This document shows, one piece after another, positions 1 to 64,000 of a stretch of DNA of 64,000 bases. The stretch comes from an uncultured Bacillota bacterium (GTDB lineage Bacteria > Sysuimicrobiota > Sysuimicrobiia > Sysuimicrobiales > Segetimicrobiaceae): contig CAWDRG010000009.1 in the NCBI GenBank assembly GCA_963804645.1, positions 648,314 to 712,313 on the forward strand. Direction: 5' to 3'. The notes under the pieces are model-generated. The model had not been told where the DNA came from. It saw only the letters and a list, made by a program, of their open reading frames with translations, and searched no databases. Both the position numbers and the translations under genes were made by a program. Each line of letters opens with the position of its first letter. The first letter of the stretch is position 1.

Positions 1-559
1 AGGTCTTCGCCCAGATGCGCGCGGTGATGTCGGTCAAGAGCTCCGCCGCCGCGACGTGCGAGAGGAGCCGGTGCACCTCCCGGACGCGCGGGGTCAGGCG
101 GCCGTCGAGCTCGCCGACGTACACCGGCCCCTCGATTACGAATTCGAGGTGTCCCGGGTCGACGTACGCGCCGCCGTAGTCCGGCAGCGCCCCGATGGTG
201 CGCGCCCGGCCGATCACGGACGCGATCACGTCCTCGTTCGCGAGGCCGTTCTGGAGCGAGACGACGAAGCTCTCGGGGCGCAGCAGGTGCTTGATCCCCT
301 CGACGGCCTCGCGCGTGTGCTGTGACTTCACCGACAGAAAGACGCACTCGAGCGGGTCGCGGAGCTCGTCCGGCGTGTACGCCCGCTGGGGTCCGAGCCG
401 CTGATCCCCCCGCCCCCCGTCGATCAGGAGGCCCTGCGTGCGCAGGTGCTCGACGTGCTCGCGGTTGGTGTCGACGAACGTCACGTCCTCGCCGGCCATC
501 GACATCCACGCGCCCGCGATGCCCCCGATCGCGCCCGCCCCTACGATCGTGATGCGCAT
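1..559 (-). CDS. 2-dehydropantoate 2-reductase (ketopantoate reductase, PanE/ApbA family); partial, C-terminus lies beyond the window start
   Basis: Minus-strand translation from ATG (complement 559..557) reads MRITIVGAGAIGGIAGAWMSMAGEDVTFVDTNREHVEHLRTQGLLIDGG, a Rossmann GxGxxG N-terminus. GGAGGG sits 6 nt upstream. It is a paralog of the PanE at 2755..3825. The ORF track missed it because the ORF runs off the window edge. Confidence 0.75.
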   Translation of the reverse strand, partial: MRITIVGAGAIGGIAGAWMSMAGEDVTFVDTNREHVEHLRTQGLLIDGGRGDQRLGPQRAYTPDELRDPLECVFLSVKSQHTREAVEGIKHLLRPESFVVSLQNGLANEDVIASVIGRARTIGALPDYGGAYVDPGHLEFVIEGPVYVGELDGRLTPRVREVHRLLSHVAAAELLTDITARIWAKT

Positions 560-882
560 CGTCGTCCCTCCGGTGTGCGCGGTGACGCTGCGTGGGGATG
601 CGGCGAGCGGCGCCTCGACCGCGCCGCGCAGACCGCACCGACGGCTACTTCTCGCCCGCCGGGCGCCAATACCTCTCGCCGGGGCGGGGAGGAGATCCGG
701 GACGGTGACCAGAAGCACGCGTGCCAGTACGCGGCGGGCTCGACGCGGCACGGGTGGGGCGTGGACACGGTCACCGCCGGCGCAGACGCGCGGCCGTCTC
801 TGGAGGCGGGGCTGAGCGTGGTCGGCGGGGGGGTGCTCGGGATCGTCGCGCGGCCGGCCGGGGCGCCGTGGCGGGACCCGTC

Positions 883-1824
883 GTGACCGTGTTCGTGCTG
901 CGCCGGACGATCGGGCTCATCCCGCTCCTTGTCGGCGTGTCGATCATCCTCTTCTGTCTCCTGCAGTCGATCCCCGGCGGGCCGATCGCGGTCTACCTCG
1001 ATAATCCCTACATCACCGCCAAGGATATCGCGCTGCTCCGCCACCAGTTCGGGCTCGATCAGCCGCTCTACGTCCAGTACTTGCGATGGTTCGGCGCGTA
1101 CGCGGCCGGGCACTGGGGCGTCAGCTACGCGTCGGGGCAGCCGGTCGCCATGCTGATCGCGGGCCGGGTGCCGGCGACGCTCCTGCTGATGGGCACCTCG
1201 TTTGCGCTGGCGCTCGCGTTCGCGCTGACGGCCGGGGTCTACAGCGCGCTCCGGCAGTACTCGGCGGCGGACTACGGGATCACCGTGGTGGCGTTCCTCG
1301 GGATCTCGATGCCGGTGTTTTGGTTCGGCCTGATGCTCCAGCTGGTGTTCGCGGTGCACTTCGGCTGGCTGCCCGTGGCCGGGTTTGGCGGCGGCAGCTG
1401 GGTCGACACCGTGCGGCACCTGGTGCTGCCCAGCGCGGCCCTCGCGATGTTCACGGCCGGGCGGTGGAGCCGGTACACGCGGGCCGGGGTGCTCGACGTG
1501 CTGCGCCAGGACTACATCCGCACGGCGCGCGCGAAAGGCCTGTCGCAGCGGCGGGTCGTCTCCCACCACGCGCTGCGCAACAGCCTGATCCCCGTGGTGA
1601 CGGTCGTCGCCCTGGACCTCGCGGCGCTCGTCTCGGGCGCCGTCGTGACGGAGACCGTGTTCGCGTGGCCGGGGATGGGCAACCTGCTGATTCAGTCGAT
1701 CCGGAACGCGGACTACCCGACGCTCTTGGCGATCCTGATGCTCAGCTCGTTCGCGATCGTGGTCGCCAACCTGGCCGCCGACGTGTTCTACAGCCTGCTC
1801 GACCCGCGGATCGTCTACCGATGA
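883..1824 (+). CDS. ABC transporter permease, DppB/OppB family (peptide/nickel/opine type)
   Basis: Track ORF 721..1824, trimmed to the in-frame GTG at 883 (VTVFVLRRTIGLIPLL...). Multi-pass membrane protein with the binding-protein-dependent transport signature (...YIRTARAKGLSQRRVVSHHALRNSLIPVVTVV...). Confidence 0.9.
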   Translation: MTVFVLRRTIGLIPLLVGVSIILFCLLQSIPGGPIAVYLDNPYITAKDIALLRHQFGLDQPLYVQYLRWFGAYAAGHWGVSYASGQPVAMLIAGRVPATLLLMGTSFALALAFALTAGVYSALRQYSAADYGITVVAFLGISMPVFWFGLMLQLVFAVHFGWLPVAGFGGGSWVDTVRHLVLPSAALAMFTAGRWSRYTRAGVLDVLRQDYIRTARAKGLSQRRVVSHHALRNSLIPVVTVVALDLAALVSGAVVTETVFAWPGMGNLLIQSIRNADYPTLLAILMLSSFAIVVANLAADVFYSLLDPRIVYR

Positions 1825-2696
1825 GCATGCGCGCCGCAGCGCTGCCGCTCCGGCGGTCCGGCCTGTGGCTCGACGCGTGGCGCCGGTTCGCGCGTGACCG
1901 CCTGGCGCTGACAGGCGGCGTGGTGCTGGCGGTCCTCGCGCTCGCCGCCGCGGGCGCGCCGCTGTTCACGCAGTACGCCCCGGATCAGGTCGACCTCCAA
2001 TCGCTGGACGCAGCGCCGTCGGCCGCGCACTGGTTCGGGACGGACGACCTGGGCCGCGACGAGTTCAGCCGGGCGCTGTACGCTGGCCGCGTATCGCTGT
2101 CGATCGGCGTCGCGAGCGCGCTCGTGTCCGCGAGCGTCGGCACCACGGTGGGCGCCGCGGCCGGCTACTACGGCGGGATCGTCGACAGCGCGCTGATGCG
2201 CCTGACCGACGTCGTGCTGTCGATCCCGCCGCTGCCGCTCGTGATCGTGCTGTCGGCCATCGTGAAGCCGTCGCCGCTGACCCTGATCCTGATCATTGCG
2301 GGGATCGGCTGGATGGGGACCGCGCGCCTCGTCCGGGGCGCGCTCTTGACGATCCGGGAGACCGAGTACGTCGAAGCGGCGCGCGCGGTGGGCTGCGGCA
2401 GCCTGCGGGTCATTCTCCGCCACGCGCTGCCGAACGGGCTCGCGCCGGTGATCGTGGCGGCCACGCTGGCCGTCGGCAACGCGATCATCACGGAGTCCGT
2501 GCTCTCGTTTCTCGGCGTCGGCATCCAGCCGCCGACGGCCTCGTGGGGGAACATGCTGCAGAACGCGGAATCGACGATGGCGAGCAAGCCGTGGCTGTCG
2601 GTGTTCCCCGGGGTGTTCATCCTGCTGAGCGTGCTCAGCGTGAACGGGCTGGGGGACGGCCTGCGGGATGCGCTCGACGTGAGGTCGAAGGAATGA
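1821..2696 (+). CDS. ABC transporter permease, DppC/OppC family
   Basis: MSMRAAALPLRRSGLWLDAWRRF... The ATG at 1821 overlaps the upstream stop in an ATGA arrangement. N-terminal OppC-type segment and an EAA-like loop (ETEYVEAARAVGCGSLRVILRHALPN). Confidence 0.9.
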   Translation: MSMRAAALPLRRSGLWLDAWRRFARDRLALTGGVVLAVLALAAAGAPLFTQYAPDQVDLQSLDAAPSAAHWFGTDDLGRDEFSRALYAGRVSLSIGVASALVSASVGTTVGAAAGYYGGIVDSALMRLTDVVLSIPPLPLVIVLSAIVKPSPLTLILIIAGIGWMGTARLVRGALLTIRETEYVEAARAVGCGSLRVILRHALPNGLAPVIVAATLAVGNAIITESVLSFLGVGIQPPTASWGNMLQNAESTMASKPWLSVFPGVFILLSVLSVNGLGDGLRDALDVRSKE

Positions 2697-2754
2697 GGGG
2701 CGGGCCAGCCCGCCGCCGGCCCACGGGGCCGGGCGCAGCGTGAGGAGGGAGCGG

Positions 2755-3825
2755 ATGTCGAAGATCGCGATCGTGGGGTGCGGGGCCATCGGCGGCCTGG
2801 CCGGCTTCTACATGGCCCAAGCCGGGGAGCCGGTGCTGTTCATCGATCAGAACGCGGAGCATGTGCGCGCGATCCGGGAGCGGGGCATCTCCGTGAACGG
2901 GATGTACGGGCCGATGGCGATCGGGCCACAGCGCGCCGTCACGCCCGCAGAGATTGAGGAGCCGCTCGACGGCTTGATCTTCCTCGCGTGCAAGTCGCAG
3001 GCGACGGCCGCCGCGATCCGTGGCATCGCGCCGCACGTCGCCCCGACCGGCTGCGTCGTGTCGCTGCAGAACGGCATGAACGAGGACACGATCGCCGAGG
3101 TCGTCGGCCGCGAGCGCACGATGGGCGCGCTGCCCGACTACGGCGGCGCGTACCTCGATCCCGGCGTGCTCGAGTCCGTCCACGCGGGGGTCGTGTACGT
3201 CGGCGAGCTCGACGGCCGCCTGACGCCCCGCGCGCGCGAGGCGGCGCGCCTCTTGGGAATCGGGAAGAACACGTGCGAGCTGCTGACCGACATCGTCGGA
3301 CGGGTGTGGACCAAACAGGTCTACAACTCGCAGATCGTCGTGACGGCGCTGATCGACTCGGCCGCGGTCCTTGCCGACAAGAAGATCCAGCGGCTGGCGG
3401 GGGCGAACGTGCGCGAGGCGATGCAGGTGTCCGACGCGGCCGGGATTAAGCTGCACGGCGACGAGTGGTTTCACCCGGAGCTGTACCACCCCAAGACGCC
3501 GGCGGACACCGAGAAGCTCCTCGCTTCGTACGACCGGCTCGTCGAGCACCTGTCGGGCCACAAGCTGACGCCGGCGCCCGGAGGCTACCAGTACGTCAAG
3601 AAGGCGAGCGGCATCCACTGGGACATCGTCTACCGGAAGCGGAAGAGCGAGGCCGCCTATCTCACGGTGGTGATGATCGCCGACAGGTACGGGGTCAAGG
3701 TCCCCCTCAACGAGCGGATCGTCGGGATGATCGCGGAGATCGAGGACGGGAAGCGGCAGCTCGGCTATCATAACATCGAGGAAGCGAGCGCGTACGCGGC
3801 GCAGCTCGGAGTCGCCCTCCCGTAG
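2755..3825 (+). CDS. 2-dehydropantoate 2-reductase (PanE/ApbA family)
   Basis: MSKIAIVGCGAIGGLAGFYMAQAG... with GAGGAGGGA 5 nt upstream. Whole-length similarity to ketopantoate reductases. Second PanE paralog in the window. Confidence 0.8.
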   Translation: MSKIAIVGCGAIGGLAGFYMAQAGEPVLFIDQNAEHVRAIRERGISVNGMYGPMAIGPQRAVTPAEIEEPLDGLIFLACKSQATAAAIRGIAPHVAPTGCVVSLQNGMNEDTIAEVVGRERTMGALPDYGGAYLDPGVLESVHAGVVYVGELDGRLTPRAREAARLLGIGKNTCELLTDIVGRVWTKQVYNSQIVVTALIDSAAVLADKKIQRLAGANVREAMQVSDAAGIKLHGDEWFHPELYHPKTPADTEKLLASYDRLVEHLSGHKLTPAPGGYQYVKKASGIHWDIVYRKRKSEAAYLTVVMIADRYGVKVPLNERIVGMIAEIEDGKRQLGYHNIEEASAYAAQLGVALP

Positions 3826-3936
3826 GTGGCGCCCTTGGTGCCCGGCACTCCCGACACGTCACACTCGATGAGGCCCGCAGCATGACGGCCAGCGTGGTCG
3901 GCTGCAGGCCCGCGACTGAGAGAGATGGAGGATAGG

Positions 3937-5103
3937 ATGAGCGTAGAATTGTCAGATGATCAACGGTCGATCCGCGACGGCGTGCGCGATCTGTGCGAGA
4001 AGTTCCCCGATGCGTACTGGCGCAAACTCGACGAGACCGCCGCGTACCCGGAGGAATTCCTCAAGGCGCTCTCGGCGGGCGGCTGGCTCGCCGCGCTCAT
4101 TCCCGAGGAGTACGGCGGGACCGGGCTCGGCATCACGGAAGCGTCGGTCATCCTTGAGGAGATCAACCACTCCGGGGGCAACGCCGGCGCGTGCCACGCG
4201 CAGATGTACATCATGGGGACGGTGCTCAGGCACGGGAGCGAGGAGCAGAAGCGGCGGTGGCTGCCCGAGATCGCGTCCGGGGCCCTGCGCCTGCAGGCGT
4301 TCGGCGTGACCGAGCCGGCCGCCGGCTCGGAGACGACGCGGATCCAGACGACCGCGGTGCGCCGGGACGGCCGCTACATCGTCAACGGCCAGAAGGTGTT
4401 CATCTCCCGGGCCGAGCACTCGGAATTGATGCTCCTGCTCGCGCGCACGACCCCGTACGAGGAACTCAAGGACAAGACGCGCGGTCTCTCGGTGTTCATG
4501 GTGGACCTTCGGGAGGCGGTCGCGCGGGGCACGGTGCAGATCAAGCCGATCCGCACGATGATGAACCACCATTCGACCGAGCTGTTCATCACCGACCTCG
4601 AAATCCCCGCCGAGAACCTGATCGGCGAGGAGGGCCTGGGCTTCCGCTACATCATCGACGGGTGGAACGCGGAGCGGATCCTGATCGCCGCGGAGTCGAT
4701 CGGGGACGGACGCTGGTTCATCGAGCGGGCATCGAAGTACGCGAAGGAGCGCGTCGTGTTCGGGAAGCCGATCGGCGCGAACCAGGGGGTGCAGTTTCCG
4801 CTCGCGCTCGCCCACGCGCACCTCGAGGCCGCGAACTTGATGCGGTTCCACGCGGCGGGCCTGTTCGATCAGGGGAAGCGCTGCGGCGCCGAGGCGAACA
4901 TGGCCAAGCTGCTCGGAGCGGACGCTGCGTGGGAGGCCGCGAACGCGTGCCTCGACGCGCACGGCGGCTACGGGTTTGCCGCGGAGTACGACGTCGAGCG
5001 CAAGTTCCGGGAGACCCGGCTGTACACGGTCGCCCCGGTCAGCAACAATCTCGTGCTCGCCTACCTGGGGCAGCACGTGCTGGGCCTGCCGCGGTCCTAC
5101 TGA
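3937..5103 (+). CDS. acyl-CoA dehydrogenase family protein
   Basis: 389 aa with typical acyl-CoA dehydrogenase architecture: N-terminal helical domain, central beta-barrel (GSETTRIQTTAVRRDGRYIVNGQKVFIS) and C-terminal helical domain (...DAHGGYGFAAEYDVERKFRETRLYTVAP). GGAGGA precedes the ATG at 3937. An alternative ATG lies at 3925. Confidence 0.85.
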   Translation: MSVELSDDQRSIRDGVRDLCEKFPDAYWRKLDETAAYPEEFLKALSAGGWLAALIPEEYGGTGLGITEASVILEEINHSGGNAGACHAQMYIMGTVLRHGSEEQKRRWLPEIASGALRLQAFGVTEPAAGSETTRIQTTAVRRDGRYIVNGQKVFISRAEHSELMLLLARTTPYEELKDKTRGLSVFMVDLREAVARGTVQIKPIRTMMNHHSTELFITDLEIPAENLIGEEGLGFRYIIDGWNAERILIAAESIGDGRWFIERASKYAKERVVFGKPIGANQGVQFPLALAHAHLEAANLMRFHAAGLFDQGKRCGAEANMAKLLGADAAWEAANACLDAHGGYGFAAEYDVERKFRETRLYTVAPVSNNLVLAYLGQHVLGLPRSY

Positions 5104-5122
5104 GGATCCCGAGGCCGCGCCG

Positions 5123-6376
5123 ATGGGGGGCAACCGGATGACGCGCCGAAACACGAAGCAGGCCGACGACCGCAGCGCGGCGCCGACGGCCGGGATCCTG
5201 GGCGGGATTCGCGTCCTCGACCTGACCCGCAACATCGCCGGGCCGTACTGCGCGATGATCCTCGGCGATCTCGGCGCCGACGTCATCAAGGTGGAGCGGC
5301 CGGGGAGCGGGGACGACTGCCGCGAGTGGCGGCCTCCGTCGTGGCACGGGTACAGCACCACGTTCGTCAACTTCAACCGCAACAAGCGCAGCCTGGCCGC
5401 GGACCTCGACAGCGCGGACGGCCAGGAGATCGTGCGCCGGCTCGCCCGGCGGGCGGACGTCGTCGTGGAGAGCTTCCGCACCGGGAGCCTCGCGAAGCGC
5501 GGCCTCGATTACGCGCAGGTGCGCGCCGACAATCCCCGCGTCATTTACTGTTCGATCACCGGGTTCGGCTCGACCGGCCCGCTGCGGAACCGGCCCGGGT
5601 ACGACCCGATCGTCCAGGCCTACTCCGGGATCATGAGCACCACCGGCGAGCCCGGCCGCGCTCCGGCGCGGACGGGTCCGTCCATCGTCGACAACGGCGC
5701 GGGGATGTGGTGCGCGCTCGCGGTGCTCGCCTCGCTGTACGCCCGCGAGCGCACCGGCGAGGGCAGCCGCATCGAGACCAGCCTGCTCGAGACCGGCGTG
5801 GCGTGGATGGGATACCACCTGCTCGGCTATCTGGGCACCGGCCGGGTCCCCGGCCCGGTGGGATCCAAGGCGGTGATGATCGCGCCGTACGAGGGCTTCA
5901 AGACGCGCGAGGGCTACCTGCAGCTCGCGGCGGGGAACGACCAGATCTTCAGGCGGCTCTGCGACGTCCTCGAGGTGCGTGAGCTTCTGTCGGACGCGCG
6001 GTTCGGCACCAACGCGGACCGGGTCACCAATCGCGACGCGCTCCACGAGCTGCTCGAGGCCCGCTTCGTCGCCCGCACCGCGCGGGAGTGGGAGGACATC
6101 CTGCTCGAGCACGACGTCCCGTGCAGCTGCGTACGGACGCTCGACCAGGTGGCCGCCGACCCGCAGGTCGAGGCGCTCGACATGCTGCCCGCGGTGCCCT
6201 ATCCGCCGATCCCGGATCTGCGGCTGGTCAACCAGGCGTTCCAGATCAACGGACAGCGCGCATCCCGCCTGGAGCCGCCTCCGGAATTGGGGCAGCACAC
6301 CGACGAAGTCCTCGCGGAATGCGGCTACACGGCGGATGAGATCGCGGTCCTGCGGCGGGAGAACGTCGTCGGCTGA
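5123..6376 (+). CDS. CoA-transferase family III (CaiB/BaiF/Frc-like)
   Basis: GIRVLDLTRNIAGPYCAMILGDLGADVIKVERPGSGDDCREW... matches the family-III CoA-transferase N-terminal signature, with the typical interlocked-dimer length of about 415 aa. Sits 20 nt downstream of the acyl-CoA dehydrogenase. Confidence 0.85.
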   Translation: MGGNRMTRRNTKQADDRSAAPTAGILGGIRVLDLTRNIAGPYCAMILGDLGADVIKVERPGSGDDCREWRPPSWHGYSTTFVNFNRNKRSLAADLDSADGQEIVRRLARRADVVVESFRTGSLAKRGLDYAQVRADNPRVIYCSITGFGSTGPLRNRPGYDPIVQAYSGIMSTTGEPGRAPARTGPSIVDNGAGMWCALAVLASLYARERTGEGSRIETSLLETGVAWMGYHLLGYLGTGRVPGPVGSKAVMIAPYEGFKTREGYLQLAAGNDQIFRRLCDVLEVRELLSDARFGTNADRVTNRDALHELLEARFVARTAREWEDILLEHDVPCSCVRTLDQVAADPQVEALDMLPAVPYPPIPDLRLVNQAFQINGQRASRLEPPPELGQHTDEVLAECGYTADEIAVLRRENVVG

Positions 6377-6394
6377 GGGCTGAGGCGCGCGCGG

Positions 6395-7390
6395 CTACGC
6401 GGCGCCGCCCCAGCGGATCGTGCACGCGCCCCACGTGTAGCCGGCCCCGAACGCCACCATCACGCCGAGGTCCCCGGGCCGCACGCGGCCGGCCTCGATC
6501 GCCTCGTACAGCGCCACCGGGATCGACGCCGACGACGTGTTGCCGTACCGCTGCACGTTCACGAAAAACTTACTCTTCGGCACGCCCAGCCGGACCGCGA
6601 CGGAGTCGATGATCCTGAGGTTCGCCTGGTGCGGAATGACGAAGTCCACGTCGTCCGCGGTGAGGTGGGCGCGGCGCAGCGCCTCGCCGACGGCTTTCGG
6701 CATCTGCTGGACCGCGAACTTGTAGACCTCCGTGCCGTTCATCGCGAGAAAGTGCTCCCCGCGCTCGACCGTCTCGAGCGACGCCGGCGAGCGGCTGCCG
6801 CCGGCGCGCATGTGCAGGTGGTGCCGCCCCTCGCCGTTGCCGCCCAGCACGAATGACAGGAATCCGGACCCCGCCTTGGCGGGCCGGACGACGGCCGCGC
6901 CCGCCGCGTCGCCGAAGAGCACGCACGTCGACCGGTCGCGCCAGTTGGTGATGCGGGAGAGCGTGTCGGCGCCGACCACGAGGACGGTCTCGGCCTGGTC
7001 GGACATGATCGCGCCGTGCGCGGCGCTCAGCGCGTAGACGAAGCTCGAGCACGCGGACGACACGTCGAGACAGCCCACGGTGCGCGCGCCGAGCCGCTCC
7101 TGCAGCAGACACGAGACGTTCGGGAACGACGTGTCCGGGGTCGCCGTGCCGACGATGATCAGGTCGAGGTCGCTCGCGCCCACGCCCGCCGCGGCGAGCG
7201 CCTCGGTCGCCGCCCCGAAGGCCAAGTCGGAACTCGCCTCCTCGGGCGCCGCGATCCGGCGCTCCTGGATGCCGGTGTGGCTCCGGATCCATTCATCGGT
7301 GGAGTCGATCGTTGGGGCGAGCTCGGCGTTCGTGACGACCCGTGCGGGGACATACCGTCCCATGCCCACGATCGTGGATCCGCTGTGCAT
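6395..7390 (-). CDS. fabH: 3-oxoacyl-[ACP] synthase III (KAS III / FabH family)
   Basis: MHSGSTIVGMGRYVPARVVTNAEL... The catalytic Cys context (LDVSSACSSFVYAL) and the HQAN and NTSSAS motifs are conserved. The track ORF starts 27 codons earlier; it was trimmed to the Met that fits FabH N-termini. Confidence 0.85.
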   Translation of the reverse strand: MHSGSTIVGMGRYVPARVVTNAELAPTIDSTDEWIRSHTGIQERRIAAPEEASSDLAFGAATEALAAAGVGASDLDLIIVGTATPDTSFPNVSCLLQERLGARTVGCLDVSSACSSFVYALSAAHGAIMSDQAETVLVVGADTLSRITNWRDRSTCVLFGDAAGAAVVRPAKAGSGFLSFVLGGNGEGRHHLHMRAGGSRSPASLETVERGEHFLAMNGTEVYKFAVQQMPKAVGEALRRAHLTADDVDFVIPHQANLRIIDSVAVRLGVPKSKFFVNVQRYGNTSSASIPVALYEAIEAGRVRPGDLGVMVAFGAGYTWGACTIRWGGAA

Positions 7391-7701
7391 CTCGCTGCCC
7401 TCGTCGTCGGTTCGTATGCGGCGCGTCCTGTCCGGCGGGTCGTGCGCGGGCACACGTGAACCCAGCACCACACTCCCGGCAAGGATGACTGAGGCCGCCC
7501 GGCGTCAGGCCCCGAGGCCAGCTCGGCTTCCCCGTCTACTTCGAGACGGACGGGCCGGACCCTCCGCGCGGGCGCGTCTACTTGTTAATGCCCGCGGGGG
7601 CGGAGGACCGGCGCGCCACGCGCCCGAATCCTACGCCCGCCGGCCCGGCCGCGCCGCGCGCCGCCGGGCCGGTCGAGGACCGCACGCGGGAGGATGAGCC
7701 G

Positions 7702-8154
7702 GTGAGCCTGTACTACGAGGACGTGGAGATCGGGACGGTGTACGAGAGCCCCGGCCGCACCATCACCGAGTCGGACGTCGTCGCGTTCGCCGCGCTGTCG
7801 GGCGATTGGAACCGGATCCACACCGACGCGGAATACGCGAAGACGACGCCGTTCGGGCAGCGGATCGCCCACGGACTGCTGGGCATCGCGATCGCCTCGG
7901 GCCTGGCCGTGCGGCTCGGAACGTTCGCCGACACCACGATCGCCATGCTGGGGGTGGAGTGGACGTTCCGCGCACCGGTATTCATCGGGGACACCGTGCA
8001 CCTGCGCATCCGCGTCGTCTCGAAGCGCCGCACGTCCCGCGGCACCCGCGGGCTCGTCGTGCGGCGCCTCGAGCTCCTGAACCAGCAGGGTGCGGTGGTG
8101 CAGGACGGCACGATCTCCCTGATGGTCACGGCGCGCTCGGCGGAGGGTGAATGA
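7702..8154 (+). CDS. MaoC-like (R)-specific enoyl-CoA hydratase / hot-dog dehydratase
   Basis: GTG start with GGGAGGA upstream. VSLYYEDVEIGTVYESPGRTITESDVVAFAALSGDWNRIHTDAEYAKTTPFGQRIAHGLL is a canonical MaoC hot-dog motif. Transcribed divergently from fabH. Confidence 0.8.
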   Translation: MSLYYEDVEIGTVYESPGRTITESDVVAFAALSGDWNRIHTDAEYAKTTPFGQRIAHGLLGIAIASGLAVRLGTFADTTIAMLGVEWTFRAPVFIGDTVHLRIRVVSKRRTSRGTRGLVVRRLELLNQQGAVVQDGTISLMVTARSAEGE

Positions 8155-8900
8155 TGGATCCCCTGCTGCGCGCGCGGCACGCGCTGGTGACGGGCGGCGG
8201 ATCCGGGATCGGCCGGGCGATCGCGCTGCGCTTCGCGGAGGAGGGCGCGCACGTCTTCATCCTCGATCTGAACGACGAGGCCGCGCGGGAAACCGCGGAC
8301 GCGGTGGCCGCGCTGGGGCGCACGTCCGGGTGGGCCCGCGCCGACGTCGCCGACGCGCGGCAGGTCGCCGCGGGGGTCGAGGCTGCGGAGGCGCGGCTCG
8401 GCCACCTCGACACGCTGGTGAACAACGCCGGGATCACGCGGGACGCGACGATCGCGAAGCTTGCCGAGGCGGACTGGGACCTCGTGCTTGGCGTCCACCT
8501 CAAAGGCACGTTTCTCTGCACCCAGGCGGCGGCGCCGCGCCTGCGCGCGGCCGGGGGCGGCGCGATCGTCAACATCTCGTCGATCTCCGGCAAGATCGGC
8601 AACTTCGGCCAGGCGAACTACGCGTCCGCGAAAGCCGGGATCGTGGCCCTGACCAAGGTGACGGCCCGCGAGTACGCCCGCTACGGCGTGCGCGCGAACG
8701 CGATCCAGCCTGGGCTGGTCGACACGGCGATGACGCGCGTCATGACGCCGGAGATGATCGCCCAGCGTGTCAAGGACACCCCGCTCGGCCGCATCGGGAA
8801 ACCGGAAGACATCGCCAGCGTCGCGCTGTTCCTCGCGAGCGACCTCGCCGCGTTCGTGACGGGCGCGGTCATCGAGGTGACCGGCGGGCGGTTTATGTGA
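8151..8900 (+). CDS. SDR family oxidoreductase, FabG-like 3-oxoacyl-ACP reductase
   Basis: TGGGSGIGRAIA cofactor motif, NNAG, and catalytic YASAKAG (YxxxK). The ATGA overlap with the MaoC gene indicates translational coupling. Confidence 0.85.
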   Translation: MMDPLLRARHALVTGGGSGIGRAIALRFAEEGAHVFILDLNDEAARETADAVAALGRTSGWARADVADARQVAAGVEAAEARLGHLDTLVNNAGITRDATIAKLAEADWDLVLGVHLKGTFLCTQAAAPRLRAAGGGAIVNISSISGKIGNFGQANYASAKAGIVALTKVTAREYARYGVRANAIQPGLVDTAMTRVMTPEMIAQRVKDTPLGRIGKPEDIASVALFLASDLAAFVTGAVIEVTGGRFM

Positions 8901-9055
8901 CCACCCGGCCCGCGGCGGCGACAGGGACCCGTGCCGCCCCCGGAGAATCCGCGAGAGGTGCCTGACCCCTGCCGCTCGGTGAGCGGTTGACTTCCGATTC
9001 CCCGACTCCAGCCAAGCCCGTTCCACCGCCATCGCCCGCGGGCGGCGCGGCCCAC

Positions 9056-10222
9056 ATGCACACGCTGCTCACGGTCAACAACGCGCTGTCGGCGGCGTCA
9101 TCGGCCGCGATGGCGATCGTGACCCCGTTCGTGCCGCTCGACATCGCCGCCCAGGGCGGATCCGACATCGTGATCGGGATGGCGGTCGGCGCCGCCGGCC
9201 TGCTGCCGCTCCTGCTGTCGGTCCACGTGGGCGCGCTGGTGGACGAGCGCGGCGTCGTCTTCGTGTCGAAGGCGGCGGTCGTGATCTATGTCGTCGCCGG
9301 CGTGCTCCTGGTCGCCGGGCACAGCATCCCCGCGGTCACGGTGGCGTACGCGCTCATGGGGGTCGGCAGCATCGCGATGGTCGTCGCCACCCAGACCGTG
9401 ATCGCCGCCGTCAGCGATCCATCCTCGCGCATCCGAAACTTCGGCTACTATTCGGTGTGGAGCGCGGCCGGGTCGATCATTGGGCCGGTCGGCGGCGGCT
9501 TCGTCGCCCAGCAGTGGGGGTTTCAGGCGGCGTTCGCGCTGGTGCTGGTCTGCATGGTGCCGGCCTATCCGCTCGCGGCGCTGATGCGGTCGGCGCCCAA
9601 GGCGCCGCGGCACACGGTGTCGCTCGCGACGGCGCACACGCACACGGGCACCGTGTGGCGGCAGGCCGGGGTGCCCGCGATCCTGATCATCTGCTTCATC
9701 GTCGTGTGCGGCCAAACGCTGAAGCAGTCGTTCTTCTCGATCTATCTGCAGAAGGTCGGGCTCTCGGCGACCCTGATCGGGCTCGCCTACGCCGCGGACA
9801 GCCTGTGTCAGGTGGTGGTGCGCCCGGCGCTCGGCCCGAACGTGGTGCGGTTCGGCTACGGGACGCTGCTCGTGGCCGCCACCGCGATGTCGGCGGTCGC
9901 GCTCGGGGTGACGCCGCTCCTGCACACGTTCTGGCCGCTCGTGCTCGCGTCCGGGCTGATGGGAGTGAGCACGGGCGTGACCCAACCGGCGACGATGAGC
10001 ATGATGGCCGAGGCGGTCGGCGCGGAGTTCTGGGGGCTCGCGATGGGCATCCGCCAGGTCGCGCAGCGCTCGGCGTCCGTGCTGAGCCCGATCGTGTTCG
10101 GGGTGATCATCAATGTGTCGGGCATCGAGGCCGCGTTTTACGTCGGCGCCGCGGTGCTGGCGGGCAGCGTACCGATCGTCGGCAGCCTGACGCGGCAGTT
10201 TGGGGCTGAGCGGAGGGACTAG
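9056..10222 (+). CDS. MFS transporter
   Basis: About 12 predicted TM helices with G/A/V-rich hydrophobic segments. The track ORF begins at 8987; the internal Met at 9056 is preferred. The N-terminal extension is Pro-rich. Confidence 0.75.
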   Translation: MHTLLTVNNALSAASSAAMAIVTPFVPLDIAAQGGSDIVIGMAVGAAGLLPLLLSVHVGALVDERGVVFVSKAAVVIYVVAGVLLVAGHSIPAVTVAYALMGVGSIAMVVATQTVIAAVSDPSSRIRNFGYYSVWSAAGSIIGPVGGGFVAQQWGFQAAFALVLVCMVPAYPLAALMRSAPKAPRHTVSLATAHTHTGTVWRQAGVPAILIICFIVVCGQTLKQSFFSIYLQKVGLSATLIGLAYAADSLCQVVVRPALGPNVVRFGYGTLLVAATAMSAVALGVTPLLHTFWPLVLASGLMGVSTGVTQPATMSMMAEAVGAEFWGLAMGIRQVAQRSASVLSPIVFGVIINVSGIEAAFYVGAAVLAGSVPIVGSLTRQFGAERRD

Positions 10223-10273
10223 TTCTTGCCCGGCCGGTCGCGCGGCAGACAGGCCGGGGCGCCCACTGACTCG

Positions 10274-10318
10274 CGCGCCGCCAACACGCCCGGCGTCACA
10301 TAGGCGTGTTGGCGGCGG
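10274..10318. terminator. bidirectional stem-loop terminator between convergent genes
   Basis: Perfect 15-bp inverted repeat CGCCGCCAACACGCC ... GGCGTGTTGGCGGCG with a 13-nt loop. It lies between the MFS gene end (10222) and the minus-strand small ORF end (10328). Confidence 0.5.
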
Positions 10319-10327
10319 AGATTCCTG

Positions 10328-10486
10328 TCAGCGCGCGGCTTTGCGTACGGTCCGCGTGGCCTTTCGCGCCGTGCGACGCACCTTGCGTGTGGTCACCCGT
10401 GCGACCTTGCGTCCGGTGCGGCGTACAACGCGCTTGACTTTGCGGGCAGTGCGGCGAACCGTTCGGCTCGGTGAGGTATCGGTCAT
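10328..10486 (-). CDS. small arginine-rich heptad-repeat protein (52 aa), hypothetical
   Basis: Minus-strand ATG at 10486 preceded by AAGGAGA at 6-nt spacing. Translation: MTDTSPSRTVRRTARKVKRVVRRTGRKVARVTTRKVRRTARKATRTVRKAAR, 24 of 52 residues R/K, five xRxxRKV/A-like repeats. Below the track size cut-off. The overlapping MKH frame has a poorly spaced RBS and was not preferred. Confidence 0.4.
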   Translation of the reverse strand: MTDTSPSRTVRRTARKVKRVVRRTGRKVARVTTRKVRRTARKATRTVRKAAR

Positions 10487-10653
10487 GTTTCATCTCCTTT
10501 TTACGCGAAGTGTGGTTCGTAGTTCCCTTCTTCGGCCGCGCAAGAATTCCTGCGTGCGCGCACGGCGTTGTCCGCGCCGCCGCGCACACAGGGGCCGGCC
10601 GCGCTCCCGCAGAACGCTACAGCAAGGTCGCGGTTTCCCAGGGGTGGGCTTAG

Positions 10654-11835
10654 ATGGATGATCTGAACGCGCTGAAGCGCAGGGTGCGCGGCACCGTGGA
10701 CGAGATGCGGGACGTATTGGTCTCGCTCAGCCGGCGGATCCACGAGACGCCCGAGCTCGGGATGCAGGAGCGCCAGGCGGCGCAGTGGCTGACCGCGATG
10801 TTGCGCGACGCCGGGTTCGAGGTCACGCAGCCGATCGCGGGCATGGAGACGGCGTTCCGGGCCGACGTGCCCGGGTCGGCGTCGCGGCCGCACGTCGCGC
10901 TGCTCGCGGAGTACGACGCGCTGGCCGGGGTCGGGCACGCGTGCGGGCACAACCTGATCTGCATGGCGAGCGTCGGCGCCGCGGTCGCGCTCCACCGCGC
11001 GATTCCGCGGCTGCCCGGCACGCTGACCGTGCTTGGGACGCCCGCCGAGGAGACCGCGGGCGGCAAGGTGCCGATGGTCGAGCAGGGCGTGTTCGACGGC
11101 GTCGACGCCGCGATGATGTTCCATCCGTCGAAGTCCAACTGGTGGGTGCGCGGCGCGTTGGCCGCGCAGGGGCTCACGATCACGTTCCACGGGCGGTCGT
11201 CCCACGCCGCCGCGGCGCCGGAGAAGGGCATCAACGCGCTCAACGCGCTGCTCCTGACGTACCACGCGATCGACTCGCTGCGGCAGCACGTCACGAGCGA
11301 CGTGCGCATCCACGGGGTCATCACGCACGGCGGCGACGCGGCCAACGTGGTGCCGGCGCTCGCGGTCGGGGAGTTTCTCGTGCGCGCGAACACCCAGGCG
11401 GCGCTCGTCGGCGTCATGGCCCAGGTCCAGCGCTGCGCGGAGGGCGCGGCGGTCGCGACCGGCGCGCGCGTCGAGATGAAGACGGGCGCCGTCTACGCCG
11501 AGCGCAACAACAACCGCACGCTCGCCGGACTGTTCGGCGACAACATGCGCGAGGTCGGCGTCGAGGGTGAGGAGCCGGCCGCGTCCGGCGGCGTCGGGTC
11601 GTCCGACATCGGCAACGTCAGCCTCGTGGTACCGACGATTCACCCGTACGTGAAGATCACCGACGACGCGGCCGGGCACACGCCCGAGTTTCGCGAGGCG
11701 TCGGCGTCCGAGCGCGGCTACACCGCGATGCTGAACGCCGCGAAGGGCCTCGCCACGACGGCGCTCGACGTCATGTACCGCCCCGGGGCCGTGGACGAGC
11801 TGTGGGCGGAGTTCCACGCGAGCCAGCGGCGCTGA
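10654..11835 (+). CDS. M20D-family amidohydrolase/peptidase (AbgB / hippurate-hydrolase-like) paralog 1
   Basis: 393 aa. The HACGHN metal-binding motif, GTPAEE, and the dimerisation-domain region are conserved. About 70% identical to the paralog at 24179..25369. Confidence 0.85.
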   Translation: MDDLNALKRRVRGTVDEMRDVLVSLSRRIHETPELGMQERQAAQWLTAMLRDAGFEVTQPIAGMETAFRADVPGSASRPHVALLAEYDALAGVGHACGHNLICMASVGAAVALHRAIPRLPGTLTVLGTPAEETAGGKVPMVEQGVFDGVDAAMMFHPSKSNWWVRGALAAQGLTITFHGRSSHAAAAPEKGINALNALLLTYHAIDSLRQHVTSDVRIHGVITHGGDAANVVPALAVGEFLVRANTQAALVGVMAQVQRCAEGAAVATGARVEMKTGAVYAERNNNRTLAGLFGDNMREVGVEGEEPAASGGVGSSDIGNVSLVVPTIHPYVKITDDAAGHTPEFREASASERGYTAMLNAAKGLATTALDVMYRPGAVDELWAEFHASQRR

Positions 11836-11901
11836 TGTCCCCCGCGCCCGGGACCACGCTCGGATCGACGCTCGCCCGACGCTAGGACAGGAGGAGCCCC
11901 A

Positions 11902-13050
11902 GTGCCGACGGATCCCCGTGACGCAGCACGCTCCGCGCCGGTCGCGGCGCCGGAGCGTGCGGAGGCGCCGCCGTCGCGGCCGCGCCTCTACCAGCCGATG
12001 GTCCTCCGCGGCGTGACGCTGCGGAATCGCATCGTTGTGTCCCCGATGTGCCAGTACTCGTGCGAGGCGCACGACGGCATGGCGACCCCCTGGCACCTGG
12101 TCCATCTCGGCACCCGGGCGGTCGGCGGCGCGGGACTCGTCTTCTCCGAGGCCTCCGCGGTGGCGCCCGAGGGCCGCATCGCACCCGAGGATCTCGGGAT
12201 CTGGTCCGACGCGCACGGCGACGCGCTCGCGCCGATCGCGGCGTTCGTCCGGGCGCAGGGTGCTGCGGTGGGCATCCAGCTGGCCCATGCGGGGCGCAAG
12301 GCCAGCACCGCGCGCCCGTGGGAGGGCGGGAAGGCCGTCCCGGACGACCGCGGCGGCTGGACCCCGATCGCACCGAGCGCGGTCCCCTTCAGTGACACGT
12401 ACCGCGTACCGCATGAGATGACCGAGCGCGACATCGCCGACGCGGTCCGGGCGTTCGCGGCGGCGGCGGCGCGGGCGCGCCGCGCGGGCTTCGACGTGGT
12501 CGAGCTGCACGCGGCTCACGGGTACTTGTTCCACGAGTTCCTGTCGCCGCTCTCGAACCGGCGGACCGACCGCTACGGCGGCGGCTTCGAGAACCGCGCG
12601 CGGTTTCTGCTCGAGGCCGTGGACGCGGTGCGCGCGGCGTGGCCGGACGACCGGCCGCTGTTCGTGCGCCTCTCCGCGACCGACTGGGTCCCCGACGGTT
12701 GGGACGCGGAGCAGAGCGTCGCGCTGGCACGGACGCTCGCTGCGCACGGCGTGGATGTGGTCGACGTCTCGAGCGGCGGCACGTCGCCGGCCCAGCAGGT
12801 CCCGCTCGGGCCCGGGTATCAGGTGCCGTTCGCCGAGCGGATCCGGCGCGAGGCGGGCGTCCCGACGATGGCGGTGGGATTGATCACGTCGGCCGAGCAG
12901 GGGGAAGAGATCCTCGCCCGGGGCCAGGCCGACCTGATCGCGATGGCGAGAGAGCTGCTGCGTAATCCCTACTTCCCGCTGCACGGGGCCCAGGCACTCG
13001 GCAGCCCCGACGCCGCGCCGTGGCCGCCGCAGTACGTGCGCGCGAAATGA
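11902..13050 (+). CDS. NADH:flavin oxidoreductase, Old Yellow Enzyme family (YqjM/NamA-type)
   Basis: GTG start with GAGGAG upstream. LRNRIVVSPMCQYSC... and HAAHGYLFHEFLSPLSNRRTDRYGG are hallmark Old-Yellow-Enzyme TIM-barrel motifs. Confidence 0.85.
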   Translation: MPTDPRDAARSAPVAAPERAEAPPSRPRLYQPMVLRGVTLRNRIVVSPMCQYSCEAHDGMATPWHLVHLGTRAVGGAGLVFSEASAVAPEGRIAPEDLGIWSDAHGDALAPIAAFVRAQGAAVGIQLAHAGRKASTARPWEGGKAVPDDRGGWTPIAPSAVPFSDTYRVPHEMTERDIADAVRAFAAAAARARRAGFDVVELHAAHGYLFHEFLSPLSNRRTDRYGGGFENRARFLLEAVDAVRAAWPDDRPLFVRLSATDWVPDGWDAEQSVALARTLAAHGVDVVDVSSGGTSPAQQVPLGPGYQVPFAERIRREAGVPTMAVGLITSAEQGEEILARGQADLIAMARELLRNPYFPLHGAQALGSPDAAPWPPQYVRAK

Positions 13051-13135
13051 CCGCCGTGCCGGCGGATCAGATCGCGAACATCTCCGGCGTCGCGGCGCTC
13101 GTGCGGCGCGCGATCGGGCCGGCGTAGCACGAGCC

Positions 13136-14095
13136 ATGCCGACGACGGCGACCAGCCTGGACGATATCCGCGCCGCGCGGGAGGTCATCCGGGGGCGGCT
13201 GCACCGCACCCCGATGCTGACCTCGCGCATCCTCGGCGAGCGCGCGGGCGTGCAACTTTTCCTCAAGGCGGAGAATCTTCAGAAGACTGGGGCGTTCAAG
13301 GTGCGCGGCGTCCTGAACAAGCTCCACCACCTGTCGGACGAGGAGAAGCGGCGCGGCCTGATCACGATTTCCGCGGGCAACCACGGCCAGGCGCTGGCCT
13401 ACGCCGCGGGCGTCGAAGGCCTGCGCGCCACGATCGTGATGCCGGGGAACGCGCGGGCGACGAAAGTTGCGGCGTGCAAGACGTACGGCGCGGAAGTGAT
13501 CGTCGGCGGGACCGTGCACGAGGCGTTCGAGACGGTCGAGGAACTCCGGCGGACGCGCGCGCTCACCCTCGTCCACCCGTACAACGATCCATTCGTCATC
13601 GCGGGCCAGGGCACCGTCGGCCTTGAGATCCTGGAGGACGTGCCCGACGTCGACGTCGTCTACGTCGGGATCGGCGGCGGCGGGCTGATCTCGGGGGTCG
13701 CGGCCGCGATCAAGCTGAGCCGCCCCGGCGCGCGGGTGATCGGGGTCGAACCCGAGGGCGCGCCCACGCTCACCGCGGCGCTCCGGGAGCACGCGCCGGT
13801 GCGGCTCGAGACCGTGCACACGATCGCGGACGGCCTGAGCGCTCCCATCGCGGGCGAGCTGACGCTCGCGGCGGTCGAACGGTTCGTCGACGAGGTCGTG
13901 CTGGTGTCCGACGCCGAGATCGCCGAGGCGATGACGCTGCTGCTGCAGTACGCGAAGCTCCTCGTCGAACCGGCCGGGGCCGCGGGGCTCGCCGCGCTGC
14001 TCGCCGGCCGGGGCGCGCCGCCCCGAGGGGGCCGCGCCGTCGCCCTGCTGAGCGGCGGCAACGTCGACCTCAGCCTCCTCAAGGACCTGCTCTGA
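13136..14095 (+). CDS. threonine/serine dehydratase (PLP fold-type II)
   Basis: The PLP-lysine context FLKAENLQKTGAFKVRGV and the glycine loop GIGGGGLISG are conserved. 319 aa, catabolic-type length with no ACT domains. Confidence 0.8.
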   Translation: MPTTATSLDDIRAAREVIRGRLHRTPMLTSRILGERAGVQLFLKAENLQKTGAFKVRGVLNKLHHLSDEEKRRGLITISAGNHGQALAYAAGVEGLRATIVMPGNARATKVAACKTYGAEVIVGGTVHEAFETVEELRRTRALTLVHPYNDPFVIAGQGTVGLEILEDVPDVDVVYVGIGGGGLISGVAAAIKLSRPGARVIGVEPEGAPTLTAALREHAPVRLETVHTIADGLSAPIAGELTLAAVERFVDEVVLVSDAEIAEAMTLLLQYAKLLVEPAGAAGLAALLAGRGAPPRGGRAVALLSGGNVDLSLLKDLL

Positions 14096-14114
14096 GCGGG
14101 CGCACGCGCCGCTG

Positions 14115-15302
14115 ATGAAGATCACCCGCGTCGACTGCCACGTGCTGCTCGATCCTGGGATGGACACGGGCGCGACCAGTTCGGCGCAGGACGACCTCGT
14201 CGTGGAGATCCACACCGACGAGGGTCTCACCGGCCTCGGCGAGACCGACTGCAATCCCTGGATCGCCCGCGCGTGCATCGAGGCGCCGGGCACGCACACG
14301 ATGGGGCTCGGGCTCACCGAGATGCTGGTCGGCGCGGACCCGCTCGCGGTCGAGGCCCTGTGGGAGCGGCTGTACGTGGGCTCGGCGATGAACGGCCGCC
14401 GGGGGGCGCTGATCCACGCGCTCGGCGCGATCGACATCGCGCTGCACGACCTTCGCGGCAAGGCGCTCGGGAAGCCGTGCTGGGAGCTGCTCGGGCCGGC
14501 GCGGGCCGACCCGATCGTGCCGTACGCCTCGCTGCAGCCCGACGTCTCGGGGTTCGACGCGTACGTCGCCGCGGTGGTCGACTGGGCGCGCGACGCGCAG
14601 CGCCGCGGTTTCACCGCGGCGAAGCTGGAGATCACTCCGGCGGGCCCGTACGCGCACAAGGGACTCCGCGCGCCGTACGCACGGATGCGGGAGCCGCTCG
14701 CCGCGGTGCGAGAGGCGGTCGGGCCGGCGTTCACGCTCATGGTCGACGTGCAGTACGCGTTTCCGGACGCCGACACGTGCCTCCGGACGATCCGCGGCTG
14801 GGAGGAGTACGATGTGCGGTTCCTGGAGACTCCGCTGCCGTCCGACGACCTGGACGGGTATGCGCGGGTGAGCCGCGAGCAGCCGATCCCGATCGCCGCC
14901 GGGGAGTGGCTCGCGACCCGGTTCGAGTTTCTCGAGCTGATGGACCGGGGACGGATCGGGGTCGTCCAGCCGGACGTCGGCCGGGTCGGCGGGCTCACCG
15001 AGGCCCGCCGGGTGTGCACCCTCGCCGGGCAGCGCGGTCTCCCGATCGTGCCGCACGCGTGGAAGACCGGGATCTCCATCGCCGCGGCCGCGCACCTGGC
15101 GCGGGCGACGCCGCACTGCGCCTTCATCGAGTTCCTCCCGGCGGAGCTGTGCGAGTCTGCGCTGCGCCGGGATCTCGTGCGGCGGGGCCCGGAGATGGTG
15201 GACGGCGCCGTCCGGCTGCCGGACGCGCCGGGCCTTGGTGTGGAGCTGAACCGGGACGCGCTCGAACAATTCAAGGAGGCGGCCGCACGGCGCGGCCGCT
15301 AG
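14115..15302 (+). CDS. enolase-superfamily enzyme, mandelate racemase / muconate-lactonizing-enzyme family
   Basis: Capping domain followed by a TIM barrel with metal-ligand spacing typical of this family (KLEI, MVDVQYAF, EEYDVRFLETPL). Confidence 0.8.
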   Translation: MKITRVDCHVLLDPGMDTGATSSAQDDLVVEIHTDEGLTGLGETDCNPWIARACIEAPGTHTMGLGLTEMLVGADPLAVEALWERLYVGSAMNGRRGALIHALGAIDIALHDLRGKALGKPCWELLGPARADPIVPYASLQPDVSGFDAYVAAVVDWARDAQRRGFTAAKLEITPAGPYAHKGLRAPYARMREPLAAVREAVGPAFTLMVDVQYAFPDADTCLRTIRGWEEYDVRFLETPLPSDDLDGYARVSREQPIPIAAGEWLATRFEFLELMDRGRIGVVQPDVGRVGGLTEARRVCTLAGQRGLPIVPHAWKTGISIAAAAHLARATPHCAFIEFLPAELCESALRRDLVRRGPEMVDGAVRLPDAPGLGVELNRDALEQFKEAAARRGR

Positions 15303-15342
15303 TCGGAACGCCCGCACCCCGTGCGGGGAGAGAGGAGACGGC

Positions 15343-17343
15343 ATGGACGTCACGCGCACCAAGGCGAAGCCCGCCACGCGGGCGATCACGATCGAGGATC
15401 TCATGGAGTTCCGGATTCCCAACGATCCCCAGATCTCGCCGGACGGGTCCCTCGTGGTCTGTCCGGTGACGGCCGTCGACGCGCCGTCCAACGGGTACCG
15501 GACGCACCTGTGGATCGTGCCGATCGACGGCGCGCCGTGGCAGCTCACGGCGGCGGCGGCGCGCGACGTCAGCCCCCGCTGGTCTCCGGACGGCACGCGC
15601 GTGGCGTTCGTCTCCGACCGCGGCGGCAGCAAGCAGCTGTGGGTGATCGCGGCCACGGGGGGCGAAGCGCGCGCGCTCACGTCCGGGAAGCTGGCCCCGG
15701 GAGAGCCCGTCTGGTCTCCCGACAGCCGGTGGATCGCGTTCGTCGGCAAGCCCGAGCCGGAGGCCGGGCAGGAAGAGAGCGACGTGCGCGTGATCTCGCG
15801 GCTGCGCTACAAGCAGGACGGCGAGGGCTTCTGGGACGGCCGATGGAAGCAGCTGTTCGTCGTGGCCGCGGACGACGGCGCGCCGCGGCAGGTGACGCGG
15901 GGCGAGCACGATCACATCGCCCCGGCGTGGTCGCCGGACGGGCGGTCGCTGGCCTACGCCGGAAACCCCGCACCCGACGCGGATCTGAGCGGCGTGAGCG
16001 ACGTGTGGGTCGTGCCGGTCGACGGCGGGAAGCCGGCGCGGCGGCTGACGGAAGGCGTCGGGCCGGTGCAGCAGCCGGCCTGGTCGCCGGACGGGTCCCG
16101 GATCGCGTACCTCGGGCACGACAACGAGTACTGGGGGGCGACGCACCTGCGGGTGTGGGTCGTGCCAGCGGCGGGCGGGGCGCCAGAGTGCCTCACGCGG
16201 GGATACGAGCGCAGCATCGGACATCATTTGAGCGGCGACGTCCGTCCGATGCCGTCGTCCGGGGGACTCACGTGGGCGCCCGGCGGCGGCCGGATCTACT
16301 TCCTGGTGACGGACGGCGGAAACACCCAGGTGGCGTCCGTCTCGACGGGAAGCGGCGAGGTGCGCCTCGAGACGCGGGGCGACCACGAGCTAGTGGGATG
16401 CTCGCTGGATCGCGCGGCGCGCCGCGTCGCCTGCGTGGAGAGTGATCCGGTGTCGCCGGGTGAGGTGGCGGTCGCCGACCTCGACGGGGCCGAGTCGGGC
16501 GCCGTCCGGCGCCTCACGCGGTGGAACGCGGCGCTCGTCGACGGCCTCGCCCTCAGCCGGCCCGAGCGGTTCGAGTGCCGCGGCGCCGACGGGTGGCCGA
16601 TCGAAGGGTGGGTAATGAAGCCCGCGGGGATCGGGCCCGGCGTGCGCGTGCCCGCGGTGCTCGAGATTCACGGCGGACCGCACAGCACCTACGGCAACGG
16701 ATTCATGCACCAGTTTCAGCTGCTGTGCGCTGCCGGCTACGGCGTGATCTACTCGAACCCCCGCGGCAGCCACGGCTACACGCAGGCGTTTACCGCGGCG
16801 ACTCACCACGATTGGGGCGGCAAGGACTACGAGGATCTCATACTGGCGCTGGATCACGCGCTCGGCGCGCACGCCTGGATCGACCCCGATCGGCTCGGCG
16901 TCGCCGGCGGCAGCTATGGGGGCTACATGGTCAATTGGATGATCGGCCACACCCAGCGGTTTCGGGCCGCGGTGGCGCTCCGCAGCACCTGCGACCGCTA
17001 CAGTCAGTGGGGCACGTCCGACATGGGCATGGAGAACGGACGCTGGGAGTTTCCGGGCGACCCCTGGACCGCGGAGGGCTTTTACCGGGAGCGGTCGCCG
17101 CTCACGTACGTGGCGCAGATGCGGACGCCGCTGCTCTTGACGCACGGCGAGAATGATCTGCGCTGCCCGATCTCCCAGTCGGAGCAGCTCTTCGTTGCGC
17201 TGGTCAAGCAGGGCACGCCGACCGTGTTCGTGCGGTTTCCCGGCGAGAGCCACAACATGTCGAGCGCGGGAAAGCCCAAGCACCGCATCGAGCAGCTCAA
17301 GCACATCCTGGGGTGGTTCCGGAAATATCTGGTCGGCGGGTAG
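15343..17343 (+). CDS. S9-family serine peptidase (prolyl oligopeptidase / acylaminoacyl-peptidase type) with N-terminal beta-propeller
   Basis: Repeated SPDGS/WSPDG propeller blades in the N-terminal half. C-terminal alpha/beta-hydrolase domain with the nucleophile elbow GGSYGG, HGENDLRCP and ESHN. Confidence 0.85.
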   Translation: MDVTRTKAKPATRAITIEDLMEFRIPNDPQISPDGSLVVCPVTAVDAPSNGYRTHLWIVPIDGAPWQLTAAAARDVSPRWSPDGTRVAFVSDRGGSKQLWVIAATGGEARALTSGKLAPGEPVWSPDSRWIAFVGKPEPEAGQEESDVRVISRLRYKQDGEGFWDGRWKQLFVVAADDGAPRQVTRGEHDHIAPAWSPDGRSLAYAGNPAPDADLSGVSDVWVVPVDGGKPARRLTEGVGPVQQPAWSPDGSRIAYLGHDNEYWGATHLRVWVVPAAGGAPECLTRGYERSIGHHLSGDVRPMPSSGGLTWAPGGGRIYFLVTDGGNTQVASVSTGSGEVRLETRGDHELVGCSLDRAARRVACVESDPVSPGEVAVADLDGAESGAVRRLTRWNAALVDGLALSRPERFECRGADGWPIEGWVMKPAGIGPGVRVPAVLEIHGGPHSTYGNGFMHQFQLLCAAGYGVIYSNPRGSHGYTQAFTAATHHDWGGKDYEDLILALDHALGAHAWIDPDRLGVAGGSYGGYMVNWMIGHTQRFRAAVALRSTCDRYSQWGTSDMGMENGRWEFPGDPWTAEGFYRERSPLTYVAQMRTPLLLTHGENDLRCPISQSEQLFVALVKQGTPTVFVRFPGESHNMSSAGKPKHRIEQLKHILGWFRKYLVGG

Positions 17344-17379
17344 AGGCGCACGGGCCGGACGCGCGCCCGCGCCGGCGGG

Positions 17380-17922
17380 TCAGGGCTGTGCGTGCCGCGC
17401 GTACTGCCAGAGCGCCCGGTCGAGCGTCCGCATCGTGATGCCGCACCGCGACGCGGTGCCGCGGCACCACAGCGTGTAGCGCCGCCAGAACTCGAACTCG
17501 TACGTGGAGGGCGGCGACGCGATCCCGGCGGACCAGAGCGCCCGCACGTCCAGGATCGGGTACGGCTGCCGGTGGGTCCAGTGGAGGATCGCCGAGGCGA
17601 TCGGCCAGCCGACGCCCTGCAGCAGCGTGAGGACGGTGATGCGCAGCCGCTCGTTCGGCGTCGACAGCGCGGTCGCGGAGATGGCCCGGATGTCGGCGGC
17701 CTCGTTGCGCGCGCAGAGCGGCTGCGACCGCGGCGTCTTCCACCGCGCCAGCGCGAGGAACTCGGCTTTGGTCAGCCATCCACGCGCGCGCGCGCGGGCC
17801 GCGACGCCGGCTTCGAGCAGGGCGTCCTGCGACGCGTCGAACCGTGCGGCCCACCGCGGGATGTCGCGCGCCGGGAAGCGCAGGGCAAACTCCCACGGGA
17901 CGGCGCGGGTCACGCGACTCAA
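17380..17922 (-). CDS. hypothetical protein with helix-hairpin-helix-like motif
   Basis: 180 aa. LLQGVGWPIASAILHW resembles an HhH (LPGVG..TA..IL) element. No confident family assignment. Last gene of a three-gene minus-strand unit. Confidence 0.45.
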   Translation of the reverse strand: MSRVTRAVPWEFALRFPARDIPRWAARFDASQDALLEAGVAARARARGWLTKAEFLALARWKTPRSQPLCARNEAADIRAISATALSTPNERLRITVLTLLQGVGWPIASAILHWTHRQPYPILDVRALWSAGIASPPSTYEFEFWRRYTLWCRGTASRCGITMRTLDRALWQYARHAQP

Positions 17923-17961
17923 CCGCCTTTGTTCAGCGGTGGGGGGCGATCAGGCCGGCGG

Positions 17962-18754
17962 TCACCCGCGCCCCGCCTGATCGGCCGGGCGCTCCCGCCG
18001 CGGGCGCCGCATGAGCCCCGTGAGGAACCCCGCCGCGACCGCGAGGGTCTGCCGGCGCGCCTGCACCTCGTCCCGCGCGTTGCGCCAGCGCCGGCCGAGC
18101 TCCGTCAGGTCCGCGTCGATCGCCGCCCGCAGTTCCGTCAGATGTTTTTGAGGATCTCGTTGCGCAGCCATTGGATGTCGCTCCTCACCTGGGCGGCGAC
18201 GGCGTGCAAGCGCCGCAGCGTGAACCCGCGTATGCCGATCGCGACCAGCACGGCGATGATGACGAGCGTCCCCGCGAACGTGATCAGGGCGGCGAGCCAC
18301 GGCGGCAGCGTGAGCGCCAGCAGCAGCACCACGGTGAGAAGGATGAGTCCGACCGCGTACACGCCGATGACCGCGGCGAGCCCGATGCACACGAGTCCGC
18401 GGACGATCCCGCGCACCGTCGCGCGCGCCTCGTCCTGGGCGAGGTCGCGTAGGCCCGCGCCATCGCCGCGACGTTCGCCACAAGCCGCTGAATGATTGCC
18501 GCGGCCGACTCGTCGCGCGTCGGCGCGTCTGTGCCGCCGCGTGACGATCCGGTCGGCAGATCGCTGGCCATGCGCGTCACTCCCTCGCTCGGGTGCTGCC
18601 CGGATCTCGTTCCGGGGGTTGTTCGCCGCCCCGGCGCGGATGTCCCGCACCCCGCGCCGCGGGCCCGGCGCCGCCGGCGGCGCGCTATCGCGCTTTGGTG
18701 ATCAGGGCGACGTAGAGCGGTCCGCGCGGCGGCAGAAACCGGGTCGCGGTCCAT
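17962..18754 (-). pseudogene. holin-X-like (actinobacterial holin family III-type) small membrane protein, apparently frameshifted
   Basis: Three minus-strand frames each carry part of a coherent protein: MASDLPTGSS...IIQRLVANVAAMARAY, then ...LRDLAQDEARATVRGIVRGLVCIGLAAVIGVYAVGLILLTVVLLLALTLPPWLAALITFAGTLVIIAVLVAIG (two TM helices), then MAAQRDPQKHLTELRAAIDADLTELGRR.... A small two-TM protein with at least one frameshift near 18440 and 18170. Confidence 0.35.
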
Positions 18755-19416
18755 CCGGTGCCGCGCAGGATCGCCCGCATCTCATCGCGGGACACGAGGA
18801 GATAGTCGAACCACGGCGTCGCGTAGCGCCGGTACCGGACCCTGATCCGCGCCTGCCCCGGCAGTCTGCCGCGGCGCCTGTTCGCGCGGTGATACGCGCG
18901 ATGGGCCGGATTGTCGGTGTCGTGGGGGTCGAGACTCTCCGCGAGAATGCGGGCGTCCGGATCCGTGATCGCGTGCAGCCGCGCGAGCAGCCGCCGCGCC
19001 CGCGCGCGACTTCCAAAGAGCCCGAAGTTGTTGCCGAGCATGAGGACGGTGCCGAACGTCCCGAGCGACGGGCCGACGTCGCCGATGGACAGGACCCTCA
19101 CGTGTCTGAGCCCGCGGCGGCGGCACACCGCGACGGCGAGCGGGGACACGTCGATGCCGAGCACGTCGAGCCCGCGGCGCTGGAGATAGAGGGCGTGCCG
19201 GCCGGCTCCGCAGCCGATGTCCAGCACCCGGCCCCGCGCGAGCCGCACGGCCTGCCGGTGGCGCGGCGGCCAGTCGCGGTACTCGGCGAGGAACTGCTCG
19301 CGTCCGCCCGAGATATCGACGTAGCCGTCGTCGCGCTCGATCACCTCGTACCCGCGGCCACGGCCCCGTAGGTAGTCGCGGAGCGCGTGGCCGAAGGCGT
19401 CGTGCGTGTCGCGCAT
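18685..19416 (-). CDS. class I SAM-dependent methyltransferase
   Basis: VLDIGCGAGRHALYL (motif I) and the following motifs are conserved. 243 aa. Confidence 0.8.
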   Translation of the reverse strand: MRDTHDAFGHALRDYLRGRGRGYEVIERDDGYVDISGGREQFLAEYRDWPPRHRQAVRLARGRVLDIGCGAGRHALYLQRRGLDVLGIDVSPLAVAVCRRRGLRHVRVLSIGDVGPSLGTFGTVLMLGNNFGLFGSRARARRLLARLHAITDPDARILAESLDPHDTDNPAHRAYHRANRRRGRLPGQARIRVRYRRYATPWFDYLLVSRDEMRAILRGTGWTATRFLPPRGPLYVALITKAR

Positions 19417-19449
19417 CCGGAGTCTCGCGTCCTCGGGCGTGTCGGCGGG

Positions 19450-19632
19450 TCAGTCGGGCGGCACGAACCGATAGACGGGCTCGAGCATCCTCGACGCGTC
19501 GTCGGGCCGGAGGCGCGCCATCTGCGCCTTGATCATCGCCACCCGTTCGTAGATCGCGTCGGCGTCGGCGTCGTCGAGGCGCAGGCCCTGCTGCGCGGCC
19601 TCGGCCGCGAGCCACTCGCGCGTGAAGGACGT
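19450..19632 (-). CDS. GatC-like small protein (60 aa), putative small subunit partner of the upstream amidase
   Basis: MTSFTREWLAAEAAQQGLRLDDADADAIYERVAMIKAQMARLRPDDASRMLEPVYRFVPPD. Its ATG overlaps the amidase stop (ATGA). Helix-loop architecture and the ...LEPV... tail resemble GatC/AtzG-type subunits. Confidence 0.5.
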   Translation of the reverse strand, partial: TSFTREWLAAEAAQQGLRLDDADADAIYERVAMIKAQMARLRPDDASRMLEPVYRFVPPD

Positions 19633-21024
19633 CATGCGGTCACCTCCAGGGCGGGACGCCGTGTGTGCCATTCGGTGTGCTGCTCGTACGCGCGGCCGAT
19701 CCGGAGCAGCGTCGTCTCGTCGAACGCCTTGCCGACGAGCTGCATCGCGACCGGCAGCCCGCCGGCCGTAAACCCGCAGGGCACGCTGAGCGCCGGATGT
19801 CCGGTCAGGTTGAAGGGGATCGTGAACTTGCCGATGTCCGCGGGAGGCCCGGCCGCCTCGACCTCCAGCGTAAACGCCGGCGCCGGCATCGTCGGGGTGA
19901 CGATCGCGTCGACGCGCCGGAGCGCCTGCGAGAGGTCCTGACACCACAGGGCGCGGATCTGGGCGGCCTGCTGATACTCCGCGGCGGTGAAGAACGCGCC
20001 CGACGCGATGCGCCGGCGTGCGCGGGGTCCGTACTCCTCCCACTGCCGCCGCATCCGCGGGCGCGTGCACGCCGAACGCCTCCGCGGCGAGCAGCAGCCA
20101 GCCGGCCGGGGCGGCGTCCGCGGCGCGCGGCAGGTCGACGGGCTCGACCCGGGCGCCCAGCTCCTCGAGGCGCGTGAGCGCCGCGCGCACGAGGCGGCCG
20201 ACCTCCGGATCGATCTGGTCGTAGAAGTACTGCGCCGGCACTCCGAGGGTCAGGTCCCGCACGCCCGCGTCGATGTCCGCGGCGTAGTCCGGCACCGGCC
20301 GGCCGGACGCGGTGGGATCGAGCGGGTCCGGGCCTGCCATCGCCCGGAGCAGGACGGCGCAGTCCGCGACCGAGCGGGCCATCGGTCCGACGTGGTCCAT
20401 GCTCCAGCTGAGCGGGAACACGCCGTGCCGGCTGACCCGTCCGTAAGTGGGTTTGAGCCCGACGATGCCGCAGTAGCTCGCGGGCCCGCGGATCGACCCG
20501 CCGGTGTCGGACCCCGTCGCGAGGATCGCGAGCCCCGCCGCGAGCGCGTTCCCGGATCCGGCGCTCGAGCCGCTCGTGTACCGCGACGTGTCCCAGGGAT
20601 TCCGGGGAACGCCGAAGACGTCCGTGCCGCCGGTGGCAAACTCCGTCGTGTTGGTCTTGCCGAGCAGGATCATGCCCGCGTCCGCGAGCCGCCGCACGAC
20701 GGTCGCGTCCGCGTCCGGCACGAAGTCCAAGAGGGTCCGCGAGTGGCACGTCGTCCGGATGCCCCGCGTGAAGATGATGTCCTTCTGGGCGACCGGCAGC
20801 CCGTGCAGCGGGCCCCGCCGGCGGCCGGCGGCGATCTCCCGCTCGGCCTCGCGCGCGTCGCGCAGCGCCGTCTCCCCGCACACCGTGATGTAGCTGTGGA
20901 GCGTGTCGTTGTAGTGCGCGATCCGCTCGAGCAGCGCCGTCACGATCTCGACGGGCGAGAGCGAGCGGCGCTCGATGCGGTCACTGAGCTCGACCGCCGA
21001 CAGGTAGCACAACTCGGAGTCCAT
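19632..21024 (-). CDS. amidase-signature family amidase (GatA-like) paralog 1; reading frame interrupted by an apparent +1 frameshift near 20055-20064
   Basis: N-terminal 350 aa (MDSELCYLSAVELSDRIERRSLSPVEIV...GSDTGGSIRGPASYCGIVGLKPTYG) are in the track frame 19450..21114. The C-terminus (RRQWEEYGPRARRRIASGAFFTAAEYQQA...VGKAFDETTLLRIGRAYEQ) is in frame 19632..20054. Deleting one G in CCGCGGGCGC would join them as ...AFGVHAPAMRRQWEEYGP.... GGGGAGGG lies upstream of the ATG at 21024. Confidence 0.7.
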
Positions 21025-21164
21025 CGAATCCCTCCCCGGGGGCGCGGCGATCCGCGGTGCGTCTTCTCCCGCCGTGATTCTCCTCGCGGCCCCGCGCTTC
21101 CCCCGCCCGCTCACCGTAGGAACGTGCGCGCGCCGCGTGGAACGTCAGGCGGGTTAGCGCGTTC

Positions 21165-21653
21165 ATGTCGTGGGACCCTCGGAGGCGCATCGTGTCCGAA
21201 GTAGAACGAAAGCTCCAGGCGATGGGGTTGACGCTCCCCGACGCTCCGGCGCCGGTGGCCAACTACGTCCGCGCCGTGCAGGTCGGCGACCTCGTGTTCT
21301 TGTCGGGCCACGGTCCGACCAAGGACGGCGCGGCGGCGTATCGGGGCAAGCTGGGTCGGGAATTCTCGGTGGCGGAGGGCTACGAGGCGGCGAAGCTCGT
21401 GATGCTCAACTGCCTCGCGTCGCTCAAAGAGGCGATCGGCGATCTCGACCGGGTCCGGCGCATCGTGAAGCTGCTCGCGATGGTGAACAGCACGCCCGAC
21501 TTCGTCCGGCAGCCGGAGGTGATCAACGGCGCGTCCGATCTGCTGGTCGCCCTCTACGGGGATCGCGGTCGGCACGCGCGGTCGGCGGTCGGCATGGTCG
21601 CGCTGCCGTTTGACATCCCGGTCGAAATTGAGATGATCGTCCAGGTCTCCTAG
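21165..21653 (+). CDS. RidA/YjgF-family protein (reactive-intermediate deaminase)
   Basis: YjgF-fold motifs (VFLSGHGP, ...SAVGMVALPFDIPVEIEMIVQVS at the C-terminus). The start is uncertain (the Met at 21222 is an alternative). Divergent from the amidase. Confidence 0.75.
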   Translation: MSWDPRRRIVSEVERKLQAMGLTLPDAPAPVANYVRAVQVGDLVFLSGHGPTKDGAAAYRGKLGREFSVAEGYEAAKLVMLNCLASLKEAIGDLDRVRRIVKLLAMVNSTPDFVRQPEVINGASDLLVALYGDRGRHARSAVGMVALPFDIPVEIEMIVQVS

Positions 21654-21674
21654 GCCGGCGCGCGCGCGGCGCGA

Positions 21675-22916
21675 TCAGGCGAGGTGCGCGCGGTGCAGGA
21701 CGGCGTAGATCGCCCCCATGAGCTGCCCGATGTGGTCGTCGTTGCGGCCCGGGATCGAGGTGGGCTGGCTGTTGAGGCCCACGGCGATGATCGTGCCGGT
21801 GGTCGGCACGTAGGCGTAGAGCACGCGGTAGCCGAGCGTTTCCCCCTCGTAGAACCACACGGTGCCCGTCTCGGCCGTCGTCACCTGCGCCACCCCGAGT
21901 CCAAAGCCCCGGGGGTCCCGGAGCGTCGTCGTCACGATCGGGGCGCCGGTGTTGGTCGAGACGATGCGCAGCAGCTCGCGGCGCTGCGCGGGGGCGAGCG
22001 CGGGGCCTTCGTACAGCGCCCGGACCCACGTCGTGAGGTCTTCCATGGTCGAGACCATGCCGCCCGCGCCCTGCGCCCACGACAGGCTGAGCGCGCTCAC
22101 GTCCCGGCCGATCAGTGACGCCGCCGGCCGCAGCGACGGATCGTCGTTGAAGTAGTATCCCGCCACCAGGCGCGCCATCACGGCCGGCGGGTAGTGGCTC
22201 GGGCTGTAATACGTCGCCCGCAGGCCGAGCGGCCCGAGCAGCCGGCGGGTCAGCTCGTTCGTGTAGGTGTCGCCGGTGGCCTTCTCGACGATCATCTGCG
22301 CCATGATGTAGTTGGTGTTGGAATAGACCCAGCCCGGTCCCCGAGGCGGCGCCGGTCCGACCGCCGGGTAGGAGAACGCCACGAGCTCCGCGGGCGTCCA
22401 GTCGGTGTCCGGCCCGCTCCCCAGCGCGCTGATGAACTCCGGCGTGTCGTCGTAGGTGGGAATGCGGGTGGTCATGTCGAGCAGGCTCCGGATCGACATG
22501 TCCTTCCACGCCGGGTACTGCGGCAGCCAGCGGCCGAGGTGGTCGTCGATGCGCAGCGTTCCCTCCGCTTCCAGCTGCAGCAGCATCACGGCCGTGAACG
22601 CCTTCGTGTTGCTGCCGATCTGAAAGAGGTCGCCGGGCGCGACCGGCGCCCCGCCGCCGATCCGGGTCCGGCCGGCCGTGACGTTGATGTTCGTCGAGGC
22701 CCCGCGCACGCTGACGCTCAGCGACGCCGCGGAGATGTGCTCGATCGCCGAGCGCGTGGCCAGATAGTGGTCGAGCGTCTGCTGCAGCGCGGGGAGCACC
22801 GCGCGGGTGTCCGCCCCGGCGCCCGAGCTCCGGCCCGGCGCGAGCGTCACCACGAGCAACGCGGCGATCGCGAGCACCGGGGCCAGCGCCCGGCGGTGGC
22901 GCCCGCGGGCGATCAT
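21675..22916 (-). CDS. serine hydrolase of the beta-lactamase / transpeptidase-like family (class C beta-lactamase / D-aminopeptidase type), secreted
   Basis: MIARGRHRRALAPVLAIAALLVVTLAP signal peptide. SxxK active site as FQIGSNTKAF, plus YSNTNY (YxN). The track ORF 21675..23282 was trimmed to M123. Its start overlaps the thrC-like stop. Confidence 0.8.
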   Translation of the reverse strand: MIARGRHRRALAPVLAIAALLVVTLAPGRSSGAGADTRAVLPALQQTLDHYLATRSAIEHISAASLSVSVRGASTNINVTAGRTRIGGGAPVAPGDLFQIGSNTKAFTAVMLLQLEAEGTLRIDDHLGRWLPQYPAWKDMSIRSLLDMTTRIPTYDDTPEFISALGSGPDTDWTPAELVAFSYPAVGPAPPRGPGWVYSNTNYIMAQMIVEKATGDTYTNELTRRLLGPLGLRATYYSPSHYPPAVMARLVAGYYFNDDPSLRPAASLIGRDVSALSLSWAQGAGGMVSTMEDLTTWVRALYEGPALAPAQRRELLRIVSTNTGAPIVTTTLRDPRGFGLGVAQVTTAETGTVWFYEGETLGYRVLYAYVPTTGTIIAVGLNSQPTSIPGRNDDHIGQLMGAIYAVLHRAHLA

Positions 22917-24049
22917 GCAACCCCTCCGAGGGCCAGGCTCTGGATGACCGCGCTCGCCTTGAGGCCCGAGCCGGTGAGGATCAGGACCGTCGCGCCCTCG
23001 AGGGCGCCGTGCGCGCGGCGCAGCTCGGTGAGGCCGGCGTACGCGACTGCGGTGGTGGGCTCGACGAACAGGCCGCGGCGCCCGAGGTCCGCGAGCGCGC
23101 CGGGGATGGCTTCGTCGGCGACGCGGACGATCGTGCCGCCGCTCTCGCGGACCGCCTCGAGCAGCGCCCGCCAGCGCAGCGGCGAGGCGGTCGCGATCCC
23201 CTCGGCGAGGAGGCCGGGCCGCGGCCGCACCGCGGGCAGGTGGTCCAGGTTGCGGTGGAACGCCTCGTAGAGCGGCGCGCACGCGTCGCTCTGCACCGCG
23301 ACGAGCGCCGGCAGCCGATGAATGCGTCCGGACGCGAACAGCTCGCGAAATCCCTTCGCCAGCCCGAGCAGCATCGTGCCCTGCCCGACCGGCAGCACCA
23401 CGCGGGCCGGGGCGCCGTCAAGCTGCTCCGCGATTTCGAACGCCGTGGTCTTCAGCCCCTCGGCGTAGTAGGGATCCCACGCGTGGCTCGCGTAATACGC
23501 GTGCTCCGCGGCCGCGATCGCCGCGTCCCCCACGGCGGTGCGATCTCCGGGAACCGGCACCACCTCGGCCCCGTAGGTCCGCATCTGCGTGAGCTTGGCC
23601 GCGGACGCCGCCGCGGGCACGTAGACGGTGCACCGGATCCCGGCAACCGCGCAGTACGCCGCCATCGATGCGCCCGCGTTGCCCGAGGAGTCTTCGATCA
23701 CGTGCCGGAGTCCGAGATGGCGGAAGCGCGTCACGACGACCGAGGTCCCGCGGTCCTTGAACGCGCCGGTCGGCGCCTCGTACTCGACCTTGGCGTAGAG
23801 GCGGTCGGGTTCCCCGCCCACGGGGACGAGCGGAGAGCCGCCCTCGCCGAGCGAGACCGGCTCGACCCCGTCGGGCGCGGGCACGCTGTCGCGGTACCGC
23901 CACAGGCCCTGGCCCGGGCCGGGCCCTGTGAACCGGACGGTGTGCGCCACGCTCAGGAGGCCGCCGCAGCGGCACCGCCACACGCAGTCCTCGTAATGGT
24001 AGGTGGCGCCGCACGATTCGCACCGGCGGTCCCACCGTGCGTCACTCAT
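22913..24049 (-). CDS. threonine-synthase-like PLP enzyme (fold-type II) with N-terminal Cys4 zinc-ribbon
   Basis: MSDARWDRRCESCGATYHYEDCVWRCRCGG zinc ribbon. PLP lysine context EAPTGAFKDRG. GGAGGAG lies 4 nt upstream of the ATG at 24049. Confidence 0.75.
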   Translation of the reverse strand: MSDARWDRRCESCGATYHYEDCVWRCRCGGLLSVAHTVRFTGPGPGQGLWRYRDSVPAPDGVEPVSLGEGGSPLVPVGGEPDRLYAKVEYEAPTGAFKDRGTSVVVTRFRHLGLRHVIEDSSGNAGASMAAYCAVAGIRCTVYVPAAASAAKLTQMRTYGAEVVPVPGDRTAVGDAAIAAAEHAYYASHAWDPYYAEGLKTTAFEIAEQLDGAPARVVLPVGQGTMLLGLAKGFRELFASGRIHRLPALVAVQSDACAPLYEAFHRNLDHLPAVRPRPGLLAEGIATASPLRWRALLEAVRESGGTIVRVADEAIPGALADLGRRGLFVEPTTAVAYAGLTELRRAHGALEGATVLILTGSGLKASAVIQSLALGGVA

Positions 24050-24178
24050 GTGCTCCTCCACTCGGAACCTGCGCTGCTCCGCCCCGCCCCGCTACTTTCG
24101 CAGGGACGGCGGGGTCTCCTTGGCGAAGCGCATCAGGCCAGCCCGCGGACTCGCGCCATCCTCGTGAGGTGATCGACC

Positions 24179-25369
24179 GTGGACGACCTCAACGCGCTCA
24201 AGGACCGCGTCTGCAAGGAAGTGGACGGACTCAGCGGCGATCTCGTCGCGCTCGGCAAGCGGATCTTCGAGCACCCCGAGTTTCAGTTCGAGGAGCGCCA
24301 GGCCTGCGCGTGGCTGACCGAGTTCCTGAAGGCGGCCGGGTTCGCGATGGAGGGCAACATCGCCGGAATGGAGACCGCGTTTCGCGGGACCGTCCGCGGC
24401 TCGCGGGCGCGCCCGCACGTGGCGCTGCTCGCGGAGTACGACGCGCTGCGCGGGCTCGGCCACGCGTGCGGCCACAACCTGATCTGCACCGCCAGCGTCG
24501 GCGCGGCGGTCGCGCTGCACCGCGCCGTGCCCTCGCTGCCCGGGACGCTGACGATCCTCGGCACCCCCGCCGAGGAGGGCGGCGGCGGCAAGGTGATCAT
24601 GGCCGAGGCGGGCATCTTCGAGGGCATGGACGCCGTGATGATGTTTCACCCGTCGCGCTCGAACTGGTGGGCGCGCGGCGCGCTCGCGTCGCAGCGCCTC
24701 ACGGTCAAGTTCCACGGCAAGTCCTCGCACGCGGCCGCGATGCCGGAGCGCGGCATCAACGCGCTGAACGCCCTTCTCCTCACGTTTCACGCGATCGACT
24801 CCCTCCGCCAGCACGTGACGAGCGACGTGCGCATCCATGGGATCGTCACCAAGGGCGGCGACGCGCCGAACGTCGTGCCCGAGTACGCGGAAGGGCGGTT
24901 CAGCATACGCGCGGCGACGCGCAGCGCCCAGCGGGAGGTCATGGTGAAGGTGAAGCGGTGCGCGGAGGGTGCGGCGATCGCGACCGGCGCCCGGGTGGAG
25001 ATGGAGACCGGCCACACCTACGCGGAGCGCAACAACAGCCCGGTGCTCGTCGGGTTCTTCGGGGAGAACCTCGCCCGGCTCGGCGTCGAGGGCGAGGAGC
25101 CGCCGAAGTCGGGCGGCATCGGGTCCTCGGACATCGGCAACGTCAGCATGATCTGCCCGACGATCCATCCGTACCTCTCGATCGTCGACGGCGACGTGGC
25201 CGGCCACACTCCTGAGTTTCGAGAGGCGGCCGGCTCGGACCAGGGGTACCGCGCGATGCTGAACGCGGCGAAGGGGCTGGCGATGACGACCCTCGACGTG
25301 ATGTACCGGCCGGGCGCCGCCGACACCGCCTGGACGGCGTTTCGGGCGAGCGTCGGCGCGGCGACCTGA
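24179..25369 (+). CDS. M20D-family amidohydrolase/peptidase paralog 2
   Basis: GTG start with GAGGTGA upstream. Same HACGHN / GTPAEE architecture as 10654..11835. Confidence 0.85.
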   Translation: MDDLNALKDRVCKEVDGLSGDLVALGKRIFEHPEFQFEERQACAWLTEFLKAAGFAMEGNIAGMETAFRGTVRGSRARPHVALLAEYDALRGLGHACGHNLICTASVGAAVALHRAVPSLPGTLTILGTPAEEGGGGKVIMAEAGIFEGMDAVMMFHPSRSNWWARGALASQRLTVKFHGKSSHAAAMPERGINALNALLLTFHAIDSLRQHVTSDVRIHGIVTKGGDAPNVVPEYAEGRFSIRAATRSAQREVMVKVKRCAEGAAIATGARVEMETGHTYAERNNSPVLVGFFGENLARLGVEGEEPPKSGGIGSSDIGNVSMICPTIHPYLSIVDGDVAGHTPEFREAAGSDQGYRAMLNAAKGLAMTTLDVMYRPGAADTAWTAFRASVGAAT

Positions 25370-25388
25370 GTCCCGCGGAGCGCACCCG

Positions 25389-26855
25389 CTAGGCGGATCC
25401 GCGCGGCGCCGGCATCGGGGGGCGCCGGGTGTGCCAGTCCGTCGCGTCCTGGAACGCGCGGCCGAGATCGATCAGCGTCGCGTCCTCGAACGGTCCTCCC
25501 ACCAACTGGACCGCGGCCGGCAGGCCCGAGGTGCTGAAGCCGCAGGGCAGCGACAGCCCCGGCAGCCCCGCCAGATTCCCCGCGGGGGTGAGCGCGGCGT
25601 TGCCGCGCGCCGGCGGGAACGCCGGACCGGTGCGGGGCCGTTTGCCCGCGCGCGCCGGCCGCCACTCCGGATCGATCGGCTCGTCGACCCGCGGCGCGGG
25701 ACCCGGACGGGCCGGGGCGAGCAGGACGTCGACCTCGGTGAAGATGTGGGCGAACGCCTCCTGCAGCAGCCGGCGGACGCGCATCGCGTTCAGGTAGTCC
25801 CGGGCGGACACCTCGAGGCCCGCGACGAGGCCGAGCGCCTGCCGCTGGTCGGCCAGGTCCTTGAGGCGCGGGCTGTCGATCAGGTCCTGGAAGATCGTCG
25901 ATCCCTCGGCGCGGATGACGATCCTCGCCGCTGAATCGATCGGCAGCGGCGGGAGCGACACCTGGCGGAGACGCACCCCGAGCCGGCGGAACTCCCGGAC
26001 CGCCCCGTTGAGCGCGTCCCGGATCGACGGGTGGGCGGTCTCGTCGAAGTCCACCGGCGCGTAGCCGACGCGCAGCTCCGACGGTTTGCGGGGTCGCCGG
26101 TGCATCTCGAACCCGCGTCCGGCCGTTCCCGGGTCGCGCGGGTCGCCGCCCGCGATCGCCTCGAGCACGAGCCCGCAGTCCTCCGCGGTGCGGCACATCG
26201 GGCCGATCTTGTCCATCGTCCAGGCAAGCGCCATCGCGCCGTAGCGGCTCACGAGGCCGTAGGTCGGGCGCAGGCCGGTCACGCCGCAACTCGACGACGG
26301 CGAGAGGATCGAGCCCGAGGTCTCCGAGCCGATGCCGAACGGGACCATGCCGCCGCCCACCGCGGCCCCGGTGCCGCTCGAGGAGCCGCCGGTCCAGTGG
26401 TCGCGATTCCACGGGTTGCGCGCCGGTCCCGTCAGCGACGCCGACGGCCACCGATAGCCCCCTCCGCCCGCCAGTTCGATCATCGCCAGCTTGGCAGCGA
26501 GCACGGCTCCGGCACGTCGAAGCGACGTAATCACCGCGGCGTCGTAGTCGAAGATCTGCCGGGCAAATGGCGGCGCCCCCCAGGTTGTCGGGACGCCGCG
26601 GAGCGCCAGCAGGTCCTTCGCGCCGTACGGAATGCCGGTGAGGGGGCCTGCGCCGCGGGCGGCCCGCAGCCGGCGGTCGGCGGCCCGGGCCTCGCGCAGC
26701 GCGTGCTCGGGGAGCATCCGCGCGACGGCGTGGTAGCTCCGTCCCACGGTAGACAGGCGGTCGAGCGCGAGCCGCGTCAGTTCCATGGAGGAGATGCGCC
26801 GGCGCCGGAGCGCGCGGTGGAGCTCGCCGATCGTGGCGTACAGCGGATCGTTCAC
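25389..26855 (-). CDS. amidase-signature family amidase (GatA-like) paralog 2, intact
   Basis: GIGSETSGSILSPSSSCGVTGLRPTYG catalytic Ser-cisSer-Lys region. The full C-terminus (LPAAVQLVGGPFEDATLIDLGRAFQDATDWH) is in one frame. The track ORF extends to 27056 with an unlikely Arg/Pro-rich leader; it was trimmed to the GTG at 26855 (VNDPLYATIGELHRAL). The start is uncertain. Confidence 0.75.
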   Translation of the reverse strand: MNDPLYATIGELHRALRRRRISSMELTRLALDRLSTVGRSYHAVARMLPEHALREARAADRRLRAARGAGPLTGIPYGAKDLLALRGVPTTWGAPPFARQIFDYDAAVITSLRRAGAVLAAKLAMIELAGGGGYRWPSASLTGPARNPWNRDHWTGGSSSGTGAAVGGGMVPFGIGSETSGSILSPSSSCGVTGLRPTYGLVSRYGAMALAWTMDKIGPMCRTAEDCGLVLEAIAGGDPRDPGTAGRGFEMHRRPRKPSELRVGYAPVDFDETAHPSIRDALNGAVREFRRLGVRLRQVSLPPLPIDSAARIVIRAEGSTIFQDLIDSPRLKDLADQRQALGLVAGLEVSARDYLNAMRVRRLLQEAFAHIFTEVDVLLAPARPGPAPRVDEPIDPEWRPARAGKRPRTGPAFPPARGNAALTPAGNLAGLPGLSLPCGFSTSGLPAAVQLVGGPFEDATLIDLGRAFQDATDWHTRRPPMPAPRGSA

Positions 26856-27340
26856 GGCAGCGTCCTGAACACGGAGGCCGGTTCGAGCGCGACCGCGATC
26901 GGGGCCTCGCGCAGGGTCCGGCCGGATAGGCCCTGCAGGCGGATCACCTCGCGGAGTTCTCCGCCCGCGGCGGGCCGCGCGCGGCGCGCGGGTCTGCGCC
27001 TGCGGGTGAGGGGCTTCGGTGCGCGTGAGCGTCGGCGTGTCGTCATGCCGGTTCACTACTACGCCGCGGTGGCGTTGTCCTATGCCCGCGGCTCTGAGCG
27101 TCCTCGGGTGCCGGCGTTCGCGAGACCCTGCGCTATACTGAAGGGTGAATTGACAGCCACCGCGGAACTGTCGTCGTCGAGACCGCCCTCGCCCGCCACA
27201 CGCGAGGCACCCTGCCGCGCTCGGCTGGGTTAGACCCCGTGCCGCTCGCGTCGGCCCACCGACGTCCTCGCGCGCCGCGGGGATCGCGGGGCGCGCCGGA
27301 TCCGCCGTGGGCTGACGCCGGAGAGGAAGGATCCCGAGCC

Positions 27341-28960
27341 GTGGCCATCGCGTGGTACAGGACGAAGTGGTTCCGGGTCGGCGGCATCGTCCTCCTGCTC
27401 GGGCTGCTCGGGGCCGCCGCGGTGCCGTTGCTCGTCCCGGTCGACCGCGTCAGGCCGATGCTGATCCGGACGCTCGAGGCCAAGATTCAACGCCCGGTCC
27501 AGATCGACGCGGTGCGGCTTCATGTGGTGCCGACGGTGTATCTGCAGGCCATCAACGTCCGGATCGGAAACCCGCCGGGATTCCCGCAGGGCGACACGGT
27601 CCTCGTGAAGTCCGTCGATCTCAACCTTGCGCTGCGCGCGCTGCTGTCGCGCGAGCTGGACATCACGTCCATGACCCTGAGCGGCGTGCGCATGAATGTG
27701 CTCCGAGACACGACCGGGCGAACGAACTTGGAGCTGCATCTCCGAGGGGGCCTGCTGAAGCTTGGTCGCGTGGGCGCGATCGCGGTGACGAACGCGGAGA
27801 TCGCCGTGGCCGGCTTCGACGCGCACACGGGGAAGGTCACACCCCTACTCACGGTGAGCGGAGTGAGCGCCAGCGCGCGTCCCATCGATCTGACCGCGCC
27901 CGATCCGACGAAGCAGCTCGACGCGACCGCCGTCCTGCGGGGCGCGCAGATCACGACGCCGTTGCTGGCCGCCCCGGTGCGGTTCGACGCGGGCACCCTC
28001 GTCATCAAGGACGGCGCGGCGCGCGCCACGTTCGCCGCCGCCCTCGGTCCGATGCGCATGACGGGAACGGTCGCGATCGCCGAGCTCGAGCCACTCTCGG
28101 TGATCATGTTCGACGTCGCGGTTCCCGAGCTCGATGTCGCCGGCATGAAGCGGCTCGTGATCCGCGGTGCGCGCGGTGCTTTCGCCGTCGCGCCGGCTCG
28201 GCGCCTCCTCGCGAGCGGTATGATCGCCATTGACCGGGTCGTCCTGTCTCCGCTCGAGGCGACCGGGGTGCGCGGTCGGGTGAGCGTCTACACGAACGAG
28301 ATTCAAGTGGCTCCGTATGCGCTCTCCGCCTACGGCGGGACGATCCGGGGCGCGGCCTCGCTGCAGTATACCGCCGCGGGCCTGCCCGTGGTCGCGACCA
28401 CGACGGTGCGCGGCCTCAACGTGGCACGGGCGGTGAGCGCCCTCTCGGCCGGGGACGCGAGGCTGACGGGGTCGCTCGACGCGGACCTCGGGCTGGCGAC
28501 CGACGCCGGAGGGGATCCCGAGGCGGTCCTGACGGGGGCGGGGACGTTTGCCGTGCGCGACGGCTCGTTCCCGAGACTGGAACTCAAGGGTGCGATGGTG
28601 AAGTTCGCCACGGCGGTGCGCCTGATCACCGTGCCCGCGGGGCCCACGCGGTTCAGCTACCTCGGCGGAGACGTGCGCATCGCGCACCGGCGAGTGTACA
28701 GCAACGCCATTCGCCTCGATGGGGACGGGCTCGAAGGCACGGTCCGGGGCAGCTTCGGCTTCGATCAGACCCTGGATTACTCGGGGACGGGTGCCTTGAG
28801 CACTCCGCCATCGGCCCCGTCGAAGGGCGTCCTCTCGGCGGTGGGGCGGCTGCTGCGCAAGGTTGTGCCGGGGACGTCGGGCGCCGCCGGGAAGCAGGTC
28901 GCGTTCTCGGTGCGGGGGACGTTCGACGATCCCAAGTTCTCGCGGGGCGGCGGGCGGTAG
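27341..28960 (+). CDS. AsmA-family protein (outer-membrane biogenesis, diderm marker)
   Basis: GTG start with an AAGGA RBS. N-terminal TM anchor (WFRVGGIVLLLGLLGAAAVPLLV) followed by a long periplasmic beta-rich domain with repeated ...VR.NV.. segments typical of the AsmA/TamB fold. Confidence 0.7.
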   Translation: MAIAWYRTKWFRVGGIVLLLGLLGAAAVPLLVPVDRVRPMLIRTLEAKIQRPVQIDAVRLHVVPTVYLQAINVRIGNPPGFPQGDTVLVKSVDLNLALRALLSRELDITSMTLSGVRMNVLRDTTGRTNLELHLRGGLLKLGRVGAIAVTNAEIAVAGFDAHTGKVTPLLTVSGVSASARPIDLTAPDPTKQLDATAVLRGAQITTPLLAAPVRFDAGTLVIKDGAARATFAAALGPMRMTGTVAIAELEPLSVIMFDVAVPELDVAGMKRLVIRGARGAFAVAPARRLLASGMIAIDRVVLSPLEATGVRGRVSVYTNEIQVAPYALSAYGGTIRGAASLQYTAAGLPVVATTTVRGLNVARAVSALSAGDARLTGSLDADLGLATDAGGDPEAVLTGAGTFAVRDGSFPRLELKGAMVKFATAVRLITVPAGPTRFSYLGGDVRIAHRRVYSNAIRLDGDGLEGTVRGSFGFDQTLDYSGTGALSTPPSAPSKGVLSAVGRLLRKVVPGTSGAAGKQVAFSVRGTFDDPKFSRGGGR

Positions 28961-29080
28961 CCGAGCCGGGGCCGCGTCCCAGACGATATCCACATCCCCT
29001 CACGCGGGGGCGGCGGACACCACGTACAGACGGCGAGCCGATGTGCGAGACGCGGCGGCGCGGCGCGATGACTGGGGGCT

Positions 29081-30973
29081 GTGATGCCTGGCACAGGATC
29101 TGAGGCTCCCATTCCTTCTCCCCGCGGCGCGACCCTAAGGGCGATGAGCCTCGCCGCCCTGGGTGTCGTGTTCGGCGACATCGGCACCAGCCCGCTCTAC
29201 ACCCTGAAGACGGTGCTGAACCTTACCGGCCCGCACCCCGATCCGCCCGTCATCCTCGGCGCCCTGTCGCTGATCATCTGGACCCTGATCATCGTGACCA
29301 GTCTCAAGTATGTCTCCGTCGCCATGCGGTTCGACAACGAGGGCGAAGGCGGCATTCTCGCGCTCATGGCGCTGCTGGTGCGCAAACGCAACCCCGGGCC
29401 GGTCGTGCTCGCGGTCGGGCTGCTGGGCGCCGCGCTGCTGTACGGCGACGGCGCGATTACGCCGGCGATCTCCGTCCTGTCCGCGGTCGAAGGGTTGAAC
29501 ATCATCGCGCCGTCGCTCGGCGCCTACGTCCTGCCGGCGTCCGTGGTGATTCTCGTCGCGCTGTTTTGCTTTCAGCCTCAGGGCACGGCGCGGATCGGCA
29601 GGGCGTTTGGCCCGATCATGCTGGTGTGGTTCGTGGCGATCGGCCTGCTCGGACTCTGGGGCGTCGCGCAGCATCCGTCGGTGATGCTCGCAATCAATCC
29701 GGCGTACGGCCTGTCTTATCTGTTCTCCCACGGGCGGGCCGGGTTTCTCGTGCTCGGCGGCGTGTTTCTCTGCGTGACGGGGGCTGAGGCGCTGTACGCG
29801 GACATGGGGCACTTCGGTGCCGCGCCCATCCGGCTGGCGTGGTCGGCGCTCGTCTTTCCGAGCCTGGTCCTCAACTACGCGGGGCAGACCGCGGCCGTCC
29901 TCTCGGGCGCGCCCACGTCCGACAACATCTTCTACCGCCTCTGCCCGCCCGCGCTGCTCATCCCGCTCGTTGTCCTCGCGACGGTCGCGACGATCATCGC
30001 CAGCCAGTCGATCATCACCGGCGCCGCGTCGATGACGCGCCAGGCGATCCAGCTCGGGTGGCTGCCGAGGCTGCGCATCACGCAGACGTCCGCGGAAGGG
30101 TACGGGCAGATCTACGTCGGGACCGTCAACTGGATGCTCATGATCGCCACGTGCGGGCTGGCCATCGGATTTGGCAAGTCGGACAATCTCGCGGCCGCGT
30201 ACGGGATCGCCGTATCGGCCACCATGCTGGCGACCGACGTACTCGTGTTTCTCGCGATGCAGGCGGTCTGGGACTGGAGCCTCGCGAAGGCGGGCGCCGT
30301 CGCCGGCGCGTTTGTCGTGGTGGATCTGTCGTATTTCACGGCCAACCTGGCCAAGGTCGCGTCCGGCGGATACGTGCCGCTCGTGCTGGCGCTGTTCGTG
30401 TACGGCGTCATGCTCATCTGGCATCGCGGCGCGCGGGAGGTGACGGCGCGGCTTGGGGAAGTGGTCATTCCCGTCGGCACGTTCTTGGAGAAGGTCGCAG
30501 AGGGTGGCGTCCCGCGCGTGCCGGGCACGGCCGTCTTCCTGACCCGCACCAGCTTGGATGTGCCGCCCGTCATGATCTGGCACGTTCGGCACGACCGGGC
30601 GCTGCACGAGCGGCTGCTGGTGCTGACGGTCAACACGGAGCCGGTTCCCTACATCCGGGACGCCGCGCGGCTGACGTTCGCGGAGATCGCCCCCAACTTC
30701 TGGCGCGTCTCCGCCCGCTACGGCTTCATGGAGCGGCCGGATCTTCCGGGCCTCCTGGCGCAGGCCCGGGCCGAAGGGTGCGCGATCAATTTTTCCGACA
30801 TCACGTACTACGCTGGGTTTGAGACCATCGTGGCGCGCGACGACGGCATGGGAGTCCCGAAGTGGCTTGAGATGCTGTTTGGCTTCATGCAGCGCAACTC
30901 CGTCCACGTGAGCGACTACCTGCGGATCCCGTCGGATTCACTGGTCGAGATCGGCCGCCAGGTCGCGATCTAG
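29081..30973 (+). CDS. kup: KUP/HAK/KT potassium uptake transporter
   Basis: LAALGVVFGDIGTSPLYTLK is the hallmark N-terminal Kup motif. 12 TM helices plus a cytoplasmic C-terminal domain. 630 aa. Confidence 0.9.
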   Translation: MMPGTGSEAPIPSPRGATLRAMSLAALGVVFGDIGTSPLYTLKTVLNLTGPHPDPPVILGALSLIIWTLIIVTSLKYVSVAMRFDNEGEGGILALMALLVRKRNPGPVVLAVGLLGAALLYGDGAITPAISVLSAVEGLNIIAPSLGAYVLPASVVILVALFCFQPQGTARIGRAFGPIMLVWFVAIGLLGLWGVAQHPSVMLAINPAYGLSYLFSHGRAGFLVLGGVFLCVTGAEALYADMGHFGAAPIRLAWSALVFPSLVLNYAGQTAAVLSGAPTSDNIFYRLCPPALLIPLVVLATVATIIASQSIITGAASMTRQAIQLGWLPRLRITQTSAEGYGQIYVGTVNWMLMIATCGLAIGFGKSDNLAAAYGIAVSATMLATDVLVFLAMQAVWDWSLAKAGAVAGAFVVVDLSYFTANLAKVASGGYVPLVLALFVYGVMLIWHRGAREVTARLGEVVIPVGTFLEKVAEGGVPRVPGTAVFLTRTSLDVPPVMIWHVRHDRALHERLLVLTVNTEPVPYIRDAARLTFAEIAPNFWRVSARYGFMERPDLPGLLAQARAEGCAINFSDITYYAGFETIVARDDGMGVPKWLEMLFGFMQRNSVHVSDYLRIPSDSLVEIGRQVAI

Positions 30974-31096
30974 CCACCCCGGCGCGCCGGGCCGTCCACG
31001 CGCGCGCCACCCCGTCGACGAGGATCTGGCGCGCGCGGCGCGAAGAGCCTAGCGCGGCGGCGCGGTCGGCCAAGCGCCGGCGGGAGGGTGACGGCG

Positions 31097-32728
31097 ATGC
31101 GTGAACGCAGTGCGCGACGCGAACGACACCGGTGGTTCGGCGGGGTGCTGGCCGCGGCGGCGATCCTGCTGCTCGGCGGCGCCGGCGTGGGCGCCGCGCC
31201 GGTCCCGGGCGGCACGCTCACGATCGGGCTCGATGTGGATCCGACGACCTTGGATCCCCACCAGTCCGCCGCGGCCGCCTCGTATCTCGTGGGCAGCCTC
31301 AACATCAACGAGAGCCTCCTGTACCAGGATCCCGCCGGCAAGCTCCTGCCGTGGCTCGCCACCCGGTACACCGTGTCGCCGGACGGACGGACGTTCACGT
31401 TCGATCTCCGGACCGACGTGCGCTTTTCCGACGGCGCGCCGTTCGACGCGGACGCGGTCAAATGGAACCTCGACCGCATCGTGAACCCCAACTTCCGGGC
31501 GGGCGGATCCATTACCGCCCTGGTCGGCTACACGGGGACGACGGTCGTCGACTCCCACACCGTCGAGATCAGGTTCAAGGACCCGTACGCGCCCTTCCTG
31601 TCGTACGCCGCCGCCGGCACGCTCGGCATGGTGTCGCCGAAGACGACCGCCACGCAGACGCCGGCCCAGACCGGCCGGGCGCCGGTCGGCACCGGCGCGT
31701 TCATGGCCTCGGAGTACGTGAGCGCCGACCACATCACGATGGTCCGGAACCCGTCGTTCACCCGGCGCGAGCCCTGGAGCGACCACGAGGGCCCAGCGTA
31801 CCTCGATCGCGTGATCTGGAAGATCATCCCGGAGAGCATGACCCGCGCGATCACGCTGTCGTCGGGCGAGACGCAGATGATCTACATCCTCGGCTACGGC
31901 ACGACCACCGGGTCGATTTTGAGCCAGCTGCAGCGGGATCCGCAGATCAAGGTGGACTCGTACCCGTTTCCCGGATCCGCCTACCTGTGGCTGATCAACG
32001 TGCGCAAGCCGCCGACCGACGACGTGCGGGTCCGCCAGGCGATCCTGTACGGCATCAACCGCCGGGCGATCATCGCGGCGATCTACCGGGGGCTCGGCCA
32101 GCCGGCGTGCGGGTACGTCAGCCACATCCTGCTGCCCGACCCGGTGGCGTGCGCGTCGTATCCGTACGATCCGCAGAAGGCCGGCCAGCTGCTGGACGAA
32201 GCGGGATGGAAGATGGGACCCAACCACGTGCGCGTGAAGGACGGCAAGCCGCTGCAGGTGGTCATCAACTCGCTCAACTCGGGCGGCGGCGATCTGCCGG
32301 ACATCCAGCCGGTCCAGGGCCAGCTGCTGGATCTCGGGTTCCAAGCGCAGATCAAGAGCCAGGCGTTCGGCGCCCGGACCCAGGACAACTTCACCTGCGC
32401 GGACAACTTCGGCACGATCTTCCTGCGCGCGAACGATCCCGACACGCTCTACGCGCTGTTCGGATCGGCGAACATCGGCAGCAACTTCAACTGGTCCTGC
32501 TACTCGGACCCCGAGACCGATCGGATGCTGGCCGAGGGGCGCAGCACGCTCGATCCGGCCAAGCGCCGCGCCATTTATCTCCAGCTCGACCGGACGCTGC
32601 TCGACCGCGCGGTCGCGATTCCGATGATGGACGAGCTGGCGGTGTGGGTGCGCCGGCCGAACGTGCAGGGAGTCAAGTACAACTACCTCGTCTACCCCGC
32701 GTTCAGCGACGCCTACCTCGCGAAGTAG
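31097..32728 (+). CDS. ABC transporter substrate-binding protein, family 5 (DppA/OppA/NikA-like)
   Basis: Signal peptide (WFGGVLAAAAILLLGGAGVGAAP), then TLTIGLDVDPTTLDPHQ and ...WNLDRIVNPNFRAGG..., characteristic of SBP_bac_5. Confidence 0.85.
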   Translation: MRERSARRERHRWFGGVLAAAAILLLGGAGVGAAPVPGGTLTIGLDVDPTTLDPHQSAAAASYLVGSLNINESLLYQDPAGKLLPWLATRYTVSPDGRTFTFDLRTDVRFSDGAPFDADAVKWNLDRIVNPNFRAGGSITALVGYTGTTVVDSHTVEIRFKDPYAPFLSYAAAGTLGMVSPKTTATQTPAQTGRAPVGTGAFMASEYVSADHITMVRNPSFTRREPWSDHEGPAYLDRVIWKIIPESMTRAITLSSGETQMIYILGYGTTTGSILSQLQRDPQIKVDSYPFPGSAYLWLINVRKPPTDDVRVRQAILYGINRRAIIAAIYRGLGQPACGYVSHILLPDPVACASYPYDPQKAGQLLDEAGWKMGPNHVRVKDGKPLQVVINSLNSGGGDLPDIQPVQGQLLDLGFQAQIKSQAFGARTQDNFTCADNFGTIFLRANDPDTLYALFGSANIGSNFNWSCYSDPETDRMLAEGRSTLDPAKRRAIYLQLDRTLLDRAVAIPMMDELAVWVRRPNVQGVKYNYLVYPAFSDAYLAK

Positions 32729-32743
32729 GCGCGGGCGCGCCGC

Positions 32744-33370
32744 CTAGCGGCGCTCGACCGCGAGCCGCACGCCGAGGGCGACCATGACGGTGCCGGCCGC
32801 GCCGTCGAGGGCGCGCCGCACCCGTGGGCCGAATCGCGCGGCCGCGCGGGCGACGACGGCGCCGTACAGCGTCAGCCAGGCCGTGACCATGATCACGAAG
32901 GCCGCAGTCATCGCGGCGATGCGGAGCGGTCCGTCCGAGGGCTCGATAAACTGGGGCACGATCGCGATGAAGATGACGCCGGCCTTCGGATTCAAGAGAT
33001 TCCCGAACAGCCCCTGCAGGTAGGCGTCCCGGGCGCCGAGCGGCGCCGGCCGCGCAGGGGCGGGGACCGCGGGCTCCTCGGATCTCCGGGCGGCCGCCCA
33101 GAGGCTGCGGAGACCGAGACACACGAGGAACAGCGCGCCCGCCAGCTTCAGTCCCGCGAACAGCGCCGCGGACGTCGCGAGCAGCGCCGCCAGCCCCAGG
33201 GCCGAGCACAGGCCCCAGCCGAGGATGCCGGTCCCGACGCCGAACGCGGTCGCCCGGGCCGCCCGCGCGCCGCCTTTGAACGCGTTGCGCGCGACGAGGG
33301 CCATATCTGGCCCTGGCGTCACGATCAGCACCGCCGCCACGGCGAGATAGGTCAGAAACCGCGCGTCCAT
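32744..33370 (-). CDS. LysE/RhtB-family amino-acid exporter
   Basis: 208 aa, six TM helices. The N-terminal LTYLAVAAVLIVTPGPDMALV is the LysE-type signature. Confidence 0.8.
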   Translation of the reverse strand: MDARFLTYLAVAAVLIVTPGPDMALVARNAFKGGARAARATAFGVGTGILGWGLCSALGLAALLATSAALFAGLKLAGALFLVCLGLRSLWAAARRSEEPAVPAPARPAPLGARDAYLQGLFGNLLNPKAGVIFIAIVPQFIEPSDGPLRIAAMTAAFVIMVTAWLTLYGAVVARAAARFGPRVRRALDGAAGTVMVALGVRLAVERR

Positions 33371-33486
33371 CGGACCTCCTCTGGGTCGACCCCGCTGGGC
33401 TCGGTGAGGCCAAGCATCGCAGGGCGGATGCGTCCTGTCAACGGCGGCGTCTTGCCCGCGGCCCGCGGGCCTGCCAGAATGAGCGG

Positions 33487-34299
33487 GTGAGCGGCGCCGC
33501 GCACGCCCCGGTCCTGATCGTACCGTTTCGCATCGGACAGCCGATGCCGGTGCCGCGCGTCGACGTCGAGCACGAGGTGCTGCGCCCGTCGCTCCCCGAC
33601 GGGACGCCGCAGGAGCGACTCGGGGTACTCTGCGACGCGATCGCCGCGCGCACGGCCGCGAACCCTGTGCGCGCCGTCTACATCGGCGACTGCGTGCTGA
33701 CGCTCGGCGTGCTTGCCGGACTGCAGCGGCGCGGCGTGGCGCCGGCGCTGATCTGGCTGGACGCGCACGGCGACTTCAACACGTGGGAGACCACGCCCTC
33801 GGGGTTTCTGGGAGGGATGCCGCTCGCCATGGCGGTGGGGCGCGGGGAGCAGACCATCGCGCGCGCGGTGGGCCTCCGGCCGATCCCGGAGGACCGGATC
33901 GTGCTGGTTGACGGTCGAGATCTGGATCCTGGCGAAGCGCGGGCGATCGCGGAGTCGCGGGTGGCTCACGTGACCGTGCCCCGGCTCCTCGAGATGCCGC
34001 TGCCCGCGGGGCCGCTGTACGTGCACCTGGATGTCGACGTCGTCGATCCGGGGGAAATGCCCGCGGTGAGCTATCGCGCCTCGGGCGGACCCTCGGCCGA
34101 GACGGTGCGCGACGCGGTCGCGCGGCTCGCCTCGGCGGGGGACATCGCCGCGTTCTCCATGACGCTCTGGGAGCCCGGGCTCGCCGGAGCGGACCGGTCG
34201 GAGGCCGCGGCGGCGGGGCTCGCGCGGCCGATGCTGGGGAGGGGCGCTACGTCTTCGGCTTCGCCGCCTTCGTCTGGCGCTCGTCCAGCAGGGCCTTGA
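33487..34299 (+). CDS. arginase-family enzyme (arginase / agmatinase / formimidoylglutamase)
   Basis: Binuclear-metal motifs DAHGDFN and HLDVDVVDP (DxDxxDP) plus the SxDxD-like region. GTG start. The C-terminus overlaps the convergent decarboxylase-family gene and may be over-extended. Confidence 0.7.
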   Translation: MSGAAHAPVLIVPFRIGQPMPVPRVDVEHEVLRPSLPDGTPQERLGVLCDAIAARTAANPVRAVYIGDCVLTLGVLAGLQRRGVAPALIWLDAHGDFNTWETTPSGFLGGMPLAMAVGRGEQTIARAVGLRPIPEDRIVLVDGRDLDPGEARAIAESRVAHVTVPRLLEMPLPAGPLYVHLDVDVVDPGEMPAVSYRASGGPSAETVRDAVARLASAGDIAAFSMTLWEPGLAGADRSEAAAAGLARPMLGRGATSSASPPSSGARPAGP

Positions 34300-34636
34300 G
34301 CGTCCCGAACGCGTCATTGACCACGGGATACCCGGCGTAGAGCGCGACCTGCTTAAACATCGCGATCAGTTCCGCGGGCGTGACGCCGATGTTGAGGGCG
34401 CCGCGGAGATGGTTCTCGGCGTTCCGCCCGAGTGCGATGAGCACCGCGCAGGTCATGAGGCTCCGGGTGCGCAGCTCGATGGTCTCGTCGCCGTACACCC
34501 CGCCGTAGGCGTGCTCGGTGATGAAGTCCGCATACCCCGGGTCAAGGGCGCGGAACACCGCGATGCCGCCCTCGCGGTCAGGCCAGAGGCGCCGACGTAT
34601 CGCGCGTCCGCGCTCCAGCAGCTCCTGGTCCGTCAT
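34247..34636 (-). CDS. carboxymuconolactone-decarboxylase-family protein (AhpD-like fold)
   Basis: 129 aa. LRTRSLMTCAVLIALGR...HLRGALNIGVTPAELIAMF is the family core. GGAGGAGGG RBS. Confidence 0.8.
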   Translation of the reverse strand: MTDQELLERGRAIRRRLWPDREGGIAVFRALDPGYADFITEHAYGGVYGDETIELRTRSLMTCAVLIALGRNAENHLRGALNIGVTPAELIAMFKQVALYAGYPVVNDAFGTLKALLDERQTKAAKPKT

Positions 34637-34697
34637 CCCGCCCTCCTCCTGCCCCGGCTCGTCGCGACGCGCACGTGGGCGAGCGCGTGGCCGCCTC

Positions 34698-35159
34698 TCA
34701 GAACAACTGCCGCTTCCCGAGGAGCGCCCGCAGCGTGGTCATCTTGCCGATGTGGTACCCGCGGTGGACGCACGCGCTCACCATCAACTCACCGACGTTG
34801 GAGTAGGAGCGTCCCTCGCTCGGGGTCGGCGTGTCGTAGTCCGCGGTGGCGGCCGCCTTGAGGAGCGCCTCGTGCGTCCGCTCGAATGCCTGCCGCACCT
34901 CGGCGAGCGGCGGGTACTCGGCCCGACCGCCCGTGCCCCGCTTGAAGAGGGTCGCGTACGATCCCGGCAGCTCGACCGGGACCCCCGCGAGCGTGACCCA
35001 CCCGGCCTCGGTCAGCGTGATGTGCCCGAGCTGCCAGATGACCGGCGTGAGCCCGGCGATCACCCGGCCCGCCTCCTCGTCGGTCAGATCCGCCGTGCAC
35101 AGCTGCACGCGCTCGTGCGTGCTGAGAATCCCTCGGGCGGGCATCGAATTGGCGTTCAT
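34698..35159 (-). CDS. DinB_2-family (DinB/YfiT-like, MDMPI-fold) protein, paralog 1
   Basis: LSTHERVQLCTADLTDEEAGRVIAGLTPVIWQLGHIT. Start trimmed to MNANSM with a GGAAAGGACGG RBS. Confidence 0.75.
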   Translation of the reverse strand: MNANSMPARGILSTHERVQLCTADLTDEEAGRVIAGLTPVIWQLGHITLTEAGWVTLAGVPVELPGSYATLFKRGTGGRAEYPPLAEVRQAFERTHEALLKAAATADYDTPTPSEGRSYSNVGELMVSACVHRGYHIGKMTTLRALLGKRQLF

Positions 35160-35214
35160 AGAGTCCCGTCCTTTCCGGCACACGGATGGCCGTGCGTACA
35201 GCCCGGAGTGGAGT

Positions 35215-35676
35215 CTATCCGAACAGCCGCTTCTTCTCGAGGAGCGCCCGCAGCGTGGTCATCTTGCCGATGTGGTACGCGCGGTGGACGCACGCGCCGA
35301 CCAGCATCTCGCCCACGTTCGAGTAGCCGCGGCCTTCGACGGGGGTGGCCAGGTTTCCGGAGGCGGCGATCGTGAGGAGCGCCTGGTGCGTCGCCTCGAA
35401 GGCCGCCCGCACGTCGGCGAGCGGCGGGTACTTCGCCTGTCCGCCCGTGCCCATTTTGAAGAGAGCCTCGTACGACGACGGCACCTCGACCGGGACGCCG
35501 CCCCGTTTCGCGTAGCCTACCTCGGTCATCGCGACGTGCCCGACCTGCCAGATCATCGGCGTGAGTCCGACGACCACGCGCCCCGCTTCTTCGTCGCTCA
35601 GGTCGGCGGTGCACAACTGGACGCGCTCGTGCGTGTTGAGGAGGCCGCGCGTGAGCCCGGCTCTATAGTCGTCCAT
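35215..35676 (-). CDS. DinB_2-family protein, paralog 2 (tandem duplicate)
   Basis: LNTHERVQLCTADLSDEEAGRVVVGLTPMIWQVGHVA. About 65% identical to the upstream paralog, with an identical RBS context. Confidence 0.75.
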   Translation of the reverse strand: MDDYRAGLTRGLLNTHERVQLCTADLSDEEAGRVVVGLTPMIWQVGHVAMTEVGYAKRGGVPVEVPSSYEALFKMGTGGQAKYPPLADVRAAFEATHQALLTIAASGNLATPVEGRGYSNVGEMLVGACVHRAYHIGKMTTLRALLEKKRLFG

Positions 35677-35751
35677 CTGGGTCCGTCCTTTCCGGCACCC
35701 GGGGGTGCCCGTCGACGTGATCGGCGCGCCGAGGGCGGCGGCCGACCCGGC

Positions 35752-36861
35752 CTACTGGACCTGCGCGCGGGCCGCGACGGCCCACGTCTCCTGTACGACA
35801 CCTCCGCGGGCGACGACAAGGCGTTCGGCGAGGTTGACGGTGGGGCAGACGTGCGCGGGCAGGACGTGGACCAGATCCCCGACCCTGAGGCGGCGCGCGT
35901 CCTCGGTCAGCTGCACGCGTCCGTGCTCCTCCCAGAGGCGGTCGATCTGACAGTCCGGGTAATCGAGCAGCATCCCATGGCTCGGGCCTAGGCTGCTGTA
36001 GGGTCCGAACTCGCTCGTCAGCACCTTGCTGCCCGCGTCCAGGACCGCGACGTCGCGGGAGGGACGGCTGATCACGCGGGCGAGCACGGTGAGGGCGCAC
36101 TCGTCAAGCGTGGCCGATCCCCACTGCACCTGCATCGCGTCGTTGAACACGTACGTGCCGGGGCGGATCTCCGTGACGCCCTGCACGCGCGCCGCCGGCC
36201 GGCCGGTCGGCGTGGAGCCGACGCTGACCTCCGCGATCGGAAACCCCGCGGCGCGGAGGCGCTCCGCCTCGCGCACCATGATCTCCCCTTCTTCGCGCCC
36301 CGCCGCGTCCAGATCGGGGAGATACCCGCGGTAGGTGAAGATGCCCGCGATGCGCAGGCCGCGGAGGCGCGCGATCCCGCGGGCCAGCTCCAGCAGCGGC
36401 GCTCCCGGCGCCGCGCCGCAGCGGCCCAGGCCCGAGTCGACCTCCAGCATCACTTCGAGCTCGAGCCCGGCGTGCGCGGCAGCGGCCGCGAGCGGCTCGG
36501 CGCTCTCCAGGCTGTCCACGCCCACGCGGACGCGGATGTCGCGGGCCAGCGCGATCAGGCGCGGCAGTTTGGGGCCGCCGATGATTTCGTAGGCGAGGAA
36601 GACGTCCCGGACGCCGGCGGCGGCCATCACCTCGACCTCCCCGGTCTTCGCGAGCGTGAGCCCGACGGCGCCCGCGTCGAGCTGCCGGCGCGCGATCTCC
36701 ACGCACTTATGCGTCTTGCCGTGCGGACGCAGCTTGACGCCCGCGTCCCTGGCGTACGCCGCCCACCGGGCGATGTTGCGCTCGAGCCGGTCGAGGTCCA
36801 CGACCAGCGACGGCGTGTCGAGCAGGTCTACGCCCCGCGAGGGGGCCGCGACCGCCGGCAT
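35752..36861 (-). CDS. alanine-racemase-N-domain / D-serine-dehydratase-like (DSD1 family, PLP fold-type III) enzyme
   Basis: MPAVAAPSRGVDLLDTPSLVVDLDRLERNIARWAAYARDAGVKLRPHGKTHKCVEIARRQ shows the PLP-lysine HGKTHK context. The track ORF runs to 37368 through the upstream gene; it was trimmed to M170. The TGATG overlap with the nitroreductase gene indicates translational coupling. Confidence 0.75.
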   Translation of the reverse strand: MPAVAAPSRGVDLLDTPSLVVDLDRLERNIARWAAYARDAGVKLRPHGKTHKCVEIARRQLDAGAVGLTLAKTGEVEVMAAAGVRDVFLAYEIIGGPKLPRLIALARDIRVRVGVDSLESAEPLAAAAAHAGLELEVMLEVDSGLGRCGAAPGAPLLELARGIARLRGLRIAGIFTYRGYLPDLDAAGREEGEIMVREAERLRAAGFPIAEVSVGSTPTGRPAARVQGVTEIRPGTYVFNDAMQVQWGSATLDECALTVLARVISRPSRDVAVLDAGSKVLTSEFGPYSSLGPSHGMLLDYPDCQIDRLWEEHGRVQLTEDARRLRVGDLVHVLPAHVCPTVNLAERLVVARGGVVQETWAVAARAQVQ

Positions 36862-37469
36862 CAGCGGGCGGCCCGCGCGCCTTCGGGGCCGGTCATCCAG
36901 ACGGTCTTCGCCGCGCCCGGCGCGCGCTTCCGCTGCGGCACGTCGACCGGGTAGCCGACGTACAGCATGCCGATGATGCGCTGGTCCGGCGTCACGCCGA
37001 GGTACTCCCGGAGCGGGCCGTAGCTGCGAAACTCGCCGGAGCGGAAGTAGGTGCCCACCCCGTCGCTCCAGGCGGCGAGCATCACCGCGTACGCCGCGCC
37101 GAAGGTGGACCAGACGTCTTCTTCGCCGAGCTCCGGATCGCTCGACGGCTTGACGGCGAACACGATGATCGCCCCCACATCGGCGGCGCCCGCGTAGGCC
37201 TTGTCCAGTACGGCCTGCGCCTCCGGCGCGCCAGGGTTCGGGAGCTTCGTACGCTGAAAGTCGCGCCGGAGCTCGGCGAACCTCCGCTTGGCGTCGCCCT
37301 CCAGCACGTAGAACGTCCACGGCTCCGTGACGCGGTGGTTGGGGACCCACACCGCGGCATCGAGCCACTGCTCGATCATCGCGCGGGGCACCGGATCTGG
37401 CTTCATGCGTGAGACGCTCCGCCGGGTGCGGATTGCGTCCAAGACGGTCGCGCTAGCCTGTCGGTCCAT
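36861..37469 (-). CDS. nitroreductase-family protein
   Basis: MDRQASATVLDAIRTRRSVSRMKPDPVPRAMIEQWLDAAVWVPNHRVTEPWTFYVL is a classic nitroreductase N-terminus. 202 aa. Confidence 0.8.
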   Translation of the reverse strand: MDRQASATVLDAIRTRRSVSRMKPDPVPRAMIEQWLDAAVWVPNHRVTEPWTFYVLEGDAKRRFAELRRDFQRTKLPNPGAPEAQAVLDKAYAGAADVGAIIVFAVKPSSDPELGEEDVWSTFGAAYAVMLAAWSDGVGTYFRSGEFRSYGPLREYLGVTPDQRIIGMLYVGYPVDVPQRKRAPGAAKTVWMTGPEGARAAR

Positions 37470-37561
37470 GAGGGCATGACCTCCGTGTGAGGGCGGACGT
37501 GAGAGAGGTTTCGCTGCGGGGGCTCGGGGCGCCTTTCGGGCGCGGTCACGCGGTGGCGCGG

Positions 37562-38944
37562 CTACACGGATGCGGGGTCGCCGACCCCTCGGGCCGGCTG
37601 GTCGCCCGCGTCGATGACGCGGCGCTCGAGCGCGGCGATCGCGTCGGCGTCGAACCGCTCGTCGGCCTCGCGCTTCAGCAAGAAGATCGCGGTGTCCGGC
37701 GGGACCTCCGCGCAGTAGGGCCGCCAGGACGTCATCGCCTCGAAGGTGTCCGCCACGGCCAGCACCCGCGCCTCGGCGCTGAGCTGCGGGCGGGTGAGCC
37801 GCCACGGATACCCGCTGCCGTCGAGCCGTTCGTGGTGCAGCGCGGCCAGCCGCGCGACTTCCTGGAATGCGTCGACACGGGACAGGAGTTCCCACGTCCG
37901 GGTCGCGTGCTCGACGATGGCCTGACGCTCGTTCGCGTTCAGCGGGCCGGGCTTCTCGAGGATGCGGTTCGACACGGCGAGCTTCCCGATGTCGTGCAGC
38001 AGGCCGGCCCGGTAGAGGCGCCGCTGGGCGTCCGCGTCCATGCCGAGCATCTCCGCGATCCCGCGGGCGTACGCGGCGACCCGCGACGAGTGCCCGGACG
38101 TGAAGGCCGTCTTCGCGTCGACGATCTCGGCGAACGATTCGGCGACCCGGTCGAGCTGCGACTCGTCGACGCGCCGCACCGCCTCGGCGGGCTCCGTGTC
38201 GCGCACCATCTCGCGCGCCTCATCGCTCCACGCGCGCGTCCACCACTCGTCGTCCTCGCCCCACCCTGCCAGGGTCTCGACGAGCGCGGGGTCAAACCAC
38301 GTGCCCGACAGCGCGCGGATCGTCTGGAGGGCGGACGGCACGCCGCGGTCCGTCACGATCACCTCCACCGTCTGGGCGAGCCCGACGATGCGCGCGAGGA
38401 GCGGGATCGCCTCCCCCACGAGTCCTTCGGGATGGCCTCGGCCGTCCCAGTGCTCGTCGAGCGCGTGGATCGCCTGGGCCGTGGCCTCGGGAAGTTCGAG
38501 CCGCCGCGCGATCTCGGCGCCCCGCTGCGCGCGCAGCTGGACGAGCTCCCGCGTGTTCCGGGATCCGGTGAGCGCGATCCGGCTCATGTGGCGCACCCGC
38601 TCCGGCAGCGGACGCCCGATGCCAGCCGAGCGAATGCCGGAGATGACGGCATCGGTCTTGCGGGGCCAGTTGAGGGCGCGGAGCCGGCGCTTCACGATAT
38701 GGTCGTCCGATCCGAACAGCGCGGCCATCCGCTCCGCGTTGCTGGATCCGCCGGTATCCTTCAGCAGGACCGCGTAGTGCAGCGCGGAGCGCGTCTCCGC
38801 GTCGAGGCCGACGGCTCCGGCCAGCCGCATCGCGACCAGGCACGATCGGATTGCGTGTCCGGCCGTCTGGCCCTCCGTGAGGTCCAGCGCGTACGACAGC
38901 GAGGCCAGCACGTCTGACAGGCTCACCGCGGCGGTCAACACGCT
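37562..38944 (-). CDS. tandem HD-GYP domain protein (c-di-GMP phosphodiesterase-type; first HD domain degenerate)
   Basis: GTG start with AAAGGAG upstream. The second domain has HSSRVAAYARGIAE, LLHDIGKLAV, HHERLDGSGYP (HD ... GYP). The first domain has HAIRS, LLKDTGG, HWDGRGHPEGL. Confidence 0.75.
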   Translation of the reverse strand, partial: SVLTAAVSLSDVLASLSYALDLTEGQTAGHAIRSCLVAMRLAGAVGLDAETRSALHYAVLLKDTGGSSNAERMAALFGSDDHIVKRRLRALNWPRKTDAVISGIRSAGIGRPLPERVRHMSRIALTGSRNTRELVQLRAQRGAEIARRLELPEATAQAIHALDEHWDGRGHPEGLVGEAIPLLARIVGLAQTVEVIVTDRGVPSALQTIRALSGTWFDPALVETLAGWGEDDEWWTRAWSDEAREMVRDTEPAEAVRRVDESQLDRVAESFAEIVDAKTAFTSGHSSRVAAYARGIAEMLGMDADAQRRLYRAGLLHDIGKLAVSNRILEKPGPLNANERQAIVEHATRTWELLSRVDAFQEVARLAALHHERLDGSGYPWRLTRPQLSAEARVLAVADTFEAMTSWRPYCAEVPPDTAIFLLKREADERFDADAIAALERRVIDAGDQPARGVGDPASV

Positions 38945-39120
38945 CGCTCCTTTACTGCTGTTGTCCAGCGCGTGCCGGGATCACTCGGAGTTGCGATCCG
39001 GCACGCGCGGATCGCCGCGAGGGTTTCGCGATTACCATACCCCCGGGCGGACCGGCACAGACCTTTCGCGGTCATCAGTGCGGCCCCCGTCGGACGTCGG
39101 ACCGTGGCACGCGGCCGCGG

Positions 39121-40455
39121 CTACGCTTTGGCCGGCTGGGGCCGAACGCGGATATGATCGAGATGCTGGCGCACGATCGGCTCCAGCTCCTCCCACTCGA
39201 TCGCCGTCTGGCGGCCGCCGTCGAACTCGTGTTCCATCCAGGCGTGGATCTCGTGGAGTCCCGGGTCGTCCTTCGCCGGCTCGATGCCCATGTGCTGCTT
39301 GATCAGAAAGATCAGGCCGGCGATCCCCGAGTCTTTGGTCAGCGAGACCTCGAGCGGCCGGCCGAGCAGGGTCGGGACGTCAAACGGCGCGTACATCCAC
39401 CAGAACTTGTTGAGTCCGTCGGCGTGGATGCCCGCCCGGGTCCGGTGCGCGTCGCGGCCGTACAGCGGATACTTGGCCGGCAGCGGCTCGCCCATCTCGG
39501 CGTAGAGCGCGGCGAGGTCGTTCAGCGCCGTGAAGTCGGGGCGCGCGGTCGGGAAGTATCCCATCCCGATGAGATGCAGGAGGACTTGCTCGAGCGGCGC
39601 GTTTCCGGTGCGCTCCCCTTTGCCGAGGCACGTGCCGTTGATCGCGCCGCATCCCTCGCGGATCGCGGCCAGACAGTTCGCGACCACGAGGCCGGTGTCG
39701 TTGTGCGGGTGGAACTCCAGGTCCTCGGCCACGAGCCCGGCCTTGCGCATCGCGCGGAAGATCAGCGGGACGCTGCGGGGCAGCGCGACGTCGTCGTACG
39801 GCAGTCCCAGTCCCATCGTGTCGCAGATCCGGAACTTCGGCCGCAGCGAGGGTCCATACGGCGCCGCGGTGTCCATGACGGTCTCGATGAAGGCGAGCAT
39901 GAAGTCCATCGACGCGCGGGTGGCGTCCTCGAGGTGCAGCCGCGGCCGGACGCCGGCCTCCAGGGAGATCTTCACCGCGTCGAGATACGTCCCGGCGGCC
40001 TGCACGCGGCCGCCGGGCTTGAACTTGTGAAAGGTGTGGTAGTCGGAGGCGGACGCCAGCATGCCGGTCTCGCGCATCCCGAGGGTCTTGATCAGCTCGA
40101 CGTCCTTCGGGGTCGCGCGGATCCATGTCGTCGGCTCGATCGGCGCGCCGCTGCGGAAGCGCTCGAGCGCGCCCTGCAGCGCGGCGCGGTCGGAGGCGCG
40201 GTAGACGAAGAACTCCGCCTGCCGGATCGCGCCCGAGGTGCCGGTAAAGCGGCACAAGAGGTCGTAGATCCGGAGACTCTGGCTGGTGGTCAGCGGCAGC
40301 CCGCCCTGCTGCCCGTCCCGGTGTGTCGTTTCGGTCGTCCACGCCTCCTGGGGCAGCGTCGCGGGGCGGTGCGTCCAGATGTACCGCGGGAAGTCATCCC
40401 GCGGGAAGCTCTCGAGGAAATATTCCGGGGCGCTCGGATCGGTGATCTTCGGCAC
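39121..40455 (-). CDS. HMGL-like pyruvate-carboxyltransferase enzyme (homocitrate / 2-isopropylmalate / citramalate synthase family)
   Basis: DRE-TIM metallolyase motifs LEFHPHNDTGLVVANCLAAIREGCGAINGTCLGKGERTGNAPLEQV. The track ORF starts at 40770 with an implausible Cys/Arg/Ser-rich leader; it was trimmed to the GTG at 40455 (MPKITDPSAPEYF) behind GAGGAGGG. Confidence 0.75.
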   Translation of the reverse strand: MPKITDPSAPEYFLESFPRDDFPRYIWTHRPATLPQEAWTTETTHRDGQQGGLPLTTSQSLRIYDLLCRFTGTSGAIRQAEFFVYRASDRAALQGALERFRSGAPIEPTTWIRATPKDVELIKTLGMRETGMLASASDYHTFHKFKPGGRVQAAGTYLDAVKISLEAGVRPRLHLEDATRASMDFMLAFIETVMDTAAPYGPSLRPKFRICDTMGLGLPYDDVALPRSVPLIFRAMRKAGLVAEDLEFHPHNDTGLVVANCLAAIREGCGAINGTCLGKGERTGNAPLEQVLLHLIGMGYFPTARPDFTALNDLAALYAEMGEPLPAKYPLYGRDAHRTRAGIHADGLNKFWWMYAPFDVPTLLGRPLEVSLTKDSGIAGLIFLIKQHMGIEPAKDDPGLHEIHAWMEHEFDGGRQTAIEWEELEPIVRQHLDHIRVRPQPAKA

Positions 40456-40582
40456 GACACCCTCCTCGCTGTCGATCAGCGTGTCCGGCCCCGTGCGACC
40501 GTCGGCCGCGCCCGGACCGGGCCCGCGTCGTGGGCCCAGCGTGTCTAGTATACTGCCGGCGCCGTCCGGCCGCCAGCACCCG

Positions 40583-42182
40583 TTACTCGGCGGATGCGAC
40601 GTCCGACGCGGACACCCGCTGGCCCCGCCGCATGAACAGCACCAGCGGCAGGCACGCAAAAAACACGATGCCGATGACACCGAACGCGTAATCGTATGCG
40701 ACCACGTAGGCCTGCTGGGTGATCCAGGCCTGGAGCGTCGCGAGCGCCTGCATGTGGGCGGTCGTGGCATCGCTGCCGTGCGCGATGAATCCCGCCTGCA
40801 GCAGCTTCCACCACTGCATGAACTGCTGATTGTAGATGGACGCGTACTTCATCAGATTGGCGCTCGCGGTCACGACCTTGTGGTCGACCAGCGTGATCAC
40901 GATCGCGGTGCCCAGGCTGCCTCCCAGCTGCCGGACCAGGTTGTACATCCCGGTGGCGTTCTGCATCTGCGGCCGCGGGATCGTGGACAGCGACGAGGTG
41001 GACAGCGACACGAACATCAGCGAGAACCCGATCCCCTGTAAAAGTTGCGGCACGAGGATCTGCACTTCGCTCGTGTTCAGGTTGAACTGCGCCATCATCA
41101 GCCCGGCGCCGCCGCTCAGCAGCAGGCCGCAGGGCAGCATGATGTACACGCCGAGTCGGTTGTAGAGCATGCCGGCGATCGGCATCATCAGGAGCATGCT
41201 GAGCGATCGGGGGATCAGGGTCACGCCGGCCTGCGTCGCGCTGTAGCCGAGCAGCTGCTGGAAGAACAGCGGCATGAGAATCATGCCGCCCCACAGCGCC
41301 AAGCCGAGCACCCCGATCACGATCGTCCCGGAGGCAAACGACGCGTTCCGCAGCACGCGAAGGTCCACCACGGGGTCCTTCACGCGCAGCTCCCAGAGGA
41401 CGAACACGGTCAGGGCCACGACCGAGACGATGACGAGCGTCGTGATGAACGGGCTCCCGAACCACCCGTCCGTTTCCCCCTGCTCGAGCAGGATCTGCAG
41501 CGAGGCGAGGCCGACCGCCATCAGGCCGATGCCGACGCCGTCGATGCGGCGGATGCCCTGCGCCCGCATGTACGGCGGGTCGATGATGAACAGCGACGCC
41601 ATGAACAGGCCGATGATCCCGATCGGGATATTGACGAAGAAGATGAACGGCCACGAGAGGTTGTCCGTGATCCAGCCCCCGAGGCTCGGCCCAAGCGCGG
41701 GGCCGAGCATGCCGATCATCGCAAACATCCCCATCGCCTGCGCCTGTTCGTTCGGCGGGAACGTCTCGCGCATGATCGCCTGGGAGACGGGCTGGAGCGC
41801 TCCGCCGCCGATCCCCTGGAGGACCCGGAAGGCGATCAGCTCGCCGAGCGTGCGGGACATGCCGCAGAGGGCGGACGCGATCGTGAAGATGGTGATCGAC
41901 AGCATGAACATGCGCTTGCGGCCGAGCACCGACGCCACCCACGCGGTGAGCGGCATGATGATCACGAGGGTGATCAGGTAGGAGGTGCTGACCCACGTCA
42001 CTTCCTGGGTGGTGACCCCGTACGTCGCCTTAATATGGGCGAGCGACACGTTGACGACGCTCGTATCGATCGCGCCCATCATGCCCCCGAACAGGATGGA
42101 GGCGGAGACGACCCACTTGTTGGGCCGCGGCGGGAACGCCGCGTCCGCCGAGGGCCGCCGGGAGGGTCGCGGTCGCGGCCAT
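40583..42182 (-). CDS. MFS drug:H+ antiporter, DHA2 (EmrB/QacA) family; N-terminal region shows a probable frameshift or non-canonical start
   Basis: 14-TM protein. The track frame starts MMGAIDTSVVNVSLAHI at 42082, but the same frame is open upstream and encodes TM1 (...PNKWVVSASILFGG). The only ATG with sensible spacing to the HlyD stop (42182) is one frame off and reads MAATATLPAALGGRGVPAAAQQ.... A 1-nt indel near 42105-42115 (a ccc run) would join them. Confidence 0.8.
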
Positions 42183-42192
42183 TGCGCTCGGC

Positions 42193-43617
42193 CTACTTGT
42201 CCACCCGTCGCGTGTCGATCGCCACCTCGCAGGACAGGCCGACCTGCAGGAGCCGGCCGGGATCCGTGCCCTGAACCAGGGTGATCTTGACGGGGACCAA
42301 TTGGACGACCTTCACGAAGTTGCCGGTCGCGTTATCGGGCGGCAGGAGCGCGACGGACGACCCCGTCGCCGCGCCCAGGCTTTGGACGTGGCCCTGGAAG
42401 ACGCGGCCGCGAAACGCGTCCACGGTGATCCGCACCGGATTCCCGACCTGCACGTTGCTGAGCTGCGTCTCCTTGAGGTTCGCGACGACCCAGATGTCGT
42501 GGGCGATCGTCACCGACAACAGCGGCTCGTTCGGCTGCACGACCATCCCCAGCTCCGCCGTGCGGTTCGTGACCCATCCGTCGGCGGGCGCGCGGATCAG
42601 CGTCCGGTCGAGGTTGACTTGTGCCGTCGTGACCGCCTGCGCGGCCTGCGCGGCCTGCGCCTGGGCCTGGGCCAGCATCTGCGCCTTCTGCTGCACGAGC
42701 GTGTTGCCGGCCTCGGCCTGCGCCAGGGTGCCCCGCGCCTGCGCGATCTCCCCCTGATTCACCGTGATGTTCTGTTCCGCGATGGTGACCTGCTGGAGGT
42801 TGGCCTTCGCCGACACCAGCGCGGATTGGGCCTGCCGCAGGGCATCCTGAGCCGAGAGATACGCCGCCTGCGCGGTCTCGTACGCCGCGTTGTCGGCGTC
42901 GACCTGGGCCTGGGCAATCGCCCCCTCGGAGAGGAGCTGATGGTCGCGGGCGAGCGTCTTTTGCGCCGCATCGGCGTTCGCCTTGGTCGAGGCGATGTTG
43001 GCTTGCGCCGTGGTGACCTGTTCCTGCGCCTGGGAGACCGCGGCGGCCGTCTGCTGCCGTTCCATGTTCAGCTGTGCCTGGGCTTGGGGCAGCTTGGGCG
43101 TGGTCGCCTGGAGCGCGCCGCGCGCGACGCTCAGGCCGGTGCTGTACTCCTCTTGCTGCGCGTTCAGCGCCGCCTGCCCGGCATTGACCTGCGCCTGGGC
43201 GGCCGCGAGATTCGCCCGCGCGGACCCGAGCGCGAGACGGTAGTCCGTGGGATCGATCTGGACCAGGACCTGTCCCGCGCGCACCAGCTGGTTGTCGGTG
43301 ATGTCGAGCTTGACGATCGTGCCCGTGATCAGGGCCGCGACGGGCGCGACATCGCCGGTGGTCTGGGCGTTGTCGGTCTTCACGATCCCGAGGTTCGACC
43401 GCCAGTACGCGAACGCCGCCGCCAGGATGATCAGGACGACCAGGGCGGCCACCGGAAGCGCGAGACTCCGTCGGGACCTGCGGGTCGCAGGAGGCGTCTG
43501 CGGCTCGGGCGCCGGGATGTCACCATCCCGCCCCGAGCCGGTGGGGCGCGTTTTCTCAGCGTCGGCGGCAATCGTCGGGCCAGCCTTCACGTCGACTGCG
43601 CTAGGTGCGTCGTTCAT
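42193..43617 (-). CDS. HlyD-family membrane-fusion protein (EmrA-like)
   Basis: N-terminal TM anchor (LALPVAALVVLIILAAAF), a long Ala/Gln-rich coiled coil, and a C-terminal beta-barrel (...VKITLVQGTDPGRLLQVGLSCEVAIDTR). Confidence 0.85.
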   Translation of the reverse strand: MNDAPSAVDVKAGPTIAADAEKTRPTGSGRDGDIPAPEPQTPPATRRSRRSLALPVAALVVLIILAAAFAYWRSNLGIVKTDNAQTTGDVAPVAALITGTIVKLDITDNQLVRAGQVLVQIDPTDYRLALGSARANLAAAQAQVNAGQAALNAQQEEYSTGLSVARGALQATTPKLPQAQAQLNMERQQTAAAVSQAQEQVTTAQANIASTKANADAAQKTLARDHQLLSEGAIAQAQVDADNAAYETAQAAYLSAQDALRQAQSALVSAKANLQQVTIAEQNITVNQGEIAQARGTLAQAEAGNTLVQQKAQMLAQAQAQAAQAAQAVTTAQVNLDRTLIRAPADGWVTNRTAELGMVVQPNEPLLSVTIAHDIWVVANLKETQLSNVQVGNPVRITVDAFRGRVFQGHVQSLGAATGSSVALLPPDNATGNFVKVVQLVPVKITLVQGTDPGRLLQVGLSCEVAIDTRRVDK

Positions 43618-44141
43618 CGGGTCTCTCCCACTCCTTCGAGTGACGGTGCTCGGCCGGCCGCCTGCTCCTGCAATACCTGCTCGCGTATTCCCCGGAGCCG
43701 AACCAGCCGTTCCTGCAGTTCCTTGTGAAGCTTCGCCAGCCGCGCCGTGCGCTCGTCAACGATGCGCATCTGAGACTGTGCCAGCGCCATGGCCTGATCG
43801 AGCAGCCCGAGGCGCGTCGCCGGATCCGTGGCCTGCTGGTACGCCTCGCGGATTTCCGCGCGCACCGCGTCCGCGTGGAGCGTTTCCTTGATCTCAGCGA
43901 GTGAAATGCCGAGGAGCGACTGCAACTCCTTGATCCTCAGCAGCAGGGCGATCTCCGCCTCGGTGAAGAGGCGAAACCCGCCGGCGGTTCTCCCTGAGGG
44001 GGACAGCAGACCCACTTCTTCGTAGTAGCGAATCGCGCGCGGAGTCAAGCTCGTCCGGCGGACAACTTCTTCCATGCGGTAGTTCGCTTGGGGTCCGGTG
44101 GGATCTTGCTCCTCTGAGATGGGTGCCTGACCGTCCGTCAT
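43614..44141 (-). CDS. MerR-family transcriptional regulator
   Basis: MEEVVRRTSLTPRAIRYYEEVGLLSP is a MerR HTH, followed by a coiled-coil dimerisation helix. Overlaps the hlyD start (ATGA). Likely regulates the emrAB-like operon. Alternative start at 44075. Confidence 0.8.
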   Translation of the reverse strand: MTDGQAPISEEQDPTGPQANYRMEEVVRRTSLTPRAIRYYEEVGLLSPSGRTAGGFRLFTEAEIALLLRIKELQSLLGISLAEIKETLHADAVRAEIREAYQQATDPATRLGLLDQAMALAQSQMRIVDERTARLAKLHKELQERLVRLRGIREQVLQEQAAGRAPSLEGVGETR

Positions 44142-44632
44142 CCGCTCATTCTCCTACCCAAAGCTTAATCAAATAGCGCTTTAGGGATTATAACATACTC
44201 TTCCGTTAACGTGACATTGCCCAAATTACTTCCGTTGTTGCCGCCCGTTTTCGGGGCGCCGGGACCGTCGCCATCCCTTCCGTCACGTAAACGAGAGATT
44301 CTACTCCTGCTCGCCGCCTGCCTTGACTTGCCTAGAATGGTTCGACCTGCCCCCCGAGGCGGTGCTGCCTCGGAAGGCGCCTGGTGACGCGGGTCGAGGC
44401 CGGCACTCACGGGGTGATTCGTCCGTTGAAACTGGCATCGCTTCTTGCTATGCGCCGGCCGGAGCAATCCTGTTCCGGATGCCTATATGTATTCGTATTC
44501 GCCTTCGACGTATAATCGAACACCGGTTCGCGTGGCGAAGGCGGCCGTTGCGCATGCGCGCCTGCGGGTATAAGATTCTCGTTGCCGCCCAAGGCGGCAG
44601 CGCGTGGGGGGCATAGCTGGGGGGATCGCGTC

Positions 44633-45496
44633 GTGCGACCGTCTTGGAGGGGCTACGTCAGCTTCGGGCTCGTGACGATTCCCGTTAAACTGTACACGGC
44701 GACCGAACAGAAAGACGTTCGGTTCCGACTGCTGCACACCGTCTGTCATACGCCCATCAAGAATCAGCGCTTCTGTCCTCACTGCGACCGCGTGATCGAA
44801 TGGGCCGACGTCGTCCGCGGGTACGAGGCGAGCAAGGGTCGCTTCGTGCTCGTGACCGACGAGGAGCTGGAGCAGATTCCGATCGACACCAGCGGCAACG
44901 TGAATATCGCCGGGTTCGTCGAACTCCAGGACATCGACCCGATCTACTACGAGCGGTCCTACTACGTCGCGCCGGACGAGGGCGGAGCCAAGGCGTTTCT
45001 CCTGCTCGAGGAGGCGCTGCGCGAGGCGAACCGGGTGGCGATCGGCAAAGTGGTGATTCGGGAGAAAGAGCAGCTCGTGTCGCTTCGCCCGTATCAAAAG
45101 GCGATGGTGCTGAGCACGCTGTTCTATGCCGACGAGGTGCGGTCGCTGTCCGGTCTGGAAGAACTGCCGGTGGAGGCCACGGTGCATCCCAACGAGCGGA
45201 AGATGGCCGTGCAGCTCGTGGAGAATCTCGCGATGGAGTTCAATGTCGAGGAGTTCAAAGACGAGTACCGTGATGCCCTCATGGCGATGATCAGTGCGAA
45301 GGGTAAGGGCGAGGAAGTCGCCGGGCCGAAAGAGGCGCCCGCCCCGGGCAAGGTCGTCGACCTGATGGAGGCGCTCAAGCGAAGTGTCGAGATGGCGAAG
45401 GGCAGCCATCGGCGGCCGGCGGCCGACGGCAAGAGCGCCCGCGCCGCGGGCCAGCAGCGGCGGGCGGCGGGCGGCATGCACGAGCGTCCGCGATAG
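44633..45496 (+). CDS. ku: Ku protein (non-homologous end-joining DNA-end binding)
   Basis: WRGYVSFGLVTIPVKLYTATEQKDVRFRLLH is the canonical Ku beta-barrel N-terminus. The C-terminal tail is basic. GTG start, trimmed from the track start at 44582. No ligD gene in the window. Confidence 0.85.
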   Translation: MRPSWRGYVSFGLVTIPVKLYTATEQKDVRFRLLHTVCHTPIKNQRFCPHCDRVIEWADVVRGYEASKGRFVLVTDEELEQIPIDTSGNVNIAGFVELQDIDPIYYERSYYVAPDEGGAKAFLLLEEALREANRVAIGKVVIREKEQLVSLRPYQKAMVLSTLFYADEVRSLSGLEELPVEATVHPNERKMAVQLVENLAMEFNVEEFKDEYRDALMAMISAKGKGEEVAGPKEAPAPGKVVDLMEALKRSVEMAKGSHRRPAADGKSARAAGQQRRAAGGMHERPR

Positions 45497-45528
45497 CGAT
45501 CGTCCCCAAGCGCACGCGCGTGACGCGC

Positions 45529-45558
45529 CGAACGGCGGCCCGGAAGGGCCGCCGTTCG
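45529..45558. terminator. bidirectional stem-loop terminator (13-bp perfect stem, GGAA tetraloop)
   Basis: CGAACGGCGGCCC-ggaa-GGGCCGCCGTTCG between the convergent ku (+) and substrate-binding-protein (-) genes. Confidence 0.6.
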
Positions 45559-45586
45559 GACTATCGTCGGAACTGCGCCGGCGCGC

Positions 45587-47197
45587 TTACTTCCAGGTCG
45601 CGTAGATCGCGGCCCACTTCTCGTTTGGCGTCACGCTCACGCCCTGCAGATGGTTGGTCGCGACCATGTAGAAGTCCTGACTCCAGAGGAAGATCCACGG
45701 CGCGTCCTTCCAGATCATCTGCTGCGCTTCCTTATACATCGCCTCGCGCTTCGTTTGATCCGGGACCGTCTGGGCCTGCAGCAACAGGTTGTCGACGTCG
45801 GTGTCCTTGTAGAACGACGGCGCCAGCCCGGTGGGCGGCCACTGCCCCGAGTAGAACTGGCCGAACAGCTCGCCGTCGGCGTCCAGGTACTGCGTCGCCC
45901 ACCCGAGGATGAAGATCTGAAGCGGGCTCTGCGCCAGCGGAGTCACCATCCACTTCACGTACGTCGGCCAGTCGGAGGTCTGGACGTTCGCCTGGATCCC
46001 GACGTTGCTGAGCTGCGCCGCGACCGCCTGGGCGAACTGATAGTCCTGGATGTACCGCCCCGTGGGGGTCCGGAAGTCGAGCTGGAAGCCCTGGGGGTAG
46101 CCGGCCTCCGAGAGCAGCTTCTTCGCCAGCGTCGGGTTGAACGGCCACCCGCCCGCCTGCAGCTTGGTGTATCCAAACAGCGCCGGGGTCGTCGGCGACT
46201 CGAGCACGTGCGCGAGGCCGAACAGCACGCTGTGGATGATCGCATCCTTGTTGATCGCGTAGTTGAGGGCCTGGCGTACCCGGACGTCCTTCAGCGGTCC
46301 GTATTGGTTGTTGAGCCCGATGAAGACGTCGCGGTCGCTCGCTCCGGAGATCACCGTGAGCGTGTTGTCCTTGCGGAGCGTGGGAACGTCCGGGGCGGGC
46401 GGTTCGTATGCCATCTGGACGTCGCCCGCGCGCAGCATGGTCTCGCGCGTGCCGGCGTTCGGCACGACGCGGAAGATCACCGTGTCGAAATACGGCTTCT
46501 TCCCCCAATAGTTCGGGTTCTTGACGAGCGTGATGTGGTCGCCGTGCACCCACTCCTTGAACACGTAGGGACCCGTCCCGGCATCCGTCGGGCCGAGCAC
46601 GATCTTGTCGTTGCCGATCTTCTTGACCGCGGTCGGCGAGAGGATCATCCCCGGCCCCGCGGCCATCCGCTCGAGCAGCGTCGGACTGGTCTGCTTGAGG
46701 TGCAGCACCACCGTATACGGATCCGGGGTGTCGATCCGGGTGGCGTCGATGTCGGTGAAGTAATACCGGTTCGGATTGCGCACGCTGGTGTCGAGCCACC
46801 GCTGGACGTTGAACTTCACCGCGTCCGCGTTGAAGTCGGTGCCGTCCTGGAACTTGACGCCCTGCCGCAGTTTAAACGTGTAGGTCAGCCCGTCGGGGCT
46901 CACCGTCCACGACGTCGCGAGCTGCGGCGTGAGCTTCGTATACTGGGGCTGGCCCGGTTCCACGCCCGAGCGCTCGTCGTTCGGCCAGATGAGCGAGTCG
47001 AACATGTATTCCACCATGTTGGACACGGTGGTGGTCGTCTGCCCTTCGGGGTCGAGCGTGTCGGCGTCGATGCCGACGGCGATCGTCAGGGTGGTCGGCG
47101 CGGCGGCGAATCCTCCCCGGGGGATCACGAGGAGCACCACCGCCACGACGCAGGCCACCAGCAGCGCGACGACGGGACGTACGGCCGATCGGATCAT
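45587..47197 (-). CDS. ABC transporter substrate-binding protein, family 5 (DppA/OppA-like)
   Basis: Signal peptide MIRSAVRPVVALLVACVVAVVLLV, then TLTIAVGIDADTLDP and ...FNVQRWLDTSV.... 536 aa. Confidence 0.85.
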   Translation of the reverse strand: MIRSAVRPVVALLVACVVAVVLLVIPRGGFAAAPTTLTIAVGIDADTLDPEGQTTTTVSNMVEYMFDSLIWPNDERSGVEPGQPQYTKLTPQLATSWTVSPDGLTYTFKLRQGVKFQDGTDFNADAVKFNVQRWLDTSVRNPNRYYFTDIDATRIDTPDPYTVVLHLKQTSPTLLERMAAGPGMILSPTAVKKIGNDKIVLGPTDAGTGPYVFKEWVHGDHITLVKNPNYWGKKPYFDTVIFRVVPNAGTRETMLRAGDVQMAYEPPAPDVPTLRKDNTLTVISGASDRDVFIGLNNQYGPLKDVRVRQALNYAINKDAIIHSVLFGLAHVLESPTTPALFGYTKLQAGGWPFNPTLAKKLLSEAGYPQGFQLDFRTPTGRYIQDYQFAQAVAAQLSNVGIQANVQTSDWPTYVKWMVTPLAQSPLQIFILGWATQYLDADGELFGQFYSGQWPPTGLAPSFYKDTDVDNLLLQAQTVPDQTKREAMYKEAQQMIWKDAPWIFLWSQDFYMVATNHLQGVSVTPNEKWAAIYATWK

Positions 47198-47367
47198 GGC
47201 TCACATCCCTCCTTCTTGCGTATGAGGCTATGCGGCCGGAGCCGCCGATCTGGGCGCGGAGGGTCCCGCGCGACAGGGCTATCTACAGTACGCGCTGCCG
47301 GGGAGGAATTCCTTTGGACGAGGCTTGCGGACTAGGCAGACGACTGCCACCGAAGTAGAATATGCCC

Positions 47368-47460
47368 CGGAGGGGTGCGAGAGCTCGGCTGAATCGGGCG
47401 GTCTCGAAAACCGCTAGGCGGGCAACTGCCTCGGGGGTTCAAATCCCTCCCCCTCCGCCA
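47368..47460 (+). tRNA. tRNA-Ser (anticodon CGA), class II with long variable arm
   Basis: GGAGGGG/CCCCTCC 7-bp acceptor stem, D stem CGA/TCG, anticodon stem GCGGT/ACCGC with loop CU-CGA-AA, long variable arm, T arm GGGGG-TTCAAAT-CCCTC, discriminator G plus encoded CCA. Confidence 0.85.
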
Positions 47461-47654
47461 ACGACCCATGAGTGCCATGGGTCGGCGCACAGGCTTATCG
47501 TCCGAGCTGAAGCGCGTCCCGCTGGAGAAATTGCCGCCGTGTACTACATTGTACTGCGTTGTACCATGTACTTTAGACGACGGAAGAACCAACCCGTTTT
47601 ATTATCAGGTCCGCCGTGTTCGTCCAGCGGAGTGCGTCGATGACTTGATCCTGA

Positions 47655-48065
47655 CTACCGCGGTTGTACGTCGATCGGGGGCCCACTCACGTGCATCTGA
47701 TCGCGGATTCGGCCCGCAAACTCTGCCGCTCCGTAGCAGCGGAACTTGAACTCCGTGCCGTCGCGTAGCGCCACGGTCACGACGCGCGTGCCGATTCCGA
47801 AGCGATCAGTAACCGACGTAATGTCCGCCAGGGGTACGCGACGGCTCATATTGTCTTTGTGAACGAATCGGTTCATTGCATTCGGTCGGAAATCGAGACA
47901 ATCTGGCAAGAGATACATGGTGCCACCGACCCATAAGCCCCTATAGTTTGCCTTGAAAAATTTAAGAGCGATCTTTACTTCCGCGTCCATTGGAAATCCC
48001 AACTCAGCGGATTTGATGAGAGCGTTTACTATCTTTTTGGCAACAATGTTTGCTGGCTCCTCCAT
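47655..48065 (-). CDS. GRAM/PH-like domain protein (hypothetical), in AT-rich island
   Basis: MEEPANIVAKK... behind a strong GGAGGTGA RBS. The C-terminal RVPLADITSVTDRFGIGTRVVTVALRDGTEFKFRCYGAAEFAGRI matches the GRAM/bacterial-PH beta-sandwich pattern. Codon usage and local GC are clearly lower than the flanks. Confidence 0.5.
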   Translation of the reverse strand: MEEPANIVAKKIVNALIKSAELGFPMDAEVKIALKFFKANYRGLWVGGTMYLLPDCLDFRPNAMNRFVHKDNMSRRVPLADITSVTDRFGIGTRVVTVALRDGTEFKFRCYGAAEFAGRIRDQMHVSGPPIDVQPR

Positions 48066-48184
48066 GAATTGTTCACCTCCGTCATCTATGTTAGGCACAC
48101 CATGATTTGCAAGCAATAGGCGCGGTGGAGGACCGGCTCGCGCCCTTGACCATGGAACGTATGCTTGCCGTGATGAGCTGCCTC

Positions 48185-48212
48185 GCGGAGTTCACATCCT
48201 TCCCCTTCGCCA
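48185..48212 (+). repeat. degenerate direct repeat of the tRNA-Ser 3' end (T-arm plus acceptor), putative att remnant
   Basis: GCGGAGTTCACATCCTTCCCCTTCGCCA versus the tRNA 3' end GGGGGTTCAAATCCCTCCCCCTCCGCCA. Followed by the same CCCATG..CATGGG hairpin motif seen after the intact tRNA. Confidence 0.45.
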
Positions 48213-48288
48213 AGAACCCATGAAAGACATGGGTGCGCACGCAGCGCCTCTTGTCCGACTCCGATCGCTTCTCGCGCGAACACTCCGA

Positions 48289-48440
48289 CCATGGTAACCG
48301 CTTGTACTACTCCGTTTCGCTATGGCAGGCCGCCGCGCGGACTCGGACGGATGCCCATTTCGTGACGCGGACGTGATCTGGACCGGCATGGGGCGCGCGC
48401 CCGATATCCTGGTGGCTGTGGGGAGCGTATTCTTTGAATT
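48289..48440 (+). repeat. ~150-bp conserved repeat R, copy 1 (function unknown; element end, promoter or ncRNA)
   Basis: CCATGGTAACCGCTTGT...TATGGCAGGCCGCCGCGCGGACTCGGACGGATGCCC...GACGCGGACGTGATCTGGACCGGCATGGGGCGCGCGCCCGATATCCTGGTGGCTGTGGGGAGC is about 90% identical to 49792..49940. Ends just before the RBS of the DUF900-like gene. Confidence 0.5.
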
Positions 48441-48448
48441 GAGGAGAG

Positions 48449-49531
48449 ATGTCAAAACCTGCAGGGGGATGTGCCGTGTCGACTTACGTCACCGTCCCGA
48501 TCGACGAGAATGGCATCATTTCCGATTTATACCTCCCGTCAATTATCTCCGAGTCAACGCACGACCCGTTCCGATTTTCCGATGTGTTCGTCTACTCGCA
48601 CGGTTGGTGGACCAATGCCGCGCAGGCCATGACGGACTATAACCACTTCGTCGTGGATCTCACAAGATGTCTCCTGCAGATAGCTCCGGCGCCGCCGTCC
48701 GATCTCGCCCTCCCCCGGTCGTCATTTCCGATTGCGCTCCATTGGCCGTCTATGATTAGCGAGGACCCAGGTTCTCTTGCGAACGCTGCGGAACTCGCGA
48801 CCTTTTTCTCAATGGGGAAGCGCGCCGACGTTGTCGGCCAACATGGGGTATCATCGCTCGTGAGAATGCTCTACAACGACTGGAACCCGCCGACGTCGGA
48901 CATGAAGTTGCGCCTCAACTTGATCGGGCACAGCTTTGGCTGCCGTGTGGTATGTTCCGGGTTGGCCACGGCGCTCACGACGATTGCTCAGGAGCAGCGC
49001 CGACTTCCCCAGTCAATCCAGTTGAGAGTGGTACTGCTTGCGCCGGCCTTCAACAGCGATGAGCTCCAACATGACCAGGATTACGCTGCGCTCACCGAAC
49101 CGGAATTGGACCTGCGCATCCTGGCAACCCGTTCCGACGGGGACACATCGCTCTGCACGTGGTATCCGCGGGCCGAAGCGCTGAATTTCTTCGCAAAGGA
49201 GCCCGTGACGGCGTTGGGCGGCGCAGGTCCGAGCGCACAGACTCTTTCTGACTTTGCCTCAAGCGGTACCGGTATTTCGGTGGGCCCCGGGTTTACGTAT
49301 AAAGGGGTCGTCACGAACACCGAGCGCCTCGTCGTCGCAGATCTCAGCGCATTGCATGCCGCGAACCCCGATCATGTGACGAGCAAGTTCGCCGGCCATC
49401 ACTCCGACATTTACTACAACGAGATTTACGAGCTGATCGCGGGATTTCTGTTCACGCGTTATCCGTTGGGGGTCGCGCCGCCTCCGGAATCACGCACCCC
49501 TGTTTTAGAATCGCCGGTGACCGCTCGGTAA
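48449..49531 (+). CDS. alpha/beta-hydrolase-fold serine hydrolase, DUF900-like (putative esterase/lipase)
   Basis: VFVYSHGWWTN, IALHWPSM and the nucleophile elbow LIGHSFGCRV (GxSxG) follow the DUF900 order. The start may be the GTG at 48476. Sits in island 2 between tRNA-Ser fragment repeats. Confidence 0.65.
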   Translation: MSKPAGGCAVSTYVTVPIDENGIISDLYLPSIISESTHDPFRFSDVFVYSHGWWTNAAQAMTDYNHFVVDLTRCLLQIAPAPPSDLALPRSSFPIALHWPSMISEDPGSLANAAELATFFSMGKRADVVGQHGVSSLVRMLYNDWNPPTSDMKLRLNLIGHSFGCRVVCSGLATALTTIAQEQRRLPQSIQLRVVLLAPAFNSDELQHDQDYAALTEPELDLRILATRSDGDTSLCTWYPRAEALNFFAKEPVTALGGAGPSAQTLSDFASSGTGISVGPGFTYKGVVTNTERLVVADLSALHAANPDHVTSKFAGHHSDIYYNEIYELIAGFLFTRYPLGVAPPPESRTPVLESPVTAR

Positions 49532-49660
49532 GCGGGCGCGCCGACAAGCCCCGAGATGCTCGGCGAACGGGACGGCTCGAAGGTGTAAATTCAATCGCCG
49601 GGCCAGAATGTCGAGGACGTTCCGCGAGGTCAATCAAACTGGCACAGCTATGGCGGGCGC

Positions 49661-49715
49661 AAAACTGCTAGGAGGGTAACTGCCTCCGGGGGTTCAAATT
49701 CCTCCCCTTCCGCCA
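49661..49715 (+). repeat. direct repeat of the tRNA-Ser 3' portion (anticodon loop to CCA, 55 bp), putative att site
   Basis: AAAACTGCTAGGAGGGTAACTGCCTCCGGGGGTTCAAATTCCTCCCCTTCCGCCA versus the tRNA AAAACCGCTAGGCGGGCAACTGCCTCGGGGGTTCAAATCCCTCCCCCTCCGCCA. There is no matching 5' half, so it is not a tRNA gene. Confidence 0.7.
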
Positions 49716-49791
49716 ATGCCCCATCAACGACATGGGTCGGCACACAAGCGTGCCCGTTTGATTCGAACCGCGTCTTACCCGAGAACTGCGG

Positions 49792-49940
49792 CCATGGTAA
49801 CCGCTTGTCCTGCTTCGCTTCGTTATGGCAGGCCGCCGCGCGGACTCGGACGGATGCCCCACTTCCTGACGCGGACGTGATCTGGAACGGCATGGGGCGC
49901 GCGCCTGATACCCTGGCGGCTGTGGGGAGCTATTATTTAA
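49792..49940 (+). repeat. ~150-bp conserved repeat R, copy 2
   Basis: See copy 1. Same position relative to the tRNA fragment: about 75 bp downstream of the CCA. Confidence 0.5.
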
Positions 49941-50221
49941 CTTTTGCACGAAATCGATCAGTAGGTGAAAGGTACAGCCGCGGGACGAGAGCCGGAAAAC
50001 GTCGAGGGGCGCATCGCAGTAGGCTTTGGGGAGGTGAACCTACAATGGGCGAGCCGGGTGGAAGCTCAGGGGCACCTGATTACGTGATCCGGCCGCCTGC
50101 TGCATTTCGGCCGGAATGTCCATCAAACTATTGGTGCGACGGAACCGTTAGATCTAACGCCTGCTGCGGGTAGTGGACTGCTCCTCTCGGTCGGTGCCCG
50201 CAGGGTGTGGGTCCGGGGAAT

Positions 50222-50659
50222 ATGTTCCTCTCGATCGGTGCCCTGCTTGTTTTGAGTGCGGGCATTGGGCTCGCCCTCTCGATTCTCATTGCGGTGATCT
50301 TCCGCAAGTATGCGACGCCTGAGCATGCCGTCGCTGACAGCTTCAGTGAGTTTCACACACGCCTGAGCCAGCTGCAAGGTCAGTTCTCGAGCGATTGCGC
50401 CAATCCGGTGGTGCCAAGCGGTGGCTCAGCCGACGCGGCCCGGAGAGAGGTAGGCGAACACCTGCATAGCATCAACAAAGAGCTTCGTCGGAACGGGCTG
50501 CCGTGGGTAAGGGGGACAGGCTATATTAGCCTCTGGGAACGCCTGCACCGTGCCGAAGAAGCCCTCATCGAATTTCAGCCTTCGGGGGCGGTCGTCGCGG
50601 GGGCGATCCTGACGCGCAGCGGCTTCGCGGTTCAAAAATTCCACGCTGCGAAGACGTGA
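50222..50659 (+). CDS. hypothetical membrane-anchored protein
   Basis: MFLSIGALLVLSAGIGLALSILIAVIF forms an N-terminal TM helix followed by a soluble domain. No family recognised. Lies in the degraded island. Confidence 0.3.
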   Translation: MFLSIGALLVLSAGIGLALSILIAVIFRKYATPEHAVADSFSEFHTRLSQLQGQFSSDCANPVVPSGGSADAARREVGEHLHSINKELRRNGLPWVRGTGYISLWERLHRAEEALIEFQPSGAVVAGAILTRSGFAVQKFHAAKT

Positions 50660-50779
50660 TCAAGCAACTGGGGCAGGCTGTCGAGGCCATTGATCCGTCC
50701 GCTCGGAAATACCTTTTTGATCCTCCCACAGCGGCTCTGCCACTAGTCATCAAGAGCCAGCGCAGGCTGGACGACGCAA

Positions 50780-51446
50780 TTGTCGGTGTCACGTGGTTTA
50801 GAAGCTCTCGCGGCGAGCGGGGGCACGCCCCCGTACCATTGGACGTCCGACGACGCGACGCTGCCGCAGTGGGCAATGCTGAGCGATACGGGCGTGGTGG
50901 GCGGCACGCCGCCACGGCAGACGGTGGGGCCATGCGGATTTACTGCTCGCGTGACGGATAGCGCCAGCGTGACGGCCACCAAAGATTTTGCTCTAACTGT
51001 CCGCGAGCTGGAGAATGCGACGCTGCTCGATGCGACGTTGGAAGGGCGTACAAGGGAGTCGGGAATCAGCAAGCGGCGTCCGCATACACGAGTGGTCTGA
51101 TCAAAACTCCTTGCAAGGCGGAGTGGGACTTGCGCGAGAGGGCGTGCTGACCGGCGCGCCGGCGACTGCCGGGATGCTTCGCGTTTCGGCGCGGGTCGAA
51201 AGCGAAGGGCAAGAGATCACCGAAGATGTCACATTAGTTGTGAAGACTCCAGCGGATCGGATTGGTGACAGTGACGCAGATCGAGGCACATTGGCGCGGG
51301 GTGTGTTGCGCACTGTTCGCCTCGTCATCGATGAGTTCGCGACCAAAACTGGAACGCGATCGTGCTCGCCCGCAATCGCCTCGCGGAACTCATGTTTCTC
51401 ACGGGACTGCTTGGGTACGCGTTACTCGCGATTGCCATCGGGGTGA
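50780..51446 (+). pseudogene. fragments of a cell-surface protein with putative-Ig (He_PIG / dystroglycan-type cadherin-like) repeats, in two different frames
   Basis: Frame 1 (50780..51100): GGTPPYHWTSDDATLPQWAMLSDTGVVGGTPPRQTVGPCGFTARVTDSASVTATKDFALTV. Frame 2 (51015..51446): LPxG-like ...GVLTGAPATAGMLRVSARVESEGQEITEDVTLVV. Two consecutive repeats of the same domain type in different frames indicate frameshifting. Confidence 0.4.
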
Positions 51447-52478
51447 AGGCGCAACGGAACTCGAAATTGGCTGCTGCAGCGGTTTTCTATCTGGCTGGTG
51501 CGACAACGGGGCTGCTCAGCCGACTGTACAGTGAGTCCCAAGGATAACGCGGTCGTCGGGAGCATTGATCGGACTATGGTCTTGTGCCGATGCGGGTCTG
51601 ACATGCTGGTAGTGTCCGGTTTGGCGGCAATTTTCGGTGTGGTGTTGGTGGCGATGCTGCCGCAAGCTGTGAGTGCGTTCACGAGCGCGGTTGGGGCGGT
51701 GGTAACGCGACCCAGCATGCCGTCGTTGGCAGATATTCTCGATCTCGAAGGGCACCTCGCTTACATCATTGTGGCGGCGGTTTTTGGCCTGACTCCAGGC
51801 TGTTCTTTAACCGGCTCAGGGCCTGGCCGACACTTTTCAAGAAGGATTTGAAATCCACCAGCGCCCATCAGAACGAGGCGTCGATGCGGCAGGGGCGTCG
51901 GTGTGGGGCGCCAGGGTTCAACGGCGGCCCTTCACCATCGCGGAATAGATTACGCGTTGATCCTTTCCGAGTGTAGGATGTGATTATATCGTTCAGTATG
52001 CCCCCCCACATAATATGGGATTTTGAATGCTCTGCCAAAAAAAGGATAGTTTTGAATTTTTCCGTCGAAGAAATGTTCGATCACCAAGCGGTAAGCGCTC
52101 GGTGCCTACCGCCATGTGCCGACGGTCCACACTGACACCCGCCGGACTGCGGCGGATGACGGTACTCGCTGCGCGGCTGTGCTTCCGGATCGAGGGAACG
52201 GGGGGCAGTCAAATGCGGCGTGGCTGGATGCTGACGGTGCTGATCCTCGGTTGCGTGTAAGGTGTCGACGGCACCATCGCTGGCTGAAATCACCGGCATG
52301 CTCCGCCTGATTAAAGCGTCCACGTTGGCGGATACTTTGGAAGAACAGGGATTTGATGGTCTGAAGATGAAGCCGCAGCGCGGCGGCGCTGCCATCTCGC
52401 GGCGAGGACAGGTGCAGCGTCGCAAGCGGGCGGCAGACAGTTGACGACGTAGTCAATGCAACCCTCCGCGAGGGGGGC

Positions 52479-53268
52479 GTGGAAATGGGGACGCGGCTGC
52501 AAGGGAAGGTGGCCCTTATCACCCGGGCATCTCAGGGAATGGGACGCACCGCGGCGATCTGTTCGCGAAGAAGGGGCGCGTGTCGCGATCGTCGACGTGG
52601 ACGAGGCGCAGGGCGTCGAGGTCGCCGGCATCATCACCTCCGCCGGCGGGGAGGCGCTGTTGGTCCGCGCGGACGTCAGCGACGCCGGGCAGGCCCGCGC
52701 GGCCGCCGATGCGACCGTCGCCCGGTTCGGCCGCCTCGACGTGCTCTTCAACAACGCGGCCGTCCGCGCGAACGGCGCGCTCCACGAAATGTCCGAGGAA
52801 GACTGGGATCGCGTCGTCGCCGTCAACCTCCGAGGCGTGTTCCTAATGTCCAAGTTCGCCATCCCGTATATGATGAAGCAGGGAGGCGGCTCGATCATCA
52901 ACATGTCGTCGGCTGTAGCGTTCGTCGCCATGGAGCGGCGGGCGGCGTATATTGCGACGAAAGGCGCCGTGCTGGCGCTCACGCGCGCGATGGCGACGGA
53001 CTACGCGGACCACCACATCCCCGTGAACGCGTTGTGCCCCGGGACCGTGGCGACACCGCGTCTGGTCGCGTCCCTCCGGCCGCCGGGCGCCGGGGCGCAG
53101 GCAACATACTGCCGGTCATCTACACGTCAGGGGACGCTGGCCCGGCCGGATGAACTTGAGGCCGCGGCGCTGTTTCTGGCTTCCGACGACTCCAGCTTCA
53201 TGACGGGCGCCCCGCTGAACGTCGACGGCGGGTTCATCGCTGGCCGGCGGGCGTGGCCGGCCCAATGA
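52479..53268 (+). pseudogene. SDR-family oxidoreductase disrupted by two 1-nt deletions
   Basis: N-terminus MEMGTRLQGKVALITRASQGMGRTAAI is in frame 52479. The rest (EEGARVAIVDVD...NNAA...YIATKGAV...LASDDSSFMTGAPLNVDGG) is in frame 52456. The intervening 15 nt read LFAK in the third frame, implying two single-base deletions within GCGGCGATCTGTTCGCGAAGAAGGGG. Confidence 0.6.
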
Positions 53269-53638
53269 CCCGCAGACCACCGCGCCGCACCCACGGCGCG
53301 GTCGGGAAAGAGGCGTGAGAGCTGTGGCAACGGTGATCGAGGCTCCGGCGCAGGCACCTACCGCATCGCTGGCCCGGTTCATCGCCGGCCTCGGGGACAG
53401 CCGCTGCACGCATATCGATGAGGCCGCGTGCTGGGCGCCGTCCCCGAAAGCTCGCGGCCAGGAAGCCTGGGCGAGCTCGTCCCTGCGGAAGGCGCGGACG
53501 ACGGATTCGAGCGGTGTGACGCCGCTCTTGAAGAGTCCGCCTCCTCCTAGAGGCCCTTCGCTCCTCCGGCATCAGGTTATGCCGTCACGTGCGGCTTACC
53601 GTCCACTACCTCCCACTACCCGTCTGTTACAAGACGCT

Positions 53639-54275
53639 CTAGCCGTTCCAGCGTGAGGTCGCACAAGAATTAACAACCAGCGTCGCGGAGGAGAAATCAT
53701 TGGTCCGTGTGTGCGCGGTTGGAACGGCGACCACTGGCATTCCAGCATCTCGGGCAGCTAGCACGCCTTTTTCCGCGTCCTCCAGCACCACACATCTGGC
53801 AGGCTCCGCCCCGAGATGTTGAACGGTATGAAGAAACACATCGGGATAGGGTTTGGCGCGCGGGACACTTTCTCTGGTCGCAATCACGTCAAACACACTT
53901 GCAGCACCGATCTTGCGAAGCACGGGGTCGACATCCACCCGAAACGCAGACGTGGCCAGCGCGAGGCGCACGTGTGACCGCAGGGCGTCAATCAGTTCGA
54001 GCGCACACGGCATCGGTTGCAGTTCGGCCTCCAGCAGCGTCGAATAGTAAATCAGCTTGCGTCCTCTCAGCACCTCTGGGTCGCGTCGGACGCCACGGGC
54101 GCGTAGGTAACTCGATGCCACCGGCGCTCGGATCGACAACGCATATCATCAACCGAGCGGCATGCCAATTTCTGCGAGCGTGTCTAGCCAAGACCGGTAA
54201 CGCAGGCCTTCCGTGTCAACGAGAAGTCCGTCAAGGTCGAAAATAACGGCCTGCAGCGCTGCCGCGGATGGCATG
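53639..54275 (-). pseudogene. HAD-superfamily hydrolase (subfamily IA) interrupted by two consecutive in-frame TGA codons
   Basis: Minus strand: MPSAAALQAVIFDLDGLLVDTEGLRYRSWLDTLAEIGMPLG-TGA-TGA-YALSIRAPVASSYL...KPYPDVFLHTVQHLGAEPARCVVLEDAEKGVLAARDAGMPVVAV. The HAD motif I DxD (FDLDG) and motifs III/IV are in the same frame, separated only by TGATGA. Confidence 0.55.
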
Positions 54276-54279
54276 ATCG

Positions 54280-55021
54280 TTAGCGGTACCCGCCGTAGAT
54301 CGCGTGTCCGGCATACATCCAGAAACAGTCAACGATCTGGAATCCGACTTCGCGTAGCCAGTCCAACTGGTCGACGAGGCGAGACGGCTGATCCACCGGA
54401 TCCGGCACATCCAGCCGGTAGTGGTTCCAGCGATCATCTCCAAACCCATCGCGCGCGCGCGCATCGCCGAACCTGCGCAGGCTCCGCTCTTGGACCGCCT
54501 CGTCCCACTGCGAAGCAAAGAGACGCGCCACATGAGGCGTCGCCGCCTCGACGAGATCAGCGACGAGGAGCGCGCCCCCGGGCTCCAAGCGCGCGGCCAA
54601 ATCCGCGAACAGACGCCGTTTCTCAGGCCCAGGGATATGGTGAATCGCAAGCGAGGAGATCACACACCGCAACGATACCGGAAGAGTGGCCCGCCAATCG
54701 TCGGTACTGTGAGCAACATCTGCGTGCTGCACACGTCGCCGAAGATCCGAGCAACCGCCGCTCTCGCTCCAGCATCACGTCGGAACCGTCGAACGCGAGC
54801 ACCTGGCACCGGGGAAATCGCTCGAGCATCTCCTTAGCAAACGTCCCATCGCCCGCAGCGAGCTCGACGATCGTGAACGTTTCGTCAGCGTCAGCCGGGA
54901 TCAGGTCGAGAAGAACGCGCCGCTGCTCTTCGCGTGCAGGAACGTACCCGTCGCCGATCTCGGCGAATCGCTCAGAGTCGGCTTCAGTCCAGCGCGACGG
55001 ATCGCCGGGATTGCGTAACAT
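54280..55021 (-). pseudogene. class I SAM-dependent methyltransferase split by a frameshift
   Basis: N-terminal part (MLRNPGDPSRWTE...ETFTIVELAAGDGTFAKEMLERFPRCQVLAFDGSDVMLERERRLLG) is in frame 54623..55345. The C-terminal part (...VISSLAIHHIPGPEKRRLFADLAARLEPGGALLVADLV...) is in frame 54280..54732. They overlap about 110 nt. Confidence 0.55.
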
Positions 55022-55365
55022 GATCTCGGCAAAATTCGCGATTGTCAGTGATTGCTCCCGCTCTACCAACGGTAGAGGGTGCCACACAAGTGTTTGCTGA
55101 AATGATACATGCCGTTCGCTGAACGTTCGCTGGCGTGCCCAGAGAACGGGACGCCATGAAAGGAGGTGGGTTTTCGGAACGAGGCGATCTCGTGCAAGCT
55201 CGTGTTCGCCTACCGGTGGAAGTCCGGTCCGGGTAAGCGCCAGGGCGCCCGGTAGCAGGCTCCTGGTGCGAGGTGGAAACGCCTGGCACTGAAGCGGAGC
55301 GTCGAAGGCCTGAAGTCGAGGAAGCGACCGCTCAGCCCGTAACATGACGTGAATCCTGCCGCCTC

Positions 55366-56174
55366 GTGAAGTTAACCCCGCAAGGGGACCAGAGGGAGCC
55401 GAGTCGGGTAGTTCGCGACGAAGGCCATGGAAAGCGTGAAGCGCTTGGAGATGCAGCGCTGAAGGACCCTCCGGGGTATGGGGAGCGGGATGAGCGGAAG
55501 GTGGACACGGGAACTGGGGACACCCGCCCCCCGGGTGACGGACCGTTTCCGGCCGTTGTACTTCTCCCCGGCTGTGACGGGAGCTTCGACACGATCAACG
55601 AACACTACTTGGCGCTCTTTCAGCAACAAGGGTACGTCGTACTCGCGCTTGATGTGCACGGGTCGAGACACGTCTGCCCAAACTTGTCGGCGCTTCCTTC
55701 CTTTACCGTAGCGAAAGACGCGATCGGCGCGCACGTCTATCTGCGTTCGCTCCCCTATGTTGACGCGAACCGTATCGCGGTCGTGGGATGGAGCCTGGGA
55801 GGCGAAGCCGCCTCGTCCGCGGGCAACAAGGGATCGATCGTCGGCGCGCTCACTGAGTGGTGCCGGCTGCCTTCGCGTTCTATCCGGATTGCGAGTATCT
55901 TCTGCATTACGCGAAAGATGCTCGCGTCCCCACGCTCATCCTGATTGGGCAGGCGGACGACTGGGATTCGCCTAGCGAGTGCCAGGACGCCGCGCAGGCC
56001 TCGCAGCAGAACGGGCAGCCGGTCACGATCCAGACGTTCCCCGGAGCGCCTCACGCGTTCGACGTGGCTCCGAAACCGATTGTGTATCTGGGGCACAAGG
56101 AGGCGTACGATGCGGCGGCAGCAGCAGTGGCCCAGAGCGCGCTGCTGAGTTTTCTCGGGGACAATTTCAAATAG
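55366..56174 (+). pseudogene. dienelactone-hydrolase-family alpha/beta hydrolase split by a frameshift
   Basis: PAVVLLPGCDG...GYVVLALD...IAVVGWSLGGEAAS (nucleophile elbow) is in frame 55366..55944. The remainder (AAFAFYPDCEY...VPTLILIGQADDWDSP...FPGAPHAFD) is in frame 55857..56174. Confidence 0.55.
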
Positions 56175-56212
56175 CACGGCTATTTCACCACCCAGGTCCT
56201 AGCGGCGGCGGT

Positions 56213-56258
56213 GGGGCCGGCAACTGCCCCGGGGGTTCAAATCCATCACCCTCCGCCA
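56213..56258 (+). repeat. direct repeat of the tRNA-Ser 3' portion (variable arm to CCA, 46 bp), distal att remnant
   Basis: GGCCGGCAACTGCCCCGGGGGTTCAAATCCATCACCCTCCGCCA versus the tRNA GGCGGGCAACTGCCTCGGGGGTTCAAATCCCTCCCCCTCCGCCA. Confidence 0.7.
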
Positions 56259-57054
56259 ATGATCCAGGAACCACGTGGGCTGCGCACGCCGTGTCCGACT
56301 CGAACCGCACCCCAGAATATTAGCCGCCGTGTGATCTCGGGTGAGAATGCAGTGGCTGGCTTCTTTGGGGGGTGTTCGTCGTGCACCGATTCGAACTACA
56401 GGTTCTGCGGCGCCCAACGCGCAATGACGTCGCGGACCTGGACGATCAGATTGCGGCGTTCAACTGCGACGCAACCAACGCCCCGGGACGACCTGGAACT
56501 CGGCATCTTCGTCCGCGGCGGCGATGGCAGCCTCAATGTCGACGGCGAACCTACTTCGTGAAAATCGCGTTCCCATCAACGACCGTCACGAGCCGCCACC
56601 CCTGGGCGCTGAGTGCATTGAGATTGGATGCTGCGGCTGCGCACCTGGATGCGGCGAAATTTAATTGAGCGTTCACGTTGCTCGCCCGGCCCTGGGTGCG
56701 GAGGCTGCTTGGACACCCGTGATTTGACCCAGGGTGAACACGGTGTATTGAATGGACGTCGCGGCGTACGAGGCCGAGTGAGGCGTTCCGATGAGGAACC
56801 CAGCCCGAAGACGGCAAGAACAAATCCTAACAGTGTGCTCCGCACCAAATCACCCCCGGCCTCTGGACGGCACTCGCTTCGGACGGCTCTGGGCGCCCCT
56901 CGCTCGTGCCGTTTCGTCGGGACGATGTTGTTGAGGCCTTACATTGTGGGCGCAACTCTTAATCGTAATAATTGAGTCCACGCGCAGGGACCGGCTGCAG
57001 ACACCGCAAATAAGCGGTTGAAACGAACACACAATGTGCAAAGAGGTGTGGATC

Positions 57055-57393
57055 ATGCGATTTCTTGTGACCGCGGAATACGTCGAAGTGGGCGCGTTGC
57101 TGCCGCCGGAGGCGATCGGCCCGCTGGCGCAGCACGTTATTCTCCCGAGTCTCGAAATGTTGGCGAAGTGGGAGCAGGACGGCAAGATCCGTGGCGGCGT
57201 GCATGCCGGAGAGCGATCCGGCGCCTTCATTGTCGACGCCGCGTCCAACGAGGAAGTTGGAACGCTCCTCGCGAGCCTGCCATTTTGGGGGCTGGTGAAG
57301 TGGGACGTGACCCCGCTGCAGTCCTGGGCGTCCACCGTCGAGCGAGACCGAGGCGCCTTTCAAAGGGCCGCGTCCGGCGTCCCCAAGCGCTGA
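57055..57393 (+). CDS. muconolactone Delta-isomerase-family (MIase-like) small protein
   Basis: MRFLVTAEYVEVGALLPPEAIGPLAQHVILPSLEMLAKWEQDGKIRGGVHAGERSGAFIVDAASNEEVGTLLASLPFWGLVKWDVTPL aligns with the about 96-aa MIase pattern (MLF.V.M.V..P....., W...G......FDV.S..EL...L..LPL.P). AAGAGGTG RBS. Confidence 0.6.
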   Translation: MRFLVTAEYVEVGALLPPEAIGPLAQHVILPSLEMLAKWEQDGKIRGGVHAGERSGAFIVDAASNEEVGTLLASLPFWGLVKWDVTPLQSWASTVERDRGAFQRAASGVPKR

Positions 57394-57640
57394 CTCGGCT
57401 GTGTGAGATGAGCTCCGACCCCGTGCCGGGGCGCCCGTTGGCCCCCGGCGCGGGGGGCAGCGTGGCCAATAGGCCGGCAGGTCCCCTCGACGAACCCGTT
57501 CGGTTCCGCGGACTTTGAGAATCATGAGATCTTCATAGACTCTTGGCGAGTTCTTCTCCCGGCTGCGGGACCCTCAGAAGTGTCAGAACCTTGCGGCCCG
57601 CGACGGCACGGGCACGCAGGGTAGATCCGAGCCTCTGGGG

Positions 57641-57937
57641 TTGATGGTCGTGCTGCGGGCACTGGCAAACGGTCGGGTGGCTCGGTTCGTGGTCTTGAGT
57701 GCGGCGTTTGTCGCGTTGAGCGGACTTCCGGCGTATGCCCAATCGGGCGGACACTACCGGCACAACCAGAGCAGCGAGTCGTGCCAGGCCGGCCGCTGGC
57801 AGCAGGCCAACACGTGTCGGGGTCAGCCTCAGCAGTATCGGGGGCCCGAGTATCAGGCGCCCGCGCAGCCTCAGCCGGATCGGGGCGGGCCCGCGCAGTC
57901 TCCCGCGCGTATTCCAGACGATGGAAGCAGCAAGTAG
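57641..57937 (+). CDS. small secreted Gln/Pro-rich protein (hypothetical)
   Basis: N-terminal signal peptide ending ...LSGLPAYA/QSGG. Mature part is about 65 aa with two Cys and repeated QPQ/PQP. No homolog recognised. Confidence 0.35.
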   Translation: MMVVLRALANGRVARFVVLSAAFVALSGLPAYAQSGGHYRHNQSSESCQAGRWQQANTCRGQPQQYRGPEYQAPAQPQPDRGGPAQSPARIPDDGSSK

Positions 57938-58844
57938 GCGCGCGAACAGGCCTACGGCTCACGCTGAATGAGACGCGGTTTCGCGGACTCCCTCCCGGGC
58001 CGGGTACCCTGGAGGGAGTCCGTTTCCGTCCGCGCCGCGGCGGCGGGACCGATGCTCGGAGTATCGCCCCAGGAGAACACGAGCTGGTCGGTCCCGGCGA
58101 CGTGATAAATCGTCACGAGACGGCCGCCCACGCAGCGCTCGCCCGCCTTCGTCATCGCGCACTTCTCGCTCGCAGGGCCCAAGAACTTCAGCAGTGCTGC
58201 TGACACTTCCCGTATTGATTCCAGAGCGCCGAATTCGAGAGACACTGCGGCTGCTGTGGAAATGCCGCGGCCACCGCATTGTAAACGGCATAACTGGGCG
58301 GCTCGCGGCGAGGACCCCGAACGAGCGCGTCCCCAAGGGGTCCGCCCGCAAAGCGGCACGAAGAAAGTCATCACGAGCGAGCGCATGTTCATCCACTTCC
58401 GCAGGGTCGCCGCGCCGTGTTCGACGCAGGGTGCCGCCGGCCAGCCCGGCCTTGATTCGCGCCCGGTCCGGCCTTTCGTGCGGGGCGGGTTTGGTCCTTC
58501 ACTCTAAAACGTCGCGCCGCACGCGGCGACGGGCCCGAATGCACCGGCTCCTGGCGCCGACGCCCGCGGCACCGTGTCCCTTCGTGTTTGCTGAGTCGCC
58601 GGACTTGTCGATCGAACTGGCCGCGGGGTCCCGCCAGTCCGAATGGCGGCCGATCACGCGTGGTGGTTCAATCGTCAGGCCGGCAGTTCGAGGGGTTCCA
58701 CGGTGCGGGGCGAAACATGGGGAATCTTGCGGGATTGGAGCGCCGCGCGGCGGCAAGGTGTGCGCCGTTCGTCTCCCCGCCGGCGGAGGGGATCCCGACG
58801 ACGACGATCCCCTCCGGATCGGCTCATTCTATGATGGAGCGTGT

Positions 58845-59423
58845 ATGCCGGAACGTGCGTTCCGCATCTTGGGCATCCCGGGCAGCCTGAGGCGGTTTTC
58901 GTGGAATCGCGGGCTGCTCGTGGCGGCGCGAGAGGGCGCTCCCTCAGGAATCGAAATCCACATCGCCGATCTCTCCCCGATTCCACTGTTCAACGAGGAT
59001 GTGGAGGCCGCCGGGGCGCCGCCGGCGGTCGAGGCGTTTCGGCAGGAGATCCGCGCGGCCGATGCGCTGCTGATCGCGGTGCCGGAATACAACTATTCAA
59101 TGCCGGGCGTGCTCAAGAATGCGATCGACTGGGCGGCCCGGCCTTCGCGAGAGAGTGCGCTGCGCCGTAAACCCGCGGCGCTCATGGGGGCGGGCGGCGC
59201 GAGCGGCACGGTGCGCTCCCAGCTCGCTCTTCGACAGGTGTTCGTGTTTACCGAGACCTACGTGCTGCCGAAACCGGAGCTGTACGTGCGGAACGCCGCC
59301 GCCAGTTTCGACGCCGAGGGCCGGTTGACCGACGCCCACGTGCGCGACCAACTGCCGCCGCTGCTGGCCGCGCTCGTCAAGTGGACGCGGGCGGTCGCCC
59401 ACATGAGCGACGACGCGCGCTGA
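58845..59423 (+). CDS. NADPH-dependent FMN reductase (FMN_red family, SsuE/ArsH/YieF-like)
   Basis: MPERAFRILGIPGSLRRFSWNRGLL...LLIAVPEYNYSMPGVLKNAIDW matches the flavodoxin-like FMN_red N-terminus and PEYN motif. GGAG sits 5 nt upstream. The track ORF (58194..59423) carries a long non-coding-looking leader. Confidence 0.8.
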   Translation: MPERAFRILGIPGSLRRFSWNRGLLVAAREGAPSGIEIHIADLSPIPLFNEDVEAAGAPPAVEAFRQEIRAADALLIAVPEYNYSMPGVLKNAIDWAARPSRESALRRKPAALMGAGGASGTVRSQLALRQVFVFTETYVLPKPELYVRNAAASFDAEGRLTDAHVRDQLPPLLAALVKWTRAVAHMSDDAR

Positions 59424-59433
59424 CCCTGTAGGA

Positions 59434-59461
59434 GCGCCGCGGTCCCGCCGTGGCGCGGCGC
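59434..59461. terminator. bidirectional stem-loop between convergent genes
   Basis: GCGCCGCG-(11 nt)-CGCGGCGC lies between the FMN reductase stop (59423) and the cupin stop (59489). Confidence 0.45.
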
Positions 59462-59488
59462 CGCGGAGATACGGCGAGCGGCGTCGCG

Positions 59489-59953
59489 CTATCCCGGCGG
59501 CGGGGCGGGTGTCAGCCCGTGACGGCGCATGATCTCGACCATCTTTGCCCGATCGGGCGGACCCCCGGCCGCGGAGACCATCACCGCCGTCATCTCGCGA
59601 AAGTACTCGGGGCCGAGCACGCCGGGACTGATCACGCAGAGCTGCTTGACGTCCTCGGAGCCGCGATTGTCGAATCGATGGACCGCGCCGCGGGGGATGC
59701 ACAGCGACTGTCCCGGCGCGACGTCAAACGGTGCGCCGTCGACCGTCCAGGTCAAGACGCCGGTGAGGCCATAGACCGTTTCTTCGTACCGGTCATGACT
59801 GTGCGCCGGCGCGGTCAACCGCTCTCCCGCCGGAACGGTCAATTCGAAGAGCGCCGCGCTGCCGTTTGAGTCGGCGCCGGTGACCAAGAAGCGAATCCCC
59901 AACGGGCCGGCCTGGATCATTTCATCCGAGGCATTCACCCGGAGCGATGTCAT
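59489..59953 (-). CDS. cupin-domain protein
   Basis: MTSLRVNASDEMIQAGPLGIRFLVTG...ERLTAPAHSHDRYEETVYGLTGVLTWTVDGAPFDVAPGQSLCIPRGAVHRFDN is a two-motif cupin. Trimmed from the track start at 60061. Confidence 0.7.
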   Translation of the reverse strand: MTSLRVNASDEMIQAGPLGIRFLVTGADSNGSAALFELTVPAGERLTAPAHSHDRYEETVYGLTGVLTWTVDGAPFDVAPGQSLCIPRGAVHRFDNRGSEDVKQLCVISPGVLGPEYFREMTAVMVSAAGGPPDRAKMVEIMRRHGLTPAPPPG

Positions 59954-60120
59954 GCGAGCCCCCTTCTCGGCGCGGCCGCGGAGTCTCTCTGTAGCGCGGG
60001 GTGGAGATTCATCGGCACCGAATCGCGATCCTCCGACGCCGGGCGGCGGTCCGTCCGCCATGCCCGGCGTCGGCGAGCCCGGCTGCTCAACTCAAACCTG
60101 CCCTACTGCTCAGCATTTTC

Positions 60121-60149
60121 TTGACGCGTTCGACCCACCCGCGTATAGT
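60121..60149 (+). promoter_or_regulatory. sigma-70-type promoter driving the B12 riboswitch / btuB-like operon
   Basis: TTGACG (-35) at 60121-60126, 17-nt spacer, TATAGT (-10) at 60144-60149. Sits about 15 nt upstream of the riboswitch 5' end. Confidence 0.45.
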
Positions 60150-60159
60150 CAAAATCAAA

Positions 60160-60370
60160 CTTCATACCGTGCTGGGTGGGTGCCCCCGGTTCGCCGGGGG
60201 TAAAAGGGAAGTCCGGTGCGCGGTCCGCGGGTACGACGCCCGCGGGTGCCGCAACGCCGGCGCGGTCCCGCCACTGTAACGGGGAGCTGTTCCGCAGCGC
60301 CACTGGTCATCTGGGAAGGCGCGGAGCGGCGATGATCCGGAGCCAGGAAACCTGCCCGTCCAGCTGCGTA
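60160..60370 (+). promoter_or_regulatory. cobalamin (adenosylcobalamin/B12) riboswitch
   Basis: Contains the conserved B12 element cores ...GGTGCC..., AAAAGGGAAGTCCGGTG, GCCACTG-GTAA-CGGG and the kissing-loop/3' box AGCCAGGAAACCTGCC, in canonical order. Lies directly upstream of a TonB-dependent receptor. Confidence 0.85.
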
Positions 60371-60488
60371 CGGCGACCTTCGGCCGAAAGGTAAGTACGC
60401 CCGCGGCGCACCGCCGCTTTTGGTCCCCGTGCCTCGATCGTTGGGGCCATTTTATTTTGGGGCGCGTGCCGCGAACGGGGGGATTGGG

Positions 60489-62330
60489 ATGCGGTACCGC
60501 AGTGCACGTGTCTCCGTGTGCGTGTGCGCGTTCGTGGTCTGCCTCAACGGTGTCGCGGCCACCTCCGCTCGCGCGCAGGAGGCGCCGCCCGGTCCTCCGA
60601 CGTTCGAACTCCCGGAGATCGACGTCGCGGGGCAGCGCCCGCAACTGCCGTCGACGACACCGGCGGCCGTCAGCGTCATTACCTCGGACGAGATCGCCTC
60701 GATGGGAGCGCTGACCGTCGGCGACGTACTGCGCGTGCTGCCCGAACTGACAATCAAGTCGAGTGGGGGGCCGGGCTCGCTGACCACCGTGAGCATTCGG
60801 GGATCGTCGTCGACGCAGGTGCTGATTCTCATCGACGGCGTCCCGATCAATCGTCCGGATCAGCCGTCGGTGGACCTCAGCTCGCTTCCCATCCAAGACG
60901 TGGACCACGTCGAGGTGCTGCGCGGCCCGTTCTCGGGGCAGTATGGCAGCAACACGCTGGGCGGCGTGATCAATATCGTGACCAAATCGGCCCCGGAGAC
61001 CACGGCCTCGGCGCGCGGCGGTTCCTACGGCGCGAACGCCGGCATCCTGTCGTACGGTGGGAAGACCGGCAACCTGACGTACCTTCTGCAGGGGATCTCG
61101 AACGGCGACTCGGGGTTCACCACCGACACCGGCTACAACAAGACCACCGAGACGGCAAAGCTCCAATTGGCCACGAGCGCCACTTCCGGGTGGACGCTTT
61201 CGGTCAACCAGTATTCCGGCATGGTGGGCACCCCCGGGCCGCTGCCGGTCGCGACGCAGGACCCGCTGGCGAACACGGTGGAGTCGCGGACGCTCGCGGA
61301 TCTGACGTGGCAGAGCGGGCAGCCCGACGGGCCGGGAACGATGTTTCGCCTCTACAGCCTCGACGACGGGGTGGGGTTCAACTCGCCGGGGATCGCGTAC
61401 CAATCGTTCGACGAGGCCGATCTGTGGGGGGCGCAGGCGCAGGCGGTGCTGGCGGCGGGCCACAACAACCTGGTCACGCTCGGTGCGCAGTTCCAGGGAC
61501 AGAGCGTCGCGCACACCGACAACGCTCCCACGGAGTTCAACGACGTCGGCAACGACCTCGGTCTGTACATCGAGGACAACTGGCAGATCGGATCGGCGGC
61601 GTTGATCACGGTCGGCCTGCGGGACGACATCTTTCAGCTGTACGGCACGCAGGCGGATCCCTGGGGCGGCGTGGTCATCCTTCTCAGCGACCGGGCGTCG
61701 CTGCGATTCGCGGCCGGCCGGTCGTTTCGGGCGCCGAGCTTCGATGAGGTGGCGCCCGCGTTCAATGGAAACCCCAATCTCCAGCCCGAGATCGCGTGGC
61801 AGTACGAGATGGGCTTCGATTATACGCTCTCGCCCAATCTGGCCGTACACCTCAGCGGGTATTACACGAACGCGGTCAACTTGATCACGTCCGTGCCGCC
61901 CCTGTTTGTCCCCCAGAACGTCGGTCATGCGATCGTGACCGGCGGATCGATCGAGGTCGTGGGCCGGGTCACCGACCGCCTGTTCTTGCGCGCGAACTAC
62001 ACGGATCAGATCGCGACCGACGAGTCCACCGGGCTCAACGTGATCTACGTGCCGAAGCAGATGGCGAACTTCGAGGTGATCTACAGCCTGTCCCAGGCGA
62101 CCCGCGTCGACGTCACGGTGAGCTACGTGGGGGACCAGTTCAACGACCCGGCAAACACGCAGCTGGTGCCCGGGTATTGGCTGACGTCGCTGACGGTCAA
62201 TCAGGCACTCGCCGCTGGCTGGGGGCTGCAGGTCGGGATCGCCAACGTGTTCGATGTGCCGTATCAGGCGACGCTGAACTATCCCGAGCCCGGCAGGACC
62301 TTCTTCGCCACGGTGACAAAGAGTTTCTAA
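60489..62330 (+). CDS. TonB-dependent outer-membrane receptor (BtuB-like, cobalamin/corrinoid uptake inferred from riboswitch)
   Basis: Signal peptide (MRYRSARVSVCVCAFVVCLNGVAATSARA), TonB-box region (DEIASMGALTVGD), plug domain (SIRGSSSTQVLILIDGVPIN), 22-strand barrel, C-terminal ...TFFATVTKSF with terminal Phe. Confidence 0.85.
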   Translation: MRYRSARVSVCVCAFVVCLNGVAATSARAQEAPPGPPTFELPEIDVAGQRPQLPSTTPAAVSVITSDEIASMGALTVGDVLRVLPELTIKSSGGPGSLTTVSIRGSSSTQVLILIDGVPINRPDQPSVDLSSLPIQDVDHVEVLRGPFSGQYGSNTLGGVINIVTKSAPETTASARGGSYGANAGILSYGGKTGNLTYLLQGISNGDSGFTTDTGYNKTTETAKLQLATSATSGWTLSVNQYSGMVGTPGPLPVATQDPLANTVESRTLADLTWQSGQPDGPGTMFRLYSLDDGVGFNSPGIAYQSFDEADLWGAQAQAVLAAGHNNLVTLGAQFQGQSVAHTDNAPTEFNDVGNDLGLYIEDNWQIGSAALITVGLRDDIFQLYGTQADPWGGVVILLSDRASLRFAAGRSFRAPSFDEVAPAFNGNPNLQPEIAWQYEMGFDYTLSPNLAVHLSGYYTNAVNLITSVPPLFVPQNVGHAIVTGGSIEVVGRVTDRLFLRANYTDQIATDESTGLNVIYVPKQMANFEVIYSLSQATRVDVTVSYVGDQFNDPANTQLVPGYWLTSLTVNQALAAGWGLQVGIANVFDVPYQATLNYPEPGRTFFATVTKSF

Positions 62331-62349
62331 CGGCGATTCGGAGCGGAGC

Positions 62350-63228
62350 GTGGCGGTGCGCGTAGTTCGGCTGCTCGTGATAGGATTGGCCGCTGCGGTG
62401 GCCCTCGGCGGCGCCGCGATGCTGTGGCGCCATCAGGCGGCTCCGGTCCCGCCGTCAGGGACACGCGTGCCCGCCGGCCTGTCCGGTCCGACCGCGCAGC
62501 AGGAGGGCGATGTGCTTTCCCAAGGGGCGCCGTCCGCCTCGCTTCCGGCGCCGCGGGTGCCGCGAGCCGCACCGCGCCCGGTCGTTCCCTCAACCGAGAC
62601 GCCCGGCCCCGTTCCCCGGCCGCCGCGCGATGCGGCCGTGCCGCCCGACAGGGCGCGACTCGGCCAGGCTGCCCCGCCGCCGGCGGCATCCCCACGCGAC
62701 CGCGCGTCGCGTCCGGAGAGATCATCCGGCAGGTCGTCACCGGATGAGTCGGCCGCGTCGCAGGGATCGGCCGCGGCCGGGTCACCGCAGGCGCCCGCAG
62801 CGCCGCAGGGAGCCGCGGATGCCGCGGGCGGTGGAGCAGGCGGGACGACCGGGTCCGCGATCTCCGGCTCTGGTCCGCCGCTGGCCGCCGCGGCTCCGGC
62901 GCCCGTCCCTCCGGTCATCAGCCCGCCGCGCGTGCTGTCCACCGGGACCATGGAATATCCAGGAGATGCGCTTCAACTGACCCTCAAGCGTCAGGATCTG
63001 GGCGCCTCGCTCACGATCGTGGCGCCGGACGGTGTGGTGCGGCTTCGCGCGCTGGTGCTGGCCGACGGCAGCGTGCGCAGCGTGGACGTGGTCGGGACGT
63101 CCGGCTCGAACACGCTGGACCGCTCGGCCGCGGACGCTGTGCGGCACTGGCAGTTTGCTCCGGCGACGCGGGATGGGACGCCGATCGACGCGTACGTGAC
63201 GCTGAGGATTCGCTACGTGGTTCGCTGA
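62350..63228 (+). CDS. TonB-family energy-transducer protein
   Basis: N-terminal TM anchor (VVRLLVIGLAAAVALGGAAML), a long Pro/Ala-rich periplasmic linker, and a C-terminal TonB domain (...GSVRSVDVVGTSGSNTLDRSAADAVRHWQFAPATRDGTPIDAYVTLRIRYV). Confidence 0.75.
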   Translation: MAVRVVRLLVIGLAAAVALGGAAMLWRHQAAPVPPSGTRVPAGLSGPTAQQEGDVLSQGAPSASLPAPRVPRAAPRPVVPSTETPGPVPRPPRDAAVPPDRARLGQAAPPPAASPRDRASRPERSSGRSSPDESAASQGSAAAGSPQAPAAPQGAADAAGGGAGGTTGSAISGSGPPLAAAAPAPVPPVISPPRVLSTGTMEYPGDALQLTLKRQDLGASLTIVAPDGVVRLRALVLADGSVRSVDVVGTSGSNTLDRSAADAVRHWQFAPATRDGTPIDAYVTLRIRYVVR

Positions 63229-63857
63229 GCGGTTGCGGTCAGGGGACGGGCGAGGCGGGCGGCGGCGTCGTAGACGCCGAAAAATGCGAGCGAGTAGATG
63301 AGATCGCTCGCCACGGTGTTGCGGAAGAACGGGATCCCCGCGAGGTAGGACGCCCAGAGCCCGTTCAGGCCGTGCGGATACAGCGGTCCGAGCCACTCTC
63401 CGAAGTTCGTGACCAGGAAGAACAAGACCGACGCGGCGAGCGACGTGGCGATGATCCGAACCGGCGTCCGGCCGCGCCGCAGCGTGAGCCCCAGCAGCCC
63501 GATCAGAACGAAGCTGCCGTAGACCCACACGAACCCGGGATAAAAGCCGAGGACCGCGTCGGACAGGGCAAGCGCGGCGAGCGGCACGACGAGTCCCATC
63601 CCCCGCGGCAGCACCGCCCCGCCGAACAGAGCCATGGCGCCGATCGGCGCGAAGTTCCACGGGTGCGGCACGACGCGCAGCACGGCCCCGATCCCGATCA
63701 GCGCGTACGGGATCGCGTCGAACCAGCCAGCGTCGTGGGCCCGGGGGCGTTCGCTCCTCACAACCGCGACCGTTCTCCGGGAGACGCGGAGATCCCTTGT
63801 GGGGATGGGCCCACGGGCCGTGCTCGGCGGGGCAGGAAGGCGCCGCGTTCGGGACAA
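63213..63857 (-). CDS. polytopic membrane protein (hypothetical; possible small-solute/vitamin transporter component)
   Basis: Five or six TM helices (PHPWNFAPIGAMALFGGAVL, LIGLLGLTL, IIATSLAASVLFFLVTNF, IYSLAFFGVY). The N-terminal 50 aa of the track ORF are Arg/Pro-rich and probably not translated. Convergent with tonB. Confidence 0.45.
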   Translation of the reverse strand: MSRTRRLPAPPSTARGPIPTRDLRVSRRTVAVVRSERPRAHDAGWFDAIPYALIGIGAVLRVVPHPWNFAPIGAMALFGGAVLPRGMGLVVPLAALALSDAVLGFYPGFVWVYGSFVLIGLLGLTLRRGRTPVRIIATSLAASVLFFLVTNFGEWLGPLYPHGLNGLWASYLAGIPFFRNTVASDLIYSLAFFGVYDAAARLARPLTATAQRTT

Positions 63858-63868
63858 ACTCGTACCGC

Positions 63869-64000
63869 GTGCCGTTTATCTGCGTGGTCACGGATCACGA
63901 CTATCTGACGTTCGAGCCCGAGGAGCGCGTACTGCGCCCCGTCGGCGTCGAGCTCGTGGTGGCGGGCCGAGAGCGCGCCGCGCTGCGCAAGGCGTTTGCC
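63869..64000 (+). CDS. partial CDS (N-terminus only), possibly a 2-hydroxyacid-dehydrogenase-like enzyme
   Basis: GTG start. VPFICVVTDHDYLTFEPEERVLRPVGVELVVAGRERAALRKAFA resembles the N-terminal substrate-binding domain of D-isomer-specific 2-hydroxyacid dehydrogenases. Only 44 codons lie in the window. Confidence 0.3.
   Translation, partial: MPFICVVTDHDYLTFEPEERVLRPVGVELVVAGRERAALRKAFA

Follow-up and report, generated by a model that had tools for sequence, protein, structure and literature searches.

An intact tRNA-Ser gene with the anticodon CGA (47369..47460, + strand, identified with ARAGORN), preceded by an SBP_bac_5 gene, anchors an array of three co-oriented tRNA-Ser 3′ fragments that begin at 48178, 49652 and 56215 and also lie on the + strand. 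The array belongs to the 64-kb window, by which the whole stretch of DNA analysed here is meant, and its tRNA repeats bound three islets, E1 to E3. These are foreign in composition, as the host has a GC content of ~72% and the region from 47.4 to 58 kb one of 58-66% with genes of low GC3. The host lineage is uncultured, comes from soil and is poorly studied; relatives carry the label 'Bacillati bacterium ANGP1'.

The full tRNA is followed by a trailer block and the arm of islet E1 (47461..47575, + strand), delimited from the sequence, the junction alignment and motif positions. This segment contains a short hairpin, GACCCATG..CATGGGTC, then a GTCCGA..CGC motif, and in the E1 arm TGTAC recurs at 47540, 47550, 47560 and 47567 with 10-bp phasing. 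The sole gene of the 0.7-kb E1 (47655..48065, - strand) encodes 136 aa with no family match, and its low GC3 of 0.59 (a value from the longer ORF 47655-48116) makes it look foreign. Fragment 1 (48178..48212, + strand) is a degenerate T-arm and acceptor 3′ strand, and leads into a trailer block (48213..48312, + strand) that ends in CCATGGTAACCGCTTGTACTAC and is homologous to all other junction trailers. Core copy 1 (48313..48428, + strand), a non-coding, imperfect rod hairpin of ~116 nt, comes next, and the repeat closes with the T-rich tail GTATTCTTTGAA (48429..48440, + strand) directly 5′ of the ribosome-binding site of a DUF900-like alpha/beta hydrolase gene (48449..49531, + strand; Pfam PF05990, E = 1e-4, and homologues). 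This gene is the only one in the 1.4-kb E2 and lies between the two repeat copies.

Fragment 2 (49652..49715, + strand) extends from the anticodon stem to the CCA and is followed by a trailer block ending in CCATGGTAACCGCTTGTCCTGC (49716..49815, + strand), core copy 2 with the same rod hairpin (49816..49931, + strand), and the T-rich tail TATTATTTAACTTT (49932..49945, + strand), where the repeat ends according to sequence and alignment. Islet E3 (49946..56214, + strand), at ~6.4 kb, holds small ORFs, an SDR, a HAD hydrolase, a truncated methyltransferase, a dienelactone-hydrolase-like gene and a group II intron RNA fragment (55210-55347; cmscan, Rfam), and no integrase. The distal end of the array is formed by fragment 3 and its trailer (56215..56308, + strand), without a core. 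No integrase or recombinase was detected in the island or elsewhere in the window among GC3-supported ORFs searched with Pfam, the HxLRH / LGH..Y recombinase motif pair is absent from all six frames of the window, and the E1 protein and first E3 ORFs have no match in Pfam, PHROGs, NCBIfam or PADLOC.

All junctions, including that at the full tRNA of a sister genome (L004), consist of a tRNA 3′ half and a trailer of ~95 nt ending in ..TGGTAACC.CTTG, and past TGGTAACC they diverge into islet-specific sequence. The ~116-nt core is present only at the two junctions that precede the DUF900-like gene and the 6.4-kb E3; the full tRNA and fragment 3 have the tRNA part and the ~95-nt trailer in common and lack it. 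The first-pass annotation had described two tRNA-Ser fragments with the repeat, and these two do carry the core; the array also has the third fragment and the full tRNA. Both window copies of the repeat accompany a tRNA-Ser junction, but not every tRNA-Ser junction has the core. E2 and E3 show no relationship in their right-hand (P-arm side) sequences, and the point within the tRNA at which a fragment starts differs between fragments.

Extent, conservation and coding potential of the repeat

The repeat is real. Segments 48289-48440 and 49792-49940, put at about 90% identity in the first-pass annotation, are 88.9% identical (136/153 alignment columns), contain the strings quoted for both and both start with CCATGGTAACCGCTTGT. 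They form the right-hand part of a ~260-bp direct repeat that begins inside each tRNA-Ser 3′ fragment (self-BLAST, 48178-48435 versus 49680-49938; 81% identity over 261 columns, E = 2.5e-62) and is present twice in the 64-kb window by self-BLAST and nhmmer. The distance of about 75 bp first given between each tRNA fragment and the segment is 76 nt at both copies, counted from CCA-equivalent ends at 48212 (fragment 1) and 49715 (fragment 2). The offset is identical because the ~260-bp repeat begins inside the fragments; the repeat is not a separate element, as homology is unbroken from inside each fragment. Identity along the repeat is very uneven, at 69% over the tRNA fragment and trailer versus 93.5% over the core (48321-48426 / 49824-49930). 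The placement of both repeat ends just before the first gene of the next island holds for copy 1, which stops 8 nt from the ATG of the DUF900-like gene, but not for copy 2, which ends farther away, ~100 nt upstream of a small ORF and ~265 nt upstream of the gene at 50207. A simple tandem duplication including flanking genes is rejected, as the flanking genes are unduplicated and those after the two copies are unrelated.

The repeat is non-coding and conserved at the DNA level, as originally proposed. Owing to a 1-nt indel near 48357, no frame stays in register from one copy to the other, and the remaining core substitutions are non-synonymous or stop-creating in all frames. ORFs overlapping the repeat gave no Pfam match even at E <= 10 and no PHROG match at E <= 0.01, and an 87-aa minus-strand ORF compared with 5.8 billion proteins yielded no candidate and no sequence with words in common. 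The repeat is not part of a longer gene.

Searches by exact pattern, blastn and nhmmer place the repeat sequence in one species-level lineage only. The core 24-mer GCCGCGCGGACTCGGACGGATGCC has no exact match in 185,579 species genomes, JGI metagenomes and IMG/VR, and the core 19-mer GACGCGGACGTGATCTGGA retrieved nothing related, its one viral match being a chance occurrence inside a coding gene. Junction patterns have no match in viral contigs, and a 268-bp repeat query has none in plasmids or phages (blastn, distant setting). An nhmmer profile of the core recovered known copies only, in the window and 165 loci (~2.5 Mb fetched).

Fold of the core

Each core copy folds from end to end into a single rod hairpin, after which comes a T-rich tail. 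Copy 1 forms 36 long-range pairs, a number reached by 3% of shuffles, and copy 2 forms 38, reached by 0/400 shuffles, with an RNAalifold consensus of 35 pairs. The folding energy, whether for an RNA or a DNA structure, does not beat that of shuffles (MFE z-scores -0.45 to +1.8). The core ends, as read from the sequence, carry an imperfect ~11-nt terminal inverted repeat, GGCAGGCCGCC / GGCGGC-TG.

All five stem substitutions between copy 1 and copy 2 place C or U opposite G, which is compatible with pairing on the + strand only. Across four sequences the stem changes comprise one compensatory pair and four wobble-only changes, and one stem pair runs G-C, G-U, A-U. The covariation check on the core alignment is not significant, with 246/500 shuffles reaching the observed score in an alignment of four sequences from which the consensus structure was itself derived. 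A cmscan of 46000-58000 against Rfam 15 at E <= 1 gave no match in the repeat; it returned tRNA, the group II intron fragment and one weak sub-threshold match on the tRNA minus strand. The small structured RNA suggested at first may or may not be present here: the unusual rod fold and the wobble-compatible + strand changes speak for it, the lack of an Rfam family, the ordinary folding energy and the non-significant covariation do not.

Origin of the junctions

The junctions are polymorphic among strains. A sister-strain contig (L001) is 99.7% identical to the window until ~49790 and then continues as another lineage with a one-gene islet. It lacks 49821 to ~49926, the core, with both flanks kept (..CGCTT joined to AGCTA..TAACTTTTGCACG), and its tail is accurate sequence, being 96% identical, ungapped, to an independent assembly. 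In another strain (L002), a 96% identical DUF900-like gene has different flanks, which switch relative to the window within ~7 nt of its ribosome-binding site and stop codon, and unrelated upstream sequence. Downstream of the L002 gene, a short tRNA fragment leads straight into host flank (FMN reductase, cupin), and E3 is therefore absent there. A diverged third repeat copy upstream of the L002 gene was considered and rejected, as its alignment score falls below the shuffle mean. In L004, a 97%-identical sister MAG, a different islet adjoins the tRNA and TGGTAACCTC occurs twice at the trailer boundary. Copy 2 of a further locus (L003) is a mosaic, copy-1-like on the left and copy-2-like on the right with a switch at ~49812, and the copy-specific core differences are common to the window and L003. 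Breakpoints between strains cluster at ~49790-49821, and four independent ones are within ~30 nt of the trailer boundary. In related species (SBP 67-82% identical) the same tRNA adjoins the same gene, the downstream genes are ordinary and differ, and genome and metagenome loci reached via the adjacent SBP gene contain no tRNA fragments and no repeat at the tRNA-Ser locus. These empty sites make the locus an insertion hot spot specific to this lineage and rule out the repeat as ancestral host flank.

The 150-bp segments are probably the element-side arms of two att-like junctions among small integrase-less islets that lie in tandem behind tRNA-Ser(CGA), a reading held with moderate confidence. 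An integrative-element arm is the best fit among the three roles first proposed, since the segments adjoin a shared att-like block, lie in a low-GC array and coincide with strain breakpoints, but no integrase is present. In each insertion, a circular DNA carrying a tRNA 3′ half and the ~95-nt trailer would recombine at the tRNA locus, regenerating the tRNA and displacing the earlier 3′ half and trailer downstream as a fragment, so that each fragment would be followed by the left end of an older islet, the next in line. E2 and E3 would then have homologous left ends, which would account for the two occurrences of the 150 bp at one offset of 76 nt. Equivalently, the ~260-bp direct repeat may be viewed as bracketing the DUF900-like gene, as after a Campbell-type insertion into a resident copy. 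At the ..CCATGGTAACCGCTTGT.. boundary the junction types stop matching and the strain exchanges fall, and it is the likely recombinase-binding and crossover region. Integrase binding at the arm is putative, and the phased TGTAC motifs (47540, 47550, 47560) and the paired TGGTAACCTC, which lie at this boundary in other arms, look like candidate protein-binding sites. The recombination may have been site-specific and performed by a recombinase whose gene lies elsewhere or has been lost. The core behind the boundary, with its T-rich tail, belongs to the same arm, and the best guess is that in the + strand transcript it would act as a terminator, an insulator or a stabilising stem where transcription reads through from the tRNA or from the islet before it.

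Several findings count against the arm reading. No recombinase is found in the window and no intact related element with an integrase in any fetched relative, and site-specific recombination is therefore unproven. The unrelated right ends of E2 and E3 and the differing tRNA start points are unexpected from one attP, and E1 and E2 are very small. A core at 93.5% beside a block at 69% is not predicted by a single duplication, so that later block shuffling or constraint on the core is required. Finally, the core behaves in L001 as a discrete presence/absence indel, which is unpredicted for a plain arm.

A neutral origin is rather unlikely, and would have the ~260-bp repeat made once by Campbell-type insertion or unequal crossing-over with no site-specific recombinase, leaving core and hairpin functionless and the core conserved only as the most recently duplicated or gene-converted part. 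The two copies exactly bracket the DUF900-like gene, the mosaic junctions indicate that they recombine with each other, and the absence of an integrase, the unexceptional folding energy, the non-significant covariation and the confinement to one species-level lineage all fit such a relic. However, the copy-specific core differences found in both the window and L003 mean that the copies are older than the strain split and have not been homogenised, and the core is still at 93.5% while the adjoining block is down to 69%. In addition, three more junction types with the same block and different right sides, together with the phased motifs, point to a recurrent site-directed process, and the rod topology is rare among shuffles.

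The core of 106-116 nt could also be a small palindromic non-autonomous element (MITE, ERIC or Correia-like) inserted in the att flank and then copied along with it, which is quite unlikely. The clean presence/absence in L001 with both flanks kept supports this, the missing piece coincides with the hairpin, and the core has inverted-repeat ends, a hairpin body and a size typical of MITEs. On the other hand, replication slippage can also delete long hairpins precisely and explains L001 equally well. Only two copies were found, in the same context and with shared flank of ~30 nt on the left and ~15 nt on the right, and cannot therefore count as separate insertions. Target-site duplications are not seen, and dispersed copies with such duplications were found neither in the window and the ~2.5 Mb of fetched loci (nhmmer) nor in public collections (24-mer and 19-mer).

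A slimmer chance is given to the core as a cis-acting + strand RNA, in the form of a 5′ UTR stem, processing site or attenuator controlling the downstream cargo genes. Both copies point the same way as the tRNA and the + strand genes that follow, copy 1 stops just short of the ribosome-binding site of the DUF900-like gene, and the 35-pair consensus rod, with stem substitutions compatible on the + strand only, is followed by a T-rich tail in the manner of an attenuator or terminator. The stem is atypically long for an intrinsic terminator, and a terminator consensus scan flagged only copy 2, weakly (49911-49927 and AGCTATTATT). Against a controlling RNA stand the missing Rfam family at E <= 1, the z-scores and the shuffle-matched covariation score given above. 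An outward-facing promoter, also proposed initially, finds no support, as no promoter was detected upstream and copy 1 leaves no promoter room before the DUF900-like gene. As to the proposed leader role, the L002 gene has unrelated sequence upstream, and the repeat is therefore not an obligatory leader of that gene; the core is also absent from the homologous E3 start in L001.

An equally doubtful proposition is that the locus is a tRNA-anchored, somewhat integron-like cassette array, in which single genes or short gene sets would be swapped as units between strains by a recombinase acting in trans with crossover at ..CCATGGTAACCGCTTG... The composite site would comprise the tRNA-Ser-like block and the rod hairpin, with crossover ~95 nt 3′ of the tRNA and not inside it, and the 116-nt hairpin would serve as a folded recognition or insulation element at the left end of each cassette. 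Hints in this direction are the breakpoints near the boundary, the 96% identical DUF900-like gene with switched flanks, the two single-gene islets and the phased motifs. Last, a decayed protein-coding remnant, such as the terminal part of an integrase formerly next to the att site, is highly improbable and essentially refuted. Both copies are spanned by long minus-strand open frames (of 87 aa and 93 aa), as GC-rich DNA usually has; the offset frames, non-synonymous substitutions, lack of Pfam, PHROG or database protein matches and missing tyrosine-recombinase motifs all speak against it.

Comparison with known systems

The array resembles island arrays in that co-oriented tRNA 3′ repeats bound islets whose content is foreign and strain-variable, and departs from them in having no island-encoded site-specific recombinase. 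E1, E2 and E3 agree with CIMEs in being bounded by tRNA repeats and lacking recombination and conjugation genes, and no helper element for CIME mobilisation was found in the window or the fetched loci. The ssrA islands of Dehalococcoides lie in tandem between direct repeats of the 3′ end of ssrA, with extra nucleotide conservation around the repeats, and 15/31 of these islands lack an integration module and are proposed to be cis-mobilizable, moving with their neighbours by accretion (PMC3146451). The ICESt1-related elements (Pavlovic et al. 2004, cited in PMC3146451) are an example of accretion and CIMEs. As in the Dehalococcoides CIME arrays, the present locus has tandem islands behind one small RNA gene, each with its 3′-end repeat, conservation beside the repeats, islands without an integration module and strain-variable content. 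Unlike those arrays, no recombinase is found in any array member, in the window or in fetched relatives. Furthermore, the junction here is not a 20-bp repeat but a tRNA half with ~95 nt and in two cases ~130 nt more, two islets, of 0.7-1.4 kb, consist of one gene each, and mobility is putative. In the tycheposon islands of Prochlorococcus, successive integrations move older elements inward and leave partial tRNAs and remnants (10.1101/2020.12.28.424599), and the locus shares with tycheposons (Hackl et al.) the single tRNA target, the partial tRNAs and degenerate remnants and the small metabolic cargo sets. Tycheposons are defined by tyrosine recombinase and replication modules, neither of which is present here, and they differ in host phylum and show no sequence similarity.

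The P and P′ arms of attP sites of lambda or P4-type tyrosine integrases are 100-200 bp of non-coding DNA beside the core identity segment. The present locus is like them in this, in the short phased repeats at the boundary (three TGTAC with a 10-bp period and two TGGTAACCTC) and in conservation among related elements, and unlike them in that neither a cognate integrase nor an excisionase was identified and arm binding is putative. To our knowledge, attP arms have not been described with a 116-nt rod hairpin. The core also recalls ERIC, Correia/NEMIS and REPIN sequences as a non-coding, strain-variable imperfect palindrome of ~110 nt just upstream of genes, but it has two copies in one shared context, with no target-site duplication and no dispersed copies. 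Integron attC sites are imperfect hairpins of 57-141 nt that bound arrayed, promoterless single-gene cassettes. The likeness lies in an imperfect hairpin at the boundary of promoterless single-gene units in an array; the hairpin here precedes the gene, however, and the junctions contain tRNA fragments. An attC site proper is rejected, as the hairpin ends GTTATGG/GCTATGG misfit GTTRRRY, no GTTRRRY / RYYYAAC or R′′/R′ core sites are present, and there is no IntI, intI or attI.

Taken together, the best reading is that the repeat is what recurrent insertion at a tRNA hot spot ordinarily leaves behind, and the locus is of a known kind, another tRNA landing pad where small foreign gene sets accumulate and decay. 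For annotation, a 'conserved non-coding repeat' of this type is to be read as a junction scar and not as a new RNA gene. If the junctions are active, their length, the integrase-less single-gene islets and the tight breakpoints could indicate cassette exchange by a recombinase in trans, and the hairpin core would represent a new type of signal for recombination or insulation.

Islets downstream of the tRNA-Ser(CGA) gene

The one tRNA called by ARAGORN, a tRNA-Ser(CGA) at 47369-47460, is followed by 3′ fragments of the same tRNA at 48178, 49652 and 56215, all in the orientation of the full copy. Host DNA has a GC content of ~72%, which drops to 58-66% from the tRNA to ~58 kb, a region whose genes also have low GC3. 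The fragments split this low-GC region into three islets: E1 (47461-48177), with a single minus-strand gene of 136 aa; E2 (48259-49651), with one DUF900-like hydrolase gene; and E3 (to 56214), with small ORFs, an SDR, a HAD hydrolase, a truncated methyltransferase, a group II intron RNA fragment and a dienelactone-hydrolase-like gene. Neither these islets nor the rest of the 64-kb window showed an integrase domain or a recombinase motif.

The E1 gene (47655-48065, minus strand) has a strong RBS and a GC content markedly below that of the host, and its protein matches nothing in Pfam, PHROGs, NCBIfam or PADLOC. Within E3, between the truncated methyltransferase and dienelactone-hydrolase-like genes, the plus-strand segment 55210-55347 matches Rfam RF02003 at full length (group II intron domains D1-D4 type 4; 90.9 bits, E = 2e-19); as no reverse-transcriptase ORF is seen nearby, it appears to be either part of an intron or an intron that has no ORF. 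The start of the gene at 50207 is spanned by a 21-nt direct repeat (50179-50199 and 50223-50243; TGCTCCTCTCGGTCGGTGCCC and TGTTCCTCTCGATCGGTGCCC, 90% identical, 44 nt apart). Just upstream of the SBP_bac_5 (SBP) gene that adjoins the tRNA, 43614-45496 holds a Ku (NHEJ) gene and, on the minus strand, a gene for a MerR-family regulator; Ku also adjoins the SBP gene in a sister MAG, L004.

Extent of the repeat and anatomy of the junctions

The ~150-bp repeat described by the first-pass annotation behind two of the tRNA fragments is real, with 136 of 153 aligned columns alike (88.9% identity) between 48289-48440 and 49792-49940, the same opening 17-mer in both segments and the quoted strings present in each. 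Its left edge did not hold, as similarity begins ~110 nt further left, within the tRNA fragments: self-BLAST of the region returns a sole alignment, 48178-48435 against 49680-49938 (81% over 261 columns, E = 2.5e-62), a likeness far beyond chance. The tRNA CCA-equivalents end at 48212 and 49715, and the proposed fixed offset is indeed 76 nt in both copies, but it does not mark a separate element; the offsets are equal because tRNA fragment and repeat form one continuous repeat. Identity between the copies is 69% across the tRNA fragment plus trailer (the ~95 nt past the tRNA), rises to 93.5% in the core (48321-48426 versus 49824-49930) and falls sharply beyond a short T-rich tail.

Ten junctions were aligned: the window supplied four, and contigs of related strains (L001-L004) the other six. 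These four contigs were the informative ones obtained through exact-protein look-ups. Nine junctions carry the 3′ half of the tRNA, a short hairpin (GACCCATG..CATGGGTC) and a GTCCGAnTCGAACCGC motif, and in these the common stretch stops at ..(C/G)(A/G)TGGTAACC(G)CTTG, ~95 nt past the tRNA; the tenth, a short L002 fragment, retains nothing of the tRNA but its very 3′ end. Past this end point every junction runs into its own islet sequence, and only those before E2 and E3 remain alike, through the 116-nt core (48313-48428 and 49816-49931) and the T-rich tail, so the annotated repeat starts exactly where the att-like block ends. Behind the full tRNA, just past its att-like block, TGTAC recurs every 10 bp exactly, at 47540, 47550 and 47560, with a further copy at 47567; these plus-strand repeats (47540-47572) look like phased protein-binding (arm-type) sites, putatively of E1. 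At the equivalent boundary in L004, TGGTAACCTC occurs twice, 11 bp apart. A neutral relic of one homologous insertion would account for the bracketing of the DUF900-like gene, but it is an unlikely origin for the repeat, since it leaves unexplained both the recurrent junction types and the contrast between 93.5% and 69% identity.

Strain polymorphism and the nature of the core

L003, a 10.8-kb contig with 94.7% identity to window 48218-58856, carries both copies. Its copy 2 is a mosaic, like window copy 1 in its left part and like window copy 2 in its right part, with a switch at ~49812; copy-specific differences common to the two strains indicate that both copies existed before the strains diverged and that no homogenisation is under way. 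From 47462 to ~49790, L001 matches the window at 99.7% identity; there it switches to a different lineage, which lacks 49821 to ~49926 while keeping the sequence that flanks the core on both sides, the missing piece coinciding with the predicted hairpin rod of the core. Past this site a single isochorismatase gene replaces E3, and the L001 tail is not assembly noise, as an independent Illumina contig matches it without gaps at 96% identity. The DUF900-like gene of L002 is 96% identical to that of the window, the 72 nt upstream of it are unrelated, and downstream a short tRNA fragment abuts the host flank directly, so L002 is without E3. In L004, whose host genes are 97% identical, a different islet adjoins the full tRNA and homology to copy 2 ends at ~49807. 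Relatives whose adjacent SBP gene is 67-82% identical still have tRNA-Ser(CGA) beside it, followed by ordinary genes that differ among themselves, with no trace of tRNA fragments or repeat at these loci. Together, these comparisons show that the array is lineage-specific and variable exactly at the junctions, and that the repeat was no part of the ancestral host flank.

Flanks of the DUF900-like gene (window 48442-49538, L002 73-1168) become unrelated within ~7 nt of the RBS and ~7 nt past the stop codon, an abrupt change by which the gene behaves as a precisely bounded cassette; a tRNA-Ser 3′ fragment lies ~120-130 nt downstream in both strains. Downstream of copy 2, a small plus-strand ORF with a good RBS (50046-50170) has an L003 counterpart (1849-1974) encoding a 41-aa hydrophobic peptide (MGETWWQTFRGTVIATWIATAVLLPIIAASITIMLSCWRNR); start and end are the same, and the middle is swapped for unrelated sequence in the window. 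Nine colinear patches (42-206 nt, 71-98% identical) link window 49938-58858 (8.9 kb) to L001 2366-3774 (1.4 kb) and could reflect a mosaic or nested-insertion history of E3. One of them, 42 nt at 54697-54738 in the window's methyltransferase region, has 98% identity to part of the isochorismatase gene that is intact in L001.

The clean L001 indel would suit a MITE-like palindrome, a small non-autonomous mobile element, yet this identity is improbable for the core, as just two copies turned up, both in one context, and neither shows a target-site duplication. The repeat occurs only twice in the 64-kb window. An exact 24-mer of the core found nothing in 185,579 species genomes, JGI metagenomes and IMG/VR, an exact 19-mer gave one chance match in IMG/VR, inside a coding gene, blastn of the repeat against plasmids and phages found nothing, and an nhmmer core profile found no new copy in the window, the one part of the source genome covered, or in ~2.5 Mb of fetched loci.

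The predicted fold of the core is unusual in topology, a single imperfect end-to-end rod of 36-38 long-range pairs that arises in 3% and 0% of 400 shuffles for the two copies, and RNAalifold places 35 pairs across four sequences. Folding energy, as RNA or DNA, is no better than that of dinucleotide shuffles. All five stem substitutions between the copies are C/U opposite G on the plus strand, and one pair varies across sequences as G-C, G-U and A-U; such pairing-compatible changes are a hint, not evidence, as with only four sequences 246 of 500 control shuffles attain as much covariation. Orientation and wobble-compatible changes agree with a cis-regulatory RNA, which is nevertheless a doubtful candidate, as the statistics do not back it and two homologous contexts manage without the core. 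The core has no Rfam match, and the suggested promoter was not borne out, no promoter-like site being found there. Its non-coding character was confirmed: a 1-nt indel shifts all frames between copies, and the other substitutions are non-synonymous or stop-making in every frame. Overlapping ORFs match nothing in Pfam even at E <= 10 or in PHROGs at E <= 0.01, and a search of 5.8 billion proteins gave no relative; with its frames broken and such relatives missing, a pseudogene remnant is essentially excluded.

Proposed accretion at the tRNA gene

Tandem accretion at a tRNA hot spot is the simplest account of position, orientation, composition and strain polymorphism. Each arriving DNA would have borne its own version of the 3′ half of the tRNA together with the trailer and recombined with the resident tRNA locus, displacing the older copy downstream; the recombinase responsible would be encoded elsewhere or have since been lost. 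The sequence right of each tRNA fragment would then be the left arm of the next islet, and because the left arms of E2 and E3 are homologous, the 150-bp repeat is met with twice, each time at one and the same distance. Put another way, a ~260-bp direct repeat brackets the DUF900-like gene. Of the three identities first offered for the repeat, an arm of an integrative-element family is the best, rather than a promoter or leader or a small structured RNA. A tRNA-anchored cassette-exchange system with its crossover at the GGTAACC boundary has only a slim chance of being correct. Judged solely by orientation and shape, the rod and its T-rich tail may serve as a terminator, insulator or stabiliser for plus-strand read-through RNA.

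The proposed accretion matches the behaviour of two known island types. Dehalococcoides ssrA islands lie in tandem between repeats of the 3′ end of ssrA, with additional conserved sequence beside these repeats; 15 of 31 have no integration module, and the authors of that study suggest that these may be cis-mobilizable elements moved by accretion (PMC3146451). Tycheposon islands of Prochlorococcus record successive integrations, with partial tRNAs and remnants (10.1101/2020.12.28.424599). With a rod-hairpin core acting as an indel as its one unexplained detail, the locus is of a known kind, tandem, integrase-less islets at a tRNA gene.
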